Source: Candidatus Micrarchaeia archaeon (lineage in GTDB: Archaea > Micrarchaeota > Micrarchaeia > CABMEP01). From it: a DNA stretch of 64,000 nucleotides. Location: positions 64,001 to 128,000 of the forward strand of contig JAVZXS010000001.1 in assembly GCA_038886535.1 (NCBI GenBank), in the 5' to 3' direction. Made by a program: the position numbers and the translations under genes. Below are positions 1-64,000 of the stretch, one piece after another (within the stretch, counting starts at the first letter, position 1; every line of letters starts with the position of its first letter). A model generated the notes under the pieces. That model saw only the letters and a program-made list of their open reading frames with translations. It had not been told where the DNA came from and searched no databases.

Positions 1-982
1 ACCTGCATCAATATCTGGTGAGATTCTACCAGTCACAGCAACCAAGATCTATGTTAATCTTGCAGAACCAGACATGGCTGAAAAGATAGCAAAGCTATCC
101 GTTGACGGGGTTGGCTTATTGCGTGCAGAGTTTATGATAGCGTCTATAGGCGAGCATCCAAAGAAGATGTTAAAAGAAGGAAGAGAGCAGGAGTTTATAG
201 ATAGACTTGCAGATGGGATAGCTAAGATTGCAGGCGCATTTTATCCAAGACCGGTTGTCTACAGAGCAACTGATTTCAAGACAAACGAATACAGAAACCT
301 AAAAGGTGGAGAAGAGTTTGAACCAAAAGAAGAAAATCCAATGATGGGTTATAGGGGAGCAATGAGGTATATAAAGGAGCCTGAGCTTTTCAAGATGGAA
401 TTAAAGGCAATTAAAAAAGTCAGGGAAGAATTTCAGCTGAAAAATGTATGGCTGATGATTCCATTTGTAAGGAGATCAGAACAGATAGTAAAGATAAAGA
501 AAATCATGGAAGAGGAAGGTTTGCATCAATCAAAAGACTTTAAGCTTTGGATCATGATTGAAGTTCCAAGCACTGTTTTCATGATTGAAGAGATATGTCA
601 GACTGGAATTGATGGGATATCCATAGGAAGCAATGACTTAACACAACTTATACTAGGAGTAGATAGAGACAATTCATCTATTGCATCTGAGTTTGATGAG
701 AGAAGCACAGCTGTTTTAAGAGCAATACAATATGTAATAAAAGTCTGCAGAAAATATGGAGTAACAACATCAATATGCGGCCAGGCACCTTCAGTTTATC
801 CAGAGATAGCTGAAAAATTAGTTGAATTCGGAGTTACAAGCATATCTGTCAATCCAGATGCAATCGAAAGAACAAGAAAGATAGTTGCTGCAGCTGAACA
901 AAAAGTTTTACTTGAAAGAACAAGGAAAATATTAGAAAAGATTGGAATAGAAGATGAACAAGTTAAGCACACTAAAACATGA
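1..982 (+). CDS. ppsA: Phosphoenolpyruvate synthase, C-terminal part (gene starts before the window)
   Basis: Frame open from base 2 (TATKIYVNLAEP); motifs GVGLLRAEF, EENPMMGYRG, MIEVPS, SIGSNDLTQ, SICGQAPS. Confidence 0.95.
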   Translation, partial: PASISGEILPVTATKIYVNLAEPDMAEKIAKLSVDGVGLLRAEFMIASIGEHPKKMLKEGREQEFIDRLADGIAKIAGAFYPRPVVYRATDFKTNEYRNLKGGEEFEPKEENPMMGYRGAMRYIKEPELFKMELKAIKKVREEFQLKNVWLMIPFVRRSEQIVKIKKIMEEEGLHQSKDFKLWIMIEVPSTVFMIEEICQTGIDGISIGSNDLTQLILGVDRDNSSIASEFDERSTAVLRAIQYVIKVCRKYGVTTSICGQAPSVYPEIAEKLVEFGVTSISVNPDAIERTRKIVAAAEQKVLLERTRKILEKIGIEDEQVKHTKT

Positions 983-1075
983 TCTCTATTTCTAATGTTT
1001 CTTTCTGTTTGTTTTTTATTCTTTTTCGTATTATCTTATTTATCACATTTACAGGTTAGGCTTAAGGTGTAATAA

Positions 1076-1726
1076 ATGGTTATTTATGTTGGTCTTTCAG
1101 GTACGATGCTTAGTGGAAAGGGTTTGATAAGAGAAATCATAAAGAAGAATTTCAAGACTTACGATATTAGTTTGTCTGATATGTTAAGAGAAGAGGCAGA
1201 TAGAAGAGGAATTGAAAAGACAAGAGACAATCTTAGGGATTTAGCAGATGAATTAAGATTGAAAAACGGACCAGGCATATTGGCTGAATTAGCAATAAAA
1301 AAATTCCAGTCCTTAGGAGATAAAATCCTAGATTATGAGGTAGTGGTAATAGATTCTATAAGGAATCCATGGGAAGCAGAAGCTCTAAGACAGACATTCA
1401 AGAAATACTTCTATTTGATTTTCGTAGATGCAGATGTAAGAATTAGATATGAGAGAGCACTTTCAAGAAAAAGAGAAGGAGAGGAAGTAATGGACTTTGA
1501 ATCATTCAAAGAACGTGATCACGAAGAGATGGCTGGAAGAGAGGACAGAAAGATAGAAGATACTGAAAGTGAACATGGCGGTGTAATAGATTATGGAGTA
1601 AATTTAGCAGCATGCTTAAGGAAAGCAAATGTTAGATTGATTAATGAAGGTTCAAGGGAGGAGATAGAGGAAAAAGTAGTTTCTCTAATTAAGAAAAGAA
1701 TGGAGGAGGTCAAAAAACCTATCTAA
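1076..1726 (+). CDS. P-loop nucleotide kinase-like protein (dephospho-CoA kinase-like)
   Basis: N-terminal GLSGTMLSGKG P-loop, IDSIRNPWE, FVDADVRIRYER. Confidence 0.75.
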   Translation: MVIYVGLSGTMLSGKGLIREIIKKNFKTYDISLSDMLREEADRRGIEKTRDNLRDLADELRLKNGPGILAELAIKKFQSLGDKILDYEVVVIDSIRNPWEAEALRQTFKKYFYLIFVDADVRIRYERALSRKREGEEVMDFESFKERDHEEMAGREDRKIEDTESEHGGVIDYGVNLAACLRKANVRLINEGSREEIEEKVVSLIKKRMEEVKKPI

Positions 1727-1776
1727 TAATCTTACAGACTTATGTGGGAGCAATATAGAGCAATATAAGTGATGAA

Positions 1777-2799
1777 ATGGTTATCGCACTAAAAGTTGAA
1801 AAGAAAAACGCCGAAAAGGCAAGAAGATTCCTTATCTCAAAGAAGCTAATAAATTTTAATTACAATCCATCTTCAAATAATGATTTCGTATTCTTTCCGT
1901 TAGATGAAAATATAAAAGAAAAAATGGAAGAATTAAATCAACTTAATTTCAAATTCGAACTATGTAAAAAAAGATTGAGAAAAAAAGAGAGCAAAAAAGT
2001 CAGTCTTCCTCCATTTGATATAATTGGTGATGTAGCAATATTCGAATTGCCAAAAGAATACAAAGATTTGCCTGAAAAACAAAAAGAAAAAATATCTAAA
2101 AAGATTGCATCGGATATAATGGAGCAGCATAAAAACATAAAATCAGTAGCAGTTAAAACAGGGGGAATAAAAGGTCCGTTTAGAATAAGGTCATTTAAAG
2201 TTGTTGCAGGAAGGAAGTCAACTCTTACAATACATAAGGAGCACGGTTGTAGATTCAAGCTAGATGTTTCAAAGGCATATTATTCCCCAAGATTAAGTTA
2301 TGAAAGAAAAAGAATTAACTCATTAGTAAAAGATGGGGAAACAGTATTTGTTCCATTCGCGGGTGTTGGACCTTTTGCTTTAATAATAGCAAAGAACCAT
2401 CCTAATTCAAAGGTCTATGCTAATGAACTAAATCCAGACGCATACAGCTATCTTATAGAAAACATCAAATTAAATAAGCTCACAAACGTAATTTCAATTC
2501 CTGGTGATGCGAGAGATTTATTGAAGAAAAAGGAGTATGAAGGAATAGCGGACAGAGTAATCATGCCTCTTCCTATGTCTGCAGATCAATTTCTTGATGT
2601 TGCTTTTTATCTGGTAAAGAATGGAGGAATTGTTCATTTCTATCATTTTACAGATTCAATTGAGAATGCAGAAAAAATTGTAAGCGAGGCTGCGAAAAAA
2701 CAAAAGAAAAAAATAAAGATTCTTCAATCAAGATTGGTAAGGGATTATTCTCCAGATATAATTGAGGTAGTGGTTGATTTTCAAGTATTAAATATTTAA
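1777..2799 (+). CDS. trm5: tRNA (guanine37-N1)-methyltransferase, Trm5 family
   Basis: FDIIGDVAI, YYSPRLSYER, SAM motif PFAGVGPF, ELNPDA, RVIMPLP. Confidence 0.9.
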   Translation: MVIALKVEKKNAEKARRFLISKKLINFNYNPSSNNDFVFFPLDENIKEKMEELNQLNFKFELCKKRLRKKESKKVSLPPFDIIGDVAIFELPKEYKDLPEKQKEKISKKIASDIMEQHKNIKSVAVKTGGIKGPFRIRSFKVVAGRKSTLTIHKEHGCRFKLDVSKAYYSPRLSYERKRINSLVKDGETVFVPFAGVGPFALIIAKNHPNSKVYANELNPDAYSYLIENIKLNKLTNVISIPGDARDLLKKKEYEGIADRVIMPLPMSADQFLDVAFYLVKNGGIVHFYHFTDSIENAEKIVSEAAKKQKKKIKILQSRLVRDYSPDIIEVVVDFQVLNI

Positions 2800-2869
2800 A
2801 TAATTATCGTTCTATTAATATATCAGACCAAGAGGCAGAGGCGAGACGATTACCGAAGGGTTAGACAAG

Positions 2870-3652
2870 ATGTTCGCGCAAAAGATAAAAGAGCAGGAAG
2901 TTGCCTCAGAGTCTAAGGTAAATGAGCAGAGAGAAAATTCTATTTTTGATAAAAACCTACTTATCGAAGATGCGTCTGATTTTTCAGACTTTGCAGACTA
3001 TAGGAGAGTTTGCGTTCCTATAAGATGCGGCTCAAGAATGGGTATCGTTTGTACTTTTTCGCACAAAGATAATCTTGATTCTAAGTTTGATACTCTTTAT
3101 ATAACAGGATTAAAGGATTTAATTGAATATAAAAAATATATAGAATCAGAAAAAATGAATTTTGATGTAGGTCCTGCTTATGCTATTGCTGCTATAATTG
3201 AAGATGGAGATTACTATAGATTTCTTTCAAAATTTATAGGAAAAATAAAAATGAATGATTTTGAACATATATTTCAAGTTAAAGAAAATGGAGAAACATA
3301 TCACATTCTTCCTTCAAAATATGAAACTGCATTTGGAAATATTGAGCAAATAGGATTGATCAGATTTTCGATTATTAAAGCATTTGGCATATCTGAATTT
3401 ACAAAAGAAAAGAGTGAAATAAATAAATTCATAATTGATTGGTTTGGTCAAAATAATAGTGAAAACGCAAAAAGATTAAGAAATATTCTAAACAATTCAA
3501 AGAGAAATAGAATTAAAGATATAGACCGAGAATTTTCTAATTGCATTATTTATGAAGGTATTTTTGAGAAGATTAAAACTTCATTTGAATTGGAAAATCT
3601 TGTGAATAAACTAAAGTTGTATATCGAATCAAATAGTAAGGAAATAGAATGA
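2870..3652 (+). CDS. Hypothetical protein
   Basis: 260-aa ORF with no recognised motif; converges on tRNA-Val. Confidence 0.6.
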   Translation: MFAQKIKEQEVASESKVNEQRENSIFDKNLLIEDASDFSDFADYRRVCVPIRCGSRMGIVCTFSHKDNLDSKFDTLYITGLKDLIEYKKYIESEKMNFDVGPAYAIAAIIEDGDYYRFLSKFIGKIKMNDFEHIFQVKENGETYHILPSKYETAFGNIEQIGLIRFSIIKAFGISEFTKEKSEINKFIIDWFGQNNSENAKRLRNILNNSKRNRIKDIDREFSNCIIYEGIFEKIKTSFELENLVNKLKLYIESNSKEIE

Positions 3653-3665
3653 ATTATAAAAAAAG

Positions 3666-3738
3666 TGGCCCCGCGGAGAATCGAACTCCGAATCTTCACC
3701 TTGTAAGGGTGACGTCTTAACCATTCGACTACAGGGCC
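3666..3738 (-). tRNA. tRNA-Val(TAC)
   Basis: Cloverleaf GGCCCTG...CGGGGCC-A; anticodon arm TCACC-CT-TAC-AA-GGTGA; GTTCGATTC T-loop; CCA not fully encoded. Confidence 0.97.
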
Positions 3739-3858
3739 GAAACATACAACGAAAATAAAGATCAGACTATAATATTATAGTATCTTGGATTTTTAAACTT
3801 TAATATTTATCCATTTTTATCTACAATCGATATCTATCTAAAATCAGATGGTGAAAGC

Positions 3859-4269
3859 ATGAATTCTTATACCGAATATCTTTGGTTTAATACAAAAAAG
3901 GAAAGAGAGATAATAAACATTACAAACCAGATAGAGGAAATTGTTAAGAAGAGCAAGGTGAAGGAAGGATTCTGTTTGGTTAGTGCAATGCATATAACTG
4001 CAGCTATATGGGTTAATGATGAAGAACCTGGATTAAAGGAAGATGTTATGGAATGGCTTGAGAGGCTTGCACCAAAAGCAGACTACAAGCATCACAGGAC
4101 AGGTGAAACAAATGGCGATGCCCATCTTAAGCGCACGCTAATACACCATCAGGTAGTACTGCCTATAACAAACGGTGAACTTGATCTTGGTCCTTGGGAG
4201 CAAGTGTTCTATATGGAGTTTGACGGACAAAGAAGGAAAAGAGTTATAGTAAAGATAATCGGAGAATAA
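3859..4269 (+). CDS. yjbQ: YjbQ/UPF0047 family protein
   Basis: [35 protein letters not shown]. Confidence 0.93.
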
Positions 4270-4273
4270 TCTA

Positions 4274-4585
4274 TCAAATATCTTGTTCTTTACTTTTTAT
4301 TTTTCCAAAAAGAATCCTCAATTCCTGTTTTGCCTTTTCCAAAATTATCTTTCTTTCAGGTTTTAATCTTCTTCCAGCTCGATTTATATAGAAATTTAAC
4401 ATAGACATTGCAGATTGGAAAGGAGCTCCTTTTCTTGCAATGCTTTCTTCTGCAGATTGTTTCAATGACTTTGCTATTCTTTTTGGATCTTTCCAAGTAA
4501 AGACACCAGGTTCTAGTGATAGTGCAAAACTATGCTATGTCATATATTGTGACCACTTTTTCTTTCTTTTATTTTTTGTTCTCAT
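4274..4585 (-). pseudogene. DUF3175-family gene with an in-frame TAG at codon 17
   Basis: Manual translation from ATG 4585: MRTKNKRKKKWSQYMT*HSFALSLEPGVFTWKDPKRIAKSLKQSA...SAMSMLNFYINRAG; TAG at 4535-4537; family-like sequence on both sides of the stop. Confidence 0.75.
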
Positions 4586-4586
4586 T

Positions 4587-4961
4587 TCATTCGTTCGGTT
4601 CTCCTTGTCCCAAGAGCTGGATTCCATGTCCACCTCTATATCTAGGTATCACATGAATATGGAGATGCATTATAACTTGACCTGCAGCCTCTCCGTTGTT
4701 TGAACCAATATTATACCCTTTAGGTTTTTCCTTTCCTACACTCTTCTCAATTTTTTCTTTTACCTTATTCAAAATCAAAGGCAATTCTTTTCCTTCTTCT
4801 TCATTCATTTCAAACATATTAACTATGTGTCTTTTCGGTATTATCATAGCATGCCCTTTTGAAACAGGGTATTTGTCCCAAACAGCAAATAGGTTCTTAG
4901 TTTCTGCGATATAATTCTCTTTCATTTCAGCAAGCTTACAAAAAATACAATTATTTTCCAT
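4587..4961 (-). CDS. hit: HIT family nucleotide hydrolase
   Basis: CIFC, YPVSKGH, AAGQVIMHLHIHVIPR histidine triad. Confidence 0.95.
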   Translation of the reverse strand: MENNCIFCKLAEMKENYIAETKNLFAVWDKYPVSKGHAMIIPKRHIVNMFEMNEEEGKELPLILNKVKEKIEKSVGKEKPKGYNIGSNNGEAAGQVIMHLHIHVIPRYRGGHGIQLLGQGEPNE

Positions 4962-5025
4962 CTCTTCACCTTCTTAATACTCAAATTTTCATAAGATTAA
5001 TTTTTATAATAATCTAGAATAATTT

Positions 5026-5544
5026 TCAGAATAATTCTTCCGCGGATTTGAAATTAGTGTATTTGTTTATTTTTTTTGTTATTTCATCTTTTTTAGGGTT
5101 TTTATTGAGCTCTTCTAAGATTGCTTTTATATTTTTGTATCTCTTTAATCTATGTTCATCTATCTTTATATCTGCCTCTAACAATTTTTCTTCTTCCAAT
5201 ATCATATCCTTTATCTTAGTAAGTAGTTTTTTCACTCCTTTAATTTCCTCGTTTTTCTTCTCTTTTTTCATTTTTTCCAGTTTCATTTTATTTTCAACCA
5301 ATCTTTTTTCTATTTCTGGAATTGAGATATTAAGATCATCGATTGCTTCGGTTCTTAATTTTCCTCGAGGAGAGTTTAAGCCAATTGTTTCAATTATTCT
5401 TTGTGGTGACAAACCATTCTTTTCCGCTAATTTTAAAATAAATTTGGCTTCTTCATCAGTAAATTTACATTTCTTTTTATAGTGCTCTAATTCTTCTTTC
5501 CATTCAGGTTTAATACTCTCTGCCTTTTTAATTGCGAATGGCAT
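5026..5544 (-). CDS. Hypothetical Lys/Glu-rich coiled-coil protein
   Basis: 172-aa ORF just downstream of tRNA-Ala. Confidence 0.6.
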   Translation of the reverse strand: MPFAIKKAESIKPEWKEELEHYKKKCKFTDEEAKFILKLAEKNGLSPQRIIETIGLNSPRGKLRTEAIDDLNISIPEIEKRLVENKMKLEKMKKEKKNEEIKGVKKLLTKIKDMILEEEKLLEADIKIDEHRLKRYKNIKAILEELNKNPKKDEITKKINKYTNFKSAEELF

Positions 5545-5568
5545 TTAGTCGCCCCATTTCTGATTTTA

Positions 5569-5640
5569 TGGACCTGGCGCGACTCGAACGCGCAGCCTCA
5601 TCCATGCCATGGATGCGCTCTACCATTGAGCTACAGGCCC
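5569..5640 (-). tRNA. tRNA-Ala(GGC)
   Basis: GGGCCTG...CAGGTCC-A with G3:U70 alanine determinant; anticodon arm CATCC-AT-GGC-AT-GGATG. Confidence 0.96.
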
Positions 5641-5765
5641 TTCAATATATGTATAAATAAATTAATAAAATAAGATTAAAAAACTTGATAGTAGAACAGC
5701 TAGATCTAAATCTAGCCATTCTTGCACGATAAATTAAAATTAGTAATTAAATTAAGTAAAAGAGG

Positions 5766-5999
5766 TTATGCTGGTGAGAAGAATACTATACTGTCTCCTC
5801 TTACTAGCATTGTACCTAATTTTCTTTTAATTTCTCCATTTTCAAGTTGTTCTGCATCCTGAAGAACAATATTCATATGTACATCATATGCAGTCATTGT
5901 TCCTCTAAGCTCTGTACCTCCTTTCAATCTTATTATAACTGGCTTGTTTAAGGCACCGTTCAATACATCAAATGGTCTATTTTCTGGCATTTCTCTCAC
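5766..5999 (-). CDS. lsm: Sm/Lsm RNA-binding protein (SmAP1)
   Basis: [15 protein letters not shown] (Sm1), LVRGDSIVF (Sm2). Confidence 0.95.
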
Positions 6000-6064
6000 C
6001 TATAAAAAACAGCAAATCTCTGAATTTGCTTATTTTAATATTATACGGAAAGAGATTATAAATC

Positions 6065-6595
6065 TTATTCTTTCTTCCTGGGCTTACTCTCCATATGTCT
6101 TTTAATGAAATAAGCTCCACCAATTCCTCCCATGCCTATTCCTATTGCGAGATTAGCAAGGAACCTAATTTTTAATGTAGCAAGGGTAAGAAATGGGTCT
6201 ATCCCTGAAAGAGTAAGAAGAATAGTTGTTGTTTCAAAATCAAATATATTCCTGAAGAAAAGTGAGATAGAATCACCATAAAGAACAGCTATAACAATAA
6301 TTAAGGCAGTTCCAAGGAATGCGCCTATGAAACCAGTAATAACCCCCACTTTCATTGCATCATAAATAGTTATGTATTTTTCATAATAATCTCTTACTAA
6401 AGCAACTGCATAATAACCTCCAATTGCTGCAAGGGGAAATAATATATTTAATCCAGGTATTCCAAGAATTATTCCTATTATTAAACCGCCAATAAATGCA
6501 GGAGTTATTGCTTCTGCAAAAGAGACACTTTGGTTTTCTTTTATTTCCAATTCTTTTTTGATTCTTTTACCTAGTAGCTCTCTTAAGGTTACCAT
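6065..6595 (-). CDS. Integral membrane protein
   Basis: About four Gly-rich hydrophobic segments. Confidence 0.75.
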   Translation of the reverse strand: MVTLRELLGKRIKKELEIKENQSVSFAEAITPAFIGGLIIGIILGIPGLNILFPLAAIGGYYAVALVRDYYEKYITIYDAMKVGVITGFIGAFLGTALIIVIAVLYGDSISLFFRNIFDFETTTILLTLSGIDPFLTLATLKIRFLANLAIGIGMGGIGGAYFIKRHMESKPRKKE

Positions 6596-6690
6596 TTGAT
6601 TACCTTTTAAATTTAAAGATCAGAACTCAAGACCTATTTCATTGGACATATGTCCTCAATACTCATAAGATTCATCATCTCATTAATATA

Positions 6691-6987
6691 TTATTCAAAT
6701 ATTGCTCCAAATCCGCCCGCTGCCGATTCCTCTTCTTTATGTATCATTTCTATTATTTCAGCTTCTTCCTTTTCGCTTGCTCTTTCTCCATTTATAGTTT
6801 TTAATTGTTCCTCAACAAATTTGAATACAGGTTCTTCTTCTGACTTTACATAAATAAATATAAATTCATCTTTCTCCTTAATTAAAGGAGCTATTCTACC
6901 AAATGATATAGGTGCATAAGGATCTTTTGCCATTAATGCATCCAACTCTTTCTTCTTGCTTTTTTCTACTTTATAAACTCTTTCCAT
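6691..6987 (-). CDS. Small hypothetical protein, probably conserved in archaea
   Basis: 98 aa, GAGGG SD, DPY..SF and C-terminal AAGGFGAIF. Confidence 0.7.
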   Translation of the reverse strand: MERVYKVEKSKKKELDALMAKDPYAPISFGRIAPLIKEKDEFIFIYVKSEEEPVFKFVEEQLKTINGERASEKEEAEIIEMIHKEEESAAGGFGAIFE

Positions 6988-7032
6988 TATAATCCCTCTT
7001 TTTATATTAGCAGTTTAAGTATTTTAATTCTA

Positions 7033-7131
7033 AGCCCGAGAAGGGATTTGAACCCTTGACCTCCTGTTTACGAGATTCGCCGAAACTTTATTATAAGTTT
7101 CTCAGGCGCTCTACCACTGAGCTACTCGGGC
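7033..7131 (-). tRNA. tRNA-Thr(CGT) with a 27-nt intron at position 30/31 (intron 7076-7102)
   Basis: Removing AGAAACTTATAATAAAGTTTCGGCGAA gives a perfect arm CCTGT-CT-CGT-AA-ACAGG; splice sites form a bulge-helix-bulge. Confidence 0.93.
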
Positions 7132-7184
7132 TTAAATATTATTTCCAGATTATGTTTATAAAGGATATCAATAAATTATTAGAT

Positions 7185-8480
7185 ATGAAACATCTAGTGA
7201 TTTTAGTTTTAATTTCATCTTTTTTAATTTTCGGATGCATTGGAATCGAGGAAATAATTTCAGAGCCGACTACTTTTAGCTTGAATGGTACAGTTAAATC
7301 AATTAATGGAGATGCAATTCCAAATGCAAAGATAGAGATGATTTCTAATAAAACATACTTCACATATAGCGATGACAATGGTTTTTATAAATTTTCAAAT
7401 CTTACACAAGGAAGCTATAAAATAAGAATAACTAAAGAAGGATATAAGGATTATAATCTTTCATTTATTTTTTATCCTGGAAGCTATGATTGGAATTTTA
7501 CATTAGTTAAAGACTGTTTATATTATGAAATTCCAACAAAAAGAGATTATTTAGTTATATATGGTTATAATGGAACTTTGTATCGTACAGAATTAACTTG
7601 TGATTTACCTTATCCTGAAAATTCATTATTAAATATTTCTTTTGATGGAACAAAAAAAGATATTTATTATATTGGTCAGAATAGAATGGTACGACTTTCA
7701 ATCGATAATATTAATCAGAAATATAATTCAATCAAGTTCTATTTTTTAATTGCGCTTAATGGAACTAATAGCATAAAGATATTTGAAAGAAAGGAGACAA
7801 CTATACAGGAGGCTTCATCTTTAATGCAAAATTATCTTGGAGAAAGGACAATGACCGATGTTTCAACAGGAAAGACAAAGAAAATGATTGATCCAAATAA
7901 TGAAGAAATTAAGATGATTGTCACAGACATTAAGAAAAGAGTAAACAGTGATAATGTTTGGGATGTAGCAAGGGAATTATTCATTTGGCTTAAAAACAAT
8001 ACTTCCTATTTCAATCAAGGCGGGGTAGACGAATATGTTCAGTCTCCAGCTGAGATGATGAAATCAAGGAAAGGTGACTGTGATGAACTAAGCTATCTTT
8101 ATATCTCTCTTCTCAGGGCAGCAGGTATTCCTTCGAGATATGTAGAAGGGTTTTTAGCCAAAGAAAATGAAACTAGGTTCGTAAGGCATATGTGGGTTGA
8201 ATTTTACGATGGAGAGTGGGTACCAGTGGAGGTAGCAGGAACTGGAAAAATTGAAGATGAAGTTAATACTAATTTCGGTGTTGAAAGAAACATACACGTC
8301 CCAATCTTTATAGATGATGGGACACAGGCATCTTTCGAAAGAACCGGATGCAAATATAAGTATTATGTTCAAAAGCCAGAAGTATCAAATTATGCCTATT
8401 ATACTTCAATACCATTTGATGAAGCGTATATTGCAGTTTGTAGTAATGGAGAAAGATATATTACTTATCAAAAAGAATAG
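7185..8480 (+). CDS. Lipoprotein with carboxypeptidase-regulatory-like domain and transglutaminase-like domain
   Basis: Start moved to ATG 7185 because the longer ORF overlaps the tRNA; lipobox LIFGC; LNGTV..GDAIPNA..SDDNGFYKF; GDCDELS..LLRAAGIPSRYV..HMWVEFY..WVPVE. Confidence 0.85.
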   Translation: MKHLVILVLISSFLIFGCIGIEEIISEPTTFSLNGTVKSINGDAIPNAKIEMISNKTYFTYSDDNGFYKFSNLTQGSYKIRITKEGYKDYNLSFIFYPGSYDWNFTLVKDCLYYEIPTKRDYLVIYGYNGTLYRTELTCDLPYPENSLLNISFDGTKKDIYYIGQNRMVRLSIDNINQKYNSIKFYFLIALNGTNSIKIFERKETTIQEASSLMQNYLGERTMTDVSTGKTKKMIDPNNEEIKMIVTDIKKRVNSDNVWDVARELFIWLKNNTSYFNQGGVDEYVQSPAEMMKSRKGDCDELSYLYISLLRAAGIPSRYVEGFLAKENETRFVRHMWVEFYDGEWVPVEVAGTGKIEDEVNTNFGVERNIHVPIFIDDGTQASFERTGCKYKYYVQKPEVSNYAYYTSIPFDEAYIAVCSNGERYITYQKE

Positions 8481-8535
8481 AAATTTAAATTCAAAAAACG
8501 TTAGTTAATATAACAGTTAAGACAAGTGATATTAT

Positions 8536-9924
8536 ATGCCGCCTATGTTAAAAGAAATTCAAAATGAAAGAGAGGAAATAAATAAAATATTAGGAAAAAT
8601 AAAAGAAATAGCAGAAAGAAAAGTGACAGAATTCTCTATAAAAGATTTAGAGGGTGCAAAAGGGTCTTTTTTTAAGATTGAATTGAATATAAAAAATGAT
8701 AACTTTAAGAAAAAACTGATAAATGAAGTTTATGATTTTATTAGGGAAAATGGTTACCAGATTGTATTCAGATTGGGAGAGGAAAGTAATAAGTCAATAC
8801 TTTATATTGGGAAAAGTTATGCAAGAGAGATAAACTACTTTTTACCATCTAAAGACATCATTCAAGGTTTTATTGATGATGCAATAAAAAGAAAAAATCT
8901 TACTGGAAAGGGATCCGAGCTTTATGCAAATCCTAACATGGGAATATTAGTAAAAGTAAAAGATGGAAAGGTAGAAAACGTAGCAATCCTTTCAGGCGCT
9001 TCTATTTCAATCCCATTAAGGACAGGTACTTTTCAATTAGGACAATTAGAAAAAGGAGGATGGATCATACCCTCTGGAAGAAAGGGTTTTTCAGAACTAA
9101 GGGAGAGATATCCCGATTCTTTTTCTTCTTCAAACTCACCTTATCCTTGGAGTATATTTAATCTTATGGGATCAGCCAAAATATCATTTAAAGGAACAGA
9201 AAAGCTTCACTTCCGTTCTTTAATCTATCCTGGTTTTACTGGAGAGGCACCGTTAGGAAGTGAGGCAGGAATACTTGATGATCTTTACAATCAAACTACA
9301 GCAGGCTGCCTTTTTGTTGGAGAGGGTTCGTTCTACGCAATTAAGAAAGGGAATAAATACATAACTGGAACAGACGAAGAGATAAGAAAGAAAGATATTG
9401 GAGTCTTATTGCATAAAGGAGAACTTAATCTTGAGCCATTAGAAGTAGGAACTAGGTTAAGAATGAGGAATGGAGAATGGGCAACCCTTTCTCTTGACCA
9501 ATATAATAATCAGGTGTGGCTTGATGAAAATGGATATTATGTTCCCTTCGATTCCATAAACTTCGATTGGGATTCAAAAGAAATGCCTCAAATAGTATGG
9601 AAGCCACCAGAATTTGGAGAATCTAGATTTATAAATAATGAAATATCAAATAAACAGATTTATATAGATGATAAAAGATATTATATTGTGGAAAAAGATG
9701 ATAAATTACAGGTTGTTATATATCCTCAAAGATATTATACAAAAGGAAAAGATATGAAACAATTAAAAGAAGAAATAAAAGATAATTTGTCAAATCTACT
9801 TAATAGAAAAGATCTCGAAATTTCAGAAGATGAAATTAAAAACTTAGATTATGCAATTAAAATTGCACAACTTACACCTATTATGATAAATATTGACATT
9901 TCTAAATTTTACGCGGAGAGGTGA
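8536..9924 (+). CDS. Hypothetical protein
   Basis: 462-aa ORF, GTGAT SD-like motif; no recognised domain. Confidence 0.7.
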   Translation: MPPMLKEIQNEREEINKILGKIKEIAERKVTEFSIKDLEGAKGSFFKIELNIKNDNFKKKLINEVYDFIRENGYQIVFRLGEESNKSILYIGKSYAREINYFLPSKDIIQGFIDDAIKRKNLTGKGSELYANPNMGILVKVKDGKVENVAILSGASISIPLRTGTFQLGQLEKGGWIIPSGRKGFSELRERYPDSFSSSNSPYPWSIFNLMGSAKISFKGTEKLHFRSLIYPGFTGEAPLGSEAGILDDLYNQTTAGCLFVGEGSFYAIKKGNKYITGTDEEIRKKDIGVLLHKGELNLEPLEVGTRLRMRNGEWATLSLDQYNNQVWLDENGYYVPFDSINFDWDSKEMPQIVWKPPEFGESRFINNEISNKQIYIDDKRYYIVEKDDKLQVVIYPQRYYTKGKDMKQLKEEIKDNLSNLLNRKDLEISEDEIKNLDYAIKIAQLTPIMINIDISKFYAER

Positions 9925-9928
9925 TATA

Positions 9929-11467
9929 ATGTTAATTTTATTTCAACTTGCAATGCAAAAACCAGAACAAAAACTGACAGCAGAAAAACTTTTTGATAAT
10001 GCCAAATTGAAAAATTTAGAAAATAACGAAAGGAATGCATTAGAAAAACTAATTCAGCAAATGAGTTATGTGAACAACAAAGATTTTACTGATTCTGTAC
10101 GTAAATTCTTCAAATCAAACAAAGGAGAGATCAAATTTACAGGAATTTTTACTGCATCTGAATTAGATAATCTTGAGAAGGCACTTAATAAACTAGGCTA
10201 TAAATTTGAATTTTCAATCATTCCAAATGATGACGAACAAATTCAAAAGTGGTATAAATATACAAATAAAGATCCAGCTTTAGATATCAAAAATTTCATT
10301 AATTTCATGAATGGTGGTAGTGTTGAATTTGAGTTAAGTACGAGCAAAATATCAAAAGAATCTAATGAAGGAATGGACGGAACGCTTCAAGTTATGAATA
10401 TAAATATAACTACTATACAGAAAAATATTGATAATATTCAAGAAGATTTAAAAGGTATAAAGAAAAAGTATAATGATACATCTTCTACTCAAGTAGAACA
10501 ATCTAAATCAGAAGGAAAAAAAGAAGAGGAAGAGGTAAGAGAGCAAAAATCAGATGAAACATTGCAGAAAGCATTAGATCAAATTGGAAATATTCAAGTT
10601 AAAATTGGAGGCAAACAAACTAGAATTAATGAAATTTCATCTGCAAAATCTAAGCTTAAAAAACTGGAGCAAGGTCTTAATGAAGGAGAATCTGTTTCAT
10701 TCACTATGAATCCAAATCTAGTTATGATGAATAACTTAAAGGAAATTGCTAAATATTGGGCAGGAAAAGATGTAAAAGAAGAGCAGATTAGCGAAAACAA
10801 ATTTGTATATACTGGGGAAGGAGGGTCTTATGAAGTTAAGTATGAGAAAGGCCAATATATTATTACTCATCTTCAATCCATCCAAAAGAAAGAACCAAAG
10901 CAGGAAATAACAAATGTATTTTCTATGGAATTAATCATCAATGGAATAAACTTCAATAAGCCAGATACAGATGGTAAACATAAAGTTCAAAAGTTATTGG
11001 AAGGGAAAGAAGTAGAATATAATTATAAAGACTTTCCTAAAATCAAAGATGCATTCCTAGCTGAGATTAACAATAGAACAGGACGTACATATAAGTATGC
11101 GGCAGGTTATCCTAAACAAGTTGGTACTACTAATAAATATATCGTTAAATTAGAACTTGTGAGTGACGAAAAGTCAAACTCTTCATCTACGCAACCTCCG
11201 GAGGGAATGCAAAAACCAACAGAAACATCTAAACAAGAAAAAAAAGGTTCGACTACAAAAGAAACTAAAGAAGATATTTTAAATAATCTTTTAACTGAAA
11301 TAAACAAAAGCGAAAATTTAACGCAAACTGTGGCAAATATTCAGAGCGGTCTCCGTATATCTGTTTCTGCTGGTGAAATAACAAAGGATGATGCAATATG
11401 GATAGCGAACGAATTGAATAAAAAAATTTCTGAAAGAGATAGTAAATTAAAGATTACTATACTGTAA
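9929..11467 (+). CDS. Hypothetical Lys/Glu/Gln-rich protein
   Basis: GAGGTGAT SD before ATG 9929, directly after the upstream stop; low-complexity linkers. Confidence 0.7.
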   Translation: MLILFQLAMQKPEQKLTAEKLFDNAKLKNLENNERNALEKLIQQMSYVNNKDFTDSVRKFFKSNKGEIKFTGIFTASELDNLEKALNKLGYKFEFSIIPNDDEQIQKWYKYTNKDPALDIKNFINFMNGGSVEFELSTSKISKESNEGMDGTLQVMNINITTIQKNIDNIQEDLKGIKKKYNDTSSTQVEQSKSEGKKEEEEVREQKSDETLQKALDQIGNIQVKIGGKQTRINEISSAKSKLKKLEQGLNEGESVSFTMNPNLVMMNNLKEIAKYWAGKDVKEEQISENKFVYTGEGGSYEVKYEKGQYIITHLQSIQKKEPKQEITNVFSMELIINGINFNKPDTDGKHKVQKLLEGKEVEYNYKDFPKIKDAFLAEINNRTGRTYKYAAGYPKQVGTTNKYIVKLELVSDEKSNSSSTQPPEGMQKPTETSKQEKKGSTTKETKEDILNNLLTEINKSENLTQTVANIQSGLRISVSAGEITKDDAIWIANELNKKISERDSKLKITIL

Positions 11468-11817
11468 TTGCTTCTTAAATTTATTTTTTCATTTATGAGA
11501 TATGATCGCTTTTCAAAAAGGAGATCCATGCATATCAAATTTATAGGTTCACTATTTGCATTAATTAGCGAAGACAATCTGAATACAGATAAGGATACTC
11601 TTGTTAGTCTACTTAAAAAAGATGTATCTTTCATTTGATAAATTCTAATCACTGTCTTTCAGAGAAATTTTAATACATATATCTAGTAACTAAAAAATTC
11701 ACAGAGATTGAATAGAAAAACATTCAACGCTTTTAAATCACCTAAAAGCAATAAAGAATTTCTTCCTTACCATACTTTATTTAGAAGCTATATTCTGTTC
11801 TTATATGTCTTTTTTTA

Positions 11818-14800
11818 TTAATATCTTACTTTTAAGCCGAGATGTGCACTCCAATAAGTGTTGATTTTGCCATTGTAATTGAATTGATTAAGCGAAAGAC
11901 TACCAGAAATACGAACGTTTTCTTCCAATTTTGTTTCTGCTGAGAGTTTGGTGATTACTGATGACCATTTTCTTGATAAGGGATTGTAACCTGTTTCTTT
12001 ATAGTCTGTCTTTATAAGTTCGAAGTATCCAGTAAATCTATCTTTATCAGTCGCGTTTATACGCAAAGTATAGGAATCCCTTTCTCCCTTTAATAATTTC
12101 TCAATTTCTTTTGTTTCCCAATCTTGCAATGAATATCCAAATCCAATACCTAAAAGCCAATTGTTTTTTAATTCAAATGTTGGTTGGAAGAAATATATTT
12201 TATTATGGCTTTCCTCTTCCCTTGTTAGATGAGGTGTAAACCATTTACTATTTCTGTTATTTCCTTCATAATAACCAGTTATATCTGTTGAAAGTCCAAA
12301 GATTTTTGTTTTTATTATTTCCATCCCAATATGTACTAAATTCTCGTATATTTTATTTACATTACTGGTTTCAATATTAAGGTTATTACTATATTTATAA
12401 CTATCTTTTATTTTAGTTTCACTATAACCGAAATCAAGTTTAGTATTACCAAGAAATATAGTTGTATACGGATTCATTTTCGTTTTTAAATATTCATCAA
12501 ACGTTTTTGAATCTAAAGTTCCACGGAATTTAGTAGTTTCAGTTTTTTCCATTTTTTCGATTCCAAACCCGGGTTGTATCTTAGCACCCCATGCATAGAT
12601 GGTATTATATATCAAAACAGTAGAAAATTCGCTACCTTTAACCATCTTTTCTCCAGCTTTGCTCTCCCCATAAATTCTTTCATGATTATAATAGATTTTA
12701 TTTACAGTTAATCCAGATCCATTCGGATCTTTTGTTTGATATCTAAATTCTTCTCCCTTGCCACTTAGATATGTATCTACTTCATATGCCCATTCATCTA
12801 TACTCTTTTTATTAATATTCCAAAGTCCAGATAAGTTAAGTATTTTCTCAAAATGATAGTCAATTGATCCTATTACGCCGATACTTTTTTCTCTTCTTAA
12901 GTAGTCTCTTCTTTCTTCTTCCTCCGTTTTCTTTTGGAGTTCTTCCTTTCTTTCGGCTTTGAAGCCTGTAACTTTTATTTTGTCTATTACTCTAAAACCT
13001 TTGGTAATTACATTAAGCATATATTGTAGGTTTTCATTAGTTGCAATTCCATTGTCTATTAGTGGCTTTCCATCGTGTATAAATAAAGTAACTCCAGTTC
13101 CATCATCACGTCTATAATCAATCATTCCACCAATCATTGTAGTTTCTCCAAGCCAACCTCTCATAGTTGCTAAAGCTTGCTTTCGGTTCCTTTCTTCCCA
13201 CTTTAGCATAAGATCTTTATAATCATCTGCAGTTATTTCATTAATATTTCCTTGTTTCGTCAAATTAAAAATTCCTCTTGATTGGATTGGTTCTGTTGTT
13301 AAATAGTTTATACTTGAAGTGATTGTTGCTATACCTTTTGATCCGCCAATACGCGAAACTCCATTGACGTTTGTAATGTATTTTTCCTCATTATTTTCAT
13401 TAACATATCTTATAGTTTTCATTTCTATTTTTGAATCTATATAATTCATGTAACTCATCGAAGCTATATTTTGTATCAAACTAACTTTGATTGGAACCAT
13501 CTGATTTTGAACCGGTATTTGTGTGTCTTCACCTATATTAATTTCTACACTTTTATTATCTAACAGTGTTCCTTTTGAATCTGACATAGCAATGTCAAGT
13601 TTAGCTTTTAGTTCAATTCGAGATCCAATACGCATTCCTGTGTCACTAATTTGTAAGAATATTTCATATTTGTTTCCTTTTTCATCTCTTAATTCAATCG
13701 GTTTTGATGGTTCAACTGCTATTTCCATCCCTCTAAAATTAAGCTTAATTAATGTTGTCTGTTGCATGAATTTATCAATAGCTTTCGCTATTTCAGCTTT
13801 CGGCACTATTATTTCTATATTATATCTCTCATTTTCGATTGCCAAGGGAGTTGGTGTATTAGTTGGTATTTTATAACTATTTACAACTTGAATTGTATCG
13901 TCTTTGCCTTTCTTAACAAAATCCATCCAAACGTATACATTAGGTTTACCACTTTCATCTACTTCTATTATCGGATTTGAAATTCGATAGCCAACCTCAT
14001 CTTTCCAGTTGATCTCCCCTTTATAATTCTCTACTTCCGATTTACCTTTTGTCGTTATTTTTACAGTACAGTTGTTGATATTACCTAAATATGAAGGTAT
14101 ACCTGCCTTTTCAGCTATTTCTGCTGTTTGTAAAAGACCTTGGTATACGCCCCATAAAGTAGGATCGACTCTTCTTTCAGTAATTTTTTCATTTATCGAA
14201 GCATAAAAGAAATTTGGATCACCATTCATTTCATATATTAAAGATTTATCCTTTTCAGTTTTAGTAGAAAGAATAAAATATGCTCCAGTTTTTGCATTTA
14301 TACCATGTGTAAGAAGCGAATTTTCAGTTGTAGAATAGTACCTATAATAAGAAGGTCTTCCTCCTTTTCCGCCGAATAATGTATCAATAAGATCTGATGC
14401 TTCTGCTTCAAACACTTTTCTCTTTTTTGGATCTTTAGGCCACTCACCTCTAAAGTATTCTTTTGAGTAACTGTAATCACCTGTTTTATTGTAGTTTATT
14501 CCGTAAATTACTTGGGTTCCATCTTTATATCTAATTACTGCTACAGAATCAAAATGTCCTGTTGTTTCATTTTCCCATCTTTGACTATTCGCATTTAGAT
14601 AAAGTTCAAAACTATCGATGTTCGAGTGTTTTTCCTTTTCAATTGCAGATGAAAGCAATATTGTTTCAATTGTTTTTAGATCAAGAGTTCCATTAGGTTC
14701 AGTTTCTAGTGGTTTTTTCTTTTCTTTTTTGATAGAAATAGGTGTTTCAATATAACTACTGCCAGTTTCTTGTATTCGTTTCTGGAAATTTTTGATTATT

Positions 14801-15537
14801 TGCTTAGTAGCTGGATCGAATATATTTGATTTTATATCAATTTTTTCGTTATTATTTATCTTATTAAAGTTTTCATATATTTCTCTGATTGGAATCTCTA
14901 AATTTGAAAGAAAAGCTTTTCTTAGAGATTCATATTCGTCTCCTTTATACACCATTGCTAAATATACAATTGTATCTTCTAATGTAAGATTTTGTTTGTT
15001 TAATTCACCTATTAATTTATAGAACATATCATTAATTTGGTGGAGTCCTTGAGCATTAGCAAGATCTTGAATTGCCACATCAATATTTTTAAGTCGGCCT
15101 ATTTTTTCTTGAGGCAAAGTATTATTTATAATATTATCAATATTTTGTTTATTTTTTTTATCTAGTTTATCATAATAATTTTTCCATTCCTTTTCATACT
15201 CTTTATCTTTAATTCTTTTTTCAGCGATAGTAGCATAAGATATGCTTCCTTTTAACAATAAGTCAATATCATTTTTTACTTCGATTTTCTTTTTTTCTAA
15301 GTTGATAGTTTTCTGTGCACTCACTTTATCACCCATCCTTTCCACCTTTATAGTATTACTCATTTGATTTTTAAATCCTTTTATACTTGTGTCCTTTGCA
15401 TTTAGTGGAAGGATCAGTGGTTCAACTAGCAGAAGAGAAGCAAGTGTAATTCTAGCTAATCTTTCGATTTTTCCACTATTCTTATAGAATCTTAAATACT
15501 CTTTCTCCTGCATAAAATCAGCAAAAATAAGACGCAA
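11818..15537 (-). CDS. Very large hypothetical protein with a beta-strand-rich, barrel-like C-terminal region
   Basis: 1239-aa ORF (start uncertain: 15537, ATG of MGDK, or GTG 15324); last ~350 aa show alternating hydrophobic/polar strands; ends WSAHLGLKVRY. Confidence 0.75.
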   Translation of the reverse strand: MRLIFADFMQEKEYLRFYKNSGKIERLARITLASLLLVEPLILPLNAKDTSIKGFKNQMSNTIKVERMGDKVSAQKTINLEKKKIEVKNDIDLLLKGSISYATIAEKRIKDKEYEKEWKNYYDKLDKKNKQNIDNIINNTLPQEKIGRLKNIDVAIQDLANAQGLHQINDMFYKLIGELNKQNLTLEDTIVYLAMVYKGDEYESLRKAFLSNLEIPIREIYENFNKINNNEKIDIKSNIFDPATKQIIKNFQKRIQETGSSYIETPISIKKEKKKPLETEPNGTLDLKTIETILLSSAIEKEKHSNIDSFELYLNANSQRWENETTGHFDSVAVIRYKDGTQVIYGINYNKTGDYSYSKEYFRGEWPKDPKKRKVFEAEASDLIDTLFGGKGGRPSYYRYYSTTENSLLTHGINAKTGAYFILSTKTEKDKSLIYEMNGDPNFFYASINEKITERRVDPTLWGVYQGLLQTAEIAEKAGIPSYLGNINNCTVKITTKGKSEVENYKGEINWKDEVGYRISNPIIEVDESGKPNVYVWMDFVKKGKDDTIQVVNSYKIPTNTPTPLAIENERYNIEIIVPKAEIAKAIDKFMQQTTLIKLNFRGMEIAVEPSKPIELRDEKGNKYEIFLQISDTGMRIGSRIELKAKLDIAMSDSKGTLLDNKSVEINIGEDTQIPVQNQMVPIKVSLIQNIASMSYMNYIDSKIEMKTIRYVNENNEEKYITNVNGVSRIGGSKGIATITSSINYLTTEPIQSRGIFNLTKQGNINEITADDYKDLMLKWEERNRKQALATMRGWLGETTMIGGMIDYRRDDGTGVTLFIHDGKPLIDNGIATNENLQYMLNVITKGFRVIDKIKVTGFKAERKEELQKKTEEEERRDYLRREKSIGVIGSIDYHFEKILNLSGLWNINKKSIDEWAYEVDTYLSGKGEEFRYQTKDPNGSGLTVNKIYYNHERIYGESKAGEKMVKGSEFSTVLIYNTIYAWGAKIQPGFGIEKMEKTETTKFRGTLDSKTFDEYLKTKMNPYTTIFLGNTKLDFGYSETKIKDSYKYSNNLNIETSNVNKIYENLVHIGMEIIKTKIFGLSTDITGYYEGNNRNSKWFTPHLTREEESHNKIYFFQPTFELKNNWLLGIGFGYSLQDWETKEIEKLLKGERDSYTLRINATDKDRFTGYFELIKTDYKETGYNPLSRKWSSVITKLSAETKLEENVRISGSLSLNQFNYNGKINTYWSAHLGLKVRY
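15325..15352 (-). repeat. 28-bp repeat, copy 1 (TATAAAGGTGGAAAGGATGGGTGATAAA)
   Basis: Identical to 19393-19420 in the opposite orientation; encodes IKVERMGDK in both large ORFs. Confidence 0.9.
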
Positions 15538-15654
15538 ATGAGGTTAATAAACTTTCCGCCATCCAGGTATTAAGCTTTATATATTTTTTCTAAGTTAATA
15601 TATTTTACAGTCTTAACTTATGTTTTGACTTATTAAATTATCTAAAGTGATGTT

Positions 15655-16137
15655 ATGTCTCTTTATAAGCAAATTCAGGAAACGTTCCAAAAGGAATATA
15701 AAGAAAGATCTCCTGCCTACAGGGCAAGAATATCTCAATGGAGAAAAGAGTCTCCAATCGTTAGAGTGGAAAAACCTACAAACCTTGCAAGAGCAAGAAC
15801 ATTAGGTTACAAGGCGAAGGATGGATTTGTAATAGTAAGAGTGAGAGTTAAGCGAGGAAAGAGGAAGAGACATATTCGTATGAGAGGAAGAAAGCCTTCA
15901 AAGACAGGAAGATTCTATTCAAGGCACAAATCACTTCAACTTATAGCAGAGGAAAGAGCAGGAAGAAAGTTCAGGAATCTTGAGGTTCTTAATTCATACT
16001 TTGTAGGAGAAGATGGTCAATACAAATTCTATGAAGTAATACTTGTAGATCCGGAAAAAACAGGTTTGAAGCTTCAAAAAGGAAGAGTATTTAGGGGTCT
16101 TACCTCTCAAGGAAGAAAGATGAGAGGATTAAGATAA
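15655..16137 (+). CDS. rpl15e: 50S ribosomal protein L15e
   Basis: [42 protein letters not shown]. Confidence 0.97.
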
Positions 16138-16180
16138 ACCTAATCTTTTATTTCTTTTTCTTTTAACTTATTTTGATAAT

Positions 16181-16627
16181 ATGTATTTTGACATAGTTGA
16201 CTTTCCTATTGATGAAAGTATAGAAAAAAAGAGCCAGTTTAAATTCTATAGGTTGTCAGATATTAAAGACCTTTTCCTAGTAGGAGATCCAGAAAAAATA
16301 ACAAAGTTAATAAGAAAAGGAAAGATTCTCTACTGTCCTAAATATGAGATATCCTTAGAGATGTTTGCAAAGGCAAAATCACTAAATAAACCATTTTTGA
16401 TCTCTCTTTCAGACATTATAACTGAAAAACCACATTTAGCAATTTACAGGATTTCAAATTTCATAAGAGTTGGAAGGCATTATAAATTGAAATTTATCAT
16501 CGCTTCATTTGCAAAGGATAAATACTCGGTAAGAAGCATAGATGAAGCTGCATCAATAATGAGACTTTGCGGAATGAGCAAGGATCAAGTAAGGCAGTCT
16601 TTCATGCTTATTAAAAGATATCTATGA
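16181..16627 (+). CDS. rnp3: RNase P protein Rpp30-like (short, divergent)
   Basis: Conserved position between rpl15e and Pop5; weak similarity (IIASFAKDKYSVRS). Confidence 0.6.
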   Translation: MYFDIVDFPIDESIEKKSQFKFYRLSDIKDLFLVGDPEKITKLIRKGKILYCPKYEISLEMFAKAKSLNKPFLISLSDIITEKPHLAIYRISNFIRVGRHYKLKFIIASFAKDKYSVRSIDEAASIMRLCGMSKDQVRQSFMLIKRYL

Positions 16628-16655
16628 ATTATGATTTTTATGATTTGGTGGTTTC

Positions 16656-16979
16656 ATGAAAGCTACTCTAAGAGAGAATTACAGGTATGTTGCAATAGAG
16701 ATTATTTCAGAGGTTCCTTTAGTTAAAGACGATCTTATTTCCATACTTAGGAACGACTTATTGACTTTAATAGGTAAAATCCATTATTCAGATGTAATGC
16801 CTAATCTAGCTTATTTTGACCACTTGAATCAAAAGGCAGTTATAAGATGCCTGAACAAGGGAACAGAGGATTTGAAGACTGCTTTGGCTCTTTTTAATTC
16901 ATACAAAGGAAAAAAGATTCACCTTAAAGCAATTTATACGTCTGGTACAATAAAGAAAGCTAAGGAAGTAATTAGATGA
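16656..16979 (+). CDS. rnp2: RNase P protein Pop5/Rpp14
   Basis: TLRENYRYVAIE, AVIRC, TSGTIKKA. Confidence 0.88.
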   Translation: MKATLRENYRYVAIEIISEVPLVKDDLISILRNDLLTLIGKIHYSDVMPNLAYFDHLNQKAVIRCLNKGTEDLKTALALFNSYKGKKIHLKAIYTSGTIKKAKEVIR

Positions 16980-17003
16980 TACTTTAAATTTGTTTTTTAC
17001 AAC

Positions 17004-17948
17004 TCATGCTGCTTTTTGCAATCTATCTAAAGCAGAATAAGCAAGAAGTAGACCTTCTATCTCTATTTTTGTTTGTTCTTCAATTTTCTTTGCATTAGGA
17101 ACAAAATTTTTCCATTTTTCTGCTGCTTCCTTCACCATTTCTATAGAAATGTTCTTGTCTCCACTTGCAACTTTTCTGAAAAAAGAAAGACTTCTTTCTT
17201 TTATTTCTTTAACATTTTCAAGATTTTTTGTAAGTTGGTCTATTTTGGCTTGTATTTCTTTCTTTATATTTTCCATTAAATGAATTTCTTCATTACTATA
17301 CTCTCTTTTATTCTTAAATAATCCTTTATACTGATATATAATGTTAGCAAATTCCTTACTCATCAAACCTGCTAATGAAAGATCTATTTGCCCGACCATG
17401 AAGTTATTGAATTTTTCTGCATCTTCCATTCCCATTAACATACCTTTATAATCCACTCCTCTTTCTTTTGCAATTTCTATACTATTTCTATATATTTCTA
17501 TTATGTCTAGGTAATATTTTCTTATTTTTATATTATTCACATTCTCTTCTATTTCAGCATTTCTGAGATTTTCTATTGCTTCTTTAGTTTTATTGAGTCT
17601 TTTACGAATAGATGGTTCATTTATGAGTTCAATAACTGCTAAATTATCATCTCGTAATTTCAATGTTTCTTTGTTAATTTCTTCCCTTCTTATCCAGTAC
17701 GCCATTATCTTAAATCTATTTCCATTATACTTACCATCTTTATCATAAAGTATAATATTCATTTCTTTTTCAAGCATCTTACCAAAATTAGGATTGTCTT
17801 TAATTTTATTATTTAAATCAGAAATTTCACGAATTAATTCTTTCCTTTGAGTAGAATTTAAATTAGTGAAATTTTTGAATTTTTTATTAATTTCTTCATA
17901 TTTCTTTTTTATCTCTTCATATTTATTTTGTTCTATCTGTTTTTGCAT
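17004..17948 (-). CDS. Hypothetical helical protein
   Basis: 314-aa K/E/N-rich ORF. Confidence 0.65.
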   Translation of the reverse strand: MQKQIEQNKYEEIKKKYEEINKKFKNFTNLNSTQRKELIREISDLNNKIKDNPNFGKMLEKEMNIILYDKDGKYNGNRFKIMAYWIRREEINKETLKLRDDNLAVIELINEPSIRKRLNKTKEAIENLRNAEIEENVNNIKIRKYYLDIIEIYRNSIEIAKERGVDYKGMLMGMEDAEKFNNFMVGQIDLSLAGLMSKEFANIIYQYKGLFKNKREYSNEEIHLMENIKKEIQAKIDQLTKNLENVKEIKERSLSFFRKVASGDKNISIEMVKEAAEKWKNFVPNAKKIEEQTKIEIEGLLLAYSALDRLQKAA

Positions 17949-18045
17949 AATTTGATATATATTTTATGATTTAAATATTTATCTTTTTAAGAAACAAAAG
18001 GCAAACATATTTAAATAATAATGTACTTTAGTATATTGTGGTGAC

Positions 18046-19170
18046 ATGAAAGAAGGTGGAAAGATGACTCAAGTTCAAAAGGAAAAATTTGATATTGATA
18101 AATTTATAAAAGATTATTTAGATCAAGTTGCACCTAATTCTTTTATAGAAAAAATAAGGTTAAATAATGATATAAAGTTGATCCGTTCTGACCGAGAAGG
18201 TATTATCATAGAATTTAAAGACGAATCTCCAAGAAATAAATTTCTTGAATCTTTAGATAAAGGCTATAATGCTAAAAAATATTATAGATTTGGAATCAAG
18301 ATCAAATCAGATGATCTTATAAACATGTATAGAGAAGAGACAGAAAAATTAGAGCAACAAAAAGTTATTGAGGAAGTTAAACCTCAAGAAATTGAAATTT
18401 CTTCCATTCCTATCGCTGAAATACAAGAATCTACTCAGTCTTTAGAACAATCAATTAAGGAAATGGAAAAAGTAATAGACAAAATACAGCCAGAACAAAA
18501 AAATAAAAGTGACAAATTAAAAACAATTAAAAAATGGACAAAGGAGTATTTCGAAGACACAAAAACAGTTTTGAAATTTGCTAAAGAATATCTCTCTGGG
18601 AAATATAAGGATGAAGCTATAAAGGCAGAAGAAACTAAACAAAAACTTATACAATTACTGACTAATAAAAATAAAGAATTAACTGAAAAACTAATGGAAG
18701 TTAAAAAAGAGCTTGCTGTAGAGAAAGAAGAAAATAAACAAAAGATAGTAGAGCTTGAAAAGAGGCAACAAGAAATTTTAGCACAACAGAAATATTTATT
18801 GAATCTATTAGAAGGAGGCAAAAAAATAGGTAAAAAGATAAAAGAAGAAGAGTTAGAGAAAAAACCTATGGAGAAACAAGTAGTTTCTGTTTCAACAGCG
18901 ACAGTTTCTAATACGTCTCAATCTCAAACCATTGCGAAATTCAGTAAATTAGAAGATATTAAAGAAGAAATAATTAATAGTGTTGGTAAATTAACAAATA
19001 CACCTAAAGATAGCATATCTCTCAATCGAAGCGATTTTGATACTACTTTTTTAAACGATCTTTTAAACAAGCGGCCTTCAGAAGTAGAAGTAAAGATAGG
19101 TAACAAAAATATAACCTACGTTATAGATGTAAAACAAAAATTTGTTATTTTAAAGATGAAAAAAGAATAA
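18046..19170 (+). CDS. Hypothetical coiled-coil protein
   Basis: 374-aa ORF; alternative start ATG 18064 after AAGGTGGAAAG. Confidence 0.65.
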   Translation: MKEGGKMTQVQKEKFDIDKFIKDYLDQVAPNSFIEKIRLNNDIKLIRSDREGIIIEFKDESPRNKFLESLDKGYNAKKYYRFGIKIKSDDLINMYREETEKLEQQKVIEEVKPQEIEISSIPIAEIQESTQSLEQSIKEMEKVIDKIQPEQKNKSDKLKTIKKWTKEYFEDTKTVLKFAKEYLSGKYKDEAIKAEETKQKLIQLLTNKNKELTEKLMEVKKELAVEKEENKQKIVELEKRQQEILAQQKYLLNLLEGGKKIGKKIKEEELEKKPMEKQVVSVSTATVSNTSQSQTIAKFSKLEDIKEEIINSVGKLTNTPKDSISLNRSDFDTTFLNDLLNKRPSEVEVKIGNKNITYVIDVKQKFVILKMKKE

Positions 19171-19249
19171 TAAGTAACTTTATTTATTTTTTATTACTGG
19201 GGTTTAATACAAGCGAAAGTTATTTTAATTCCAATATTCTTATTATAAT

Positions 19250-22200
19250 ATGTCTATTCGTGATTATAAGAAGATAGCTTTAATCAGAGTAAATAAACTC
19301 ATATTTTCATCTTTTCTTCTTTTTGAGCCACTATTTGAACCAATATATGTAAAAGAAACAAAGGTATTTAAATACATACAAAATAATAGTAGTATAAAGG
19401 TGGAAAGGATGGGTGATAAATTGGCGACTGCACAGAAGCAAAAGGAAGAACAGGAAAAGATTCAAATAGAATGGCCTATTGATTCTTATAAAAAATTAGA
19501 TACTATTTATAAAATCATAAAAGAACTTGAATCAAAATTAGATAATAAAAAGAAAAAGGAAATAGAAAAAATATTAGAGTCAGTAGGTTATAGAGGTCTA
19601 ATTTCTGCTATAGAAAATTATAGAAATGGCTTAGTTGAAATGAAAGTGCCAGAGAATTATGCAAATATGAAACGCGATGGTTCTATAACTTTTTTCATGG
19701 AAGCTAAAATGTTTTTCCTTGTAGCATATATCACTGAAAACGAAGAAATGGCTAATGCAGTATTAGATGCTATTAAAAATAGAAAAAAAATCGATATAGG
19801 CTACTATATGGGCGGGTATGGAAAAGGAACGAAATATTTTCTTAACCTTAATCCAGAGAAGTCACAAATTGCAAGTCTTTATAGAGTCTTAAAAAGATTA
19901 AAAGAAGAAGGTTATGATATTTCTCAAATAGATTGGAATGGAGTATCTTATGATACTGGTAAAGGAAACCCATTTCAGAGGTTAGATGAAATATATAGCG
20001 CAGGTGAATATCCTCAAAATTATGAGGTTGAGATGTACAATTTATTAAAGAATTATATCTCTACTAAGAAGACAAATAAACCTCTTAGAAATGTAGACAT
20101 GGATCCGGAAAAAGGTAACGTGATTCCTGATCTCACCCTTAGAGAAATGTATGGTAAAACTAAAAATGAAATAAATAAACTTTTAATTGAATTGATTTCA
20201 AAGTATCCTGAGGTTGCATATTTTATACCAGATATATATTCGGATATTACAAGTATCTTAGTCAAGGAAGGATTTAATAAATATATAGGAGATCCAAATA
20301 ATAAAGATAAAGGAAAGCTATTTGAGAAAAAAATGGATGAAGCTGTAAATTACATGGAGGCATTAAAACTATGCTTCGAGAGTATAGAACAAAACATGCC
20401 TAAAATAATTGAAGCTATTCAGAAAAAAGATTTTCTTAAATTATACCCACCTCTTGTAGCGAAATTAATAAGCGACAGCATTCAAAATAAAGACATAAAT
20501 CTAGAAAAAATGTCTAAAAATGATATAGAGTCGCTTAGAATTAAAATTATCAGTTCATTTCTTACTAATACGTTACCAAACTACGCTAATTATTCAGAGT
20601 TGCATATAATTTCTAATCCTTGGTTTAAAGCAATTTATTTTGATGGAAAAAAGAGAATCAGTGCAACATTAACAGAGAAGGAGGTACAAAATGCAAAAGA
20701 AATTCTTAAGAAGAAATGGGAATCTTTTATTTTAGTACCTAAAGATATAGTAACTACAAAAGAAGAGAGAGATCCAACCTTTGATTCAATATCGGATACA
20801 ATTTACAATGATATGGATGCGAAAGTATACGTATTCGATGTGAAAAAAAGACAATACACTAAATATGTTAATGGTTCATTCCCATTAATACTTCAACCTA
20901 TAAATACCACTGCCCTTCGAAAGACAGTTGGAATTGGGGAGAATTGGCCAAGGGGAGACAGATTTAATATAGATTTAGGTTGGTTTGATAAAAATTATTT
21001 GTTAGAAGATGGTTGGAAATTTTCTAACAGCTATATTGATAAAACCTCTAAAGAAAAGATAGAGTTATATCAGAGAAAAGATGAAACATTAGAAGTCATA
21101 TTAAAAAACGAAGAAATTATTTCATTTAACTATTATCCGTGTCCATTAAAAGTCTTAGGTTTATTCGAATTCACAAGAGCAAAATTAATTACAGTTCAAA
21201 AAACTGAAGACGGATTTAAAATAAGATGGGAGATTATTCCGCCGTATGGCAGATACAGTGGTGCAAAATTATTAACTAAAAATAATTTTGCATTTAATAG
21301 AGACAAAAGGGATGCTAGATTATCATTTGTTGAAAGGGAATATTTACCAAAACCTCCAATTATTCCTTCAGCTACATCAAGAATTAGCGTTCAAGGTCTT
21401 TCATTTGATCCCAACTCATTCTATAGCGTTGCAAATGATTTGGGAATAAATATAGATTATTTAAATAATCTCTATTATTCTTCTATAGATTTGGAAAAAG
21501 CATTATCTTCTGGAAGAGAAGAAGATATAAACAATGCAGCTTGGAAATTAATTCAATCTGCAAGAGATTTTACCTCTGTAATATGGGATAGTAAATTAGC
21601 AAACGATTCTTCGCTTTCAAATTCAGATAAAGAATTTCTGCAGTCATTTAAAGATGGCAAAGTAAACGACTTAAATAGATGGATAGATATAATGAAAGGT
21701 AGAAATTATGGAGGTGCTGCGGATCTTAGTAGAATATTTTTAGCTAAGAGTCAAGCCACAACCGATATCACAACCTCTATGAAAATTAATACCTTTTCAA
21801 TTGCATTAGAGAAGCCCATTAATATGATTCCTTTGAAAGATGCTTCAATATTATCTTTTTCAGGTATAACTTATGGAAGAGCAACTACAAAGTTAGATGG
21901 AATGCTGACTACTACAATACAGGAAATAAATCCAGATGGTACCTACAGTGATCCAATTGTGACACAGCAGAAAATTCATTTTGAAGAAAGCGATGGTTTA
22001 TGGGGTGGGACTTTTGATTTTGGTCGTACTAAAAAAGGAAAGTACGGTAGTTTAAATCTTCTTTTTGGTAATGGTTTTAGGCACTTTGATTTTATTGGAG
22101 CAGGAGATAACATTGTTGATTCGATTTTGACTAAAAAAAATCTATTGCAGATAATTGCAAGCATACCTCAAGCAACTAAGTTAAGTTACACTCAATACAA

Positions 22201-22585
22201 CCTTTTTGGTACTGATTATTATAGCACACGTATAGAAGCAAAATATATATCTTTATCACCACTATCTGACTTATTATATTTGTTAACTGGAAAGAAGGTC
22301 TCTCCCGTATTAGACCTAGGATTAGGTGACATATTCGAATATGATAAAAAAGAAGGTATGAAGTTGAATAAAGAAAAGTTCTCATATGTCGAATCCACAT
22401 TTAATCTCGGTAAGGCATCTACATACATTAGAAAGGAGTTAGGTGGAACTAAAGCCACAGAGATTTATGCATCTTGGAAGAAACCATTTAATGTCGACTT
22501 CTTAGACGAGGTTGGAATGTATGGTAGATGGAATGCTTTGGAAGGCTCTAATTACGGCTTTTCAATTAAAATAGGATTAAAATAA
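19250..22585 (+). CDS. Very large hypothetical protein with a beta-strand-rich C-terminal region; N-terminus related to 11818-15537
   Basis: 1111-aa ORF; LLxEPLxxP...IKVERMGDK..AQK shared; amphipathic strands ending NYGFSIKIGLK. Confidence 0.75.
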   Translation: MSIRDYKKIALIRVNKLIFSSFLLFEPLFEPIYVKETKVFKYIQNNSSIKVERMGDKLATAQKQKEEQEKIQIEWPIDSYKKLDTIYKIIKELESKLDNKKKKEIEKILESVGYRGLISAIENYRNGLVEMKVPENYANMKRDGSITFFMEAKMFFLVAYITENEEMANAVLDAIKNRKKIDIGYYMGGYGKGTKYFLNLNPEKSQIASLYRVLKRLKEEGYDISQIDWNGVSYDTGKGNPFQRLDEIYSAGEYPQNYEVEMYNLLKNYISTKKTNKPLRNVDMDPEKGNVIPDLTLREMYGKTKNEINKLLIELISKYPEVAYFIPDIYSDITSILVKEGFNKYIGDPNNKDKGKLFEKKMDEAVNYMEALKLCFESIEQNMPKIIEAIQKKDFLKLYPPLVAKLISDSIQNKDINLEKMSKNDIESLRIKIISSFLTNTLPNYANYSELHIISNPWFKAIYFDGKKRISATLTEKEVQNAKEILKKKWESFILVPKDIVTTKEERDPTFDSISDTIYNDMDAKVYVFDVKKRQYTKYVNGSFPLILQPINTTALRKTVGIGENWPRGDRFNIDLGWFDKNYLLEDGWKFSNSYIDKTSKEKIELYQRKDETLEVILKNEEIISFNYYPCPLKVLGLFEFTRAKLITVQKTEDGFKIRWEIIPPYGRYSGAKLLTKNNFAFNRDKRDARLSFVEREYLPKPPIIPSATSRISVQGLSFDPNSFYSVANDLGINIDYLNNLYYSSIDLEKALSSGREEDINNAAWKLIQSARDFTSVIWDSKLANDSSLSNSDKEFLQSFKDGKVNDLNRWIDIMKGRNYGGAADLSRIFLAKSQATTDITTSMKINTFSIALEKPINMIPLKDASILSFSGITYGRATTKLDGMLTTTIQEINPDGTYSDPIVTQQKIHFEESDGLWGGTFDFGRTKKGKYGSLNLLFGNGFRHFDFIGAGDNIVDSILTKKNLLQIIASIPQATKLSYTQYNLFGTDYYSTRIEAKYISLSPLSDLLYLLTGKKVSPVLDLGLGDIFEYDKKEGMKLNKEKFSYVESTFNLGKASTYIRKELGGTKATEIYASWKKPFNVDFLDEVGMYGRWNALEGSNYGFSIKIGLK
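19393..19420 (+). repeat. 28-bp repeat, copy 2
   Basis: TATAAAGGTGGAAAGGATGGGTGATAAA, inverted relative to 15325-15352. Confidence 0.9.
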
Positions 22586-22611
22586 ATCAAATTAAACGAT
22601 TAGGTGATCAT

Positions 22612-24135
22612 TTGTATTTTCTACGATCCAATGTTTCCATATTTTACTTTATTATATTTCTTTCTTCTTTAATTAACGCCATAGATATTCAAACAATATT
22701 TTTATCACACATTAATAATCAATATAATGCTACAGTGAGATTTAACGCTGTAATTCCGTTTAATATATCTTATGGTTCAGTTATAGTAACAAATGGGAGT
22801 TATGTTTGTACTGGTTCTCAATTAGGTTTAACAGCAAATAATATCACTACATTTTCTCCAATTTCGGTTGTGGTTGAATGTCCTCGTGAATGCTCTACTT
22901 ATTCTTCTCCATCATCTTCTTTCCCACAATCTATTTTATGGATTTCAGAAAATGCCTATAATGCAAACAAATCACAATACAATATTACAAGATCTTGGTG
23001 TAATTATAGCAGATTCGCTCAACCCGAACATCCTTTGGCGCAATATAATTATACTTCTATTTATAAATTGCCAGTTAAGCAAACTTCTGGCATTGCAAGT
23101 TTGGGTGTTTTTTGTTATGGGAACATTTCTTTTTATGAGAACAACAATCAAATATCTTCTCCATTCACAGTTTCTTCAACTGGATTAGCTTATTTGTCTG
23201 CAAGATTAATTACAGGAGAATGTTCTTTGCTAGCTAGATCATTTGAGACATCAGGTCCTACTTTAGATTGCTGGTATAGTAATCAAATGTTAAATAACTA
23301 TGTATTTGAAAATTCCACTGAAATTAATGTAATTTCAGGTCCAAACCTTACCCTCACTCCTACTCAATCTGATTATGTTGTGACACCTGGGGGAACGGTA
23401 ACATTTAGGTTTAAGCTAAATAACTCAGGTGATATGAATGCTACTATTTCTGGAGTTACAGTATCTGACGGTTTTTCAGTTGATTCATTTTCACCTTCAA
23501 CTATAAATGCGGGAGAGGTTGTAGATTTTACAGTGTCAGCAACAGCACCCAGTCTGCAGGCAGGAACAACCGTCACTCCTACCATAAGTTTTGACTTCAA
23601 TTCTACAGTTCCAATAATAGGTACATGTGGTGCAGCATCGGTTGCAAATGTAAATGTAGGAAATGTACTTATTGGAGACATTAATCCAATAAATGTAAGG
23701 ATTTATGCAACTCCATCAGGATTCTTTAATGAAGGAAACACATTTCTTCCTTCAAAGTTGAATATAACAGCAAGAATATGGAGAGAAGATCCACCTAATC
23801 TATATTTGAGTGACGTCGTCACGAACATATCAATCTATTATTATAATACAACTCTCAAGAACTGGAGATTGAAATTTGATGTGACCGGCATTTCTGGTTC
23901 AACTGGTTCAGCTACCGAAGATGAAAGAAAGATAGCGTGGTGGAATAATGCAGAAGGAATATTCATTAATCTGAATGAAACAATTTCATCTTCCTCTCCA
24001 TTTAGCTATGTGCCTGGCGTTTATAAGGTTGAAATCAGATCTTATGATGGTGCAGCAACAAGAGGAAGCAAGATTCAAACTGATTCTAGCTATTTTGTAA
24101 TATTCAACCTTCCAGGATGTGCAAGAAAGGTATAA
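22612..24135 (+). CDS. Secreted/surface protein with an Ig-like (CARDB/NEW3-type) domain
   Basis: Signal peptide (IFYFIIFLSSLINA); S/T/N-rich with many NxS/T sequons; VTPGGTVTFRFKLNNSGD. Confidence 0.7.
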   Translation: MYFLRSNVSIFYFIIFLSSLINAIDIQTIFLSHINNQYNATVRFNAVIPFNISYGSVIVTNGSYVCTGSQLGLTANNITTFSPISVVVECPRECSTYSSPSSSFPQSILWISENAYNANKSQYNITRSWCNYSRFAQPEHPLAQYNYTSIYKLPVKQTSGIASLGVFCYGNISFYENNNQISSPFTVSSTGLAYLSARLITGECSLLARSFETSGPTLDCWYSNQMLNNYVFENSTEINVISGPNLTLTPTQSDYVVTPGGTVTFRFKLNNSGDMNATISGVTVSDGFSVDSFSPSTINAGEVVDFTVSATAPSLQAGTTVTPTISFDFNSTVPIIGTCGAASVANVNVGNVLIGDINPINVRIYATPSGFFNEGNTFLPSKLNITARIWREDPPNLYLSDVVTNISIYYYNTTLKNWRLKFDVTGISGSTGSATEDERKIAWWNNAEGIFINLNETISSSSPFSYVPGVYKVEIRSYDGAATRGSKIQTDSSYFVIFNLPGCARKV

Positions 24136-24223
24136 GTCAGGCATGAAGTAGAATAGGCATACAAAGGAACGTTTAAAAGATTTGATGGACATTTATTTCT
24201 TAGAATAACTTAAGGGTGGAAAT

Positions 24224-24958
24224 ATGATAGATACACTTAAGAATGCAATAGAGAGCTATACAAAGAATATAGGGATGATATTATTCTTTTCAATTCCATT
24301 TTTGCTTTCATTAGTTCTTTTGCTTCCTCCGTTCTCACCAGCACCAGTATTCACAGCTCTAGGTGGGTATTTCCTTAGATCAGGAAGCATTCCAGAAATG
24401 ACAATGATGGATTTTATAACAATAATATTTTCAGCAGGCATCTCATTACTCTTTATCTCCCTTGCAGCAGTTGCAGTCACCCTTGTAGTTAAGGCTTCAA
24501 GGACAAGAACAAGAGTATCTGCAGAGGCAATGAGAAACCTTGGAAGATACACTTTTACAGTATTTGGAATATTTGTTGGAATAAAGGTGCTTGAATTCTT
24601 GCTTCTCAGTTATTTATTATCAATTAATATGAATGAACTTCCTGCATTGTTAGTTAATTTCATTGTTTCATTAGGTTTGTTCTATATAGCACCAGCAGTG
24701 GTTCTTGAAGAGAAAAAGCCAGTTCCAGCATTGGTAAGCAGCTTCAACCATATAGCAAGAAGGCCATTGAATTTCATAATGTGGCTTTTGGTTGCATTTA
24801 TCATGATTTATGTGTTCTCATCGTTGTCATTCATGATGTTCTCAGATCCAATGATGAGACAAGGATTCATTATTCTTATGAATTCTGCAATAGTGCTTCC
24901 ATTCCTGGTTGTCCTTCAAGCTCATCTTTACTTGTCAAAATATACTATAGTAAGATAA
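24224..24958 (+). CDS. Polytopic membrane protein
   Basis: About six hydrophobic segments; GGTGG SD. Confidence 0.8.
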   Translation: MIDTLKNAIESYTKNIGMILFFSIPFLLSLVLLLPPFSPAPVFTALGGYFLRSGSIPEMTMMDFITIIFSAGISLLFISLAAVAVTLVVKASRTRTRVSAEAMRNLGRYTFTVFGIFVGIKVLEFLLLSYLLSINMNELPALLVNFIVSLGLFYIAPAVVLEEKKPVPALVSSFNHIARRPLNFIMWLLVAFIMIYVFSSLSFMMFSDPMMRQGFIILMNSAIVLPFLVVLQAHLYLSKYTIVR

Positions 24959-24979
24959 CATGATGAGCAAGGTGTAGAT

Positions 24980-25219
24980 ATGGCTGCTAAGCGAAAGAAG
25001 GAAAAAAGTCTTTTTACCAAGTCAAACCGACAGCTATTAGGATTTGTTCTTCTTTTATTTGTTTTCGCACTTCTTTTATACACCACATTTGTTCTTTTCA
25101 ATGAAGGAAATGTTTTCAAAGACAAAAAAGAGAACAATACAGCCATATCAAAGCAGGATGAAGGAATGACATCAGTGTCTATCATCTATAAACAGAACAG
25201 CACAAAAAATTCAAGATAA
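24980..25219 (+). CDS. Small single-pass membrane protein
   Basis: AAGGTG SD, basic N-terminus, one TM helix. Confidence 0.6.
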   Translation: MAAKRKKEKSLFTKSNRQLLGFVLLLFVFALLLYTTFVLFNEGNVFKDKKENNTAISKQDEGMTSVSIIYKQNSTKNSR

Positions 25220-25312
25220 CACCCTATAATCTATGTAATTGAAGGGTTAATGTCAATAGTTTTTTAAATATAAACCTACAATAATTATTGTTATTTTCTA
25301 TTTGTCATTCAA

Positions 25313-26044
25313 ATGACAAGGAGTGGTATTATGTATCCGACATCACCTTCTGCATATGATAGAGCAATCACAGTTTTCTCTCCAGATGGAAGATTATTCC
25401 AAGTAGAATATGCTAAAGAGGCAGTCAACAGAGGAGCAACATCCATGGCATTGGCTGGAAAAGACGGAGTAGTATTCATAGCACATAAGACAAAGATTTC
25501 AAAATTATTTGTTCCAGAATCGTTAAAGAAGATATTCATGATAGATGAACACATGGCGATAGTTGCATCTGGGTTGATAGCAGATGCAAGAAGACTGATA
25601 GACACAGCAAGAATAGAAGCACAGAGGTATAGATACACTTACAATGAGCCTGCAGATGTTGAATATATAACAAGAGAAATAGCAGATATGATGCAGGCAT
25701 ATACTCAATATGGAGGTGCAAGACCTTTCGGTGCTTCATTAATATTTGGAGGTGTAGATTCAGAACCTAGAGTTTTTGAAACTGAACCCAGTGGTTCATA
25801 TACTGGTATGAAAGCAGCAGTGATTGGAGCAGGAAGAAACGAGGTTTCAGAATTCTTTGAAAAAGAATATGATGAAAAAATGAATATAGAAGAGCTTATA
25901 CTTTTTGGATTCAAAGCTCTCAAAAAGATTCCAGATATGAAACTTAAATCAGAAATATTTGACGTAGGAATAGTTCCATTATCTACAAAGAAGTTTGAAT
26001 TTCTTTCTCCTGAAAAAGTTTCAAGCTACGTTTCTAAAGTTTAA
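25313..26044 (+). CDS. psmA: Proteasome alpha subunit
   Basis: [31 protein letters not shown]. Confidence 0.98.
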
Positions 26045-26076
26045 TTAATATTGAATTCTGCAATAGAGGTAATCTT

Positions 26077-26778
26077 ATGGGACTAGAGAAGGCAGTTGTT
26101 GCCTCGATTAAGATAAACGGAGAGACATTTGAAATATACGTTGATCCTAACGCTGCTCTTGATTTTAAGCTTGGAAAGAAAAAAGATTTTAACAATGTTT
26201 TAGTAGTAGAAGAGGTCTTCAAAGATGCTAAGAAGGGTGAAAGGGCTTCTGGTGAAAAAGTAAAGAAGGCCTTTGGAACAGAAGATATTTTTGAGATAGG
26301 AAAAAGAATAGTGCTTAATGGAGATGTTCCAATCACAACAGAGCAGAGAAGACAGATGATAGAAGAAAAAAGAAAGAAAATTATTTCTATATTAGCAAGA
26401 GAAACTATAGATCCAAGGACAAATGCACCCCACCCACCACAAAGAATTGAAAAAGCAATGGAAGAGGTAAAAATAAACATTGATCCGTTCAAACCAGCAG
26501 AAAATCAGATAAATGATGTAATTTCAGCATTAAGAGCTATTCTACCTATGAAAATAGAAACTGCAGTATACGCAATAAAAGTGCCCGCTGATTTGGCACA
26601 GAAAATATACGGTAGTATAAAATCTTACAATGTACAGAAAGAGGAATGGCAATCTGATGGTTCATTAATTGCATTGATAGAGATACCAGCAGGAATGCAA
26701 ACTGAATTTCTTGATAAAATAAATAAACTTACATCAGGTAGAGCACAAGTAAAGAATATGCCTAAAGATAAAAAGTAA
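26077..26778 (+). CDS. sdo1: Ribosome maturation factor SBDS/Sdo1
   Basis: [31 protein letters not shown]. Confidence 0.97.
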
Positions 26779-26815
26779 GTCCGTTTCAAACTAAAAAGGA
26801 AAGTTTTAAATATGA

Positions 26816-26923
26816 TAAGTGTATAAGATATTTATATTCCTCATCTTTTCACGCTATATGCTTTTACTATTGCTTAGGCGTTGATTAAGAGGGATCTTTT
26901 CATTCGACTATTTTATACACTTA
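26816..26923. other. Long imperfect intergenic hairpin upstream of rrp4
   Basis: 15-bp outer stem TAAGTGTATAAGATA / TATTTTATACACTTA, inner ATTCCTC/GAGGGAT and TCACGCT/GGCGTTGA pairings. Confidence 0.5.
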
Positions 26924-26973
26924 ATAAATTAGAATTATGAATTTTGAAAAACTAAAAAAGAAAGGTGAATTAA

Positions 26974-27618
26974 ATGGGAAGACTAGTAATACCTGGCGAT
27001 TTACTTTTAGATAAGCCAATAAGAAATCCTTATACATATATAAAGGAAGGAAAAACATACGCAGCTATAGTCGGTATGTTTGATGATCAGCAAAATAAAT
27101 TTATGCCAATAAAGGCATCTTATCTTCCATCACTTAGAGATAGTGTGATAGGAATAATAGAAGAGGAGAAAGTAATAGGGTATGGAGTAAATTTATTTTC
27201 TCCTTACCATGGTCTTCTTTCTTCAAAGATACTTAGAACTACATTTAATGTAGGTGATATAATTTTGGCAGAAGTTTCAGAAATTAGTGAGGTAAAAGAC
27301 ATATGGCTTTCTAGACCAATAAAGTTAGTTGGTGGAGAAATAATAGATATCTCACCAACAAAAATTTCAAGAGTAATAGGAAAGCATTCATCAATGCTTA
27401 ATATATTAAAGATAGGAACTGGATGTGAGATAATAGTAGGAAAAAACGGTCTTATTTGGATAAAAGGTCAGAATTCAGCGAAGGCAATAGACGCAATAGA
27501 AAAGATCTCAAGGGAAGCGCATACAAGCGGGCTTACAGATAGGATAATGGAATATCTTGGAGTTACTCAGGAAATGCTTCAGAGATTCCAGACTTCAAGA
27601 GAGCAATACAGATACTAA
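26974..27618 (+). CDS. rrp4: Exosome RNA-binding subunit Rrp4
   Basis: LVIPGD, S1 domain, KH motif RVIGKHSSM, IIVGKNGLIWI, EAHTSGLTDRI. Confidence 0.95.
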   Translation: MGRLVIPGDLLLDKPIRNPYTYIKEGKTYAAIVGMFDDQQNKFMPIKASYLPSLRDSVIGIIEEEKVIGYGVNLFSPYHGLLSSKILRTTFNVGDIILAEVSEISEVKDIWLSRPIKLVGGEIIDISPTKISRVIGKHSSMLNILKIGTGCEIIVGKNGLIWIKGQNSAKAIDAIEKISREAHTSGLTDRIMEYLGVTQEMLQRFQTSREQYRY

Positions 27619-27666
27619 TCTGGGAATGCAGATTCAATAGAATTATGATTATTAGAGGTGAATTAA

Positions 27667-28467
27667 ATGGGAGGAAATTCAGAAGTGCCGTTGATCGTAA
27701 ACGGTAAGAGATTAGATGGGCGAGGATTAGAAGATTTGCGGCCAATAACAATAGAGGCAGGAGTATTAAATAGGGCAAACGGAAGTGCTTACCTAACCTG
27801 GGGGAAGAACAAGGTTCTTGCCGCAGTATATGGACCAAGAGAGGTTTTTCCAAAACACGAAACAAATCTTTATGGTTCAATAGTTAGATGCAGATACATG
27901 ATGGCTCCTTTTTCTACTGAGGAACATGGAAGAGCTGGTCCAAACAGAAGATCAAGGGAAATTTCAAAAGTTATGAAAGAAGCGTTTGAATATGTTATAA
28001 TTAAAGAAGTTTATCCAAAAACAGCAATAGATATATATGTAGATATACTTGAAGGCCAAGGTTCTACAAGAGTCGCAGGTCTTACTGCGGCTGCAGTTGC
28101 TCTTGCAAATGCAGGTATACCAATGAGAGACATACCTATAGGCATTTCAGTAGGAAAGATAGACAACAAGATAGCTGTTGATATGATGAGAGAAGAGGAT
28201 AATTTTGGTCAGGCAGATATGCCATTAGCAATAAATCCAACAACAGGGGAGATAATACTTCTTCAGATGGACGGAAAGATGACAAGAGAGGAATTCATTC
28301 AAGCATTGGAGCTTGCATTTGCAAAAGTTCCTGAAATAAGAGAAAAGCAGATAGAGGCATTAAGAGAATTTTTCAAGAAATCATCTGCAAGTATAGAGGA
28401 AAGTAATGGAAATGGTTCTCAAGAAGAACAGATTCAAGAACCTGTAGATCAACAAGCGCAGGAATAA
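27667..28467 (+). CDS. rrp41: Exosome core subunit Rrp41
   Basis: RLDGR, NGSAY, AVYGPRE, YMMAPFS, ADMP. Confidence 0.96.
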   Translation: MGGNSEVPLIVNGKRLDGRGLEDLRPITIEAGVLNRANGSAYLTWGKNKVLAAVYGPREVFPKHETNLYGSIVRCRYMMAPFSTEEHGRAGPNRRSREISKVMKEAFEYVIIKEVYPKTAIDIYVDILEGQGSTRVAGLTAAAVALANAGIPMRDIPIGISVGKIDNKIAVDMMREEDNFGQADMPLAINPTTGEIILLQMDGKMTREEFIQALELAFAKVPEIREKQIEALREFFKKSSASIEESNGNGSQEEQIQEPVDQQAQE

Positions 28468-28488
28468 TTGAATAAAAAAGGTGATTAT

Positions 28489-29268
28489 ATGGTTATGGTT
28501 ATTGATGAGTTGAAAAAAGAAGCGATTAGAGACATGCTTAAGCTAGGAAAGAGAATTGATGATAGGGCCTTTGATGAATATAGAGAGATAAGTATTAAAA
28601 CCAATGTAATTTCTGCTGCAGAAGGTTCTGCAGATGTTACCATAGGAAAATCTAGAGTAATGGCAGGTGTAAAACTTGAAGTGGTAGAACCATTCCCAGA
28701 TAGACCAAGAGAAGGAACGCTAACTGTGAACGCAGACCTTCTTCCAACTGCGCATGAAACATTTGAAGAAGGACCACCATCTGATGAATCAATCGAACTT
28801 GCAAGAGTGGTTGATAGAGGAATAAGGGCGGCAGAAGCAGTTGATTTGAAATCTTTGTTTATAGAAGAAGGAAAAGTGTGGGGAGTATTTGTTGATATAT
28901 ATACTTTAGATCATGATGGAAATCTTCTTGATGCAGCAGCATTGGCAGCTACAGCAGCTCTCCATAGCATGAAGATTCCAAGATATGAAAATGAAAAAGT
29001 AATAAGAGAAAATATGACACCAAAGAAGTTATTAACAATACCTACACAATGTACATTTGTAAAAATAGGTAAAGATATAATTTTAGATCCAACATACGCT
29101 GAAGAGATTGTAGCTGATGCAAGAATCACATATTGTGTTGGAGATGGAATGCTTTATGCAATTCAGAAAGCAGGTCCAGGTGCCTTTACAAAGGAAGAGA
29201 TAATATCTTTGCTTGATAAATCTTTTGAGCAAAGAAAATATTTATTAAGTCTTTTGGAGAAAATATGA
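28489..29268 (+). CDS. rrp42: Exosome core subunit Rrp42
   Basis: AEGSA, PFPDRP, ELARVVDRGIR, DHDGNLLDA; GGTGA SD before ATG 28489. Confidence 0.96.
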   Translation: MVMVIDELKKEAIRDMLKLGKRIDDRAFDEYREISIKTNVISAAEGSADVTIGKSRVMAGVKLEVVEPFPDRPREGTLTVNADLLPTAHETFEEGPPSDESIELARVVDRGIRAAEAVDLKSLFIEEGKVWGVFVDIYTLDHDGNLLDAAALAATAALHSMKIPRYENEKVIRENMTPKKLLTIPTQCTFVKIGKDIILDPTYAEEIVADARITYCVGDGMLYAIQKAGPGAFTKEEIISLLDKSFEQRKYLLSLLEKI

Positions 29269-29315
29269 TTACACTGTTAGTTAAGTACTTATAATGGTTA
29301 AATGGAGTGATTAAT

Positions 29316-29558
29316 ATGGTATCTCCCACAATAAGAGGAGGACGTTCTGTCAAGATTCGTCTAGAGGCTGTAAAGAAGCAGTTGAAACAGAAATACAAGT
29401 GCCCTTCATGTGGCAAGGTAAAAGTAAAAAGAATTTCAAGTGGAGTTTGGAAATGCAAATCCTGTTCTTATACTTTCGCAGGAGGAGCATATTCACCTAC
29501 TACACAATTCGGTGAAACAGTAGCACGTATAATATCTGACTACAATAAGAAGCAATGA
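29316..29558 (+). CDS. rpl37ae: 50S ribosomal protein L37Ae
   Basis: CPSC..VKRISSGVWKCKSC..FAGGAY. Confidence 0.95.
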   Translation: MVSPTIRGGRSVKIRLEAVKKQLKQKYKCPSCGKVKVKRISSGVWKCKSCSYTFAGGAYSPTTQFGETVARIISDYNKKQ

Positions 29559-29594
29559 AGTGTAAGAAAAGTTATAATCTAAAAAGGTGATACT

Positions 29595-29723
29595 TTGTAT
29601 ATCTGTGGAAACTGCGGAAAAGAAATAGAAGAAATAACGAACTTTGTAAGGTGTCCTTACTGTGCTTGGAGGATTCTTTACAAACCACGTCTCCCAGTAG
29701 CAAGAGTTGTTAAAACAGATTAA
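29595..29723 (+). CDS. rpoP: RNA polymerase subunit P (Rpo12); not in ORF track
   Basis: AGGTGA SD, TTG start: MYICGNCGKEIEEITNFVRCPYCAWRILYKPRLPVARVVKTD; canonical position after L37Ae. Confidence 0.95.
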   Translation: MYICGNCGKEIEEITNFVRCPYCAWRILYKPRLPVARVVKTD

Positions 29724-29767
29724 TTTTTTTTGACCTTTTTCATTTTGATATAATCTTTAGTGATCTG

Positions 29768-30271
29768 ATGTACGTCACTACAAGTAGAAAACCATCTCTT
29801 TCTACTAAGATTTTAGCATCAAATCTTGCAACATTTCTAAATTCAAAGTACGAACCTAGAGGGAAAAAATCAATCGAAGATGTTATAAGTAGAGCAGATG
29901 AGTTAGGATACACAAGAATAATTATTGTAAGCGAGACAAAAGGCAATCCAAATAAACTTTCCTTCATAGATATTAGTGATGAATGGAGATGGGTTTTTCC
30001 GTTCATAATATTTTCAGTTGATACTAAGTTTGTACATAAGAAGATAGGTAGAATAAATAAGGAAGTTGAAATGATAATAAAAAATAGCAGTAAGTCAGAA
30101 AAGGCTAAAAGAATAGCAGATTTGTTTGTTATTCCAGAACCAACAACTGATGATACAACAAAGTTTATAATATCAGACAATTCATTACTATTCAAGTATA
30201 AAGATAAACGAATGCAATTAAAGATAAAAGAACTTTTGGAGTCAAGGAGATCTGAAGAACATTCTGATTAA
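29768..30271 (+). CDS. Brix/Imp4-domain ribosome biogenesis protein
   Basis: TTSRKPS, RGKKS, ETKGNP; synteny. Confidence 0.9.
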   Translation: MYVTTSRKPSLSTKILASNLATFLNSKYEPRGKKSIEDVISRADELGYTRIIIVSETKGNPNKLSFIDISDEWRWVFPFIIFSVDTKFVHKKIGRINKEVEMIIKNSSKSEKAKRIADLFVIPEPTTDDTTKFIISDNSLLFKYKDKRMQLKIKELLESRRSEEHSD

Positions 30272-30296
30272 TAATAGCATCTGATTAATAATAGCA
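30263..30296 (+). repeat. 17-bp tandem duplication TCTGATTAATAATAGCA x2
   Basis: Exact copies at 30263-30279 and 30280-30296, spanning the Brix stop codon. Confidence 0.85.
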
Positions 30297-30313
30297 GATT
30301 TTAAGGTGTTTTA

Positions 30314-30556
30314 ATGAAAATAAAGCTAACTATAGAAATGCCTTTTAATAATAAAAAAGAATTAGATGACGCATATAAATCTTTGCAGCCAGAACTTGAA
30401 TTTAAGGGAAGAGCAAAGATAAGTCTTTCAAAATCAGATAAAACTTTAATAATATTAATAACCGCTGATGATCTTGCTTCTCTTCATGCAGCAGTTGGGT
30501 CTCAACTTAGAGCTTTAAAAGTTATTAAGGGGGTTCAGAACTTTGCAGAAGAGTAA
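30314..30556 (+). CDS. pcc1: KEOPS subunit Pcc1
   Basis: SLQPE, ITADDLASLHAAV; synteny. Confidence 0.85.
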   Translation: MKIKLTIEMPFNNKKELDDAYKSLQPELEFKGRAKISLSKSDKTLIILITADDLASLHAAVGSQLRALKVIKGVQNFAEE

Positions 30557-30657
30557 ATAAAAGATAGAATGATATAAAGTAGGTAAAGATTATTAAATTT
30601 CATAATATATAAGTAATTGGAATGTTTGTAAGCAGTTCATATTAACGAGGTGTTTTT

Positions 30658-30954
30658 ATGGAAGAAGACAGACAATTGGAATTGCAGTCACTGCAGCAAC
30701 AGCTTCAGATACTCTCTCTTCAGAAGCAACAGATGAAAATACAGTCTGATGAGATAGACCACGCTCTAAAAGAGATAGAATCTGCAAAAGGAGACATATA
30801 TCGGTTGGTAGGTCCTATCCTTCTTAAATCAACAAAAGAGGAAGTGGTAAAGGATCTTAATGACAAAAAGGCAACATTGGAAGCAAGAATACAGATATTA
30901 GAAAAACAGGAAGAAAGAATAAAGAAGCAATTACAAGAATCAAAGAAAAAATAA
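30658..30954 (+). CDS. pfdB: Prefoldin beta subunit
   Basis: Coiled coils flanking IYRLVGPILLK. Confidence 0.92.
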   Translation: MEEDRQLELQSLQQQLQILSLQKQQMKIQSDEIDHALKEIESAKGDIYRLVGPILLKSTKEEVVKDLNDKKATLEARIQILEKQEERIKKQLQESKKK

Positions 30955-31027
30955 GTAAAACAAGCAAAGAAACTACAAATAAGCAACAAACAAAAAGATT
31001 AAATCCAATTTTAATTTGTTAAATTTG

Positions 31028-31366
31028 TCAATATAAAAATTTCTTTTCTATCTTTCCATTTTTTATTTTTATTCCATCTCTCTTTAGGAGTTCAATCTTT
31101 TTCTTCACACCGCCCTTTGCAGAATATCCTCCAACCTCACCATTGCTTTTAACAACTTTGTAGCAAGGAATTTTTTCAGGATTTTTATTTCTTCTCATTA
31201 GATTTCCAACAACACGCGCTGCTTTATTGTTTCCGGCAAGCTCAGCCAGCCTTTTATAGGTTATTACCTTACCTTTTGGTATCTTTCTAAGGATAGAGTA
31301 AACTCTTTCTTTAAATTTAATTCCATTATCGTTATTTCTAATTTCTTTATTTTTCATATTTGTCAT
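31028..31366 (-). CDS. ogt: O6-alkylguanine DNA alkyltransferase family protein (single domain)
   Basis: IPKGKVITYKRLA, AARVVG, IPCYKVV (PCHRV variant), KIELLKRDG. Confidence 0.85.
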   Translation of the reverse strand: MTNMKNKEIRNNDNGIKFKERVYSILRKIPKGKVITYKRLAELAGNNKAARVVGNLMRRNKNPEKIPCYKVVKSNGEVGGYSAKGGVKKKIELLKRDGIKIKNGKIEKKFLY

Positions 31367-31437
31367 ATTTTATCTAGTTATAGATATCAACTAAACAGAT
31401 TTTAAAACTTATACACCAATATCTTTTCAGTGAGCAA

Positions 31438-32280
31438 ATGCCATTAGACTCAGGAATTGTTGCATATATATTAACACCTATTCTTCTTTTTATAGGTATT
31501 CTTCTTTTTTGGTTTATTCAGTCTGCTGTTTTGCTTTTTGTAGCAAGGAGATTTATATTTCCATCGCTATATAAATACAGATTGACAGAATGGTTTATTA
31601 TTGAATTTGCGATTGCTATACATGAATTATCCCATTTCTTTGCAGCATTTTTTACTGGTTCTGAGATAAATTTAAAAGAATCGTTCGTAACATCAAAAGG
31701 AGGAAGAATAGCAGCAAGATCCTCTCAATCTATAGGAGGCTGGATCTCAATAATAATAGCTGCATTCGCACCAGCCTTTATCCCGTCATTGGTTCTTTTT
31801 ATCTTAAGCATAATCTTATTTCAAGTAAATATACCGATGTATAAAGTATTGGATGCTAAGCCAAACATAGGTCTTGATTCCTACATCTCTATTCTGTCAT
31901 CAATAGTTCTTCCCTTGTTTAATTTATTATTATCATTAATAATCTCACCTTCACTATTTTCGATTATTTTCATCTACTTTATGATAGTATTCTCTCTTAC
32001 TTCTGCTCCAAGTGAAGATGATTGGAAGGCAAGCTATTCTGTTCTCTTTTCATTCCCAGTAATCCCCTTGCTTATAGTCTTTATACTTCTGAACTTTGTA
32101 TCAATACAGTTCAACTTTAATCTCCTTCTATTCATTTTGACAATTCTTTCCATTGTTTTTTTATTCGTATCATTCGGTATTTTGTTTAATTTAATGTTTG
32201 TTATTCTGATAAAATTGCTTGAGAGGGTGTGGATTTCAATATCAGCGCAGATAAGAAAGTCATTAAAGATTTACGATTGA
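31438..32280 (+). CDS. Membrane metalloprotease-like protein (M50-like)
   Basis: HELSH zinc motif in a hydrophobic context, AFAP, APSEDD; several TM helices. Confidence 0.65.
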   Translation: MPLDSGIVAYILTPILLFIGILLFWFIQSAVLLFVARRFIFPSLYKYRLTEWFIIEFAIAIHELSHFFAAFFTGSEINLKESFVTSKGGRIAARSSQSIGGWISIIIAAFAPAFIPSLVLFILSIILFQVNIPMYKVLDAKPNIGLDSYISILSSIVLPLFNLLLSLIISPSLFSIIFIYFMIVFSLTSAPSEDDWKASYSVLFSFPVIPLLIVFILLNFVSIQFNFNLLLFILTILSIVFLFVSFGILFNLMFVILIKLLERVWISISAQIRKSLKIYD

Positions 32281-32796
32281 ATGATTCCTAGAGTGATCGG
32301 GATGGTAGAAAAGGTTTCAAGAAAAAGTAAAAAAATAAAAGTAGGATGGTTCACATTCACATGCTGCGAAGGTTGTGCTATTATATTCATAGAGCTTTTG
32401 AATGACAGATTTAAGGAATGGTCTGAAAAGATTGAATTCAGACATTTTAAAATCCTCAAATCTAAGAATGATTTAGACGAACTTGATCTTGCGATCGTAG
32501 AAGGCGCAATATCAACAAAAGACGAGGTTAATCTTTTGAAAGAAATAAGAGAAAAATCAAAATTTGTTATGGCTGTAGGTTCTTGTGCTCTTACAGGCAT
32601 GCCAGCAGGATTAAGGAACAATTTCGACAATGAGAAAAAGAAAGAAATAGAGCAAATATTGAAAAAATTTGATTACTTGGATTCAGTTGAGCCAGTTTCA
32701 AAGTTTATCAGAGTTGATTTCAGAGTACCTGGTTGTCCAATGGATGGAAATCAATTTGTAAAAGAACTTTCTTCCTTCATCGAACAACATTCATGA
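32281..32796 (+). CDS. [NiFe]-hydrogenase small subunit, group 3-like, proximal cluster only
   Basis: TCCEGC, VEGAI, AVGSCA, VPGCP; ends soon after, no medial/distal Fe-S Cys; start may be ATG 32302. Confidence 0.9.
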   Translation: MIPRVIGMVEKVSRKSKKIKVGWFTFTCCEGCAIIFIELLNDRFKEWSEKIEFRHFKILKSKNDLDELDLAIVEGAISTKDEVNLLKEIREKSKFVMAVGSCALTGMPAGLRNNFDNEKKKEIEQILKKFDYLDSVEPVSKFIRVDFRVPGCPMDGNQFVKELSSFIEQHS

Positions 32797-32820
32797 TTTC
32801 AAATAACTAAAGGTGATTAT

Positions 32821-34110
32821 ATGCATAATATTTCAGATATATCTATAAAAGATTTGAGCAAAATTGAAGGACATGCAAGTGTAGAAATAAAAATAAAAAG
32901 CGGAAAAGTGGAAAGTGCTAAATTGAAGATAGTGGAAAATAAACGATTTTATACTCAGGCAATAAGAGGAATGAGTATAGATAATATATATTCTATAGTT
33001 TCAAGAATATGTGGTACATGCAGCATTTCCCATATGACATGCTGCATAGAAGCGATTGAAAATTCATTAGGGATCGAGCCATCAGAACAAACAATGAAGC
33101 TAAGACATCTTTCAATGTTCGGTACAATTCTCAGGGACCATGCAATGCATTTATACATGTTTTGTCTTCCAGATATATTCAATAAAGATTCCATATTGGA
33201 TTTTGACAAGAAACAAATGAAAATAGTTGAAAACGGCCTTAAGGTAAAAAAAGCAGCAAATAATCTTGCAACCATTGTTGCAGGAAGAGCGGTACATGCG
33301 CTTTATCCTAGGATTGGAGGTTTTTCATCTGTACCAAGCAAGGATTCAATTAAAAATTCAATTTCAGAGCTTGCTTCTGTAAGAGAACACGTCATTGATC
33401 TTGTAGAACTATTTTTTGATTCTCAATTTGAATTTTTCTGCAGTGCAAGGAACGTTGCATTAGTGGATAAAAAATTTAACTTTGTAGAAGGTAGGATACA
33501 GGATTCCACTGGATTGAAAGTGGAGGAAAATGATTTTCCAGAGCATCTGCATAGAGTTGTCATTCCTTATTCGCAAGCAACAGGTTTTAAGTTCAAAGGT
33601 GAGGAATATATTGTCGGTTCACTGTCAAGGTTAAATCTTAATCTACAAAATATGCATAGTGATACCTTAAGAGATTTATCTGAGTTTACATCTGTATTTC
33701 CTTCAAAAAATATATTTCATAACAATCTTGCACAGGCTATAGAAATGTTACATTGCATAGATGCCTCAATAGAGATACTAGAAAATAGCAACTTTAAGGA
33801 AGAAAAATTACCAGATCTAACCAAATATAAAGAAAAAAAGGGAAAGGGCATTGGTGTGGTAGAAGCGCCGAGAGGCACTCTGTATTATGAGTTAAATATA
33901 GATAAAGGAATTGTAAAAGATGGATTGCTTGTCATTCCAACAGCCCAGAATCAGGTTAATATGGAAAGAGACATCAAAGAATTAGTGCAACAAAACCTAG
34001 ACGAAGGATTAGATAGGCATACTATTGAACACAACATAGAGAAACTAATAAGAGCATATGATCCATGCATGTCTTGCGCAAGTCACTTTTTAAGGGTTAG
34101 ATGGAGCTAA
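32821..34110 (+). CDS. [NiFe]-hydrogenase large subunit, group 3b/3d-like
   Basis: KIEGH, L1 RICGTCSISH, EAPRGTL, L2 YDPCMSCASH plus cleavable tail FLRVRWS. Confidence 0.95.
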   Translation: MHNISDISIKDLSKIEGHASVEIKIKSGKVESAKLKIVENKRFYTQAIRGMSIDNIYSIVSRICGTCSISHMTCCIEAIENSLGIEPSEQTMKLRHLSMFGTILRDHAMHLYMFCLPDIFNKDSILDFDKKQMKIVENGLKVKKAANNLATIVAGRAVHALYPRIGGFSSVPSKDSIKNSISELASVREHVIDLVELFFDSQFEFFCSARNVALVDKKFNFVEGRIQDSTGLKVEENDFPEHLHRVVIPYSQATGFKFKGEEYIVGSLSRLNLNLQNMHSDTLRDLSEFTSVFPSKNIFHNNLAQAIEMLHCIDASIEILENSNFKEEKLPDLTKYKEKKGKGIGVVEAPRGTLYYELNIDKGIVKDGLLVIPTAQNQVNMERDIKELVQQNLDEGLDRHTIEHNIEKLIRAYDPCMSCASHFLRVRWS

Positions 34111-34491
34111 AGTTTCATTTAATAATTTTTCTATCTCCTTAATTGCCTTTCTTTTTTTATATCCCATCGGAATAGCGAATATATTTATTTTCTTTATTTT
34201 TCCAATTTTTTTCATTATTTTCAATGTCATTCCAAGATCAAAATCATGCATCGAACATCTTCTATTCTCACATATTTCATCAATATTAGTTATCAATCTT
34301 ACATTCTCTACTCCATCTACAGTATCGATTATGTTGATTTCGTTTTCATCTTCTATTTCATCTGGGTATTCCGCAGGAATAAATTTAATCATTGGGAATT
34401 TTTTCTCTAACTCTGGAATTATTTCAAGAGGCAAGCTATCATTTTTTATTAGCGGATTTCCAAAGCAATAGACCTTCAAATGCTCATTCAT
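34090..34491 (-). CDS. Hydrogenase maturation protease-like protein
   Basis: CFGNPLIKND, IIDTV, SMHDFDL; adjacent to the large subunit. Confidence 0.8.
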   Translation of the reverse strand: MNEHLKVYCFGNPLIKNDSLPLEIIPELEKKFPMIKFIPAEYPDEIEDENEINIIDTVDGVENVRLITNIDEICENRRCSMHDFDLGMTLKIMKKIGKIKKINIFAIPMGYKKRKAIKEIEKLLNETLAPSNP

Positions 34492-34604
34492 TATTTCACT
34501 CTAAACAAAAACAAATAAAATAGGAAAAATAAATTAAGACGAAACAAAATTAAAATAAATTGAAAATAAAGGTCACCAATTTTTATCAATTTAAAGGTCA
34601 TCAA

Positions 34605-34838
34605 TTATATCTTTCTTTTTCCTTTGTCTTCGATATGTATGCAGTTGACAGGGCATGCCTCTGCAGCATCCTGATTGCATGCTATATCTTTAACTTCCAA
34701 TTCAAATACATTTCCATTCTTCTTAGCTCCAATCAATTCAGACTTGCCATCGCTCGCCATTTTCCAGTATTTTGAACATACTGCTGCGCATGTACCACAT
34801 CCAATGCATGCATCTCTATCGTGTATTATTTTTGCCAT
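34605..34838 (-). CDS. Monocluster ferredoxin
   Basis: CIGCGTCAAVC...ACPVNCI. Confidence 0.93.
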   Translation of the reverse strand: MAKIIHDRDACIGCGTCAAVCSKYWKMASDGKSELIGAKKNGNVFELEVKDIACNQDAAEACPVNCIHIEDKGKRKI

Positions 34839-34860
34839 TATAGCACCTCTATCAATCCAA

Positions 34861-35535
34861 TTAAATTAAGCTTTTATCATTATTTTTAACAGCTTCCTTT
34901 AAAACCTTAACGTTTTCATTATCCTTTCCGAATGATTCTTCAAGTATTTCTATAATCGTTTTTTGTTTTATTTTCAAATGTTTATTTTTGATTATCTTTC
35001 CTAAGAGATAGATATTAGAATACATATTACTGCCTGTAATTTGCTTTGTAATTTCAGATGCAGGATATATAAAAATCTCTTTAATGTGCGGTTTGATCCT
35101 TGTTTTGATTTCATCCAAAGAAGGATAGCTTATATTTTCTATATCCATCCTGGTAGGTTTGATCTGAATAGAATCTGAATATACAATCGTTTTTTCTTTA
35201 TTACAATATTTTATTAATGATTGTGTCTCAAGCGGCTCTAATGCTATTATTATGTCTGCAGACATATTTGGCACTATGGTTGTTTTCACGTTTTTTCCAA
35301 TCCTTAAGTGGAATTCAGTATGTCCAAATCTTTTGGCCAAACCATGGAGTTCGCTAGTCATAACGTTGTTTCCTTCTCTTTGAGCAGCCAATGAAATAAG
35401 GCTTCCTAGCGTCATTACTCCTTGTCCCCCAACACCGGTTATTATTATATTGATCTCTTCATTTTCATTTTTTTCGTTTTTATTGTTTTTAGATCTTCCA
35501 TTTTCTTTTCCATTCGGCATTTTTAACCACCACAA
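34861..35535 (-). CDS. iorB: Indolepyruvate:ferredoxin oxidoreductase beta subunit
   Basis: GVGGQG, SELHGLAKRFG, ALEPLE. Confidence 0.9.
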   Translation of the reverse strand: MWWLKMPNGKENGRSKNNKNEKNENEEINIIITGVGGQGVMTLGSLISLAAQREGNNVMTSELHGLAKRFGHTEFHLRIGKNVKTTIVPNMSADIIIALEPLETQSLIKYCNKEKTIVYSDSIQIKPTRMDIENISYPSLDEIKTRIKPHIKEIFIYPASEITKQITGSNMYSNIYLLGKIIKNKHLKIKQKTIIEILEESFGKDNENVKVLKEAVKNNDKSLI

Positions 35536-35536
35536 A

Positions 35537-37390
35537 TTAAGCTTTTTTATCTTCGCTTATTTTCGGTTTAATTGCACTATATGGACATATCTGCGAGCAT
35601 ACAGTGCATCCCCAACACATGTCCTCTGAGATATAGTATTTATTCTCCTTTTTATCATAATGAATTGCAGGACATCCATACTCTATACATCTTCCACATT
35701 TCTTACATAGCTCTTCATGAATTTGATAGATAGGTACTTTTATCTTGTTTTTTCTTGCGTTTCTCATAAACATTAATCTGCAAGGTTGCCTATAAACAAC
35801 AACCCTTACTCCTTTCTTTTCTTTAACTGCCTTCATTATTTCTTGAGATTTCTTAGTGTCAAAAGGATTAACTACATATACATCTGCACCCATTGCCCTG
35901 CAAACTTCTTCTATTGATATCTTAGGTGCGCTTTCACCACATCTTATTCCAGTTCCAGCATGCGGTTGTTGTCCGGTCATAGCTGTTGTGCCATTGTCAA
36001 GAATGATTATTATCATATCTGATTGATTGTATATCGCATTTGCGATCTCAGGTAATCCTGCATGGAAGAAAGTAGAATCACCCATAAATGAGACTACTGT
36101 CTTTCCAGTTGCCTTATGTATACCATGTGCAATTCCAGTTCCTGCGCCCATGGAAATGATATAATCTTGCATATCAATTGGATTATAAATTCCTAGAATA
36201 TAACATCCTATATCTCCACCATATGTGAGACCTCTTCCTAATACTTCTTTAGTGTTCCAGAAGCTAGCTCTATGTGGACAGCCCGGACATAGGATAGGAT
36301 CTCTCTTAAATACATCAGGCGGTGTTTTCTTTTCTTCAACTGGAGGAAGATTTAGAATGGAAACAATCGCATTTACAACCTTTTCAGTTCTCATCTCTCC
36401 TATTGGAGGAATAAGATCATTGCCATGCACTTTGATTTTCAATTCATTATCTGCAACTACAGATTTTACATGCTGGGCTACAAAATCTTCGATTTCTTCG
36501 ACAACCAATATATTTTTCAATTCAAATTCTTTAATAAATTCAGCAATCTTCTTCTTTGGATAAGGATAAAACGAAAGTTTTAGGATAGGTAATTTTCTAT
36601 TCAATCTATCACAAGCCTCTAATGCATAATTGAATGACACTCCAGTTGCTATTATACCAAGTCCTCCTTTATCTCCTTTTATTACTTTGTTAAATTCAGA
36701 TTTTTCGCTTTCTTCCTCTAACTTTAGCATTATATCATGAAGCTCTTTATGTCTGTCAATGATTTTTGGAGGCATTGTGTTCCATTTATCATCTTTCTTG
36801 AATTCTCCTTCCCCTAGACTCTTGCCTTTCTTTATCTCTCCAAGCTTGACAATTGATTTTCCATAAGCTACTCTAGTAGTCATTCTTATAATAGCAGGAA
36901 TTCCATATTTTTCAGAGAGTTCAAATGCAAATTTTGTGAAATCCTTAGCTTCCTGTGAGTTAGAAGGCTCAAGCATTGGCATGTGTCCTATTTTTGCAAA
37001 GAACCTTGTATCCTGTTCGCTTTGACCTGAACTCCAGCAGTTTGGATCATCTGAAAAAACAATAACCATTCCTCCTTTCACTCCATGATAAGCAAGCGGA
37101 AAGACGCTATCGGATGCTACATTGAATCCAAAATGCTTAAATGAAACCATGGATCTTAGACCTGAGAACGCGGCTCCTGCTGCAACTTCTGCAGCTACCT
37201 TTTCATTTGTGCAGTATTCAAAATAAACTCCGGTTTCTTTTGAAATCTTACAAAATAAGTCTCCAACCTCTGAAACAGGCGTTCCAGGGTAGGTTGTAGA
37301 TATAGAAATACCTGCTTCAAGTGCGCCTCTTACTATTGCCTCGTCTCCTAAAAGTAAAACATTGCCTTTCGGCTTGAGTACATCTTCCAT
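35537..37390 (-). CDS. iorA: Indolepyruvate:ferredoxin oxidoreductase alpha subunit
   Basis: YPGTP, NEKVA, LCPGCPHR, DIGCY, GDSTFFHAG, AMTGQQP, two C-terminal Fe-S motifs. Confidence 0.97.
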   Translation of the reverse strand: MEDVLKPKGNVLLLGDEAIVRGALEAGISISTTYPGTPVSEVGDLFCKISKETGVYFEYCTNEKVAAEVAAGAAFSGLRSMVSFKHFGFNVASDSVFPLAYHGVKGGMVIVFSDDPNCWSSGQSEQDTRFFAKIGHMPMLEPSNSQEAKDFTKFAFELSEKYGIPAIIRMTTRVAYGKSIVKLGEIKKGKSLGEGEFKKDDKWNTMPPKIIDRHKELHDIMLKLEEESEKSEFNKVIKGDKGGLGIIATGVSFNYALEACDRLNRKLPILKLSFYPYPKKKIAEFIKEFELKNILVVEEIEDFVAQHVKSVVADNELKIKVHGNDLIPPIGEMRTEKVVNAIVSILNLPPVEEKKTPPDVFKRDPILCPGCPHRASFWNTKEVLGRGLTYGGDIGCYILGIYNPIDMQDYIISMGAGTGIAHGIHKATGKTVVSFMGDSTFFHAGLPEIANAIYNQSDMIIIILDNGTTAMTGQQPHAGTGIRCGESAPKISIEEVCRAMGADVYVVNPFDTKKSQEIMKAVKEKKGVRVVVYRQPCRLMFMRNARKNKIKVPIYQIHEELCKKCGRCIEYGCPAIHYDKKENKYYISEDMCWGCTVCSQICPYSAIKPKISEDKKA

Positions 37391-37419
37391 AATTGATATT
37401 TAGTGTGAAGATATTAAAA

Positions 37420-37487
37420 TATTGGCTCGGCAGTTACTTCGATCATCAAAGTTACCTCAGACTGGGACAGTATCGTCATCGCCAATA
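37420..37487 (-). ncRNA. C/D-box guide sRNA; D' guide predicted to direct 23S Gm2251 (E. coli numbering)
   Basis: Minus strand: TATTGGC-G-ATGACGA(C)-TACTGTCCCAGT-CTGA(D')-GGTAACTT-TGATGA(C')-TCGAAGTAACTG-CCGA(D)-GCCAATA; two 12-nt guides and a 7-bp terminal stem. Confidence 0.88.
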
Positions 37488-37542
37488 AGATTATGACGCT
37501 TTTATTTTTATTGCTTTTGTTTTTAGGCTAACAAACTAAATT

Positions 37543-38691
37543 TTATCTAACGCTTACTAATTCCATATACTCTGCAGTCATTCCCATTAATTCAAATTTT
37601 ACATTCAAGTTTCCTGTATTGTTTTCAGGAATGCTGTTTAGATCTATGTAATATTGCATTCTTCTTAAGTTTTCAGGTATGTAGATAGGAGTTCCATCAG
37701 ATCTTTCACCGATCTTTTCAGTAATCAGAAGGCAAGCCTTCTGGACTTTGAAAACAGAGCCGTGTTTGTTTATGAATTCTTCTACTTCGTTTTTGTTTGC
37801 ATTGTTTGAAAATAGAATCAGATAGGAGTCTGAAAATGTGAGAGACAAATTATAGTCTGAGGCGATGCTTTCTATTTTTTGCCTGTCAAATGAATCTGTA
37901 ATAATTCCCTTCGTATAAACTGTTGCATTTACGCCATTTTCATTCAGCTTTGAGTTGAATTCATTGATTTCAGTCTGGTTCAGATCCCTGTTGAATGTTA
38001 TCGCATCATTTTTAGTATAATTTATATCACTGCTGTTTATGCCTAGTTCAATAATCTCATCCATATTCAGGTTTCTATCCTCCCATCTTATCTTTCCTAC
38101 TATAGCATATAGATCATAGCATGCAAAACTTGCACTTACTATTCCATCTGCAGTTCTTGTAATCGGTTCTGCAGATATGGATTCAATTCCTTTATCGCTT
38201 ATATATGCAACAAGGTCAACATCTATTTCCTCTCCTACTCTGCTAAACGGATCTAGATAAAGCCTGATGTTCCCAGGTGCCTGTTTTGTTTCACTTCCAT
38301 TTTGCATATAGAAGGAGACAAGCCCATTAATAGTGCAGGAAGATTGAGCTAAGACATTTACATCTTCATTTATGTATGCGTTTCTTATCTTTTCTATATT
38401 TGATTTAGAAGAATATACTAAAATCCCTTTGTTTCCTATTATGTTTATATAATCAATATACCCTGCATCCTTTAATTCTCTGGCTATCTTCTGCGTGTTT
38501 TCATTCCAAGGCTGAATAATAATTTCATTTCCATACCCTGCTATCTTACATGTAGCGGTTCCTTTGCCCTGGCTTATGTTTGAAACAGTTTCATGACTGA
38601 TAGGAGTTCTTGTGAAGTTATAAAACATAGACATTATAAACATAAGAGCTATGAATGCAACTATGTATCTTACCATTTCTTTTCTTTCCAT
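37543..38691 (-). CDS. Membrane-anchored extracellular hypothetical protein
   Basis: N-terminal TM (YIVAFIALMFIMSMF), N-glycosylation sequons. Confidence 0.75.
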   Translation of the reverse strand: MERKEMVRYIVAFIALMFIMSMFYNFTRTPISHETVSNISQGKGTATCKIAGYGNEIIIQPWNENTQKIARELKDAGYIDYINIIGNKGILVYSSKSNIEKIRNAYINEDVNVLAQSSCTINGLVSFYMQNGSETKQAPGNIRLYLDPFSRVGEEIDVDLVAYISDKGIESISAEPITRTADGIVSASFACYDLYAIVGKIRWEDRNLNMDEIIELGINSSDINYTKNDAITFNRDLNQTEINEFNSKLNENGVNATVYTKGIITDSFDRQKIESIASDYNLSLTFSDSYLILFSNNANKNEVEEFINKHGSVFKVQKACLLITEKIGERSDGTPIYIPENLRRMQYYIDLNSIPENNTGNLNVKFELMGMTAEYMELVSVR

Positions 38692-38807
38692 TTGATCACT
38701 TCATTTAATTATAAGATAATGAGTAAAAATATTAGTCTTTAAAGATTTAAAAGGCTTAACACCATATATATCTTATCTGCAAATTATATTTGCTAGAGAG
38801 GGATAAT

Positions 38808-39521
38808 ATGGCAATACAAATAGGAGATTTCATAAAGTTGAGTTATACAGGAATGCTAGAGGATGGATCAGTATTTGATACTACTGATGAAAAACTTGCG
38901 AAGGAAAAAGGAATTTACAATGAAAGAGTAGTATACGCGCCAGTTCTTTTGATAGTTGGAAGACAACAGGTCATAAGAGGATTGGATGAGGCTTTAGTAG
39001 GGATGGAAAAGGGTGAAGAGAAAGAAGTAACCATTCCTCCTGAGAAGGCATTCGGTCAGATAAACAATGATCTTATAAACGTAATACCATTTTCACACTT
39101 TGAGAAGCAGAGAATCAACCCAGTTCCAGGAATGATTGTAAATGTAAATGGAAGAGACGGAATGGTCAGATCAGTGGGTGCAGGAAGAGTAATAGTTGAC
39201 TTCAATCATCCTTTAGCAGGAAAGACATTGAAATATAAATTAAAGGTAGAAGACATCTTAGACACACCAGAAAAAAGAGTAAATGCATTATTTGAAGATT
39301 CTGGACTTGCTGGTTCTGTCAAGCTTGATAAAGATACTGTGATTGTGGAAACAAAAGCAGATCCTTCTGAGAATTATATATTCAGAAAACAAACATTCCT
39401 TTCCTGGATAAGAGAGATAAATGAGGTAAACAAAATAAAATTCAATGAAGAGTATGAGCTTATATCAAGGAAGCCAGAGGAAGGGCAGAAGACTGAAAAA
39501 ACAAAATCTAAGACAGAGTAG
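38808..39521 (+). CDS. slyD: FKBP-type peptidyl-prolyl isomerase (long archaeal SlyD type)
   Basis: DGSVFDTT, IPPEKAFG, VDFNHPLAGKTL. Confidence 0.95.
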   Translation: MAIQIGDFIKLSYTGMLEDGSVFDTTDEKLAKEKGIYNERVVYAPVLLIVGRQQVIRGLDEALVGMEKGEEKEVTIPPEKAFGQINNDLINVIPFSHFEKQRINPVPGMIVNVNGRDGMVRSVGAGRVIVDFNHPLAGKTLKYKLKVEDILDTPEKRVNALFEDSGLAGSVKLDKDTVIVETKADPSENYIFRKQTFLSWIREINEVNKIKFNEEYELISRKPEEGQKTEKTKSKTE

Positions 39522-39580
39522 ACGATTTCATCAGATGTATAATATTATCGCAAAATATTAAGGTTGATTTTGTTGATTTT

Positions 39581-39886
39581 ATTTCTATAGTTTCAGAATT
39601 TAAAGAATTCCTTAATGAATACAAAGTTATGGGTCTTGCAGTTGCATTCATAATGGGTGGAGCAATAACAACACTAGTGCAATCTCTTATGAACAACATA
39701 ATAATGCCGATTTTCGGTGCGTTTCTTCCAAACGGAGACTGGCAAACTGCAACATTTGCATTAGGTCCAATACAAATCGGATGGGGAGCATTTTTAAGCG
39801 CATTGATAAACTTCATAATAATCGCTTTTTTAATTTTCATGATTGCAAAATATGTCATGAAGGAAGAAAAAGTGACAAAGAAATAA
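39581..39886 (+). CDS. mscL: Large-conductance mechanosensitive channel
   Basis: LAVAFIMGGA..LVQSL..IIMP, WGAFLSALINFII; in-frame upstream SIVSEFKEFLNEYKV suggests a start at ATT 39581 rather than ATG 39629. Confidence 0.88.
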   Translation: MSIVSEFKEFLNEYKVMGLAVAFIMGGAITTLVQSLMNNIIMPIFGAFLPNGDWQTATFALGPIQIGWGAFLSALINFIIIAFLIFMIAKYVMKEEKVTKK

Positions 39887-39929
39887 TATTTTAATATTTT
39901 ACACCATTAAGAATAAAAAAGATGATTTT

Positions 39930-40715
39930 ATGTTGGAATGGATATTTGTTTTGATTGTAATAGGAATTATGTCTATCAAAATAGTTATGCAGTATCAAGA
40001 AGGAGTGGTGTTTAGGTTGGGTAAGTTTGCTAGATCCGCAGGACCTGGCTTGAACTTTGTTATCCCTTTCATAGAGGAGATTAGATATGTTGACAAGAGA
40101 ATCACAACTATAGATATTCCAAAGCAAGAGGTAATGACTAAAGACAATGTTCCATTAGGTGTAAATGGCGTAGTCTTCTATAGAGTTGAGGATTCAAAGA
40201 AAGCAATACTTGAGATAGAGAATTATCATTATGCTATATCTCAATACGCCCAGACTGCATTAAGAGATGTCATAGGTGGAAAAGAACTAGATACAATACT
40301 CACAAACAGAGAGGAGGTTGCAGATGAAATAAAATTAATAGTTGACAAGGAAACAAGCGAGTGGGGCGTAGACATTATAAACATAAAAATTCAAGATATA
40401 GAATTGCCTGCAGATATGAAGAGAGTGATGGCAAAGCAGGCAGAGGCAGAAAGAGACAAGAGAGCAAAGATAATTGAGAGTGAGGCCGAATTCGCAGCAG
40501 CACAGAAGGTATCAGACGCAGCAAGGCTTCTTTCATCAACTCCAGGTGGATTGCATCTTAAAACGCTATTAACTATATCTAACGTTGCATCTTACGATGG
40601 CAATTCCGTAATATTTGTGACACCAATAGAAATACTAGAGGCAATGAAGGGCTTCGCAAAGAAAGATGGATCAAGCGAATCTGATAAAGAAACAAAAGAA
40701 AAAGGTAAGAAATAA
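39930..40715 (+). CDS. SPFH/stomatin (slipin) family protein
   Basis: GVVFRLGK, GPGL, QEVMTKDNV, AQTALRDVIG, QAEAERDKRA. Confidence 0.95.
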   Translation: MLEWIFVLIVIGIMSIKIVMQYQEGVVFRLGKFARSAGPGLNFVIPFIEEIRYVDKRITTIDIPKQEVMTKDNVPLGVNGVVFYRVEDSKKAILEIENYHYAISQYAQTALRDVIGGKELDTILTNREEVADEIKLIVDKETSEWGVDIINIKIQDIELPADMKRVMAKQAEAERDKRAKIIESEAEFAAAQKVSDAARLLSSTPGGLHLKTLLTISNVASYDGNSVIFVTPIEILEAMKGFAKKDGSSESDKETKEKGKK

Positions 40716-40748
40716 TCGATTAAGGTTTTTAATCTCTTTTTTAATTTT

Positions 40749-41666
40749 TTATTTTTTCCAAATGTCCATACTAAGATACCTCTCTCCCCTATCACATAGG
40801 ATTGTAACTATATTCTTTCCTTTCATATCTTTTCTTTTTTGAAGCTCAATACATGCTGCTAAGTTTGCACCTGATGAGATACCACATAAAAGTCCTTCAT
40901 TTCTTGCAAGCTCCGTTGTACTTTTTATTGCATCCTTGCTTCTCACAGTTATTATTTCATCGATAAGATCATAATCAAATATTTTAGGTACAAATCCTTC
41001 ACCTATTCCCTGAATATCGTGATGTCCTATCTTTCCTCCGCTTAAAGCTGCGCATTCTTGTGGTTCAACCGCTATTATCTTTACATCTCTATACTTTTTC
41101 TTCAATACAGATGCGACTCCTCTTATAGTTCCACCAGTTCCAACACCCATAACAAAAACATCTACTTTAAGCTTTTTCCTTTTCATTTCATTTATGATTT
41201 CATTTCCTGTTTTATAATGTGCTTTAAAATTATCTGGATTTTCAAATTGCGATGGAAACCACGCCTTTCCTTTATATTTAATCTTCATTTCTTCAAGTTT
41301 TTTAACTGGTCCAAACATCTCTTCTTTTGCAGGAGTAAGAATAACTCTTCCTCCAAACGCCTCTATCATTTGTCTCCTTTCTTTTGTTACATTTTCAGGC
41401 ATTATTGCAATGAATTCATATCCAAGTGCAGCAGAAACCATTGCAAAAGATATTCCTGTATTTCCAGACGTGGCTTCTATTATTTTCATTCCTTTTTTTA
41501 ACTCTCCTCTTTCTTCCGCCTTGTGAATCATCTCATGTGCAATCCTGTCTTTTAGACTTCCACTTGGATTGAGATATTCAAGTTTTGCATAAATGTTTGA
41601 ACTATTGCTAAATCTTTCAAGTTTCACTATGGGCGTATTTCCTATATTATGAAATATATCAACCAT
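40749..41666 (-). CDS. cysK: Cysteine synthase family PLP enzyme
   Basis: IGNTP, NPSGSLKDR, TSGNTG, GVGTGGT, HDIQGIG. Confidence 0.93.
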   Translation of the reverse strand: MVDIFHNIGNTPIVKLERFSNSSNIYAKLEYLNPSGSLKDRIAHEMIHKAEERGELKKGMKIIEATSGNTGISFAMVSAALGYEFIAIMPENVTKERRQMIEAFGGRVILTPAKEEMFGPVKKLEEMKIKYKGKAWFPSQFENPDNFKAHYKTGNEIINEMKRKKLKVDVFVMGVGTGGTIRGVASVLKKKYRDVKIIAVEPQECAALSGGKIGHHDIQGIGEGFVPKIFDYDLIDEIITVRSKDAIKSTTELARNEGLLCGISSGANLAACIELQKRKDMKGKNIVTILCDRGERYLSMDIWKK

Positions 41667-41754
41667 TCATTTCACCTTTTATTTAAATCATTTTTTGGCC
41701 TTTTATTAATTGTTTTGATGACAGTATTTTAAATTTATTTATCAAATTGAGTTT

Positions 41755-42504
41755 ATGTGTGAGATATGCAGCAAGCTGGATGATGAACATAGAAAAAGAG
41801 TGGATTCTATTTTCTCAAGAATTTCAGAGCGTATAAGTAATTCAAAGGAAAGCCAGGAATTCAAAGGAGTAGCATTTTCAACTCCAAACTTTCCAAAGCT
41901 ATATGGGATTTGGTTTGAACCAAGAATGCAACTTCAACTGCCATCAAATTTTTATCAGTCTGTTCTGGTAGACGGCCAGAAGCTAAGAAGCGATTGGACG
42001 TCTGGATGGTTAAGGGTTCTCTCATTCCATCAAGGTTCACTTTTTCTTCTTGCACATGGCTTTGTAAAGAAAGAAGATAAAGAATACAACTTATTTCTTT
42101 ATCAAGTAGAATTCAAGAAAGATGAGTATAAATCAGTTGTTACCGAAGGAAATAAAATTATTATAACAGTAGAAAACATTCAAAAAGAAGGAATAGATCT
42201 AATAAGTGGAAACCAGGTTTCTCATATGTTTTCATTTTCCTTCATCCACAATCCAACAGAAAAAGCGTTCGTCCCAAGAGAAAGGATCGAAAGCAGCGGT
42301 CTATTCAGATCAGTTTATCAGGGAAAAGTAGCTCCAAAACCGATCACATTTGATTGGTCCAATTATGTTATTACAGTTCCTCATTTCTCGTTTCATTCAA
42401 TCCTTCATCAGCGATACAAAGAATTTGGATTTGCATCTGCAATTGAAATGCAGCATAGAGTTACAGATGTATTAAAAGAGAGTTTATCTAATTTTGAAAA
42501 ATAG
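41755..42504 (+). CDS. Hypothetical protein
   Basis: 249-aa ORF starting MCEIC; stop codon overlaps the 3' end of tRNA-Gln. Confidence 0.7.
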   Translation: MCEICSKLDDEHRKRVDSIFSRISERISNSKESQEFKGVAFSTPNFPKLYGIWFEPRMQLQLPSNFYQSVLVDGQKLRSDWTSGWLRVLSFHQGSLFLLAHGFVKKEDKEYNLFLYQVEFKKDEYKSVVTEGNKIIITVENIQKEGIDLISGNQVSHMFSFSFIHNPTEKAFVPRERIESSGLFRSVYQGKVAPKPITFDWSNYVITVPHFSFHSILHQRYKEFGFASAIEMQHRVTDVLKESLSNFEK

Positions 42505-42574
42505 CCCCGACCGGATTCGAACCGATGTCACGAGGTCCAGAGCCTCGTATCCTTGACCACTAGACGACGGGGCT
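42502..42574 (-). tRNA. tRNA-Gln(CTG)
   Basis: A1-U72 acceptor AGCCCCG/CGGGGCT-A; arm CGAGG-CT-CTG-GA-CCTCG. Confidence 0.97.
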
Positions 42575-42629
42575 AAGTTAATTTAAATAAATCCTATTAA
42601 TAATAAAATAGTGTGCTGATTTAATAAAT

Positions 42630-42776
42630 TTATCTTAAACATGCAGGTTTTGGCCACTGCTTGCTATTCTTGTGATATCTGATGCATTCGCAGCATATTC
42701 CATGTCTCGGGCAGTCTGTTTCTGGACATGGACAATCCTTTTCATTTTCTTCTTTGTTTGGACACGGGCTTCTCAT
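42630..42776 (-). CDS. 48-aa Cys-rich metal-binding miniprotein (DUF6485-like); not in ORF track
   Basis: GGTG SD; MRSPCPNKEENEKDCPCPETDCPRHGICCECIRYHKNSKQWPKPACLR. Confidence 0.85.
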   Translation of the reverse strand: MRSPCPNKEENEKDCPCPETDCPRHGICCECIRYHKNSKQWPKPACLR

Positions 42777-42811
42777 AAAAACACCATTAATTATCCTAAC
42801 AGTATTAAAAA

Positions 42812-44284
42812 TTAATATTGTCTAGCAATATAAACTACATGTTTTGCAGGTTTTCCGCAAACCACACATTTCTTATTTCCAAAAGGCTCTTCAACTTTGC
42901 CTATAAGAGTTCCTCTTACCTTTCCACCTTTTGTTTCATATTGTATCATGTCTCCGCATTCTTTTCCATCAGAATCAATAGAACAGATATTGACTCTTGC
43001 ATATCCCTTATCTTTGTCAAGAATATTCTTAATTTCTTGGATATTTTCTGCATTTTTTATTTTCCCCTCTAATTTAGATATTGATTTCTGCTTTAATCTG
43101 TTTATCATCTGCTCCTTTTCTTCCTCTATAACTTTGATCAGATCTTTATCCTCTATTCTTTTTCTTGTTCTTTCATCTCTTGGAACAAGAGTGACAAATT
43201 TTTCATTAACTTCTTTTTCTCCGATCTCTATTCTGAAAGGCACTCCTCTAAGCTCCCAGTCGGCATATTTGTAACCTGGCGTTTTATCTCTTTCATCTAA
43301 TATTACTTTATATCCTTTCTTTTCTAGTTTCTTTTTAGTGTCTTTACATTTATTAATTATTAATTTATTGTCAATCCCGCTCTTTACTATAGGAACTATC
43401 ACTACATCTACTGGCGCTACAGAAGGAGGAATAACTAATCCTCTATTATCACCATGAATAGATATAATCGCAGCCATTATTCTCCATATTCCAGGCCCAT
43501 AACATGTTTGATAGGCATGGAGTTCGTTGTTATCCTTGTCTTTGAATTTGATATTGAATCCTTTTGCAAAATTCTGTCCAAGATAATGTGTGCTTGCAAT
43601 CTGAAGAGTCTTTCCATCTGGCAGCAGTACATCAGTTGCATAAGTGTGCTCTGCACCAGGGAAAGTATCCCATTTAGGTCTTTGGAAGAACATGCATTCT
43701 ATTCCCAGCTGTTCTTTAATAACCTTTGTTGATATCATCATATCTTTTATTATCTGTTCTCTTGCTTCTTTTTCTGTTGCAAATGCATCATGTGCCTCTA
43801 TCCAAAGAAATTCTCTTCCTCTAAAGAAAGGACTGGTTTCTGCCTCATTTCTAAAGACAGTGCAGCTCTGATACAATTTTATAGGAAGATCGGTATAATC
43901 TCTTATCCATAAAGAGTACATTTGATACATTGCAGTTTCACTTGTTGGTCTAAGCGCAAGCTTTCTGTTTAATTTTTCAGTACCTTTTTCAGTTATCCAA
44001 AATACATTAGGAACAAATCCTTCTGCATGCTCTTTTTCGATTTCAAAGTTCTCTTCAGGAATTACTGTAGGAAAGAGTGTTGGCTCATGACCATCTTTCT
44101 CAAGTTCTGCTTCAAATAAAGCATATAATTTTTTGAATATCCTCATTGCCCATGGCTTATGTACGATGAATCCCTGCACATTGTATCTATTGTCAACCAA
44201 ATCTGCTGCATAAATAACTGTATTATACCATTCACTGAAGTTCCTGTCCTTGTCTTTGTCAAATTCTCTTCCAGCCATTGCCAT
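42812..44284 (-). CDS. proS: Proline--tRNA ligase (archaeal/eukaryotic type)
   Basis: FSEWY, LRPTSET, REFLWIEAH, HYLGQNFA, C-terminal ARQY; start moved to ATG 44284 (GGTG SD). Confidence 0.97.
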   Translation of the reverse strand: MAMAGREFDKDKDRNFSEWYNTVIYAADLVDNRYNVQGFIVHKPWAMRIFKKLYALFEAELEKDGHEPTLFPTVIPEENFEIEKEHAEGFVPNVFWITEKGTEKLNRKLALRPTSETAMYQMYSLWIRDYTDLPIKLYQSCTVFRNEAETSPFFRGREFLWIEAHDAFATEKEAREQIIKDMMISTKVIKEQLGIECMFFQRPKWDTFPGAEHTYATDVLLPDGKTLQIASTHYLGQNFAKGFNIKFKDKDNNELHAYQTCYGPGIWRIMAAIISIHGDNRGLVIPPSVAPVDVVIVPIVKSGIDNKLIINKCKDTKKKLEKKGYKVILDERDKTPGYKYADWELRGVPFRIEIGEKEVNEKFVTLVPRDERTRKRIEDKDLIKVIEEEKEQMINRLKQKSISKLEGKIKNAENIQEIKNILDKDKGYARVNICSIDSDGKECGDMIQYETKGGKVRGTLIGKVEEPFGNKKCVVCGKPAKHVVYIARQY

Positions 44285-44383
44285 GATAACACCTTTAAAA
44301 ACATAAGCATTAATATAATTAGTCAGAGAATATTTAAAAACAGTAATATAATAACCAATTATTTCGAGCAATGCGGTGGTCTT

Positions 44384-45667
44384 ATGGCGTATGAAGGATA
44401 TGTAGATTTGAAATATTCCCCATCCAAAGACGATTTAATATGCAGGTTTTATGTAGAGCCAAGATACGGAGTTTCGTTTGAGAGAGCAGCTAGTACAGTT
44501 GCGGCAGAATCAAGTATAGGAACATGGACAGATGTTCAGACTTCAAAGCCATACGTTAAAAAATTAGCAGCTTATGTTTTTCATTTAGATCCAAATTCAG
44601 GATATATTGATATAGCATATCCATTAGATGCATTTGAACCAAATAACATTCCTCAGATGCTTAGTAGCATTGCAGGAAACATATTTGGAATGAAGGAAGC
44701 AAACAATCTAAGACTTTATGATATAAAAATTCCAAAGAAAATGATGCAATGGTATGATGGACCAATGTTTGGTATACCTGGTGTTAGAAAATTACTCAAG
44801 GTTAAAACAAGACCTCTTCTTGGAACAATAATCAAGCCGAAAATGGGTTTAAATGTCAGGGATCATGCAAAGGTTGCTTATGAGGCATGGGTAGGCGGAT
44901 GTGATATAGTCAAGGATGACGAAAATTTAGCAAGTCAGAAATTCAATAATTTTGAAAAAAGGGTGAAAGAAACATTAAAGTTAAGAGACAAAGCAGAGAA
45001 AGAAACAGGCGAAAAGAAGATATATATGCCAAACATAACTGCTTCTGGAAAAGAAATGGAAAGAAGAGCAAAATTTGTAAAGGATCATGGTGGAGAATAT
45101 GCGATGGTTGATATAATTACTGTTGGGTGGAGCGCTTTGCAAGATTTGAGGGATTCAAATAACAAACTTAATTTAGTAATTCATGAACATAGAGCGGGCC
45201 ATGCTGCAATCACAAGAAATCCAAAGCACGGAATATCTATGCTTACAATAGCGAAACTTACAAGGATGCTTGGGTTTGATCAATTGCATGCAGGGACAAT
45301 AGTTGGAAAGATGGAAGGGGGATTGGAAGAGGTTCAAGATGTTGTAAGTGCGTTAAAAGAAAAGGTAACTCCTCCAAGGGAAAAAACATTCACATTAGGG
45401 CAGGATTGGTATGGTGTTAAACCTTGCTTCCCAGTTGCATCTGGAGGTCTTCATCCATTAATGTTTCCTGTAATTACAAAGTACTTAGGAAAAGACTTAA
45501 TCCTACAAGCTGGAGGAGGAATACATGGACACCCTCAAGGAACAAGAAGAGGAGCAACTGTTGCGAGAGCTGTATTAGAGGCAGTGGATCAAGGAATAGC
45601 GCTTGAGGATTCAAAGGATCCATTAATAAAGGAAGCAATCGAGATCTGGGGCAAACATAAGTTCTAA
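44384..45667 (+). CDS. rbcL: Form III RuBisCO large subunit
   Basis: AAESSIGTW, IKPKMG, GGCDIVKDDE, HRAGH, GKMEG, SGG, QAGGGIHGHP; start moved to ATG 44384. Confidence 0.96.
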   Translation: MAYEGYVDLKYSPSKDDLICRFYVEPRYGVSFERAASTVAAESSIGTWTDVQTSKPYVKKLAAYVFHLDPNSGYIDIAYPLDAFEPNNIPQMLSSIAGNIFGMKEANNLRLYDIKIPKKMMQWYDGPMFGIPGVRKLLKVKTRPLLGTIIKPKMGLNVRDHAKVAYEAWVGGCDIVKDDENLASQKFNNFEKRVKETLKLRDKAEKETGEKKIYMPNITASGKEMERRAKFVKDHGGEYAMVDIITVGWSALQDLRDSNNKLNLVIHEHRAGHAAITRNPKHGISMLTIAKLTRMLGFDQLHAGTIVGKMEGGLEEVQDVVSALKEKVTPPREKTFTLGQDWYGVKPCFPVASGGLHPLMFPVITKYLGKDLILQAGGGIHGHPQGTRRGATVARAVLEAVDQGIALEDSKDPLIKEAIEIWGKHKF

Positions 45668-45754
45668 GATTCTGTTATATATTTTTTGATTTTCAATTCT
45701 TTTATTATTTTTATAATTAGTTAGGTTTATATATTCCTTTTTTGTAGTTTAATT

Positions 45755-47296
45755 ATGGGAGAGATCGGATATAAGAGTCCATACGATGCAGTTGAAGCTT
45801 TCCAGCATAAAATAAATTTAGAATGGCCATTAACAAAGGCATTGATAGAAACAGGAAAGGAGCTTTATAATGAAGGATATTATTTTGTAAGCCATAAATA
45901 CATATTAAAAAACAATCTTCTTGTTTTAAACAGAAGCAATGGCGCCGAATCGAATTTCTTCCTTTTCATAAAAGCAAGAAGTAAGAGTGAACTTGATGTC
46001 TTTTTCAGCAATCCATCAAAAGACAAAAGTGTTAAAAGAGAAGATCTGATTCTTCATCATTCTGTAAAGTCATCAAATAATAAAGATGAAATCATTCAAG
46101 GTATTCGCAAAGTAATTGCAAAAATTAAAGCTTATTCTGAAATGAAGCCATTAAATGAATATTGGGGCAATCTACATTCACATATAGGCACTATTAATGG
46201 AGAAAGAGTCTGGGATGATGGAATAACAGAAGATGAAAACTGGTTCCTTCAATCAATGCTTTGGCATCATGATTTTCATGCATTAACATCACATAATTGG
46301 ACGCATAATGAGGAAAGATTAAAATTTATAGATGAGATGTGCTCTTCTGCAAATATTGTTTTTATTCCTGGTTGGGAAAATACTACAACAGTAAAAGACA
46401 GAGTGAAATCACCCCATATCTTGGTTCTATGTAAGAACATTCAAACAGCAATGAAGGCTAAGTATGAATTTCTCTCAAAGAAATTAGAAGGAAGAGAAGG
46501 CGTGGTGACACCAGTTCTCGTGGGGGTGCCAGGTCCTTATAAAAAACATTTACATTACCTCAAGTCTCTCCATGATAATCTTGAAGCTGCTTTGATTATA
46601 GCTCATCCATCCTCGCAAAATGCAGGAATAGATATATTAGATCCATCTATCTTTGAATTACTAGGAGAAAAAGAAACTCTGGAAATACTTTTCAATTTTG
46701 CAGATGGTATAGAACAATTCAATTTTCATGAAGTAAAATCAGGAATGGCAAGAAATCCAACAATAAGTAAATTTATACCTATAGAAGGAGAGAATAAACA
46801 TCCTCTTTCACATATGGTTGTTAATTACTTTGTAGGCGAACACGGAAAGAAAATAGGTTTGTTAACATTTGCAAACCAAGATGACCATTATCAACCAAAT
46901 ATAGATTCAGGCTTAATAAGTGATTATTCATATGGATACAATTCACTGGTTCTTAAAGTTGAAACATTCAAGCATTTCCAGACGCTTGGAAGGAAATTCA
47001 ATTCAGAAGAATTTATTCATGCTTTAATAAAAAGAAAAATGCCGAATTGCGAAGAGGAAATAGAAATAAAGCCAGTTGCATTTTTAGAAATTAGGGAAAA
47101 TAAAGACATTGATTTTTGGGAGAATAGAAAGAAATCAAATATTGAAAAAATAAAGGAATGGATAAATACACAGCCAGGATATTATTGGAATATAGCTAAG
47201 CTTCAACTTAAATATTGGTTTGGTAACAAGGAGCAGAAGAAAGAAATTATGAATGAATTAGAAAAGGCAAAATCATATAACGAATCTCCTAAATAA
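45755..47296 (+). CDS. PHP-domain metallo-phosphoesterase-like protein with unknown N-terminal domain
   Basis: NLHSH..DDG, LTSHN, PGWE, PHIL, IIAHP, DGIEQFN, QDDH motif order. Confidence 0.7.
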   Translation: MGEIGYKSPYDAVEAFQHKINLEWPLTKALIETGKELYNEGYYFVSHKYILKNNLLVLNRSNGAESNFFLFIKARSKSELDVFFSNPSKDKSVKREDLILHHSVKSSNNKDEIIQGIRKVIAKIKAYSEMKPLNEYWGNLHSHIGTINGERVWDDGITEDENWFLQSMLWHHDFHALTSHNWTHNEERLKFIDEMCSSANIVFIPGWENTTTVKDRVKSPHILVLCKNIQTAMKAKYEFLSKKLEGREGVVTPVLVGVPGPYKKHLHYLKSLHDNLEAALIIAHPSSQNAGIDILDPSIFELLGEKETLEILFNFADGIEQFNFHEVKSGMARNPTISKFIPIEGENKHPLSHMVVNYFVGEHGKKIGLLTFANQDDHYQPNIDSGLISDYSYGYNSLVLKVETFKHFQTLGRKFNSEEFIHALIKRKMPNCEEEIEIKPVAFLEIRENKDIDFWENRKKSNIEKIKEWINTQPGYYWNIAKLQLKYWFGNKEQKKEIMNELEKAKSYNESPK

Positions 47297-47411
47297 TTAA
47301 CAAAGACTACTGATTCAATGATACACATTTAAATCTTATTATTAAAATATAAACATTGTTATTTTAATCTTATATAGTCTATATACTGATTTTAATTCAA
47401 ATGGTGGGAGA

Positions 47412-48809
47412 TTGGATTATCCTGAAACAAGTAGAGAGATAAAGGTACCTACGAATCCAATAGATAAAGTTATAGGTCAAGATGAAGCAATAAAATATGT
47501 AAAGATCGCAGCATCTCAAAAAAGACATATTCTTTTAGTGGGAGCTCCAGGTACTGGAAAAAGCATGATTGCACAGGCAATGGCATCCCTTCTTCCAAAG
47601 CCTAATTATGAAATCTCTGTACTTGATAATCCAGAACATCCAGAAAGACCTATTCTAGAAGTTCGCTCAAGATTTGATATAGAACATGAAAAGAAAATTC
47701 CAAAACCGAAAATAGTAAAACCGGTGGACGTTCCAATTGTAGTAGCTGAAAGATTGGGTCTTAGATGCAAAAGATGTGGTTTTTTAAGCAAACCTGAGAT
47801 ATCCTCATGTCCAAACTGTGGTGCAGACAAATATAAAACTCATACTTCTCCATTTGATGATATTGTTTTCGGTGGTTCAGCTAGAGAAGATAAGGTTTTT
47901 TCTTCAGAATATATAAATGGTGTAGAACAAAAAGTAATGTACGAGTATAAAAAAGGAAACATCTACCTTTATGATGAAGAGGCGTTGGCAGCAAGAGAAC
48001 ATGCTACTGTTCAGAGGAATGTGATAGTTCCTTTAGAGAGATCTCTTTTTGTTCAGGCAACTGGAGCTTCTGAAACAGAGCTTCTCGGTGATGTTAGACA
48101 TGATCCCTATGGAGGGCATAGTGAGATAGGTACAAAGCCATTCAAAAGGGTGGTTCCAGGAGCAGTGCACGAGGCTCATGAAGGAGTTCTTTTTATAGAC
48201 GAACTTTCAAATTTAGGACATCTTCAGAGGTATCTTCTTACCGCAATGCAGGAAAAGAAGTTTCCAATAACAGGTAGGAATCCAACAAGTTCTGGAGCAT
48301 CTGTCAGAGTCGATAATGTTCCATGTGATTTTATTCTTGTCGGTGCGCTTAATTTTGCTGATGTAGGTACATTGCTTCCACCATTGCGTTCAAGGATTCT
48401 TGGAAACGGGTTTGAGGTTTTAATGAACACTGTAATGGAAGATAATGAGAAAAATGTAAAAAAACTCATGCAGTTCATAGCTCAAGAAATAATCGCAGAT
48501 GGAAGGATTCCTCATGCAAGTGCAAAAGCGATCGAAGCAATAATTAATGAAGCAAGAAGAAAAGCAAAGCTTTATGACAACAAGGAAGGATTGACATTAA
48601 GATTAAGAGACCTCTCTGGAATAATCAAGCTTGCAGGTGATTTTGCAGTAATTGACGGAGCTGAATTAATAGAAGAAAAACATGTTGCATTAGCAATAGA
48701 GAAAGCAAAACCAATTGAGCAGCAGATGCAAAAGAAGTATGGTTCAGTATGGAGAAGCAGTGCATCAGATTATGGCATCTCTAAGGCGCCAGATGAACAT
48801 ATATTCTAA
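47412..48809 (+). CDS. LonB-type AAA+ ATPase without protease domain, with zinc-ribbon insertion
   Basis: VIGQDEA, GAPGTGKS, LLGDVRHDPYGG, GVLFIDE, LRSRI; CKRC..CPNC insert; only 465 aa. Confidence 0.85.
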   Translation: MDYPETSREIKVPTNPIDKVIGQDEAIKYVKIAASQKRHILLVGAPGTGKSMIAQAMASLLPKPNYEISVLDNPEHPERPILEVRSRFDIEHEKKIPKPKIVKPVDVPIVVAERLGLRCKRCGFLSKPEISSCPNCGADKYKTHTSPFDDIVFGGSAREDKVFSSEYINGVEQKVMYEYKKGNIYLYDEEALAAREHATVQRNVIVPLERSLFVQATGASETELLGDVRHDPYGGHSEIGTKPFKRVVPGAVHEAHEGVLFIDELSNLGHLQRYLLTAMQEKKFPITGRNPTSSGASVRVDNVPCDFILVGALNFADVGTLLPPLRSRILGNGFEVLMNTVMEDNEKNVKKLMQFIAQEIIADGRIPHASAKAIEAIINEARRKAKLYDNKEGLTLRLRDLSGIIKLAGDFAVIDGAELIEEKHVALAIEKAKPIEQQMQKKYGSVWRSSASDYGISKAPDEHIF

Positions 48810-48923
48810 AAGCATATTATAAAACATTTATATCACAACTAAAATAAGTATAAATAAGATTGTATTCTGGGATTACATTAAAATTAAATATCTTTTCGAC
48901 ATAATAATATTAAATTCTTTTTA

Positions 48924-48996
48924 GGCCCTGTAGTCGAATGGTTAAGACGCCACTCTGACACGGTGGAGATTCGGAGTTCGATTCTCCGCGGGGCCA
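48924..48996 (+). tRNA. tRNA-Val(GAC)
   Basis: Arm CCACT-CT-GAC-AC-GGTGG; body identical to tRNA-Val(TAC) outside the anticodon arm. Confidence 0.97.
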
Positions 48997-49045
48997 CTTA
49001 ACTTTTTTATATTTAAAGGAAAATAGATCAAAAAATGGATTATAA

Positions 49046-50458
49046 TCAGATTTCACATTTTAGATTTTCTCTTCTAATTATTTCTCTCGCTGCAATCAAT
49101 CCCGTAACAGCAGCTGTAACTATTCCTCCACTTACCCCAGCTCCATCTCCTACAGTAAAGAGATTTTTGATCTGTTTACATTCCATATTTTTACTTATAT
49201 CTAATCTTACAGATTTGAACTTGATCTCAGGAGCATACAATAAGGTATGCTCTTGATTCACTCCAGGTATAACCCCAGAAAGCATGTCTAATCCCTCAAC
49301 TATGTCATTTACAATTCTTTCAGGCATTGCCATGCTTATATCTCCAGGAGTTACCTCTTTGTTTGTTGGTTCAACATAGCTCTTTTCAATTCTATCCCAA
49401 GTACTCCTTCTTCCTTTCTTGAGGTCGCCAAGTCTTTGAAGTATGGGTTTTCCACCACCGATTGTAGTTGCAAGCCTTGCAATGCTTTCTCCGTAGAGTG
49501 TTGTATTTTCAACCGGTTCTGTTAATTTCACTCTGACTAGAAATGCAAAATTAGTATTGTTTGATTTTTTATCCTTCATGCTATGGCCATTAACAGAGAC
49601 GAAGTCGCCATAGTTTTCAGTTATAACGAAGCCTTTAGGGTTGGTGCAAAAAGTTCTTACAAAATCATCATATTTTTTAGTAGTTATATGAAACTTAGGA
49701 TCCCAGTTTATTGAAGTAACCTCTTCCATAACTTCATTATTTACCTCAACCCTTACCCCAATATCCAAAGGACCATATTCATAATTTATTCTATATTTAT
49801 TTGCTAAATCAAGAAGCCATCTTGATCCAGCTCTTCCAGGCGCAAGTATTACGTAATCAGAATTAATCTCATATTCTTTATTGTTTTCAACTATCAATCC
49901 TTTTATTTTATTATCTTCTATTATCAAGTCTTTTGCCTTTGTTTTTATCTTTATTTCCACTCCATTATTTTCCATTTCTCTCTTTATATTTTGGACAACA
50001 GATGGAAGATGATCTGAGCCAACATGCTTTTGTTTTATAGGAATATACTTTATGCCTGCCTGCATAGCCTTTATCCTTAATTCCTCTGCCTTATGGTTTA
50101 CTTCTGCCTTAGTTTCCACTCCATTCTTAACCAAAACATTGTCTACATAAGCAATCAACTTTTCAGCATCGCTTCTGCTTGTGAATTCAAGCATGTTTCC
50201 TCCTATCTCTGGATCAAGGTTTATCTTTCCGTCAGAAAAAGTTCCGCTTCCACCCATTCCTTGAATATAATGTGGCGCTGCAGTAGATCCTCCATCTTTG
50301 ATCTTTTCAGATCTCTCTTTTATATCCTCTCCCATTTCAACCAAAACTACATTCATACCTGCTTTTCCTAAAAGATAGGATGCGAAAATTCCTGCTGGAC
50401 CAGCACCGACAACTATTACTTTCTTCATAACTATCCAGTCATCATTTTTTACAAACAT
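49046..50458 (-). CDS. NAD(P)/FAD-dependent oxidoreductase (COG2509-like)
   Basis: VVGAGPAG, GGSGTFSDGK, DIGVRVE, RTFCTNP, YAPEIKF, GDGAG; start may be 50428. Confidence 0.9.
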   Translation of the reverse strand: MFVKNDDWIVMKKVIVVGAGPAGIFASYLLGKAGMNVVLVEMGEDIKERSEKIKDGGSTAAPHYIQGMGGSGTFSDGKINLDPEIGGNMLEFTSRSDAEKLIAYVDNVLVKNGVETKAEVNHKAEELRIKAMQAGIKYIPIKQKHVGSDHLPSVVQNIKREMENNGVEIKIKTKAKDLIIEDNKIKGLIVENNKEYEINSDYVILAPGRAGSRWLLDLANKYRINYEYGPLDIGVRVEVNNEVMEEVTSINWDPKFHITTKKYDDFVRTFCTNPKGFVITENYGDFVSVNGHSMKDKKSNNTNFAFLVRVKLTEPVENTTLYGESIARLATTIGGGKPILQRLGDLKKGRRSTWDRIEKSYVEPTNKEVTPGDISMAMPERIVNDIVEGLDMLSGVIPGVNQEHTLLYAPEIKFKSVRLDISKNMECKQIKNLFTVGDGAGVSGGIVTAAVTGLIAAREIIRRENLKCEI

Positions 50459-50587
50459 ATTTTAATCTATCTAATCTTCACTGCGAATTTTTTCTCATTT
50501 TAATTTTAAATTGAGAAATAGTGATTCATTAGGTTCTAATATGATAATACTTTAAAATTTTATGTTCAATTTGTTTTTATTAAATTT

Positions 50588-51241
50588 TTGGTGATAAATT
50601 TGGAATCAATTTTCAATGATATAAAGAGAGGTAGACCTGTTCTTGTATATGAACCTGAAGAAGATGAATTTTCTATGATGATTTTGGCAAATAAAATGAA
50701 TATAAGTAAGATGCGTCTTATGAAGAAATACGCTTCTGGAGATATCGGAGTAGCTATATCTTATGAACTTGCCTCAAAAATAAAAATCCCATTTCTTCAT
50801 GAGTTAATTATTTCTCATAAAAAGAAAATTCCAAACATAAAAAAAAGCAGTTTATCTTTACTTATTGACCATGTTAAGGCGAAAACAGGATCATCAGATA
50901 AAGATAAATTATTATTAATTAAAGAAATAGCATCTGCTGCTAAGAGTAAAAATTATGAAAAATTTGTCAAAAATATTTACATTCCAGGTCATCTTAAATT
51001 TTTTATTGCAGCAAAAGGTCTTTTAGATTCAAGACAAGGTCATACAGAATTAAATGTAGCACTTGCTAGATTAAGTGGCCTTAAACCTCACGAAGTAGCA
51101 ATAGTAATGTGTTCTCTTCGAAATCCAAAAAATGGAAAAATGATTACTAAGAAAGACTTAAATAAATTTTCTGACTTAAAAAAATTGCCAATAATTGATA
51201 GAGATGTAATCTTAAGATATTGGAGAGAAGAGTATGGATAA
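50588..51241 (+). CDS. Divergent RibB (DHBP synthase)-fold protein
   Basis: GRPVLVY, TGSSDKD, PGH, RQGHTE; lacks the usual RE(G/N)E(T/G)D acidic motif and has CSL for CE. Confidence 0.75.
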   Translation: MVINLESIFNDIKRGRPVLVYEPEEDEFSMMILANKMNISKMRLMKKYASGDIGVAISYELASKIKIPFLHELIISHKKKIPNIKKSSLSLLIDHVKAKTGSSDKDKLLLIKEIASAAKSKNYEKFVKNIYIPGHLKFFIAAKGLLDSRQGHTELNVALARLSGLKPHEVAIVMCSLRNPKNGKMITKKDLNKFSDLKKLPIIDRDVILRYWREEYG

Positions 51242-52169
51242 TATTCTTAAAAAGCTGTATATGATTAGATACTTTGAAGAAAAAGTTGCTGAATTGCATA
51301 AAGAAGGAATTGTTAACGGAACAGATCATTTCAGTACAGGTCAAGAAGCTATTCCAATAGGAGTTTGTTCACACTTAAGGAAAAGTGATATAGTTACATG
51401 CGGACACAGAGTATATCACATCGCACTGAGTTGTGGGTTGAAACCAGAAAAAATTTTTGCAGAACTACTTGGAAAAACAACAGGATATAATAAAGGATAT
51501 GCGGGAGCGATGCATTTTTCATCAAAAAGTGAAGGCTTTTGGGGAGCTAACGGAATAGTAAGTGCTAATGTAGCTATTTCTAGTGGTATAGCATTAAGTT
51601 TAAAGGTACAAAAAAGTAATTCTATTGTTGTAACATTTCTTGGAGATGGTGCTACAACACAAGGTATATTTCATGAAACTCTTAATATGGCCTCTCTTTG
51701 GAATTTACCAATACTTTTTGTTTGTGAAAACAACTATTGGGCTCAATCAACATCTATAAAAGAACATTCTGCCGTAATAGATCTTGCAAAGAAGGTAAAA
51801 GGAGCATATAATATAGAATCTTTAAGAGTAGATGGAACAGATATAAATAAAGTGATGAAGAGTAGCAAGATAGCAATAGATAAAGTTAGAAAAGGAAAAC
51901 CTGTGTTTATAGAATTTTTGACATACAGACAATGCGGACATTCAATAAATGATGTTGATAAATCATATTTCACAAAAGAATATATAAGAAAAGCAAAACT
52001 AAATGATCCAATAATAAAATATGAGAGATATCTTATTAAGAAGAAATTAATAACGAGAGAAAAAATTGAAGAGTTAAAGAAGGAAATAAAGGAGCAGCTT
52101 GAAAAAGATCTAATTGCAGCTAAAAATGCTAGATTGACCGAATTAAATGAAATAGAGGTTTTTAAATGA
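51234..52169 (+). CDS. TPP-dependent dehydrogenase E1 alpha (acetoin/pyruvate dehydrogenase type)
   Basis: GQEA, HR, ELLGK..G..KG.AGAMH, GANGIV, GDGA...ENN TPP motif, TYRQCGHS. Confidence 0.92.
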   Translation: MDNILKKLYMIRYFEEKVAELHKEGIVNGTDHFSTGQEAIPIGVCSHLRKSDIVTCGHRVYHIALSCGLKPEKIFAELLGKTTGYNKGYAGAMHFSSKSEGFWGANGIVSANVAISSGIALSLKVQKSNSIVVTFLGDGATTQGIFHETLNMASLWNLPILFVCENNYWAQSTSIKEHSAVIDLAKKVKGAYNIESLRVDGTDINKVMKSSKIAIDKVRKGKPVFIEFLTYRQCGHSINDVDKSYFTKEYIRKAKLNDPIIKYERYLIKKKLITREKIEELKKEIKEQLEKDLIAAKNARLTELNEIEVFK

Positions 52170-53086
52170 AATATATCGATGCGATTAGAAATGTAATAAT
52201 AAATGAAATGGAAAATAATGAAAAGATAATTGTCATGGGACAAGATATTAGAGAGTGGGGAGGTTCCTCTGGGCTATTTAAAGGCCTAGATAAAAGGTTT
52301 AAAGGTAGAATAATAAACACACCTATTTCAGAAGCAGCAACCGTAGGTATAGGAATCGGGGCAGCAATGAACGGAATGAGACCAATAATAGAATTTACTT
52401 TCTTTGATTTTCTACTTTGTGCAGCCGATCCTATAATCAACCATGCTGCAAAAATAAAAGCTCTTTCTAATGGAGATTTTAATGTTCCTTTAATTATAAG
52501 AGGAGTTCTATCATCTCATAGAGGTTATGGTGCAACTCATTCGCAAAATTTAGAATATATCTTCATGTGTCCAGGACTTAATGTTGTATATCCTTCAAAT
52601 CCAGATGATGCAGCAGGGCTTATGAGATATGCACTAAATCAGAGTGATCCTGTTTTATTCATCGAGCATAAACTTTTGCACAACATGGAAGGAGGGGTTA
52701 CATCAGAATCAGTACCATTTGGAAAGGCTAAGATAAGGCAGAAAGGTAAGAATCTGGGGATTATTACATATGGAAGATTAGTTCCAATTGTAGAAAGAAT
52801 AATTAAAGATATGGATGTTGAATTGCTTGACTTAAGGTCATTAAATCCTTTAGATAAAGAATCGATAATTGCAATTAGTAGAAAAACAGAAAAAATTCTT
52901 ATAATAGAAGATGGTATCGGATTTGTTGCATCTAAAGTTGCAGCTATAGTGCATGAAAACTCAAACGCAAAGGTAAAAATAATGCATGCAAAAGAGTTTC
53001 CAATTCCTGCTGCCAAAAATTTGGAAAATTATGTTTTACTTACAGATGACAAAATTACAGAAGTAATAACCTCTTTTATTAAATGA
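52166..53086 (+). CDS. TPP-dependent dehydrogenase E1 beta
   Basis: NTPISEA, GMRPIIE, GATHSQ, DPVLFIEHK, DLRSLNPLD. Confidence 0.92.
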   Translation: MKYIDAIRNVIINEMENNEKIIVMGQDIREWGGSSGLFKGLDKRFKGRIINTPISEAATVGIGIGAAMNGMRPIIEFTFFDFLLCAADPIINHAAKIKALSNGDFNVPLIIRGVLSSHRGYGATHSQNLEYIFMCPGLNVVYPSNPDDAAGLMRYALNQSDPVLFIEHKLLHNMEGGVTSESVPFGKAKIRQKGKNLGIITYGRLVPIVERIIKDMDVELLDLRSLNPLDKESIIAISRKTEKILIIEDGIGFVASKVAAIVHENSNAKVKIMHAKEFPIPAAKNLENYVLLTDDKITEVITSFIK

Positions 53087-53171
53087 GATATTGAATCATA
53101 AAATATAAATACTATTTTTACTTAATTTTATATTATTATCTGCTATTTGATAGTAGTTTATTAGTGATATT

Positions 53172-53927
53172 ATGGCAGAGATAACTGTTATCGTTGTTGG
53201 AAACATAGGTTCTGGAAAATCTACGTTTCTGAAAACTTTAGAAGAGAAGAAAACAGGCTTTAGACTTCTTCCTCTTTTAAGCATGCCTGGAGAGATAAAA
53301 GTAGAAAAAGAATCTCCAGAAGTTTTAGAAATTGTTGACAAGAAGTTCTATCCTGCACTAAGAGAAAAGAATAAGGACATGCTGTTTGTTGCAGAGTTAG
53401 ATATATTAAAGGCAAGGATAAGGCAGATGCAGGCAAACATGAGACAAGGAGGAATAGTTTTCAACGAGAGATGTCCTTATGAAGATAGATATGTATTCGT
53501 CGCAAACCTAAATCAATCCGGCCTTCTATCAAAGGAACATTATGAGATATACAAAAGAGAATATGAATATAGCATGAGATCAGTATCCCCTCCTGATTTA
53601 TTAATTTATCTTTATACTAAACCAGAGACTGCATTTAAAAGAAGAATGGATGAGATAAGGAGAGGGTCAGGTGGCCTACCAAGTGAATCTGGATTGACAT
53701 TGGATTACATAAGACAGCTGCATACTTACTATGAGAACATGATAAATGAAGAAATTCCGAAAGAGATTCCAAATTACAGGGATGTTATTTTAATAATCGA
53801 TGCAGATAGGGACTTTAGCCCTAAAGATCTGATTCGTTTCCATAACTATATAGAAGAGAGAGCACATAGACTTCTTATGAAAAGAGGATTTTATAGCAAT
53901 TCAAAATCAATATACAGACAAAAATGA
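53172..53927 (+). CDS. Deoxynucleoside kinase family protein 1
   Basis: GNIGSGKST, ERCPYEDRYVF, PDLLIYL, LDYIRQLH. Confidence 0.88.
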   Translation: MAEITVIVVGNIGSGKSTFLKTLEEKKTGFRLLPLLSMPGEIKVEKESPEVLEIVDKKFYPALREKNKDMLFVAELDILKARIRQMQANMRQGGIVFNERCPYEDRYVFVANLNQSGLLSKEHYEIYKREYEYSMRSVSPPDLLIYLYTKPETAFKRRMDEIRRGSGGLPSESGLTLDYIRQLHTYYENMINEEIPKEIPNYRDVILIIDADRDFSPKDLIRFHNYIEERAHRLLMKRGFYSNSKSIYRQK

Positions 53928-53951
53928 TCATATATATTGGAGTGTGTTGTA

Positions 53952-54695
53952 ATGGCAGAAGTAATAATTGGTGTGATGGGAGGAATTGGAATAGGAAAAT
54001 CTGAGTTCATTAAGTCAATGAAAAAAAGAAGATTCAGCTCGCAACTCCCATCAATGCTAGTAACTCCTGGCGAATTGAAAGTATATGAAGAATCAAAGCA
54101 GGTCAAAGACATTGCAGCTTCTGTTTTTTATCCTGCACTAAAGAGAAATGATAAATATACTTGCTTTGCTGCAGAGATAGCTATGCTCAGCGCAAGAGTA
54201 GAACAGATGCTTCAGGCATCAAAAGAAAACGGAATAGTTCTTGTTGAAAGAATTCCAGAAGAAAATAGATTCGTTTTTTTCGAGAACGACTATAAATCAG
54301 GAATATTCGGTGATCCAAATAGTAAGATTGCAAAATCATTCTACCAAAGTTATTCTGCTACTTATCAATATCTAAAAAATAAAATTCCACCTGTAAATGT
54401 TTTTGTATATCTAGATGTTAAACCAGAAATTGCACTAAAAAGAATAAAAGAAAGAGGAAGGAAATCAGAGAGAGGCATTGATATCACTTATTTAAGAAAT
54501 CTATATTCTCTTTATCAAAGATTGATTGATGAAATCCTACCTGAAATTGTTCCAATGTATGGGCAGAGGTTATTAAGAATAGATGCAAATAATGATATGA
54601 GCGATGAGGATTTGAAGAGATTCCATCTTCAGATAGAAGAAAGAATAATTAAGTCATTGCAACTACAAGGGTGGAGGCTAAAAAACCGAGAGTAA
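53952..54695 (+). CDS. Deoxynucleoside kinase family protein 2
   Basis: GGIGIGKSE, ERIPEENRFVF, lid KRIKERGRKSE, YLRNL. Confidence 0.85.
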   Translation: MAEVIIGVMGGIGIGKSEFIKSMKKRRFSSQLPSMLVTPGELKVYEESKQVKDIAASVFYPALKRNDKYTCFAAEIAMLSARVEQMLQASKENGIVLVERIPEENRFVFFENDYKSGIFGDPNSKIAKSFYQSYSATYQYLKNKIPPVNVFVYLDVKPEIALKRIKERGRKSERGIDITYLRNLYSLYQRLIDEILPEIVPMYGQRLLRIDANNDMSDEDLKRFHLQIEERIIKSLQLQGWRLKNRE

Positions 54696-54799
54696 ATAAT
54701 GCCGAATATAACGAACATAAGAAAAACAGCAAAATAAATTAATAGCAGAATGGCTTCAAATAATTTATATTCTTTTTGTAGATTATCTAATTGGTTTTT

Positions 54800-55570
54800 A
54801 TGGCATTTCTTCATATCGCTATAGAGGGAATATCTGGAAGTGGAAAAACAGACTTAGGATCTCTTTTAGAAAAACCCCCACTTGTATTCTCATTTACAAG
54901 AGGAATTGAATTTCCAGGAGGAGTACCAGAAGTTAAATTTTTTAGGGAAAGAGCGGATCAAAATCCTTTCTTGAAGGATTTTTATGAAAGCGGCATGAAA
55001 GAATCTTTTGCTTATGCTTCTCAGATGTTTTATCTAAATGCAAGATTTGTGACAAATATGAATATTAAGTCATATCCAGGTATAGCTCTTGAAGACAGGT
55101 CAATTTATGGAGATTTTTTATTTGCTAAGAATCTTTATGAAATGGGAAAATTAAGCAAAGAAGCATTTAATGAGTATTGCAGACACAGAGACTCAATAAT
55201 GAAAATATATGGAATTAAAGAGCCAGATGGAATAATATTTTTAGACATAAATGTAGATACTTGCTTAAACGAAAGGCTAAAAAAGAGAAAGACTGGAGAA
55301 GCATTGGATTATGAATATTGGGGAAGATTAATAAACGAATATAGACAGGAATTTCGTAGTCTTTCAGAAAAGATACCTACAATATGGATAGATGCAAATA
55401 CTGATTTCCTTAAGAATGAGAACTATGTTAGAAATGTCACAAGAAAGGCGAATAATCTCCTCAAGAGGATAATAGAAAAAAGAAAGAGAGAACAGAGTAT
55501 AGTGCAGGAAAAGCTTCCATTAGATATTAAAAAGCCTATTTCTACAGCAGTTCAGAAGCCACTTCTCTGA
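54800..55570 (+). CDS. Deoxynucleoside kinase family protein 3
   Basis: IAIEGISGSGKT, NPFLKDFY, QMFYLNAR, DRSIYGDFLFA. Confidence 0.9.
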   Translation: MAFLHIAIEGISGSGKTDLGSLLEKPPLVFSFTRGIEFPGGVPEVKFFRERADQNPFLKDFYESGMKESFAYASQMFYLNARFVTNMNIKSYPGIALEDRSIYGDFLFAKNLYEMGKLSKEAFNEYCRHRDSIMKIYGIKEPDGIIFLDINVDTCLNERLKKRKTGEALDYEYWGRLINEYRQEFRSLSEKIPTIWIDANTDFLKNENYVRNVTRKANNLLKRIIEKRKREQSIVQEKLPLDIKKPISTAVQKPLL

Positions 55571-55632
55571 TTTATAATAAAAAACATATTAAATTAATCG
55601 CTTTTATCTATCGGTTTTCTTTTTATATTCTT

Positions 55633-56847
55633 TTATAAAGCCTGTGCTATAATCAAATATGCCAAAAGCAAAACAGTTGCCAAAAATGAATATTTCAAAG
55701 TCTTTTTACCTACCTCTCTATTCAGCAAGAATGCGGCTGCTGTAGATGTTGCAAAGCTTCCAATTATCGCTGCTGCTATTGAGAGAAGGAGCTCTTTTTG
55801 ACTTATAGCAGTATATACACTTCCCAAGGAAAGCATAGTATATCCACTGCTTATTGTTGAAGCAATGAATGAAACGATTGGTAGAAATTGAGGGAAGTTC
55901 TGTGCGCTTAATTGGAACAAGATCAATGCAGCTATCAAGAAAAGAGTTGCATATACACTGTTTATTACAGTTATTGGTTTTTCTATAGTGTATTTTTTCT
56001 TTTTAGACGTTCTTTCCTTTAAAACAAGCAAAATAAGCATGCCAGCTATAAGAGCGAACAAGGGAAGAACTTTATCTATCATGTCATTCATCACTATCAC
56101 TACCAGCAGACTATTTCTAAGGATACTTCCAAGCATTGCAGCGATTACACCTTCGCTACTTATTCCCTGCTTTGTTTTATTTAATTGGTAGATAGAATAA
56201 GTTGAGTTTATTATTCCTCCAATAAAACCAGTTACAGTTATATTTTCTCTTCTAAAGATCCTGTAAGCTAAGAATGCAAATAAATTCAATAGTGTTACAA
56301 TCAGAAGGAATGCAAACACTAGAAATAGATCCAAACTTATTCCATAGATCTCAATAGGTTTTGGTGGTAATATTGGAAAGAGGATAAAAAGTATTATTCC
56401 TATCTGGATTAACTCACTTATTTCTTCATCTGTCAAAAGTTCAGCCGTTTTTTCTAATTTTTTTCCAATAGCAAGCGTTCCAACAATTAAAAAAGCAGCT
56501 GCAGTAGCTTCCCATACAAGTCCGCTTCCCACCATCAAACCAGAAAGAAAAAGAATTGGCATTAGATAAGAACTGATTTTGTCTGTTCCATTTTTCTTTT
56601 CTGCATTTTTTAGCAAATCATATGTGAGGGCAAGCACCATTATAAATCCAAGCATTGGAAAGAACTCAGCGAACGGAATTTCAAAGAGAATAGACATTGC
56701 ACTTATACAGCCAAAAATAGCTGAGAAAGAAAACATCTTTATATCTATTTGGTTTTTTGTTGTTCTCTTTCTTTCTAATCCAATTAGAGCTCCAATTGCA
56801 GCTGCAATGATTAACCTTGCTATTGCTTCATAAGTGGTTATAAGCAT
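55633..56847 (-). CDS. MgtC/SapB-DUF4010-like membrane protein
   Basis: IGALIGLER N-terminus, ILFPILP, GFIGGIINST; about 12 TM helices. Confidence 0.82.
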   Translation of the reverse strand: MLITTYEAIARLIIAAAIGALIGLERKRTTKNQIDIKMFSFSAIFGCISAMSILFEIPFAEFFPMLGFIMVLALTYDLLKNAEKKNGTDKISSYLMPILFLSGLMVGSGLVWEATAAAFLIVGTLAIGKKLEKTAELLTDEEISELIQIGIILFILFPILPPKPIEIYGISLDLFLVFAFLLIVTLLNLFAFLAYRIFRRENITVTGFIGGIINSTYSIYQLNKTKQGISSEGVIAAMLGSILRNSLLVVIVMNDMIDKVLPLFALIAGMLILLVLKERTSKKKKYTIEKPITVINSVYATLFLIAALILFQLSAQNFPQFLPIVSFIASTISSGYTMLSLGSVYTAISQKELLLSIAAAIIGSFATSTAAAFLLNREVGKKTLKYSFLATVLLLAYLIIAQAL

Positions 56848-56870
56848 CCAATCTGCCTCTTAAACATCTA

Positions 56871-57626
56871 TCATTTTTTGTTTATTCTTTTAACTATCTC
56901 TTGGCAAAGCTTCTTTGGATCGTCACTATTTTCTAATATTGTTCCAATTTGTATAATATCTGCGCCAGCATTAACAACATTTTCAGCTTCCTCAGGAGTT
57001 TTTATTCCACCTGCAATTATAAGTGGAATATTTATTGTCTTCTTTACCATCGATATCATTTCAAGGGGAACATGCCCTACTTTAGATGCTGATCCAACAT
57101 CCATAAGTATGAATTTTGATCCAAGATATTCACCAGCTAGCGCTAATGCAGCTCCTATCTTAGGTCTGTCACGAGGCACAAGATTAACATCTCCCACCCA
57201 ACCTACAGAACCACCTGGTTCAACAACAATATATCCAATGGATAATGGTTCTATTCCCATCTGTTTTATAACTGGGGACGCAAGCATCTGTGCCTGGCTT
57301 ATCCAATAAGGATTTCTGGAATTGAGAAGAGACATGAAATATACTGCATCTGCATATTTAGTTAGGGTTGCAATGTTTCCTGGGAACAATACAACAGGAA
57401 CCTTTACTTTTTCCTTAATCTTCTTTACAACCATATCTAGAAGCTCTCCTTGAACTCCTATTGAACCACCTACAAGTATCACTGCTGCCCCTCCTTCTGC
57501 TGCAGCAATAGCTGTTTTTATTGCATGTTCTATATCTTTATAATCCAGTGGATCTATCAATGCAAACAGAAGTTTCTCTTTTTTGTTTAATCTCTCTTTG
57601 ATGTATTTTTCAACTTCATATTTCAT
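56871..57626 (-). CDS. Geranylgeranylglyceryl phosphate synthase (group II)
   Basis: LIDP, LVGGS, LFPG, FMSLLNSRNPYW, GYIVVEPG, AGGIK. Confidence 0.93.
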   Translation of the reverse strand: MKYEVEKYIKERLNKKEKLLFALIDPLDYKDIEHAIKTAIAAAEGGAAVILVGGSIGVQGELLDMVVKKIKEKVKVPVVLFPGNIATLTKYADAVYFMSLLNSRNPYWISQAQMLASPVIKQMGIEPLSIGYIVVEPGGSVGWVGDVNLVPRDRPKIGAALALAGEYLGSKFILMDVGSASKVGHVPLEMISMVKKTINIPLIIAGGIKTPEEAENVVNAGADIIQIGTILENSDDPKKLCQEIVKRINKK

Positions 57627-58631
57627 TTAAATTACCTCCGATTCTTTATAATTCTCTTTTTCTAATTCATCTTTTTTTGCTTTTTCTATCTTATTAGTAT
57701 TTTTAGATTTATAAATGTCTACTATTTCTTTAATCCCCTGCATTAAAGGTATTACAGGTGTCCAACCAAGTGCCTTGCTTGCTCTTTCTGTATCAAAAAC
57801 CCTGTGAGAAGCTAATACATTTATGTCTTCGCTACTTATAGAAGAACCAATTGTAAAGATCTTTCCAATAATTGGCGGGATTCTCAATGGAGAATATTTC
57901 TTTCCAAGTAATTCTGCAACATAAGAATATATTCTTTCTTGAGTCATTGTTCTATTCTCCACTATGTTGAATGTTGCGTTGCTTATGTTTGATCTAGATG
58001 CAAGTATTATTGCCTCAGCAACATCTTCTGCATGTACAAATGGTATTACATTTTTTCCATCTCCAAAAATAGGCATCGTCCCTTTATCTATCATCTTTAC
58101 TACTCTTGCATATGTCTTGTAATATGTTTTGCCGTACATAACGCCAATTCTTAGAATTATGTAAGGAAATGAGCCATAGTAAGAATTAATAACTCTTTCA
58201 GCTTCCAGTTTTGATTTCGCATATAAATCAGTTGGATTTGTAGGGGTCTTTTCAGTTACAGGATTCTCTAAAGGCTTTTTTCCATATACTCCAGTTGTGC
58301 TTGCAAATATTAGTTTCTTGTTGAATTTTGCACATGCCTCTGCAACTGTTTTAGTTCCTTTTATATTCACCTTTTCGAGAATTTCCCAATTTCCACTGTA
58401 ATCTATAATTCCAGCAAGATGAACCACAACATCTGATTTCGCAACTCCTTTCTCTATCGCATTTCTATCATTTATATCTCCCACTATGATCTCCACATCC
58501 TTCATAGGTGGAAGTTTTCTTTTCTCTTCTTCATTTGCCACCAGCAATATCAAATTTTGATGTCGCTCATATAGCTTCTTTGTCAAAACAATTCCAAGCC
58601 TTCCACTTGCTCCAGTTATAAAATAATACAT
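57627..58631 (-). CDS. NAD-dependent epimerase/dehydratase (extended SDR)
   Basis: ITGASGRLG, HLAG, YAKSK, FVHAEDVA. Confidence 0.9.
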   Translation of the reverse strand: MYYFITGASGRLGIVLTKKLYERHQNLILLVANEEEKRKLPPMKDVEIIVGDINDRNAIEKGVAKSDVVVHLAGIIDYSGNWEILEKVNIKGTKTVAEACAKFNKKLIFASTTGVYGKKPLENPVTEKTPTNPTDLYAKSKLEAERVINSYYGSFPYIILRIGVMYGKTYYKTYARVVKMIDKGTMPIFGDGKNVIPFVHAEDVAEAIILASRSNISNATFNIVENRTMTQERIYSYVAELLGKKYSPLRIPPIIGKIFTIGSSISSEDINVLASHRVFDTERASKALGWTPVIPLMQGIKEIVDIYKSKNTNKIEKAKKDELEKENYKESEVI

Positions 58632-58759
58632 CTAATCACGCTAAATAAGCTTATAAGAAAACATTAATTATTTGATACTTAGATTTAATATCTTTTTCCT
58701 TCTATAATTCTAATAATAAACACAAAATCTCACTTATTTCAAGTTATAAAGATGATTAT

Positions 58760-60535
58760 ATGCCACTCAGACAACCAATAGTTTCAGTTTTAGGTCATGT
58801 AGATCACGGAAAAACGAGCATTCTTGATAGCATTCGTTCAACTACAATGGCATCAAGAGAAGCAGGGGCAATAACTCAGCATATAGGTGCAAGTGAGGTA
58901 CCCGTTTCTGTTATAAAGGAAAAATGCAGTCCTCTTTCAAAGTTCATGAAAATCAATCTTACTATTCCTGGATTACTTTTCATAGATACCCCAGGTCATG
59001 CTGCATTCACAAATCTAAGAAAAAGAGGGGGAAGTATAGCTGACATTGCAATACTTGTGGTAGATATAGCTCAAGGATTTCAACCACAGACAATAGAAGC
59101 GCTTGAGATATTAAAGGAGTATAAGACTCCATTCGTAGTGGCTGCAAACAAGATAGACTTGATAACTGGTTGGAGGACCAAAGAAAAGTCATGTTTTCTT
59201 GAATCTTTACCTTCTCAAAGATATGAAGTACAGAATGAATTAGATTCAAAGATTTATGAGCTAGTGGGAGAGCTTTCAAAGTTCAACATACAATCCGATA
59301 GATTTGATCGCATAACAGATTTTACTAAAACAGTAGCAATAGTACCAGTAAGTGCAAAAACGCAGGAAGGAATTCCAGAGCTTCTTATGATGATTTCAGG
59401 GCTTGCACAGAAATTTCTTGAATCACAACTTGAATCAAAATTTGGTCCTGGAAAGTGCAGCATAATGGAAGTAAAATTTGAGAAAGGTCTTGGAGTAACA
59501 GCAGACGTTATACTATATGAAGGAGTAATAAGAAAAGGAGATGAAATAATATTTGCAACAAAGAGCGGAATAAAAACAACAAAAATAAGAGGTCTTCTTA
59601 AGCCAAAACCTTTGATGGAGATGAGAGATGTCAAAGAGGCATCAGATAGATTTACTTATGTAGATGAAGTTTATGCAGCTTCTGGAATAAAGATATTTGC
59701 ACCAGATCTTGAAGATGCATTACCTGGTTCATCTCTTTATGTAGTCGGAAAGGATTCAGATCTAGGAAAAATAAAGGCTGAATTAGAAGAGGAGCTAAAA
59801 GAGATTCTCATAAAGACTGAAAATGTAGGAATGATAGTAAGAGCAGATACGCTTGGTTCTCTGGAGGCAATAATAAAACTTCTTGAATCCGACAAAACCA
59901 TAGAAGCAAAGATAAGGAAAGCCGATGTCGGTCCAGTTACTAAGGCCGATGTTCTCGAGGCATATTCTGTAAGGCAACAAGACAGATATTCAGGAGTCAT
60001 TCTTGCTTTTAACGTGTCTGTTGATCCTGAACTTGAAATAGAGTGTCAGCAGAAAGGAATCGGAATTATAAAGTCAAACATAATATATTCTCTTCTTGAT
60101 CAGCTCAAGCTTTGGAAAGAAGAAGAAAGAAAAAGAGAGCAGCAGGAGGCAGTTTCACAATATACATTTCCTGCTAAGATTAGATTTATACCTGGATATG
60201 CATTTAGGTCAAGCAAGCCTGCCATATTTGGAATAGAGGTTCTGATTGGAAGAATAAAGCAAGGAGATACATTGATAAAAGAAGATGGAACAGAGATAGG
60301 AACAATCAAGAGTATCCAGGTTGAAAAACAAAGCAAGACAGAACTTAAAGAAAAGGAACAGGCAGCAATTTCAATGGATGAGCCAACCATAGGAAGGCAT
60401 ATATTTGAAGGAGAAGTGTATTATACAAAGGTACCATTGAAAGATGCTCTTATTCTAAGAGATAAATACAAGTCACTATTGACAGGTCAGGAGCTAGATC
60501 TTTTGGATTTGATAATTAAGCTTACAAGAAAGTAA
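58760..60535 (+). CDS. infB: Translation initiation factor aIF5B (IF-2)
   Basis: LRQPIVSVLGHVDHGKT, ITQHIGA, DTPGH, NKID. Confidence 0.98.
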   Translation: MPLRQPIVSVLGHVDHGKTSILDSIRSTTMASREAGAITQHIGASEVPVSVIKEKCSPLSKFMKINLTIPGLLFIDTPGHAAFTNLRKRGGSIADIAILVVDIAQGFQPQTIEALEILKEYKTPFVVAANKIDLITGWRTKEKSCFLESLPSQRYEVQNELDSKIYELVGELSKFNIQSDRFDRITDFTKTVAIVPVSAKTQEGIPELLMMISGLAQKFLESQLESKFGPGKCSIMEVKFEKGLGVTADVILYEGVIRKGDEIIFATKSGIKTTKIRGLLKPKPLMEMRDVKEASDRFTYVDEVYAASGIKIFAPDLEDALPGSSLYVVGKDSDLGKIKAELEEELKEILIKTENVGMIVRADTLGSLEAIIKLLESDKTIEAKIRKADVGPVTKADVLEAYSVRQQDRYSGVILAFNVSVDPELEIECQQKGIGIIKSNIIYSLLDQLKLWKEEERKREQQEAVSQYTFPAKIRFIPGYAFRSSKPAIFGIEVLIGRIKQGDTLIKEDGTEIGTIKSIQVEKQSKTELKEKEQAAISMDEPTIGRHIFEGEVYYTKVPLKDALILRDKYKSLLTGQELDLLDLIIKLTRK

Positions 60536-60581
60536 TTCTTTAAACAGAAAGAATTAATATATTAAAAGACACCAAATAAAG

Positions 60582-60785
60582 TCATTCTACTACGAATGCA
60601 ACTTTACATACTATTCTATATTCTTCTATTTCTCCTTTTTTATTACAATGAACTTTTTGATCTACTATATGAATTCCAGTTATTCCTCTTATAGTTTTCG
60701 ATGCTCTTTTAACAACCTGTCTTAATGCATCATCGAACGATTTGTTTGATGTTCCGATCAATTCCACCACTTTCAATACAGCCAT
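60582..60785 (-). CDS. Dodecin family protein
   Basis: KVVELIGTSNKSFDDA..ASKTIR..EYRIVCKVAF. Confidence 0.9.
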   Translation of the reverse strand: MAVLKVVELIGTSNKSFDDALRQVVKRASKTIRGITGIHIVDQKVHCNKKGEIEEYRIVCKVAFVVE

Positions 60786-60883
60786 TCATTCACCCCGCTC
60801 ATACTGCAAATGCTTATTTAAACAACATTACAATAGTATTGCTTAAACGCTCAGTTATAAAAGTTTTGCGTATAAATATAATT

Positions 60884-62110
60884 ATGTCAAAAAATGCCAT
60901 TGATTCTAAAAAGTTGATTTCTAAAATTCATTTCATTTCAGAGAGAATATCAGATCTACCTCATTCTATTTTTTCTAAGTTCATAGGACTTAAAGGAAAG
61001 AATATAATATCTTTAGGCCCTGGAGAGCCAGACTTCGAAACTCCTAAGCATATCAAGGAAGCAGCAAAAAAGGCATTAGATGATAACTATACTCATTATG
61101 CTCCTACTGAAGGGTATCCTGATCTTTTAGAAGAAATTGGAAAGAAACTGAGGAGAAAAAACAACATAAAGCTGGATGATCCAACAAAACAGATATGCGT
61201 AACTGCAGGTTCAACAGAATCTTTACTTCTTTCTATGCTATGCTCTTTTGATTCTACTGAAAAAGTTTTGATTCCAAATCCTGGCTTTGCAACATATGGT
61301 CCTACTTTAGAAACAGTGGATGTAGTTCCCGTTCCATATTATCTTTTTGAAGACGATGGCTTTGAATTGAATTTAGATGATATAAAAAAGAAAATAACTC
61401 CAAAAACTAAAGGAATAATAATAAATTCTCCATCAAATCCAACTGGATCAGTATTCTCAAAATCAAAACTCGAAGAACTTGCAGATATTGCAGTTGAACA
61501 TAATCTTACGATAATAAGCGACGAAGCGTATGAAGATTTAGTTTTTAACGGAAAGAAACATTTTTCAATAGCTTCTCTTAATGGAATGGAAGAGTATGTA
61601 CTTTCAAATTTCACGTTTTCAAAATCATATGCAATGGCAGGATTTAGAATAGGCTACGTTGTAGGTCACGAAAAACTAATATCTCAAATGTCTAAAATTC
61701 ATCTTTATACATCAGTTTCAGCCTCTTCTATCTCACAACGCGCAGCATTAGCAGCTCTTAAAGGACCGCAAAGTTGTATAAAAGAAATGGTAACGGAGTA
61801 TGATAGAAGAAGGAAGTTCATAGTTAAAAGAATAAATGAAATAAAAGGTTTCGAGCTTAAGAAAATTCCAGAGGGTGCATTTTATATATTTCCAAAAATC
61901 AGATTTGATGAATTAGAAAAATATCCGTATAAAGATGGTTCTTCTGAGAAGTTCTCTCTATGGTTACTTGACAAAATAAAGGTTATTACAATACCTGGCA
62001 TAGAATTTGGTTATAATGGAGAAGGATTCATAAGAATAAGCTATGCAACAAATCTCAAAATGATAGAAGAAGCAATGGATAGATTTGAGAAGTTATTGGG
62101 TTCAAAGTAG
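60884..62110 (+). CDS. Class I/II PLP-dependent aminotransferase
   Basis: GEPDF, NSPSNPTG, SDEAY, FSKSYAMAGFRIG; start moved to ATG 60884. Confidence 0.93.
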   Translation: MSKNAIDSKKLISKIHFISERISDLPHSIFSKFIGLKGKNIISLGPGEPDFETPKHIKEAAKKALDDNYTHYAPTEGYPDLLEEIGKKLRRKNNIKLDDPTKQICVTAGSTESLLLSMLCSFDSTEKVLIPNPGFATYGPTLETVDVVPVPYYLFEDDGFELNLDDIKKKITPKTKGIIINSPSNPTGSVFSKSKLEELADIAVEHNLTIISDEAYEDLVFNGKKHFSIASLNGMEEYVLSNFTFSKSYAMAGFRIGYVVGHEKLISQMSKIHLYTSVSASSISQRAALAALKGPQSCIKEMVTEYDRRRKFIVKRINEIKGFELKKIPEGAFYIFPKIRFDELEKYPYKDGSSEKFSLWLLDKIKVITIPGIEFGYNGEGFIRISYATNLKMIEEAMDRFEKLLGSK

Positions 62111-62165
62111 TTGTAAATTTTAATATAGAATTTATATAATTGTAATTTAAGATTAGGGTGAAATC

Positions 62166-62996
62166 ATGGTAAAGGAGTTACTAAAAAAAATTAAATTAGG
62201 GAAAAGTAAGAATAATTCAAAGAAGAAGCAACATAAGATAAAACATATCATAAAGAATATAAGAGAGAAGATTTCTTCAAAAATACCAAAGATAAAGAAT
62301 CTAAAAGAGAAAAAGATTTTAAACCAAATAAAACTAAGCAAAGGCATTTCACCAAAGCAATTTGAAGTAATAACCCCAGATGGCGTTGATATAAAACTAA
62401 ACTTTTATGATACTCCAAACACTGACAAAGGAATAATACTCCTTCCAGTTTTAGGGAAGACTAAAGAATCAATGGATGGTTTGGCTCAATTTGTATGCAA
62501 ATTAGGATATAAAGCAGTAGCAGTAGATTATAGAGGACATGGCGGTAGTGCATTGAATTGGCAATCTTTCAGATCTAAAGACTTTGCAAACATGGTTTAT
62601 GATGCAAAAGCAGCGAAAGAATTTCTTGCAGCTCACAAAACAAAAACAATAGGTATAATTGGAGCAAGTATAGGTGCAAATGTAGCATTGAATTATTTGG
62701 CAATGGATCCACAGATAAAAACTGCAATACTTCTTTCTCCAGGTATAGATTACAGGGGAGTTAAAATAGATTACTCCATCCCAGACATAAAAGTGCCAAT
62801 TTTTATTTTTGCTAGCAAAGGAGATCAATATTCTTTTGTAAGTACCCAGCACATCCAGAAGTTATGTGGATCACCAAATATATGTGTTGATTTTTTGGAT
62901 GGAGAGATGCACGGTATGGAGTTGCTTTCAGATAGAAAAACAAGAAACTACATCTTAAACAAGATTGAAGCATGGTTAAAACAATATGTAAGATGA
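62166..62996 (+). CDS. Alpha/beta hydrolase with Lys-rich N-terminal extension
   Basis: DYRGHGGS, GASIG nucleophile elbow, SKGD, HG. Confidence 0.88.
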   Translation: MVKELLKKIKLGKSKNNSKKKQHKIKHIIKNIREKISSKIPKIKNLKEKKILNQIKLSKGISPKQFEVITPDGVDIKLNFYDTPNTDKGIILLPVLGKTKESMDGLAQFVCKLGYKAVAVDYRGHGGSALNWQSFRSKDFANMVYDAKAAKEFLAAHKTKTIGIIGASIGANVALNYLAMDPQIKTAILLSPGIDYRGVKIDYSIPDIKVPIFIFASKGDQYSFVSTQHIQKLCGSPNICVDFLDGEMHGMELLSDRKTRNYILNKIEAWLKQYVR

Positions 62997-63030
62997 CACA
63001 ACATATAATCAAAAGATTGATAGCAATAAA

Positions 63031-63939
63031 TCATCTTATTTTATGCTTTCTTGCATACATATAAAGGAATTGTTGTGCCAGTCCTGCATTTCCATTCCAT
63101 TTATGGATTGCAAATTCTCTAATATCTTTATCTGTTATTTTATCTGTTTTTCTTCCCTTTTTTTCAAGATAATTTTTTATCTCTTTTTTATACAACTTCT
63201 TCATAATCCTACCTATCCATACATCTATCGGAAATGCCTCCCCTTTTCCATAGCCAAACAACAAAATGCAGTCTGCAACCTTTTCTCCTACACCTGGCAA
63301 TCTAGTTAATCTTTCTTTTCCAGCTTTATATTCTTCCTTTTCGATTTCTTTAAACCACTTTTCAGAAGTTCTTTTTGCTATTTCATGCAAGTATTTATCT
63401 CTAAATCCAAGACCACATTTTCTTAGCTTATACAAATCAGATTTTCTTATATCTTTTATAGATGGAAATAGATATAGTCGTTGTTCTTTGTTTATTTCTG
63501 TTCCATGCGTTTCCTTTATCTTTTCAACAATTTTTTCTATTCTAGGAATATTTGAAAAACTACTGCACACAAATGTAGCAGTACAGTACCACGGTTCTTG
63601 TCTGATGATTCTAAGTCCTTTGAATTCTTTTATTGCGTTTTTTAGTATTCTATCTTTGGAAAGTTCAACATAAATATCTTTGATTTTTTTTGAAGGAATG
63701 TCTAATGTGAAATATTTCTTTATCTTCTTTTTAATATCTCTATCTTTTCCATATAATAGTTCAAATTCTAATCTGTTTGATTTTTGCCTTAACTTTACAA
63801 AATTGCCATAAATCTCACCAATCCACCATTCATTCATTCTTTTCCATCCAAAAACCTGTCCACTATTCAGCGTCACGTTTAAATCAAATAGTTCTACCGG
63901 GATACTTCCTTTCTTTAAAATTCGAGATCTAATGGACAT
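63031..63939 (-). CDS. ogg1: 8-oxoguanine DNA glycosylase/AP lyase (OGG1 type)
   Basis: TLNSGQVFGW, GLRIIRQEPW, GLGFR, LPGVGEKVADC, FPIDVW. Confidence 0.92.
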   Translation of the reverse strand: MSIRSRILKKGSIPVELFDLNVTLNSGQVFGWKRMNEWWIGEIYGNFVKLRQKSNRLEFELLYGKDRDIKKKIKKYFTLDIPSKKIKDIYVELSKDRILKNAIKEFKGLRIIRQEPWYCTATFVCSSFSNIPRIEKIVEKIKETHGTEINKEQRLYLFPSIKDIRKSDLYKLRKCGLGFRDKYLHEIAKRTSEKWFKEIEKEEYKAGKERLTRLPGVGEKVADCILLFGYGKGEAFPIDVWIGRIMKKLYKKEIKNYLEKKGRKTDKITDKDIREFAIHKWNGNAGLAQQFLYMYARKHKIR

Positions 63940-64000
63940 ATCTACACCGTATTATTAGATACATAACTTGAGAGAGGAACATATAAAATCATTTACATAG

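Follow-up and report, generated by a model that had tools for sequence, protein, structure and literature searches.

Two giant genes flanking a ribosomal protein and RNase P locus of a tiny Micrarchaeia archaeon from a hot spring share a layout in which a conserved leader is followed by a variable passenger and a constrained C-terminal beta domain, and this layout is supported by alignments and substitution rates. An autotransporter-like protein of the envelope or of host contact is a plausible reading of both, if somewhat short of probable, and the barrel itself is unproven. The features lie as follows in the window, i.e. the whole stretch of 64,000 nucleotides that was analysed:

11818..15537, minus strand: P0001, giant protein A, 1239 aa from a TTG start
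15313..15537, minus strand: P0001 leader, residues 1-75, with a basic n-region, hydrophobic ITLASLLLV-EPLILPL and a possible cleavage at LNA/KD
12958..15312, minus strand: P0001 variable passenger, residues 76-860, no family match, 23% identity to G304a
11821..12891, minus strand: P0001 C-terminal beta-rich domain (from ESM Atlas features), residues 883-1239, ending ...YWSAHLGLKVRY
19250..22585, plus strand: P0002, giant protein B, 1111 aa, with relatives P0003 and P0005-P0009
19250..19438, plus strand: P0002 leader, residues 1-63, KLIFSSFLLFEPLFEPIY..KVFKY..IKVERMGDKLATAQK
19439..21346, plus strand: P0002 passenger, residues 64-699, with the motifs GYGxG..Y, GNP, IDP and NPxF invariant in the family alignment
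21410..21694, plus strand: P0002 helical bundle (AlphaFold), residues about 721-815, preceding the beta region
21737..22573, plus strand: P0002 beta meander (AlphaFold), residues 830-1108, about 12-13 strands, last strand YGFSIKIGL(K)
22612..24135, plus strand: conserved downstream gene for a 507-aa sequon-rich exported CARDB-like protein, starting 26 nt after P0002

Both ORFs, proposed by a sequence-only reading at 1239 and 1111 aa, were recovered in the ORF list and its translations, as were all the strings quoted there, including the last strands SAHLGLKVRY and YGFSIKIGLK. For P0001, an alternative start at an ATG at 15513 (Met9) is possible, giving 1231 aa, and the database record begins there. 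P0001 and P0002 are real genes under purifying selection, with a whole-gene dN/dS against the G093 orthologues of 0.26 and 0.35, respectively, compared to 0.01-0.15 for the housekeeping neighbours. Searches of Pfam and NCBIfam gave no match at E ≤ 1 for either protein. The earlier label 'orphan' is correct only in part: P0002 has relatives and P0001 has an orthologue. Among 1.84 billion representatives searched, P0002 finds five relatives, four to five of them full-length (28-32% identity), in other DPANN MAGs; a copy that is 90% identical comes in addition. P0001 and its congeneric orthologue G304a are 23% identical over 887 aa outside the leader and 50% within it, while the BLASTP match between P0002 and G304b is confined to the leader, with hhalign giving 96% probability over residues 12-389. 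P0002 is nearer to a protein of a Nanoarchaeia-labelled MAG (32%, full length) than to its positional orthologue in the same genus. The MAG labels of the relatives may reflect binning errors.

The N-terminal block that had been described as common to the two giants is confirmed by BLASTP, with 38% identity over 93 aa (E 2e-9), and no significant similarity between P0001 and P0002 was found by BLASTP apart from it. A scan for paralogs with the leader, as had been suggested, took the 1.14-Mb genome in six frames and found the VERMG(D) motif in two of its 5794 ORFs with 50 aa or more, namely P0001 and P0002. The leader of P0001 is also common to G304a (50% identity over 135 aa) and G304b, and BLASTP and alignments show it to be kept across proteins otherwise diverged beyond recognition. 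Based on hydropathy and leader alignment, P0001 and P0002 show the n/h/c layout, with one hydrophobic segment each at the N-terminus, and plausible small-residue cleavage sites are seen in the alignments of most members (LNA/K, VSEA/K, PVSA/E). In P0001, this segment (KD19 1.82) is the sole one with strong hydrophobicity, and the conserved block FKNQ..IKVERMGDK..AQK follows LNA/KD. The P0002 leader is weakly hydrophobic, with a KD19 of 1.31 and a KD11 of 1.64 vs at least 2.4 in the typical exported or signal-like proteins of the genome, and has no clean AxA-type site. Even if the barrels prove untrue, further such proteins can be sought by means of the conserved leader.

Outside the leader, dN/dS separates the modules in line with the three-part division suggested earlier, the passenger evolving fast and the C-terminal beta domain being constrained. 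In P0001, values of 0.24-0.35 in the passenger are followed by 0.12 in the C-terminal domain, which is 99% identical in G093. The P0002 passenger, for which zero sequence matches were found in Pfam, NCBIfam, PHROG and PDB, has a dN/dS of 0.79 (residues 71-350) and 0.38 (residues 351-699), compared to 0.03 for residues 700-819, which contain the helical bundle, and 0.065 for residues 820-1111.

Evidence on the fold of the C-termini comes from language-model features, a structure model and the end motif. In the ESM Atlas, whose scores are not calibrated for protein parts, the best match of the P0001 C-terminus is the CymA porin (0.96, 172 of 256 features in common), followed by LptD C-terminal, BBP2 and SlipAM clusters (0.94-0.96), and that of P0002 matches DUF6850 (0.91) and Omp_AT/Autotransporter (0.88-0.90); for each C-terminus, the ten best family-bearing hits all belong to one family or clan. 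AlphaFold, given a 7-row alignment of P0002 residues 700-1111, predicts a helical bundle (model residues 22-116, pLDDT 81-95) and then a meander with an overall pLDDT of 69.4 and a pTM of 0.54, the final third having a pLDDT of 34-65 and three strands of 25-33 residues. The single-sequence model of the P0001 C-terminus was unusable (pLDDT 29), and the putative barrel of P0001 rests on just the language-model features and the end motif. As for this motif, the beta-signal claimed earlier for both ends fits P0001 (...LGLKVRY, aromatic end) but not P0002 (...IKIGLK). A final F, W or Y is present in five of the nine family members and positional relatives vs 116 of the 944 ORFs with 150 aa or more in the same genome (12%), and a stricter pattern (aromatic end, hydrophobic at -3/-5/-7) in 4/9 vs 10/944. 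The terminal-strand signal in the relatives does exceed chance. No Pfam outer-membrane-protein or autotransporter family was matched at E ≤ 10 by eight sequences (both C-terminal domains and six relatives), nor by G230a/b.

Next to a barrel, a soluble module rich in beta structure, either a sandwich or an open sheet, has to be considered, by which the exported proteins would dock to the S-layer or to the CARDB-like glycoprotein partner; we regard this as somewhat unlikely. By their language-model features, the two C-termini resemble membrane barrels and not sandwiches. Most of the top structural neighbours of the P0002 model are likewise membrane barrels, which make up 14 of the top 25 in an unbiased VIA-align comparison, which includes BrkA (Z 6.8, 120 aligned, rmsd 6.0), AIDA-I (6.2), FhaC (6.0) and EstA (5.8), and 22 of the top 25 in a second look, with EspP at Z 6.7 (141 aligned, rmsd 7.4). 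VDAC reaches Z 7.0, and OmpG and LptD are found at Z 5.0-6.3. However, no match has a Z of at least 8, and values below 8 may mean merely a common arrangement; the other 11 of the unbiased top 25 are not membrane barrels, and soluble small barrels are mixed in, as would be expected of a soluble module. The Foldseek check proposed earlier for the modelled C-terminus returned nothing at E ≤ 0.001 in PDB or viral libraries. The long polar strands and the absence of a visible lipid-facing belt in the P0002 model also fit a soluble module: strand faces are mostly 40-55% hydrophobic, and the last three strands alone are clearly amphipathic (0.6-0.8 on one face vs 0-0.4 on the other). The hydrophobic/polar alternation earlier attributed to the last 350 aa is not beyond chance by a crude count of strict dyad segments (8 in P0001 vs a shuffle mean of 4.8, 5 in P0002 vs 6.0), the middle parts have a similar density, and any amphipathic sheet alternates. 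The enrichment of aromatic-ended last strands is at odds with a soluble module. Of the outer-membrane-barrel reading, the ESM features and a meander with mainly barrel neighbours are left standing; the Z values below 8, the belt that is not seen and the pLDDT of 29 for P0001 count against it, and a closed membrane barrel with a hydrophobic girdle is unproven.

The envelope context bears on the same question. An Omp85/BamA-like insertase, which had been suggested as a companion, was searched with PF01103 and PF07244, giving zero matches at E ≤ 1 in the genome (88% complete), and the control genomes were matched. Together with this result, the double-membrane premise of the earlier reading is weakened by excerpts of two reports (10.1101/2021.04.28.441871; PMC11329633), in which the 'outer membrane' of Micrarchaeota, including cultured ones, is reinterpreted as an S-layer based on cryo-ET and freeze-etching. 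Both points count against a barrel and favour a soluble module, and the latter is also favoured by the conserved pairing of a giant with a CARDB-like gene, an order also found in G304, G093, partly in G230, and on the contig of P0007. The 507-aa partner itself matches Pfam CARDB (E 9e-5) and has 19 sequons vs 10.3 expected. The giants, in contrast, are neither enriched in sequons nor low in charge, unlike most large surface proteins of this genome, which speaks against a soluble surface module and also against the exported barrel: their charged-residue fraction is 0.28-0.29 (cytoplasmic median 0.285) and their sequons are at or below chance (11 vs 12.3 expected in P0001, 6 vs 8.9 in P0002). 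Of 13 further signal-bearing ORFs listed, each 600 aa or longer, ten combine a charged fraction of 0.10-0.20 with 1.1-4.4 sequons per 100 aa, and the remaining three have 0.23-0.28 and 0.1-0.5. Archaeal S-layer proteins (SlaA/SlaB of Sulfolobales; Micrarchaeum harzensis, from excerpts of 10.1101/2021.04.28.441871) resemble the giants by description in being large, fast-evolving and lineage-specific with N-terminal signals, but the giants are highly charged and not enriched in sequons. The large sequon-rich exported proteins of the genome are better S-layer candidates than the giants.

A composition rich in K and E and not enriched in sequons would also fit proteins that are not permanently surface-exposed, such as a host-directed pore or translocon whose exported beta domain enters the host membrane, alone or as an oligomer, with the cytoplasm-like passenger acting on or in the host. 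We consider this decidedly unlikely. The hairpins of 25-33 residues recall the stems of pore formers, but the Foldseek rows concerned are insignificant (lysenin pore, E 7.5e-3, TM 0.10; perforin-2, E 3.3e-2; also pleurotolysin). An own-cell insertase would be unnecessary, and the fast passenger and the proximity of P0002 to the Nanoarchaeia-labelled protein would fit an arms race; the host and the route of delivery are hypothetical, however, and the MAG label may itself be a binning error.

The same cytoplasm-like composition could indicate structural proteins that are never exported and either stay in the cytoplasm or are tethered to the membrane by their N-terminus, with the barrel likeness being an artefact of composition or beta-propensity. 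The weak N-terminal hydrophobicity of P0002, the signal-less K/E-rich coiled-coil-like neighbours, the low or middling confidence of the models and a language-model calibration that does not cover protein parts agree with this, yet the conserved n/h/c layout with small-residue cleavage sites in most members and the proximity of two independent C-termini to outer-membrane barrel clusters make it very unlikely. Moreover, in G230a, a positional homologue, a typical signal-like N-terminus is directly followed by a PG_binding_1 domain (E 6e-12, 46 bits). PG_binding_1 is typically an extracytoplasmic family, and this arrangement counts for export of the giants and against a cytoplasmic reading.

The locus with the two giants flanking L15e/RNase P is conserved in G093, G304 and G230; in two of the family's genomes, the giants at this operon are extremely diverged positional orthologues. 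Genes adjoining the giants are 72-96% identical between G000 and G304, and the gene order around L15e, RNase P, the proteasome and SBDS is maintained across two genera. This chromosomal stability, the absence of a PHROG match for P0001 and P0002, of a relative in 2.9 million viral contigs searched and of a viral fold match make it scarcely credible that an integrated virus or mobile element uses the giants for its structure or for receptor binding, despite one top language-model cluster for P0002 being viral (0.90), a patchy distribution and rapid divergence.

In the autotransporter-like reading that we prefer, the two genes would form a lineage-specific pair of exported envelope proteins of three modules each: a dedicated leader, of Sec-type n/h/c layout with the unusually conserved SSFLLxEPL...FKNQ..IKVERMGDK..AQK block; a large, quickly diversifying passenger, possibly even swapped among co-resident DPANN lineages; and a strongly constrained, putative beta-meander C-terminus with an amphipathic, often aromatic-ended last strand. 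The leader would carry the chain over the cytoplasmic membrane, the C-terminal domain would form a barrel-like sheet that fixes the protein in the outer layer of the envelope or, alternatively, in a lipid layer belonging to the cell or its host, and the variable passenger would be exposed for host or environment contact.

Some large autotransporters carry an extended signal-peptide region. Type Va members (BrkA 3qq2, EspP 3slo, AIDA-I 4mee, EstA 3kvn) resemble the giants in an export leader, putative in the giants, with an extra conserved block and in a large variable passenger. Their translocators, like the C-terminus predicted for the giants, are conserved, about 300 aa long and composed of about 12 meander strands after a helix, and they rank with the closest structural matches to the P0002 model (Z 5.8-6.8, below the shared-fold level); the aromatic-ended last strand of 5/9 giant-family members may be a further likeness. 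Unlike type Va proteins, the giants match neither PF03797 nor an outer-membrane-protein family, the genome search gave no BamA/TamA, the P0002 model lacks an evident hydrophobic belt, and the host is an archaeon whose relatives, according to the excerpts mentioned (10.1101/2021.04.28.441871, PMC11329633), bear an S-layer and not a lipid outer membrane. CymA, the LptD C-terminal domain and BBP2/SlipAM, the nearest language-model clusters of P0001, and OmpG and LptD, which neighbour the P0002 model, are stand-alone diderm barrels inserted by BAM, whereas here the domain is the tail of a 1100-1240-aa protein and barrel-like by prediction. To our knowledge, no archaeal outer-membrane protein has been characterised apart from Ihomp1/Imp1227 of Ignicoccus hospitalis. 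Ihomp1/Imp1227 is a small alpha-helical pore protein and, unlike the giants, neither a predicted beta-barrel nor a giant modular protein. A full-text literature search returned no paper on beta-barrels in Micrarchaeota, nor one in which porins are connected with an archaeal outer membrane.

Beta-barrels in a membrane are taken as a hallmark of the outer membranes of bacteria, mitochondria and plastids. Real barrels at this locus would raise the question of the nature of the outer layer of these archaea, of how insertion works without BAM and of how DPANN symbionts touch or pierce their hosts. In its strongest form, which we hold to be unlikely, this Micrarchaeia family would make genuine outer-membrane-type transmembrane beta-barrels without Omp85, anchoring or translocating giant leader-bearing proteins. 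This would amount to an archaeal analogue of type V secretion, in a lineage with a real lipid outer layer or with barrels inserting into the host membrane. A further option is that they build up large barrels in the envelope, comparable to the 21-nm docking complex that an excerpt of PMC11329633 places beneath the S-layer of the cultured Micrarchaeon ARM-1. Even without barrels, the locus provides a concrete, fast-evolving candidate pair for host contact. Neighbouring genes near the giants encode K/E-rich coiled-coil-like proteins without a signal.

The window is AT-rich (GC 0.28-0.36) and carries archaeal housekeeping genes, namely ribosomal protein L15e, the Rpp30-like and Pop5 subunits of RNase P, proteasome alpha and SBDS. 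Its source genome is 1.14 Mb in 40 contigs and 88% complete. Two giant ORFs are present with the coordinates and lengths assigned to them by the sequence-only reading, divergent around the L15e/RNase P operon and two K/E-rich proteins:

11818-15537, minus strand: P0001, giant protein of type A, 1239 aa with TTG as the start codon (Met9 is the first residue of the database protein record)
19250-22585, plus strand: P0002, giant protein of type B, 1111 aa

Compared with G093, a genome of the same genus, P0001 has a dN/dS of 0.26 and P0002 one of 0.35, whereas the housekeeping neighbours lie at 0.01-0.15. Within the proteins, dN/dS is distributed as follows:

P0001 residues 861-1231: 0.12 (remaining protein 0.24-0.38)
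P0002 residues 71-350: 0.79
P0002 residues 351-699: 0.38
P0002 residues 700-819: 0.03
P0002 residues 820-1111: 0.065

Based on this modular pattern, both are real coding genes in which the C-terminal module is constrained, while the passenger that lies between it and the leader is relaxed or diversifying. The two signal-less K/E-rich proteins (9893-11467, plus strand, 524 aa; 18046-19170, plus strand, 374 aa) evolve fast too, with dN/dS values against G093 of 0.41 and 0.54 and local identities of 29% and 36% to G304, another genome of the genus. In G230, from a different genus of the same family, a 570-aa and a 558-aa protein (L018 11255-12967 and 13053-14729) have a common C-terminal motif, ...R(I/V)RVVGDSKLEA.... 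The p30-like subunit of RNase P (16181-16627, plus strand) matches its Pfam family with 21.3 bits, below the curated cut-off of 35, and is a very diverged or shortened Rpp30.

The C-termini of both giants had been proposed to form outer-membrane-like barrels, acting in a second membrane or as a host-contact pore or adhesin. The individual strands quoted for them are indeed present in the sequences. The claimed alternation of hydrophobic and polar residues was checked by a crude count of 9-mers that alternate strictly. Over the final 350 aa these do not exceed shuffles (8 versus 4.8 for P0001 and 5 versus 6.0 for P0002) and are no denser than in the middles; alternation per se is therefore weak evidence. 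The type of the last strand is conserved, namely [YW]-[GSN]-phi-x-phi-x-phi-[GP]-phi-x-aromatic. In five of nine proteins, the chain stops right at the aromatic residue: P0001 (Y), the full-length P0002 relative P0005 (F), the positional counterpart of P0002 in G304 (G304b, F) and those of P0001 and P0002 in G230 (G230a, F; G230b, W). In the other four, this strand is present and 1-13 additional residues come after it. Among the genome ORFs, 116 of 944 have an aromatic end and 10 of 944 the strict pattern (the latter 4 of 9 here), although the nine proteins are non-independent, being kin by descent or position, and P0001 itself prompted the test. As hhalign found no homology when the P0001-type, P0002-type and G304b C-terminal domains were compared (probability <1%), these cannot be pooled into one alignment.

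By language-model features, the nearest clusters are CymA porin (0.96, 172 of 256 features), LptD C-terminal, BBP2 and SlipAM for P0001 residues 883-1239, and DUF6850 (0.91), Omp_AT/Autotransporter (0.88-0.90) and one viral cluster (0.90) for P0002 residues 820-1111; shuffled proteins reach 0.95 in about 1 of 100 cases and 0.9 in about 4-10 of 100, a calibration that does not extend to protein parts. A model of P0002 residues 700-1111 (pLDDT 69.4, pTM 0.54), built from a seven-row alignment of effectively four lineages, consists of a confident helical bundle (pLDDT 81-95) and approximately 12-13 meander strands, the first three being 25-33 residues long and the last third having a pLDDT of 34-65. 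With this model, neither the PDB nor a viral library gave a Foldseek match at E≤0.001, and PDB sequence searches with the profiles A1 (the P0002-family alignment) and A3 gave nothing meaningful. In VIA-align against 48,161 chains, the best match was the BrkA translocator (Z 6.8, rmsd 6.0 Å over 120 aligned residues). Membrane barrels accounted for 14 of the top 25 matches, interspersed with small soluble barrels; a second look gave 22 membrane barrels in the top 25 (VDAC 7.0, EspP 6.7, LptD 6.3), and since no match reached Z≥8, these may reflect a common arrangement only. The barrel proposal thus survives in part: the language-model and structural neighbours are largely barrels, but Z stays below 8 throughout and the single-sequence AlphaFold model of P0001 residues 883-1239 is unusable (pLDDT 29).

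Our favoured, still tentative reading is that of an autotransporter-like pair of predicted exported proteins with three modules, in which the constrained C-terminal beta domain would act as an anchor and carry the diversifying passenger. Two defining features of bacterial autotransporters, a sequence family match and an Omp85 machine, were not found for the giants; the comparison is therefore one of possible function and not of family membership. A search for an Omp85/BamA-like insertase had been suggested, and in the genome (88% complete) neither Omp85 nor POTRA matched at E≤1, while the control genomes were matched. Three papers bear on the envelope: Sakai et al. 2022 (PMC8784108) describe inner and outer membranes in the cultured Micrarchaeon ARM-1 by TEM, Gfrerer et al. 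(10.1101/2021.04.28.441871) describe a cytoplasmic membrane covered by an S-layer in Micrarchaeum harzensis, and Johnson et al. (PMC11329633) recast the Micrarchaeota outer layer as an S-layer, beneath which they describe a 21-nm barrel-shaped complex. This shift in the literature and the absence of an insertase match both weigh against a barrel seated in a second membrane. The C-terminal domain could instead be a soluble docking domain, which is possible but rather unlikely. In its favour, either face of the modelled P0002 strands is mostly 40-55% hydrophobic; the last three strands alone are clearly amphipathic. A host-directed pore or translocon is improbable. Full-text searches gave no paper joining Micrarchaeota with a beta-barrel, nor 'archaeal outer membrane' with a porin.

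The predicted export of the pair brings in the leader. As previously noted, P0001 and P0002 have a common N-terminal block (38% identity over 93 aa, E 2e-9) and no similarity outside it. The suggested search for leader paralogs in the genome retrieved the VERMG(D) core in 2 of 5794 six-frame ORFs, P0001 and P0002 alone. Each protein has one N-terminal hydrophobic segment, laid out as a basic n-region, a 9-residue h-region and a Pro-containing stretch, with small-residue sites in several members (LNA/K, VSEA/K, PVSA/E). Both the h-region motif SSFLLxEPL and the subsequent block FKNQ..IKVERMGDK..AQK are conserved across bodies that have diverged past recognition. To our knowledge, conservation of this sort is not seen in ordinary signal peptides, which suggests that this may be a dedicated export or sorting leader. 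In P0007, another full-length P0002 relative (L029 81-3608), the hydrophobic part is absent and the protein begins at ...KGKDFKNQM; only 80 bases separate its start from the contig end, and these hold no open frame, so that P0007 represents a leaderless variant or else an artefact of the assembly edge. In G230a, the N-terminus is typically signal-like, and a PG_binding_1 domain comes after it (46 bits versus a cut-off of 23):

L018 4592-8032, minus strand: 1146-aa protein G230a, PG_binding_1 at residues 69-122 (E 6e-12)

This family is typically extracytoplasmic. It is annotated as putative peptidoglycan-binding; its bearer is an archaeal giant, and the known hosts of the lineage have no peptidoglycan. 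Invariant Gln and Lys are abundant in the leader block (FKNQ, AQK). A transglutaminase-like secreted protein (7056-8480, plus strand; Transglut_core, E 2e-19, plus a CarboxypepD_reg domain) belongs to the locus conserved in G304, where it is 79% identical, and it is only speculation that this neighbour could cross-link these residues.

The charged fraction of the giants (0.28-0.29) resembles the cytoplasm-like median of 0.285 and their sequons are at or below chance, which disfavours a permanently exposed surface protein. Of the 13 further ORFs listed that bear a signal and reach 600 aa or more, 10 combine charged fractions of 0.10-0.20 with 1.1-4.4 sequons per 100 aa, and the remaining three have 0.23-0.28 and 0.1-0.5. 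An identity as S-layer proteins is disfavoured by the same two values. That the giants are not exported at all would agree with the cytoplasm-like charge and not with the leader, and is quite doubtful.

Both giants had been called orphans. This holds for Pfam and NCBIfam, which have no match to either at E≤1, but neither is a strict orphan. A phmmer read of all 1.84 billion representatives gave P0002 five relatives, three of them full-length (P0005, 1127 aa, 32%; P0006, 1220 aa, 31%; P0007, 1175 aa, 28%) and two fragments, besides an additional copy of 90% identity. The MAGs they come from carry the labels Nanoarchaeia or Candidatus Jingweiarchaeum, Micrarchaeia and Aenigmatarchaeota, and one partial relative is assigned to a bacterial bin; binning errors are possible. 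Word-indexed homologue searches with P0001 and P0002 retrieved near-identical copies alone, and a profile A1 search missed even P0005-P0007. A locus search with A1 found only the G093 and G304 equivalents in genome contigs and none in metagenome or viral contigs. A viral or provirus origin is highly improbable: P0002 has the one viral cluster among its language-model neighbours, but PHROGs has no match to the giants, the viral contigs have no related locus and the Foldseek viral library gave nothing.

Phylum profile searches (401 genomes each) matched the genus alone (the present genome, G093 and G304). They under-report the family, since the positional homologues in G230 were missed and G051 and G273 have no L15e, the locus being unassembled there. 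In G230, giants of 1146 and 1356 aa flank the same L15e/RNase P operon; G230b belongs to type B as a remote member (hmmsearch E 1.5e-8, in colinear pieces), while no similarity of G230a to P0001 was detectable. The G304 locus is fully syntenic, with neighbour genes 72-96% identical to those of the window. Its type-A giant keeps the leader and 23% identity to P0001 over 887 aa, and its type-B giant (L011 4319-7477) is similar to P0002 by BLASTP in the leader only; hhalign aligns residues 12-389 at a probability of 96%. As P0002 is nearer to a protein from a Nanoarchaeia/Candidatus Jingweiarchaeum-labelled MAG (P0005/P0010, 32% identical full-length) than to this same-genus positional orthologue, the comparison suggests allele replacement or lateral exchange at the giant locus among co-resident DPANN, or binning errors. 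The L15e neighbourhoods of five genomes from four other families (f3, f4, f5, f8) show no synteny and no ORF with the leader or the aromatic C-terminal end. Near L15e in G001 lie ordinary signal-bearing ORFs of 977 and 1664 aa. The L15e gene of another Micrarchaeia genome (G006:C2:107688-108194, minus strand; L020) has one in-frame TGA inside the match, which may stem from a sequencing error, mark a pseudogene or reflect recoding.

Directly downstream of P0002, another exported protein is encoded:

22612-24135, plus strand: sequon-rich CARDB-like exported protein, 26 nt after P0002

The order of giant and CARDB-like gene is kept in G304, G093 and the P0007 contig, and partly in G230, making a functional pairing of the type-B giant with this protein plausible. 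The copies of the window, the P0007 contig (L029 3623-5173) and G304 (L011 2775-4277, minus strand) are 500-516 aa long and share a conserved tail at the C-terminus, in which one lone Cys immediately precedes a short, basic terminus (FVIFNLPGCARKV for the window and G304 copies, FVIFNASSCVKRI on the P0007 contig), which could be a lipid-attachment or sorting signal.

Follow-up and report, generated by a model that had tools for sequence, protein, structure and literature searches.

A RibB-fold protein rebuilt at its active site and coupled to a lipoate-free E1 in a Micrarchaeia archaeon: a possible sugar-phosphate-cleaving module

To our knowledge, no role of RibB outside riboflavin synthesis is known, and E1 enzymes are met mostly in lipoate complexes. 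RibB is described to form first a 2,3-diketone, with one metal on Glu39/His154 (PMC9305975), and single ribB mutations are reported to divert it to the MEP pathway (PMC3424233). For AcoAB-type E1, diketones are described as donors, and related alpha/beta enzymes were reported to carboligate in vitro (PMC12247030). In WS6 and SR1, nucleoside-pathway RuBisCO was reported, with the pentose phosphate pathway missing (PMC5113843).

Here we analysed a window of 64,000 nucleotides from Candidatus Micrarchaeia archaeon (assembly GCA_038886535.1, referred to as G000), in which a gene for a RibB-fold protein whose active site has been rebuilt (hereafter RibB-like) is followed by genes for E1alpha and E1beta (Table 1).

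Organisation and recurrence of the three genes

The first-pass annotation had described three genes with overlapping stop and start codons, and both overlaps were confirmed in the sequence. The true start of the first gene is probably TTG 50600 (213 aa), which is preceded by GGTGAT and at which the database form of the protein likewise begins; residue numbers of the RibB-like protein (E25, D52, K137 etc.) are counted from 50588. The presumed promoter region includes TTTAAAA at 50551-50557. Overlaps at the RibB-like/E1alpha junction were also seen in loci L001, L020 and L042, and 4-nt overlaps between E1alpha and E1beta in L001, L020 and L021; in fusion proteins the former junction is a short linker.

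Table 1. Features of the locus (positions in the window)
Feature	Position	Strand	Remarks
Gene 1, RibB-like (archaeal-type RibB-fold protein, rebuilt active site)	50588..51241	+	217 aa from TTG
Gene 2, E1alpha (module-specific clade)	51234..52169	+	311 aa; PF00676
Gene 3, E1beta	52166..53086	+	306 aa; PF02779+PF02780
Start/stop overlap ATGGATAA, RibB-like to E1alpha	51234..51241	+	8 nt, present in sequence
ATGA overlap, E1alpha to E1beta	52166..52169	+	present in sequence
GGTGAT, putative ribosome-binding-like site	50590..50595	+	4 nt 5' of TTG 50600
Divergent intergenic region, AT-rich, presumed promoter region	50459..50599	.	from sequence only

The triplet is not unique to this genome. It was found in four of the seven genomes of this Micrarchaeia genus (G000, G002, G003 and G005), in three different flanking contexts, and on one metagenome contig (L042), and was absent from G001 (82% complete), G004 (92%) and G006 (84%). 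The regions of G000, G002 and G003 have only the three module genes in common. Fusions of the RibB-like protein with E1alpha formed seven protein clusters, one labelled Ca. Dojkabacteria, a count that comes from a single-protein region search and is probably too low; all seven long homologues of the P0047 RibB-like domain were such fusions. In one fusion protein the W/G pattern (12/14 W) suggests that its host reads TGA as Gly. A single-sequence fold of fusion P0183 gave no usable model (pLDDT 32.5).

E1alpha lies directly downstream of all five RibB-like genes seen with their DNA (G000, G002, G003, G005 and L042) and at 0 of 40 canonical ribB loci, where flanks of about 1.5 kb were covered. 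Across 14 linked pairs, RibB-like and E1alpha distances were correlated (rho 0.87, 0/5000 shuffles), a value inflated by kinship. Complex prediction for the RibB-like protein with E1alpha/E1beta scored 0.00 (mark 0.32) and gives no answer either way. Pattern scans of genome contigs and of metagenome contigs, insensitive here, returned one locus each, although many more would be expected from the protein searches; no relative was seen among viral contigs, and all clusters retrieved from the Atlas were generic RibB and E1beta ones.

Since the arrangement recurs and is fused elsewhere, it is not due to chance, and the three overlapping genes are a portable module. Functional coupling between the RibB-like protein and E1 is well supported.

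As to the surroundings, the divergent FAD oxidoreductase (49046-50458), considered as an E3 substitute, and three dNK genes, considered as module members, were both rejected, since in G002 and G003 neither adjoins the module, whose flanks there are unrelated to nucleoside salvage. No deoxysugar or glycosylation cluster surrounds the module in the regions of G000, G002, G003 and G005. It should be added that RuBisCO lies about 5 kb upstream of the module in G000 and G005.

Active site of the RibB-like protein and affiliation of E1

The RibB-like protein matched PF00926 in the profile search (117 bits) and fell under the equivalog cut-offs of TIGR00506 (131 vs 177) and PRK05773 (98 vs 262); four further clade members that were scored were also below cut-off (78-168), and P0102 had no match at 1e-20. 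Its AlphaFold model (pLDDT 90.7) had 1pvw as best fold match in Foldseek (TM 0.81, E 1.6e-16, 30% identity). The motifs TGSSDKD, PGH, RQGHTE, YEPEEDEFS and CSL are read in the sequence, so that TGxxDxD, PGH and RQGHTE are kept and the Glu of the CE motif is replaced (CSL), as annotated at first.

The RibB-like proteins form one clade (n=23), which we compared with 61 canonical RibB rows in M. jannaschii (Mj) numbering. Five conserved residues are lost: D21 (0/23 vs 60/61 canonical), R25 (0/23 vs 59/61), D30 (0/23 vs 61/61), E185 (0/23 vs 61/61) and C55 (1/23 vs 57/61), the last having been overlooked before. E26, E28, T112, G113, R161, H164 and T165 are retained in 23/23 and H147 in 22/23, and hence the metal and phosphate ligands (E26, H164, R161, T165) are each present throughout. 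The acidic loop had been described as replaced; D21, R25 and D30 are indeed gone from it and it is two residues shorter, but the glutamates equal to E26 and E28 remain in all 23 proteins. New residues were recorded at Mj L53 (Asp, 22/23; D52), I114 (Ser, 23/23; S102), T149 (K/R, 22/23; K137) and M187 (K/R, 21/23; R178), and S/T176 is fixed in 23/23. In the model, K137 and R178 lie on beta-strands at a distance of two residues from H135 and S176, respectively, and therefore probably point to the same face. D30, C55, H147 and E185 are presumed to have roles in the RibB reaction, E185 as the base in its opening step, the enolisation. By its kept and new residues, the active site of the RibB-like protein is rebuilt clade-wide, not decayed, and it is under purifying selection (dN/dS 0.14 against G005).

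In E1alpha, the ThDP motif GDG...ENN, H32 (HFSTGQE), H58-R59 and H236 (CGHS) are intact, as are the catalytic-type E56 (TPISE) and H125 (HSQ) of E1beta. Both E1 genes scored below PDH equivalog cut-offs (TIGR03182: 295 vs cut-off 394; two fusion proteins 227 and 239) and were 33-44% identical to aco-like and pdhA plasmid proteins. The assignment of E1alpha as acetoin-dehydrogenase-like was not borne out by the trees: module E1alpha is a separate clade (16 rows, support 100/100) with the pdhA-acsA-ACP type as nearest sampled sister, it does not group with ordinary PDH of this class, and both E1alpha and E1beta fall outside the aco-operon groups, the references being plasmid proteins known by annotation only, with no characterised sugar-branching enzyme among them. 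The E1beta loop SHxGYGxTHSQ occurred in 4/4 cassette rows and 0/32 reference rows. dN/dS was 0.17 for E1alpha and 0.09 for E1beta (first 240 codons); as these module values (0.09-0.17) exceed those of three neighbour genes (0.014-0.039) and E1beta of G005 is frameshifted at an A-run, the module is accessory and may be decaying in G005.

Host metabolism, proposed chemistry and alternatives

No E2, E3, lipoyl or riboflavin genes had been noticed near the locus, and none were found in the genomes either: E2 (PF00198) and the lipoyl domain (PF00364) were detected in 0/5 genomes, the E3 dimerisation domain (PF02852) in 0/7, and lumazine synthase/riboflavin synthase (PF00885) in 0/5 genomes of 54-92% completeness. 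The search for a canonical ribB elsewhere was negative, G000 (88% complete) having no second ribB and no second E1. Among Ru5P-forming enzymes, RpiA, RpiB, Rpe, transketolase, 6PGD and HPS were looked for in G000 and none was found; a weak HPS match proved to be a PcrB-family gene (56871-57626), and C1:268747, considered as transketolase, is DXS. The salvaged Ru5P suggested by the first-pass annotation thus becomes less plausible as substrate; the likelier pentose is ribulose-1,5-bisphosphate (RuBP). The R15P-isomerase family was present in 6/6 genus genomes and RuBisCO in 5/7, including two of the three module-less ones; as none was found in module-bearing G002 (54% complete), module and RuBisCO are not correlated within the genus. 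DXS is encoded in 7/7 genus genomes, alongside DXR and IspG in the host, and neither PGK nor DeoC/class I aldolase was found in any of the seven. A motif scan (TIM, GAPDH, PK and others) found enolase and a thioredoxin-reductase-like ORF, its misses being weak evidence.

We tentatively suggest that the RibB-like protein and E1 may constitute a two-step, redox-neutral, lipoate-free sugar-phosphate-cleaving module, the most likely of the readings considered, although the balance is somewhat against it. The RibB-like protein would bind a ribulose phosphate, most likely RuBP from nucleoside salvage, through the retained Mg ligands (E25, H152) and the P5 site (R149, H152, T153), enolise the sugar and then eliminate the C1 group. 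The two new basic residues, K137 and R178, may bind the P1 phosphate, a better leaving group than hydroxyl, and D52 may act as base, its replacement of E185 being a guess. The product would be 1-deoxy-2,3-pentodiulose 5-phosphate, RibB's own intermediate 1, where the reaction would halt because the residues of later steps are lost. The coupled or fused E1alpha2beta2 would then add ThDP to the diketone and cleave C2-C3, as AcoAB with diacetyl, to give acetate and glyceraldehyde 3-phosphate (GAP), or 3-phosphoglycerate and acetaldehyde. The net result would be a phosphoketolase-like, CO2-independent RuBisCO alternative, possibly feeding GAP to the host DXS/MEP pathway. Several observations speak against this chemistry. 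The presumed base E185 is lost, so that even step 1 may be abolished; the flanks in G002 and G003 are without salvage genes; zinc alcohol dehydrogenase, the candidate acetaldehyde sink, was found in 0/5 genomes; and since three of the seven DXS-bearing genus genomes have no module, it is not the sole GAP source. The wider proposal is an undescribed way out of the pentose bisphosphate pathway, dependent on ThDP but not on CO2 and common to DPANN archaea and CPR bacteria, with a repurposed RibB as RuBP phospho-lyase passing an AI-2-phosphate-like diketone to a lipoate-free E1; we consider it doubtful.

The PDH-like GHS motif and the pdhA type of the nearest sampled E1alpha sister would also suit a carboligase. 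Pyruvate would then be decarboxylated by E1, and its acetyl-anion unit would be joined to a ketose or diketose phosphate that the RibB-like protein either makes or presents; a branched sugar phosphate or DXP-like compound would result, as with YerE, the sugar-branching alphaKADH2 enzymes and DXS. Pyruvate-dependent sugar-branching alpha/beta enzymes are described (PMC12247030), and since IorA was the sole member of the POR family detected in G000, pyruvate sinks besides DXS and PEP synthase are few. Glycosyltransferase and nucleotide-sugar genes are, however, absent from the module, of which the three genes alone are common, and canonical DXS is already in the host, which makes a carboligase unlikely. 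We also judge it improbable that the RibB-like protein is non-catalytic, that is, a sugar-phosphate-binding regulatory or presenting domain gating a lipoate-free E1 decarboxylase of pyruvate or another 2-oxoacid: clade-wide loss of 4-5 catalytic-loop residues with the phosphate and metal site retained, as well as the N-terminal place in fusions, would suit such a domain, but the fixed new polar active-site residues and the conserved H147 resemble selection for new chemistry, which a new ligand would also explain.

In the route originally annotated, Ru5P would still be turned by the RibB-like protein into the acyloin DHBP, which E1 would split, as AcoAB splits acetoin, to C2-ThDP and glycolaldehyde phosphate. 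Retained fold and metal/phosphate ligands, the Aco-type H-R pair of E1alpha, best plasmid matches (41-44%) in aco-like operons, and the need for another DHBP sink where lumazine synthase was not found are consistent with it; the full RibB reaction to DHBP is nevertheless unlikely because D30, C55 and E185, with their presumed roles, are lost across the clade. A Ru5P source, moreover, was not found, and E1alpha and E1beta stand outside the Aco groups. The route is decidedly improbable and less likely than the RuBP-diketone reading. Metabolite repair, with XuBP and pentodiulose bisphosphate as the products of RuBisCO misfire or RuBP decay to be cleared, would accord with the gain of basic residues and the nearby RuBisCO in G000 and G005; such bisphosphates and 2,3-diketones are described to inhibit RuBisCO, and XuBP to be made by archaeal enzymes (PMC9833046). 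It is very unlikely, as known repair enzymes are phosphatases and no RuBisCO adjoins the module in the G002 and G003 regions examined. Hardly credible is the chance neighbourhood of an ordinary ribB and an ordinary PDH or acetoin E1, or of decaying remnants: database labels (DHBP synthase and E1) and the G005 frameshift agree with it, but three contexts, seven fusion clusters, matching clades, dN/dS <0.2 and the failure to find either pathway's partner genes argue against, and the fusions with the clade-wide substitutions largely refute it.

The present annotation of the module, ribB plus PDH, is wrong, and a rebuilt-site RibB clade tied to a lipoate-free E1 is a natural case of RibB gaining a new function; their pairing and fusion in small-genome archaea and bacteria may point to an undescribed breakdown of five-carbon sugar phosphates. 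If the RuBP-diketone reading is true, RuBP would have one more fate, the third, in minimal symbionts, those without PGK and the pentose phosphate pathway could feed isoprenoid synthesis or fermentation straight from scavenged nucleosides, and a short C5 to C2 + C3 route would be offered to isoprenoid and carbon-conserving engineering. The system is small (three proteins, or one fusion and the beta subunit) and the substrates are commercial.

Comparison with described enzymes and pathways

With archaeal-type RibB (M. jannaschii MJ0055, 1pvw; PF00926, TIGR00506, PRK05773) the RibB-like protein shares the fold, E26/H164, E28, TG, H147 and RxGHTE; it differs by the loss of D21, R25, D30, E185 and C55, the shorter loop, five new clade-wide residues, scores below both cut-offs, no lumazine synthase found, and E1alpha adjoining or fused wherever context was seen. 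AcoAB and PDH_E1_alph_y-type PDH E1 have the same alpha/beta ThDP architecture with intact ThDP and catalytic motifs, whereas the module E1 has its own clade and a distinct E1beta loop, and the searches for E2, E3 and a lipoyl domain to go with it were negative; in all 16 plasmid E1 reference loci an E2 is annotated or, for Thermus, E1beta is followed by an unannotated 82-aa ORF, a possible lipoyl carrier. Phosphoketolase likewise yields C2 + C3 by a split that follows dehydration, with a single ThDP enzyme responsible for both steps, whereas here elimination (RibB fold) and cleavage (E1) would be divided between two.

Sugar-branching alphaKADH2 enzymes (KbDH-alpha/beta, aldgamycin and avilamycin types) are likewise alpha/beta ThDP enzymes, carboligating on keto sugars (PMC12247030), but by description they belong to natural-product clusters and use deoxy-keto sugars, and no such genes lie beside the module. 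The non-carboxylating pentose bisphosphate pathway reported in haloarchaea is a precedent for RuBP disposal without RuBisCO (PMC9700705); it uses a phosphatase, an aldolase and a reductase, whereas here the RibB fold would eliminate and E1 cleave. Finally, in the E. coli RibB suppressors G108S and D113G (nDXP route), changes in the TG..D loop are reported to feed the MEP pathway (PMC3424233, PMC8227265); the RibB-like proteins retain this Gly (23/23) and Asp (22/23), and it is the neighbouring positions that are altered (Ser in 23/23, Lys in 22/23).

The module and its recurrence

The three overlapping plus-strand genes encode a RibB-like protein with an altered active site (altered RibB), E1alpha and E1beta. 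All ORFs, overlaps and motifs described in the first-pass annotation were recovered from the window sequence, and TTG 50600 is the probable start codon of gene 1. The source genome (G000; 1.14 Mb, 88% complete), Micrarchaeia-like to judge by how relatives of 87-97% identity are labelled, holds one E1 pair and one RibB-like gene, and the latter is the module's own, which answers, for an assembly of this completeness, the earlier question of a canonical ribB elsewhere. Relative to G005, a genome of the same genus, dN/dS was 0.14 for altered RibB, 0.17 for E1alpha and 0.09 for E1beta, and lower (0.014-0.039) in three neighbour genes.

Coordinates of the module and of associated features (C1 and C2, contigs of G000; L001 and L021, regions of G005 and G003, respectively)
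Feature	Location	Remarks
Module	window 50588-53086	+ strand
Three tandem, divergent deoxynucleoside kinase genes (PF01712)	window 53172-55570	Immediately 3' of the module; found in G005 too, not beside the module in G002 or G003
RuBisCO large subunit	window 44159-45667	About 5 kb upstream of the module
513-aa ORF	window 45755-47296	No Pfam match; conserved in G005; NLHSH, which we take to be a PHP-like metal motif
[NiFe]-hydrogenase-like small and large subunits, probable maturation protease, indolepyruvate oxidoreductase alpha with probable beta	window 32281-37390	
MEP-pathway genes	C1:268747-270738, C1:238966-239373, C2:43331-44494	Outside the window
941-aa ORF	C2:22954-26712	Unusually long; adjoins R15P-isomerase-family gene; N-terminus presumably AMP phosphorylase-like
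E1beta of G005	L001:7564-8334	Shortened to 256 aa by a frameshift in an A-rich run; may be assembly error or pseudogene
Resolvase and type I restriction-modification-like genes	L021:3907-9793	Lie 3' of the module and hint that its context is mobile

RibB was matched in 17 of 61 genomes searched, and the four strongest matches all fell within the source genus (G000, G002, G003 and G005, four of its seven genomes), each with the closest E1alpha directly 3' of altered RibB. Only the three module genes are common to the G000, G002 and G003 regions, and a metagenome contig from a different subclade (L042) has the identical gene order; the triplet thus recurs, a point on which the first-pass annotation had left its proposal to depend. 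Across the phylum, 99 of 401 genomes drawn matched RibB at E <= 1e-30. All 27 loci inspected beyond the genus, taken from the stronger matches, were canonical ribB, and no E1 gene was found beside canonical ribB at 40 loci (38 genomes, flanks of about 1.5 kb). Six further altered RibB/E1alpha protein pairs are linked circumstantially by longest contigs of equal size (25406, 3186, 17202, 2386, 2585 and 38690); the gene-neighbourhood evidence leaves out protein clusters P0004-P0006, P0008, P0010, P0019, P0022, P0102, P0171 and P0174.

An E1alpha domain lies C-terminal to the RibB-like domain in 2 of the 150 profile matches listed, and a follow-up search returned seven proteins, all of them altered RibB-E1alpha fusions. 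The six full-length fusions are 46-69% identical to one another; fusion P0033 carries the label Ca. Dojkabacteria. In P0185, 12 of 14 tryptophans occupy positions that are glycine in the others (none in the other five fusions), a pattern suggesting a TGA=Gly lineage. Such a code is used by SR1, according to a title in the reference list of PMC5113843.

Active site and E1 relationships

Altered RibB rows were chosen by motif, and an 89-row tree then gave exactly those 23 as a single clade (FastTree support 0.986). They were aligned to M. jannaschii RibB (1pvw, whose numbering is used) and compared with 61 canonical rows; five otherwise degenerate rows (P0086, P0090, P0107, P0116, P0124) were dropped. 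Counted over these related, non-independent rows, D21, R25, D30 and E185 are absent (0/23 each), C55 is retained in 1/23 and all 23 have a loop shortened by two residues; E26, E28, T112, G113, R161, H164 and T165 are retained in 23/23 each, and H147, D118 and E166 in 22/23 each. New are Asp at L53, Lys at R119 and Lys/Arg at T149 (22/23 each), Ser at I114 and Ser/Thr at E185 (23/23 each) and Lys/Arg at M187 (21/23). The structure model predicts a RibB fold. Because three acids are lost and two bases gained, the alignment suggests a ligand of more anionic character. A second, separate degenerate RibB group (P0090, P0107, P0116, P0124, P0140) has I/S-T-E-L in place of GHTE; one member of P0090 is labelled Ca. 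Heimdallarchaeota.

In a 48-row E1alpha tree (partial P0033 left out), 16 module-linked or presumed-linked rows form one clade (100/100), sister to two pdhA-acsA-ACP proteins (95/90), and 16 other Micrarchaeia rows group with the branched-chain type. The aco-operon rows fall elsewhere, and the AcoA-like assignment of the first-pass annotation was not upheld. The four module E1beta rows, of 36 in their tree, likewise group as a separate clade, references in the E1 trees being plasmid proteins identified by annotation only. ThDP and catalytic motifs are intact in both subunits.

Host metabolism

Family searches, with positive controls that gave matches, covered genomes 54-92% complete. They returned no E2 (0/5), lipoyl domain (0/5) or E3 (0/7), extending to these genomes what had been noted at the locus, and no lumazine synthase, RpiA, RpiB, 6PGD or ADH_N (0/5 each), Rpe (0/6 genus genomes), PGK or DeoC-family aldolase (0/7 each); transketolase (0/6) and HPS (0/5) gave nothing above cut-off. 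Present were the R15P-isomerase and ADP-forming acyl-CoA synthetase families (6/6 each), RuBisCO (5/7) and, of the MEP pathway, DXS (7/7), DXR (3/5) and IspG (5/5); POR-family matches in G000 comprised IorA only. Judged from this gene content, RuBP alone among the ribulose phosphates can be traced to an evident source. No GAP supply for DXS, and so for the MEP pathway, is evident, PGK and DeoC-family aldolase having been found in none of the seven genomes searched. Three genus genomes without the module have the same gap, which counts against over-reading. Micrarchaeota MEP genes are already mentioned in PMC12892359.

Possible chemistry and precedents

The module is real, conserved and mis-annotated, and it is built from known folds. 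Very probably the three proteins are a dedicated unit and altered RibB is not a riboflavin enzyme; that chance brought them together is most improbable. As a tentative best explanation, altered RibB would perform an elimination at C1 and E1 would then cleave the product without lipoate, every chemical step being inferred. Its main weakness is the loss of E185, which we take to be the initial base of the RibB reaction. The elimination-then-cleavage explanation combines two reported findings: the first RibB intermediate is a 2,3-diketone, with one metal on Glu39/His154 (PMC9305975, PMC13151069), and diketones serve as donors for AcoAB-type E1 (PMC12247030).

Related alpha/beta enzymes are described in the latter source as branching keto sugars with pyruvate, and a carboligase is conceivable, if unlikely; a non-catalytic, regulatory role of altered RibB we rate the same. 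The DHBP cleavage route of the first-pass annotation appears less probable still, and RuBisCO repair, of the kind outlined in PMC9833046, is a distant candidate.

Searches of the open-access literature turned up no account of RibB and E1 joined in a fusion or operon, nor was either mentioned in the available main text of PMC5113843, PMC6389311 and PMC12892359, whose supplements may list the genes. Among known systems, RuBP disposal without RuBisCO has a precedent of a different kind (PMC9700705), and diversion of RibB into the MEP pathway is known in mutants (PMC3424233, PMC8227265).
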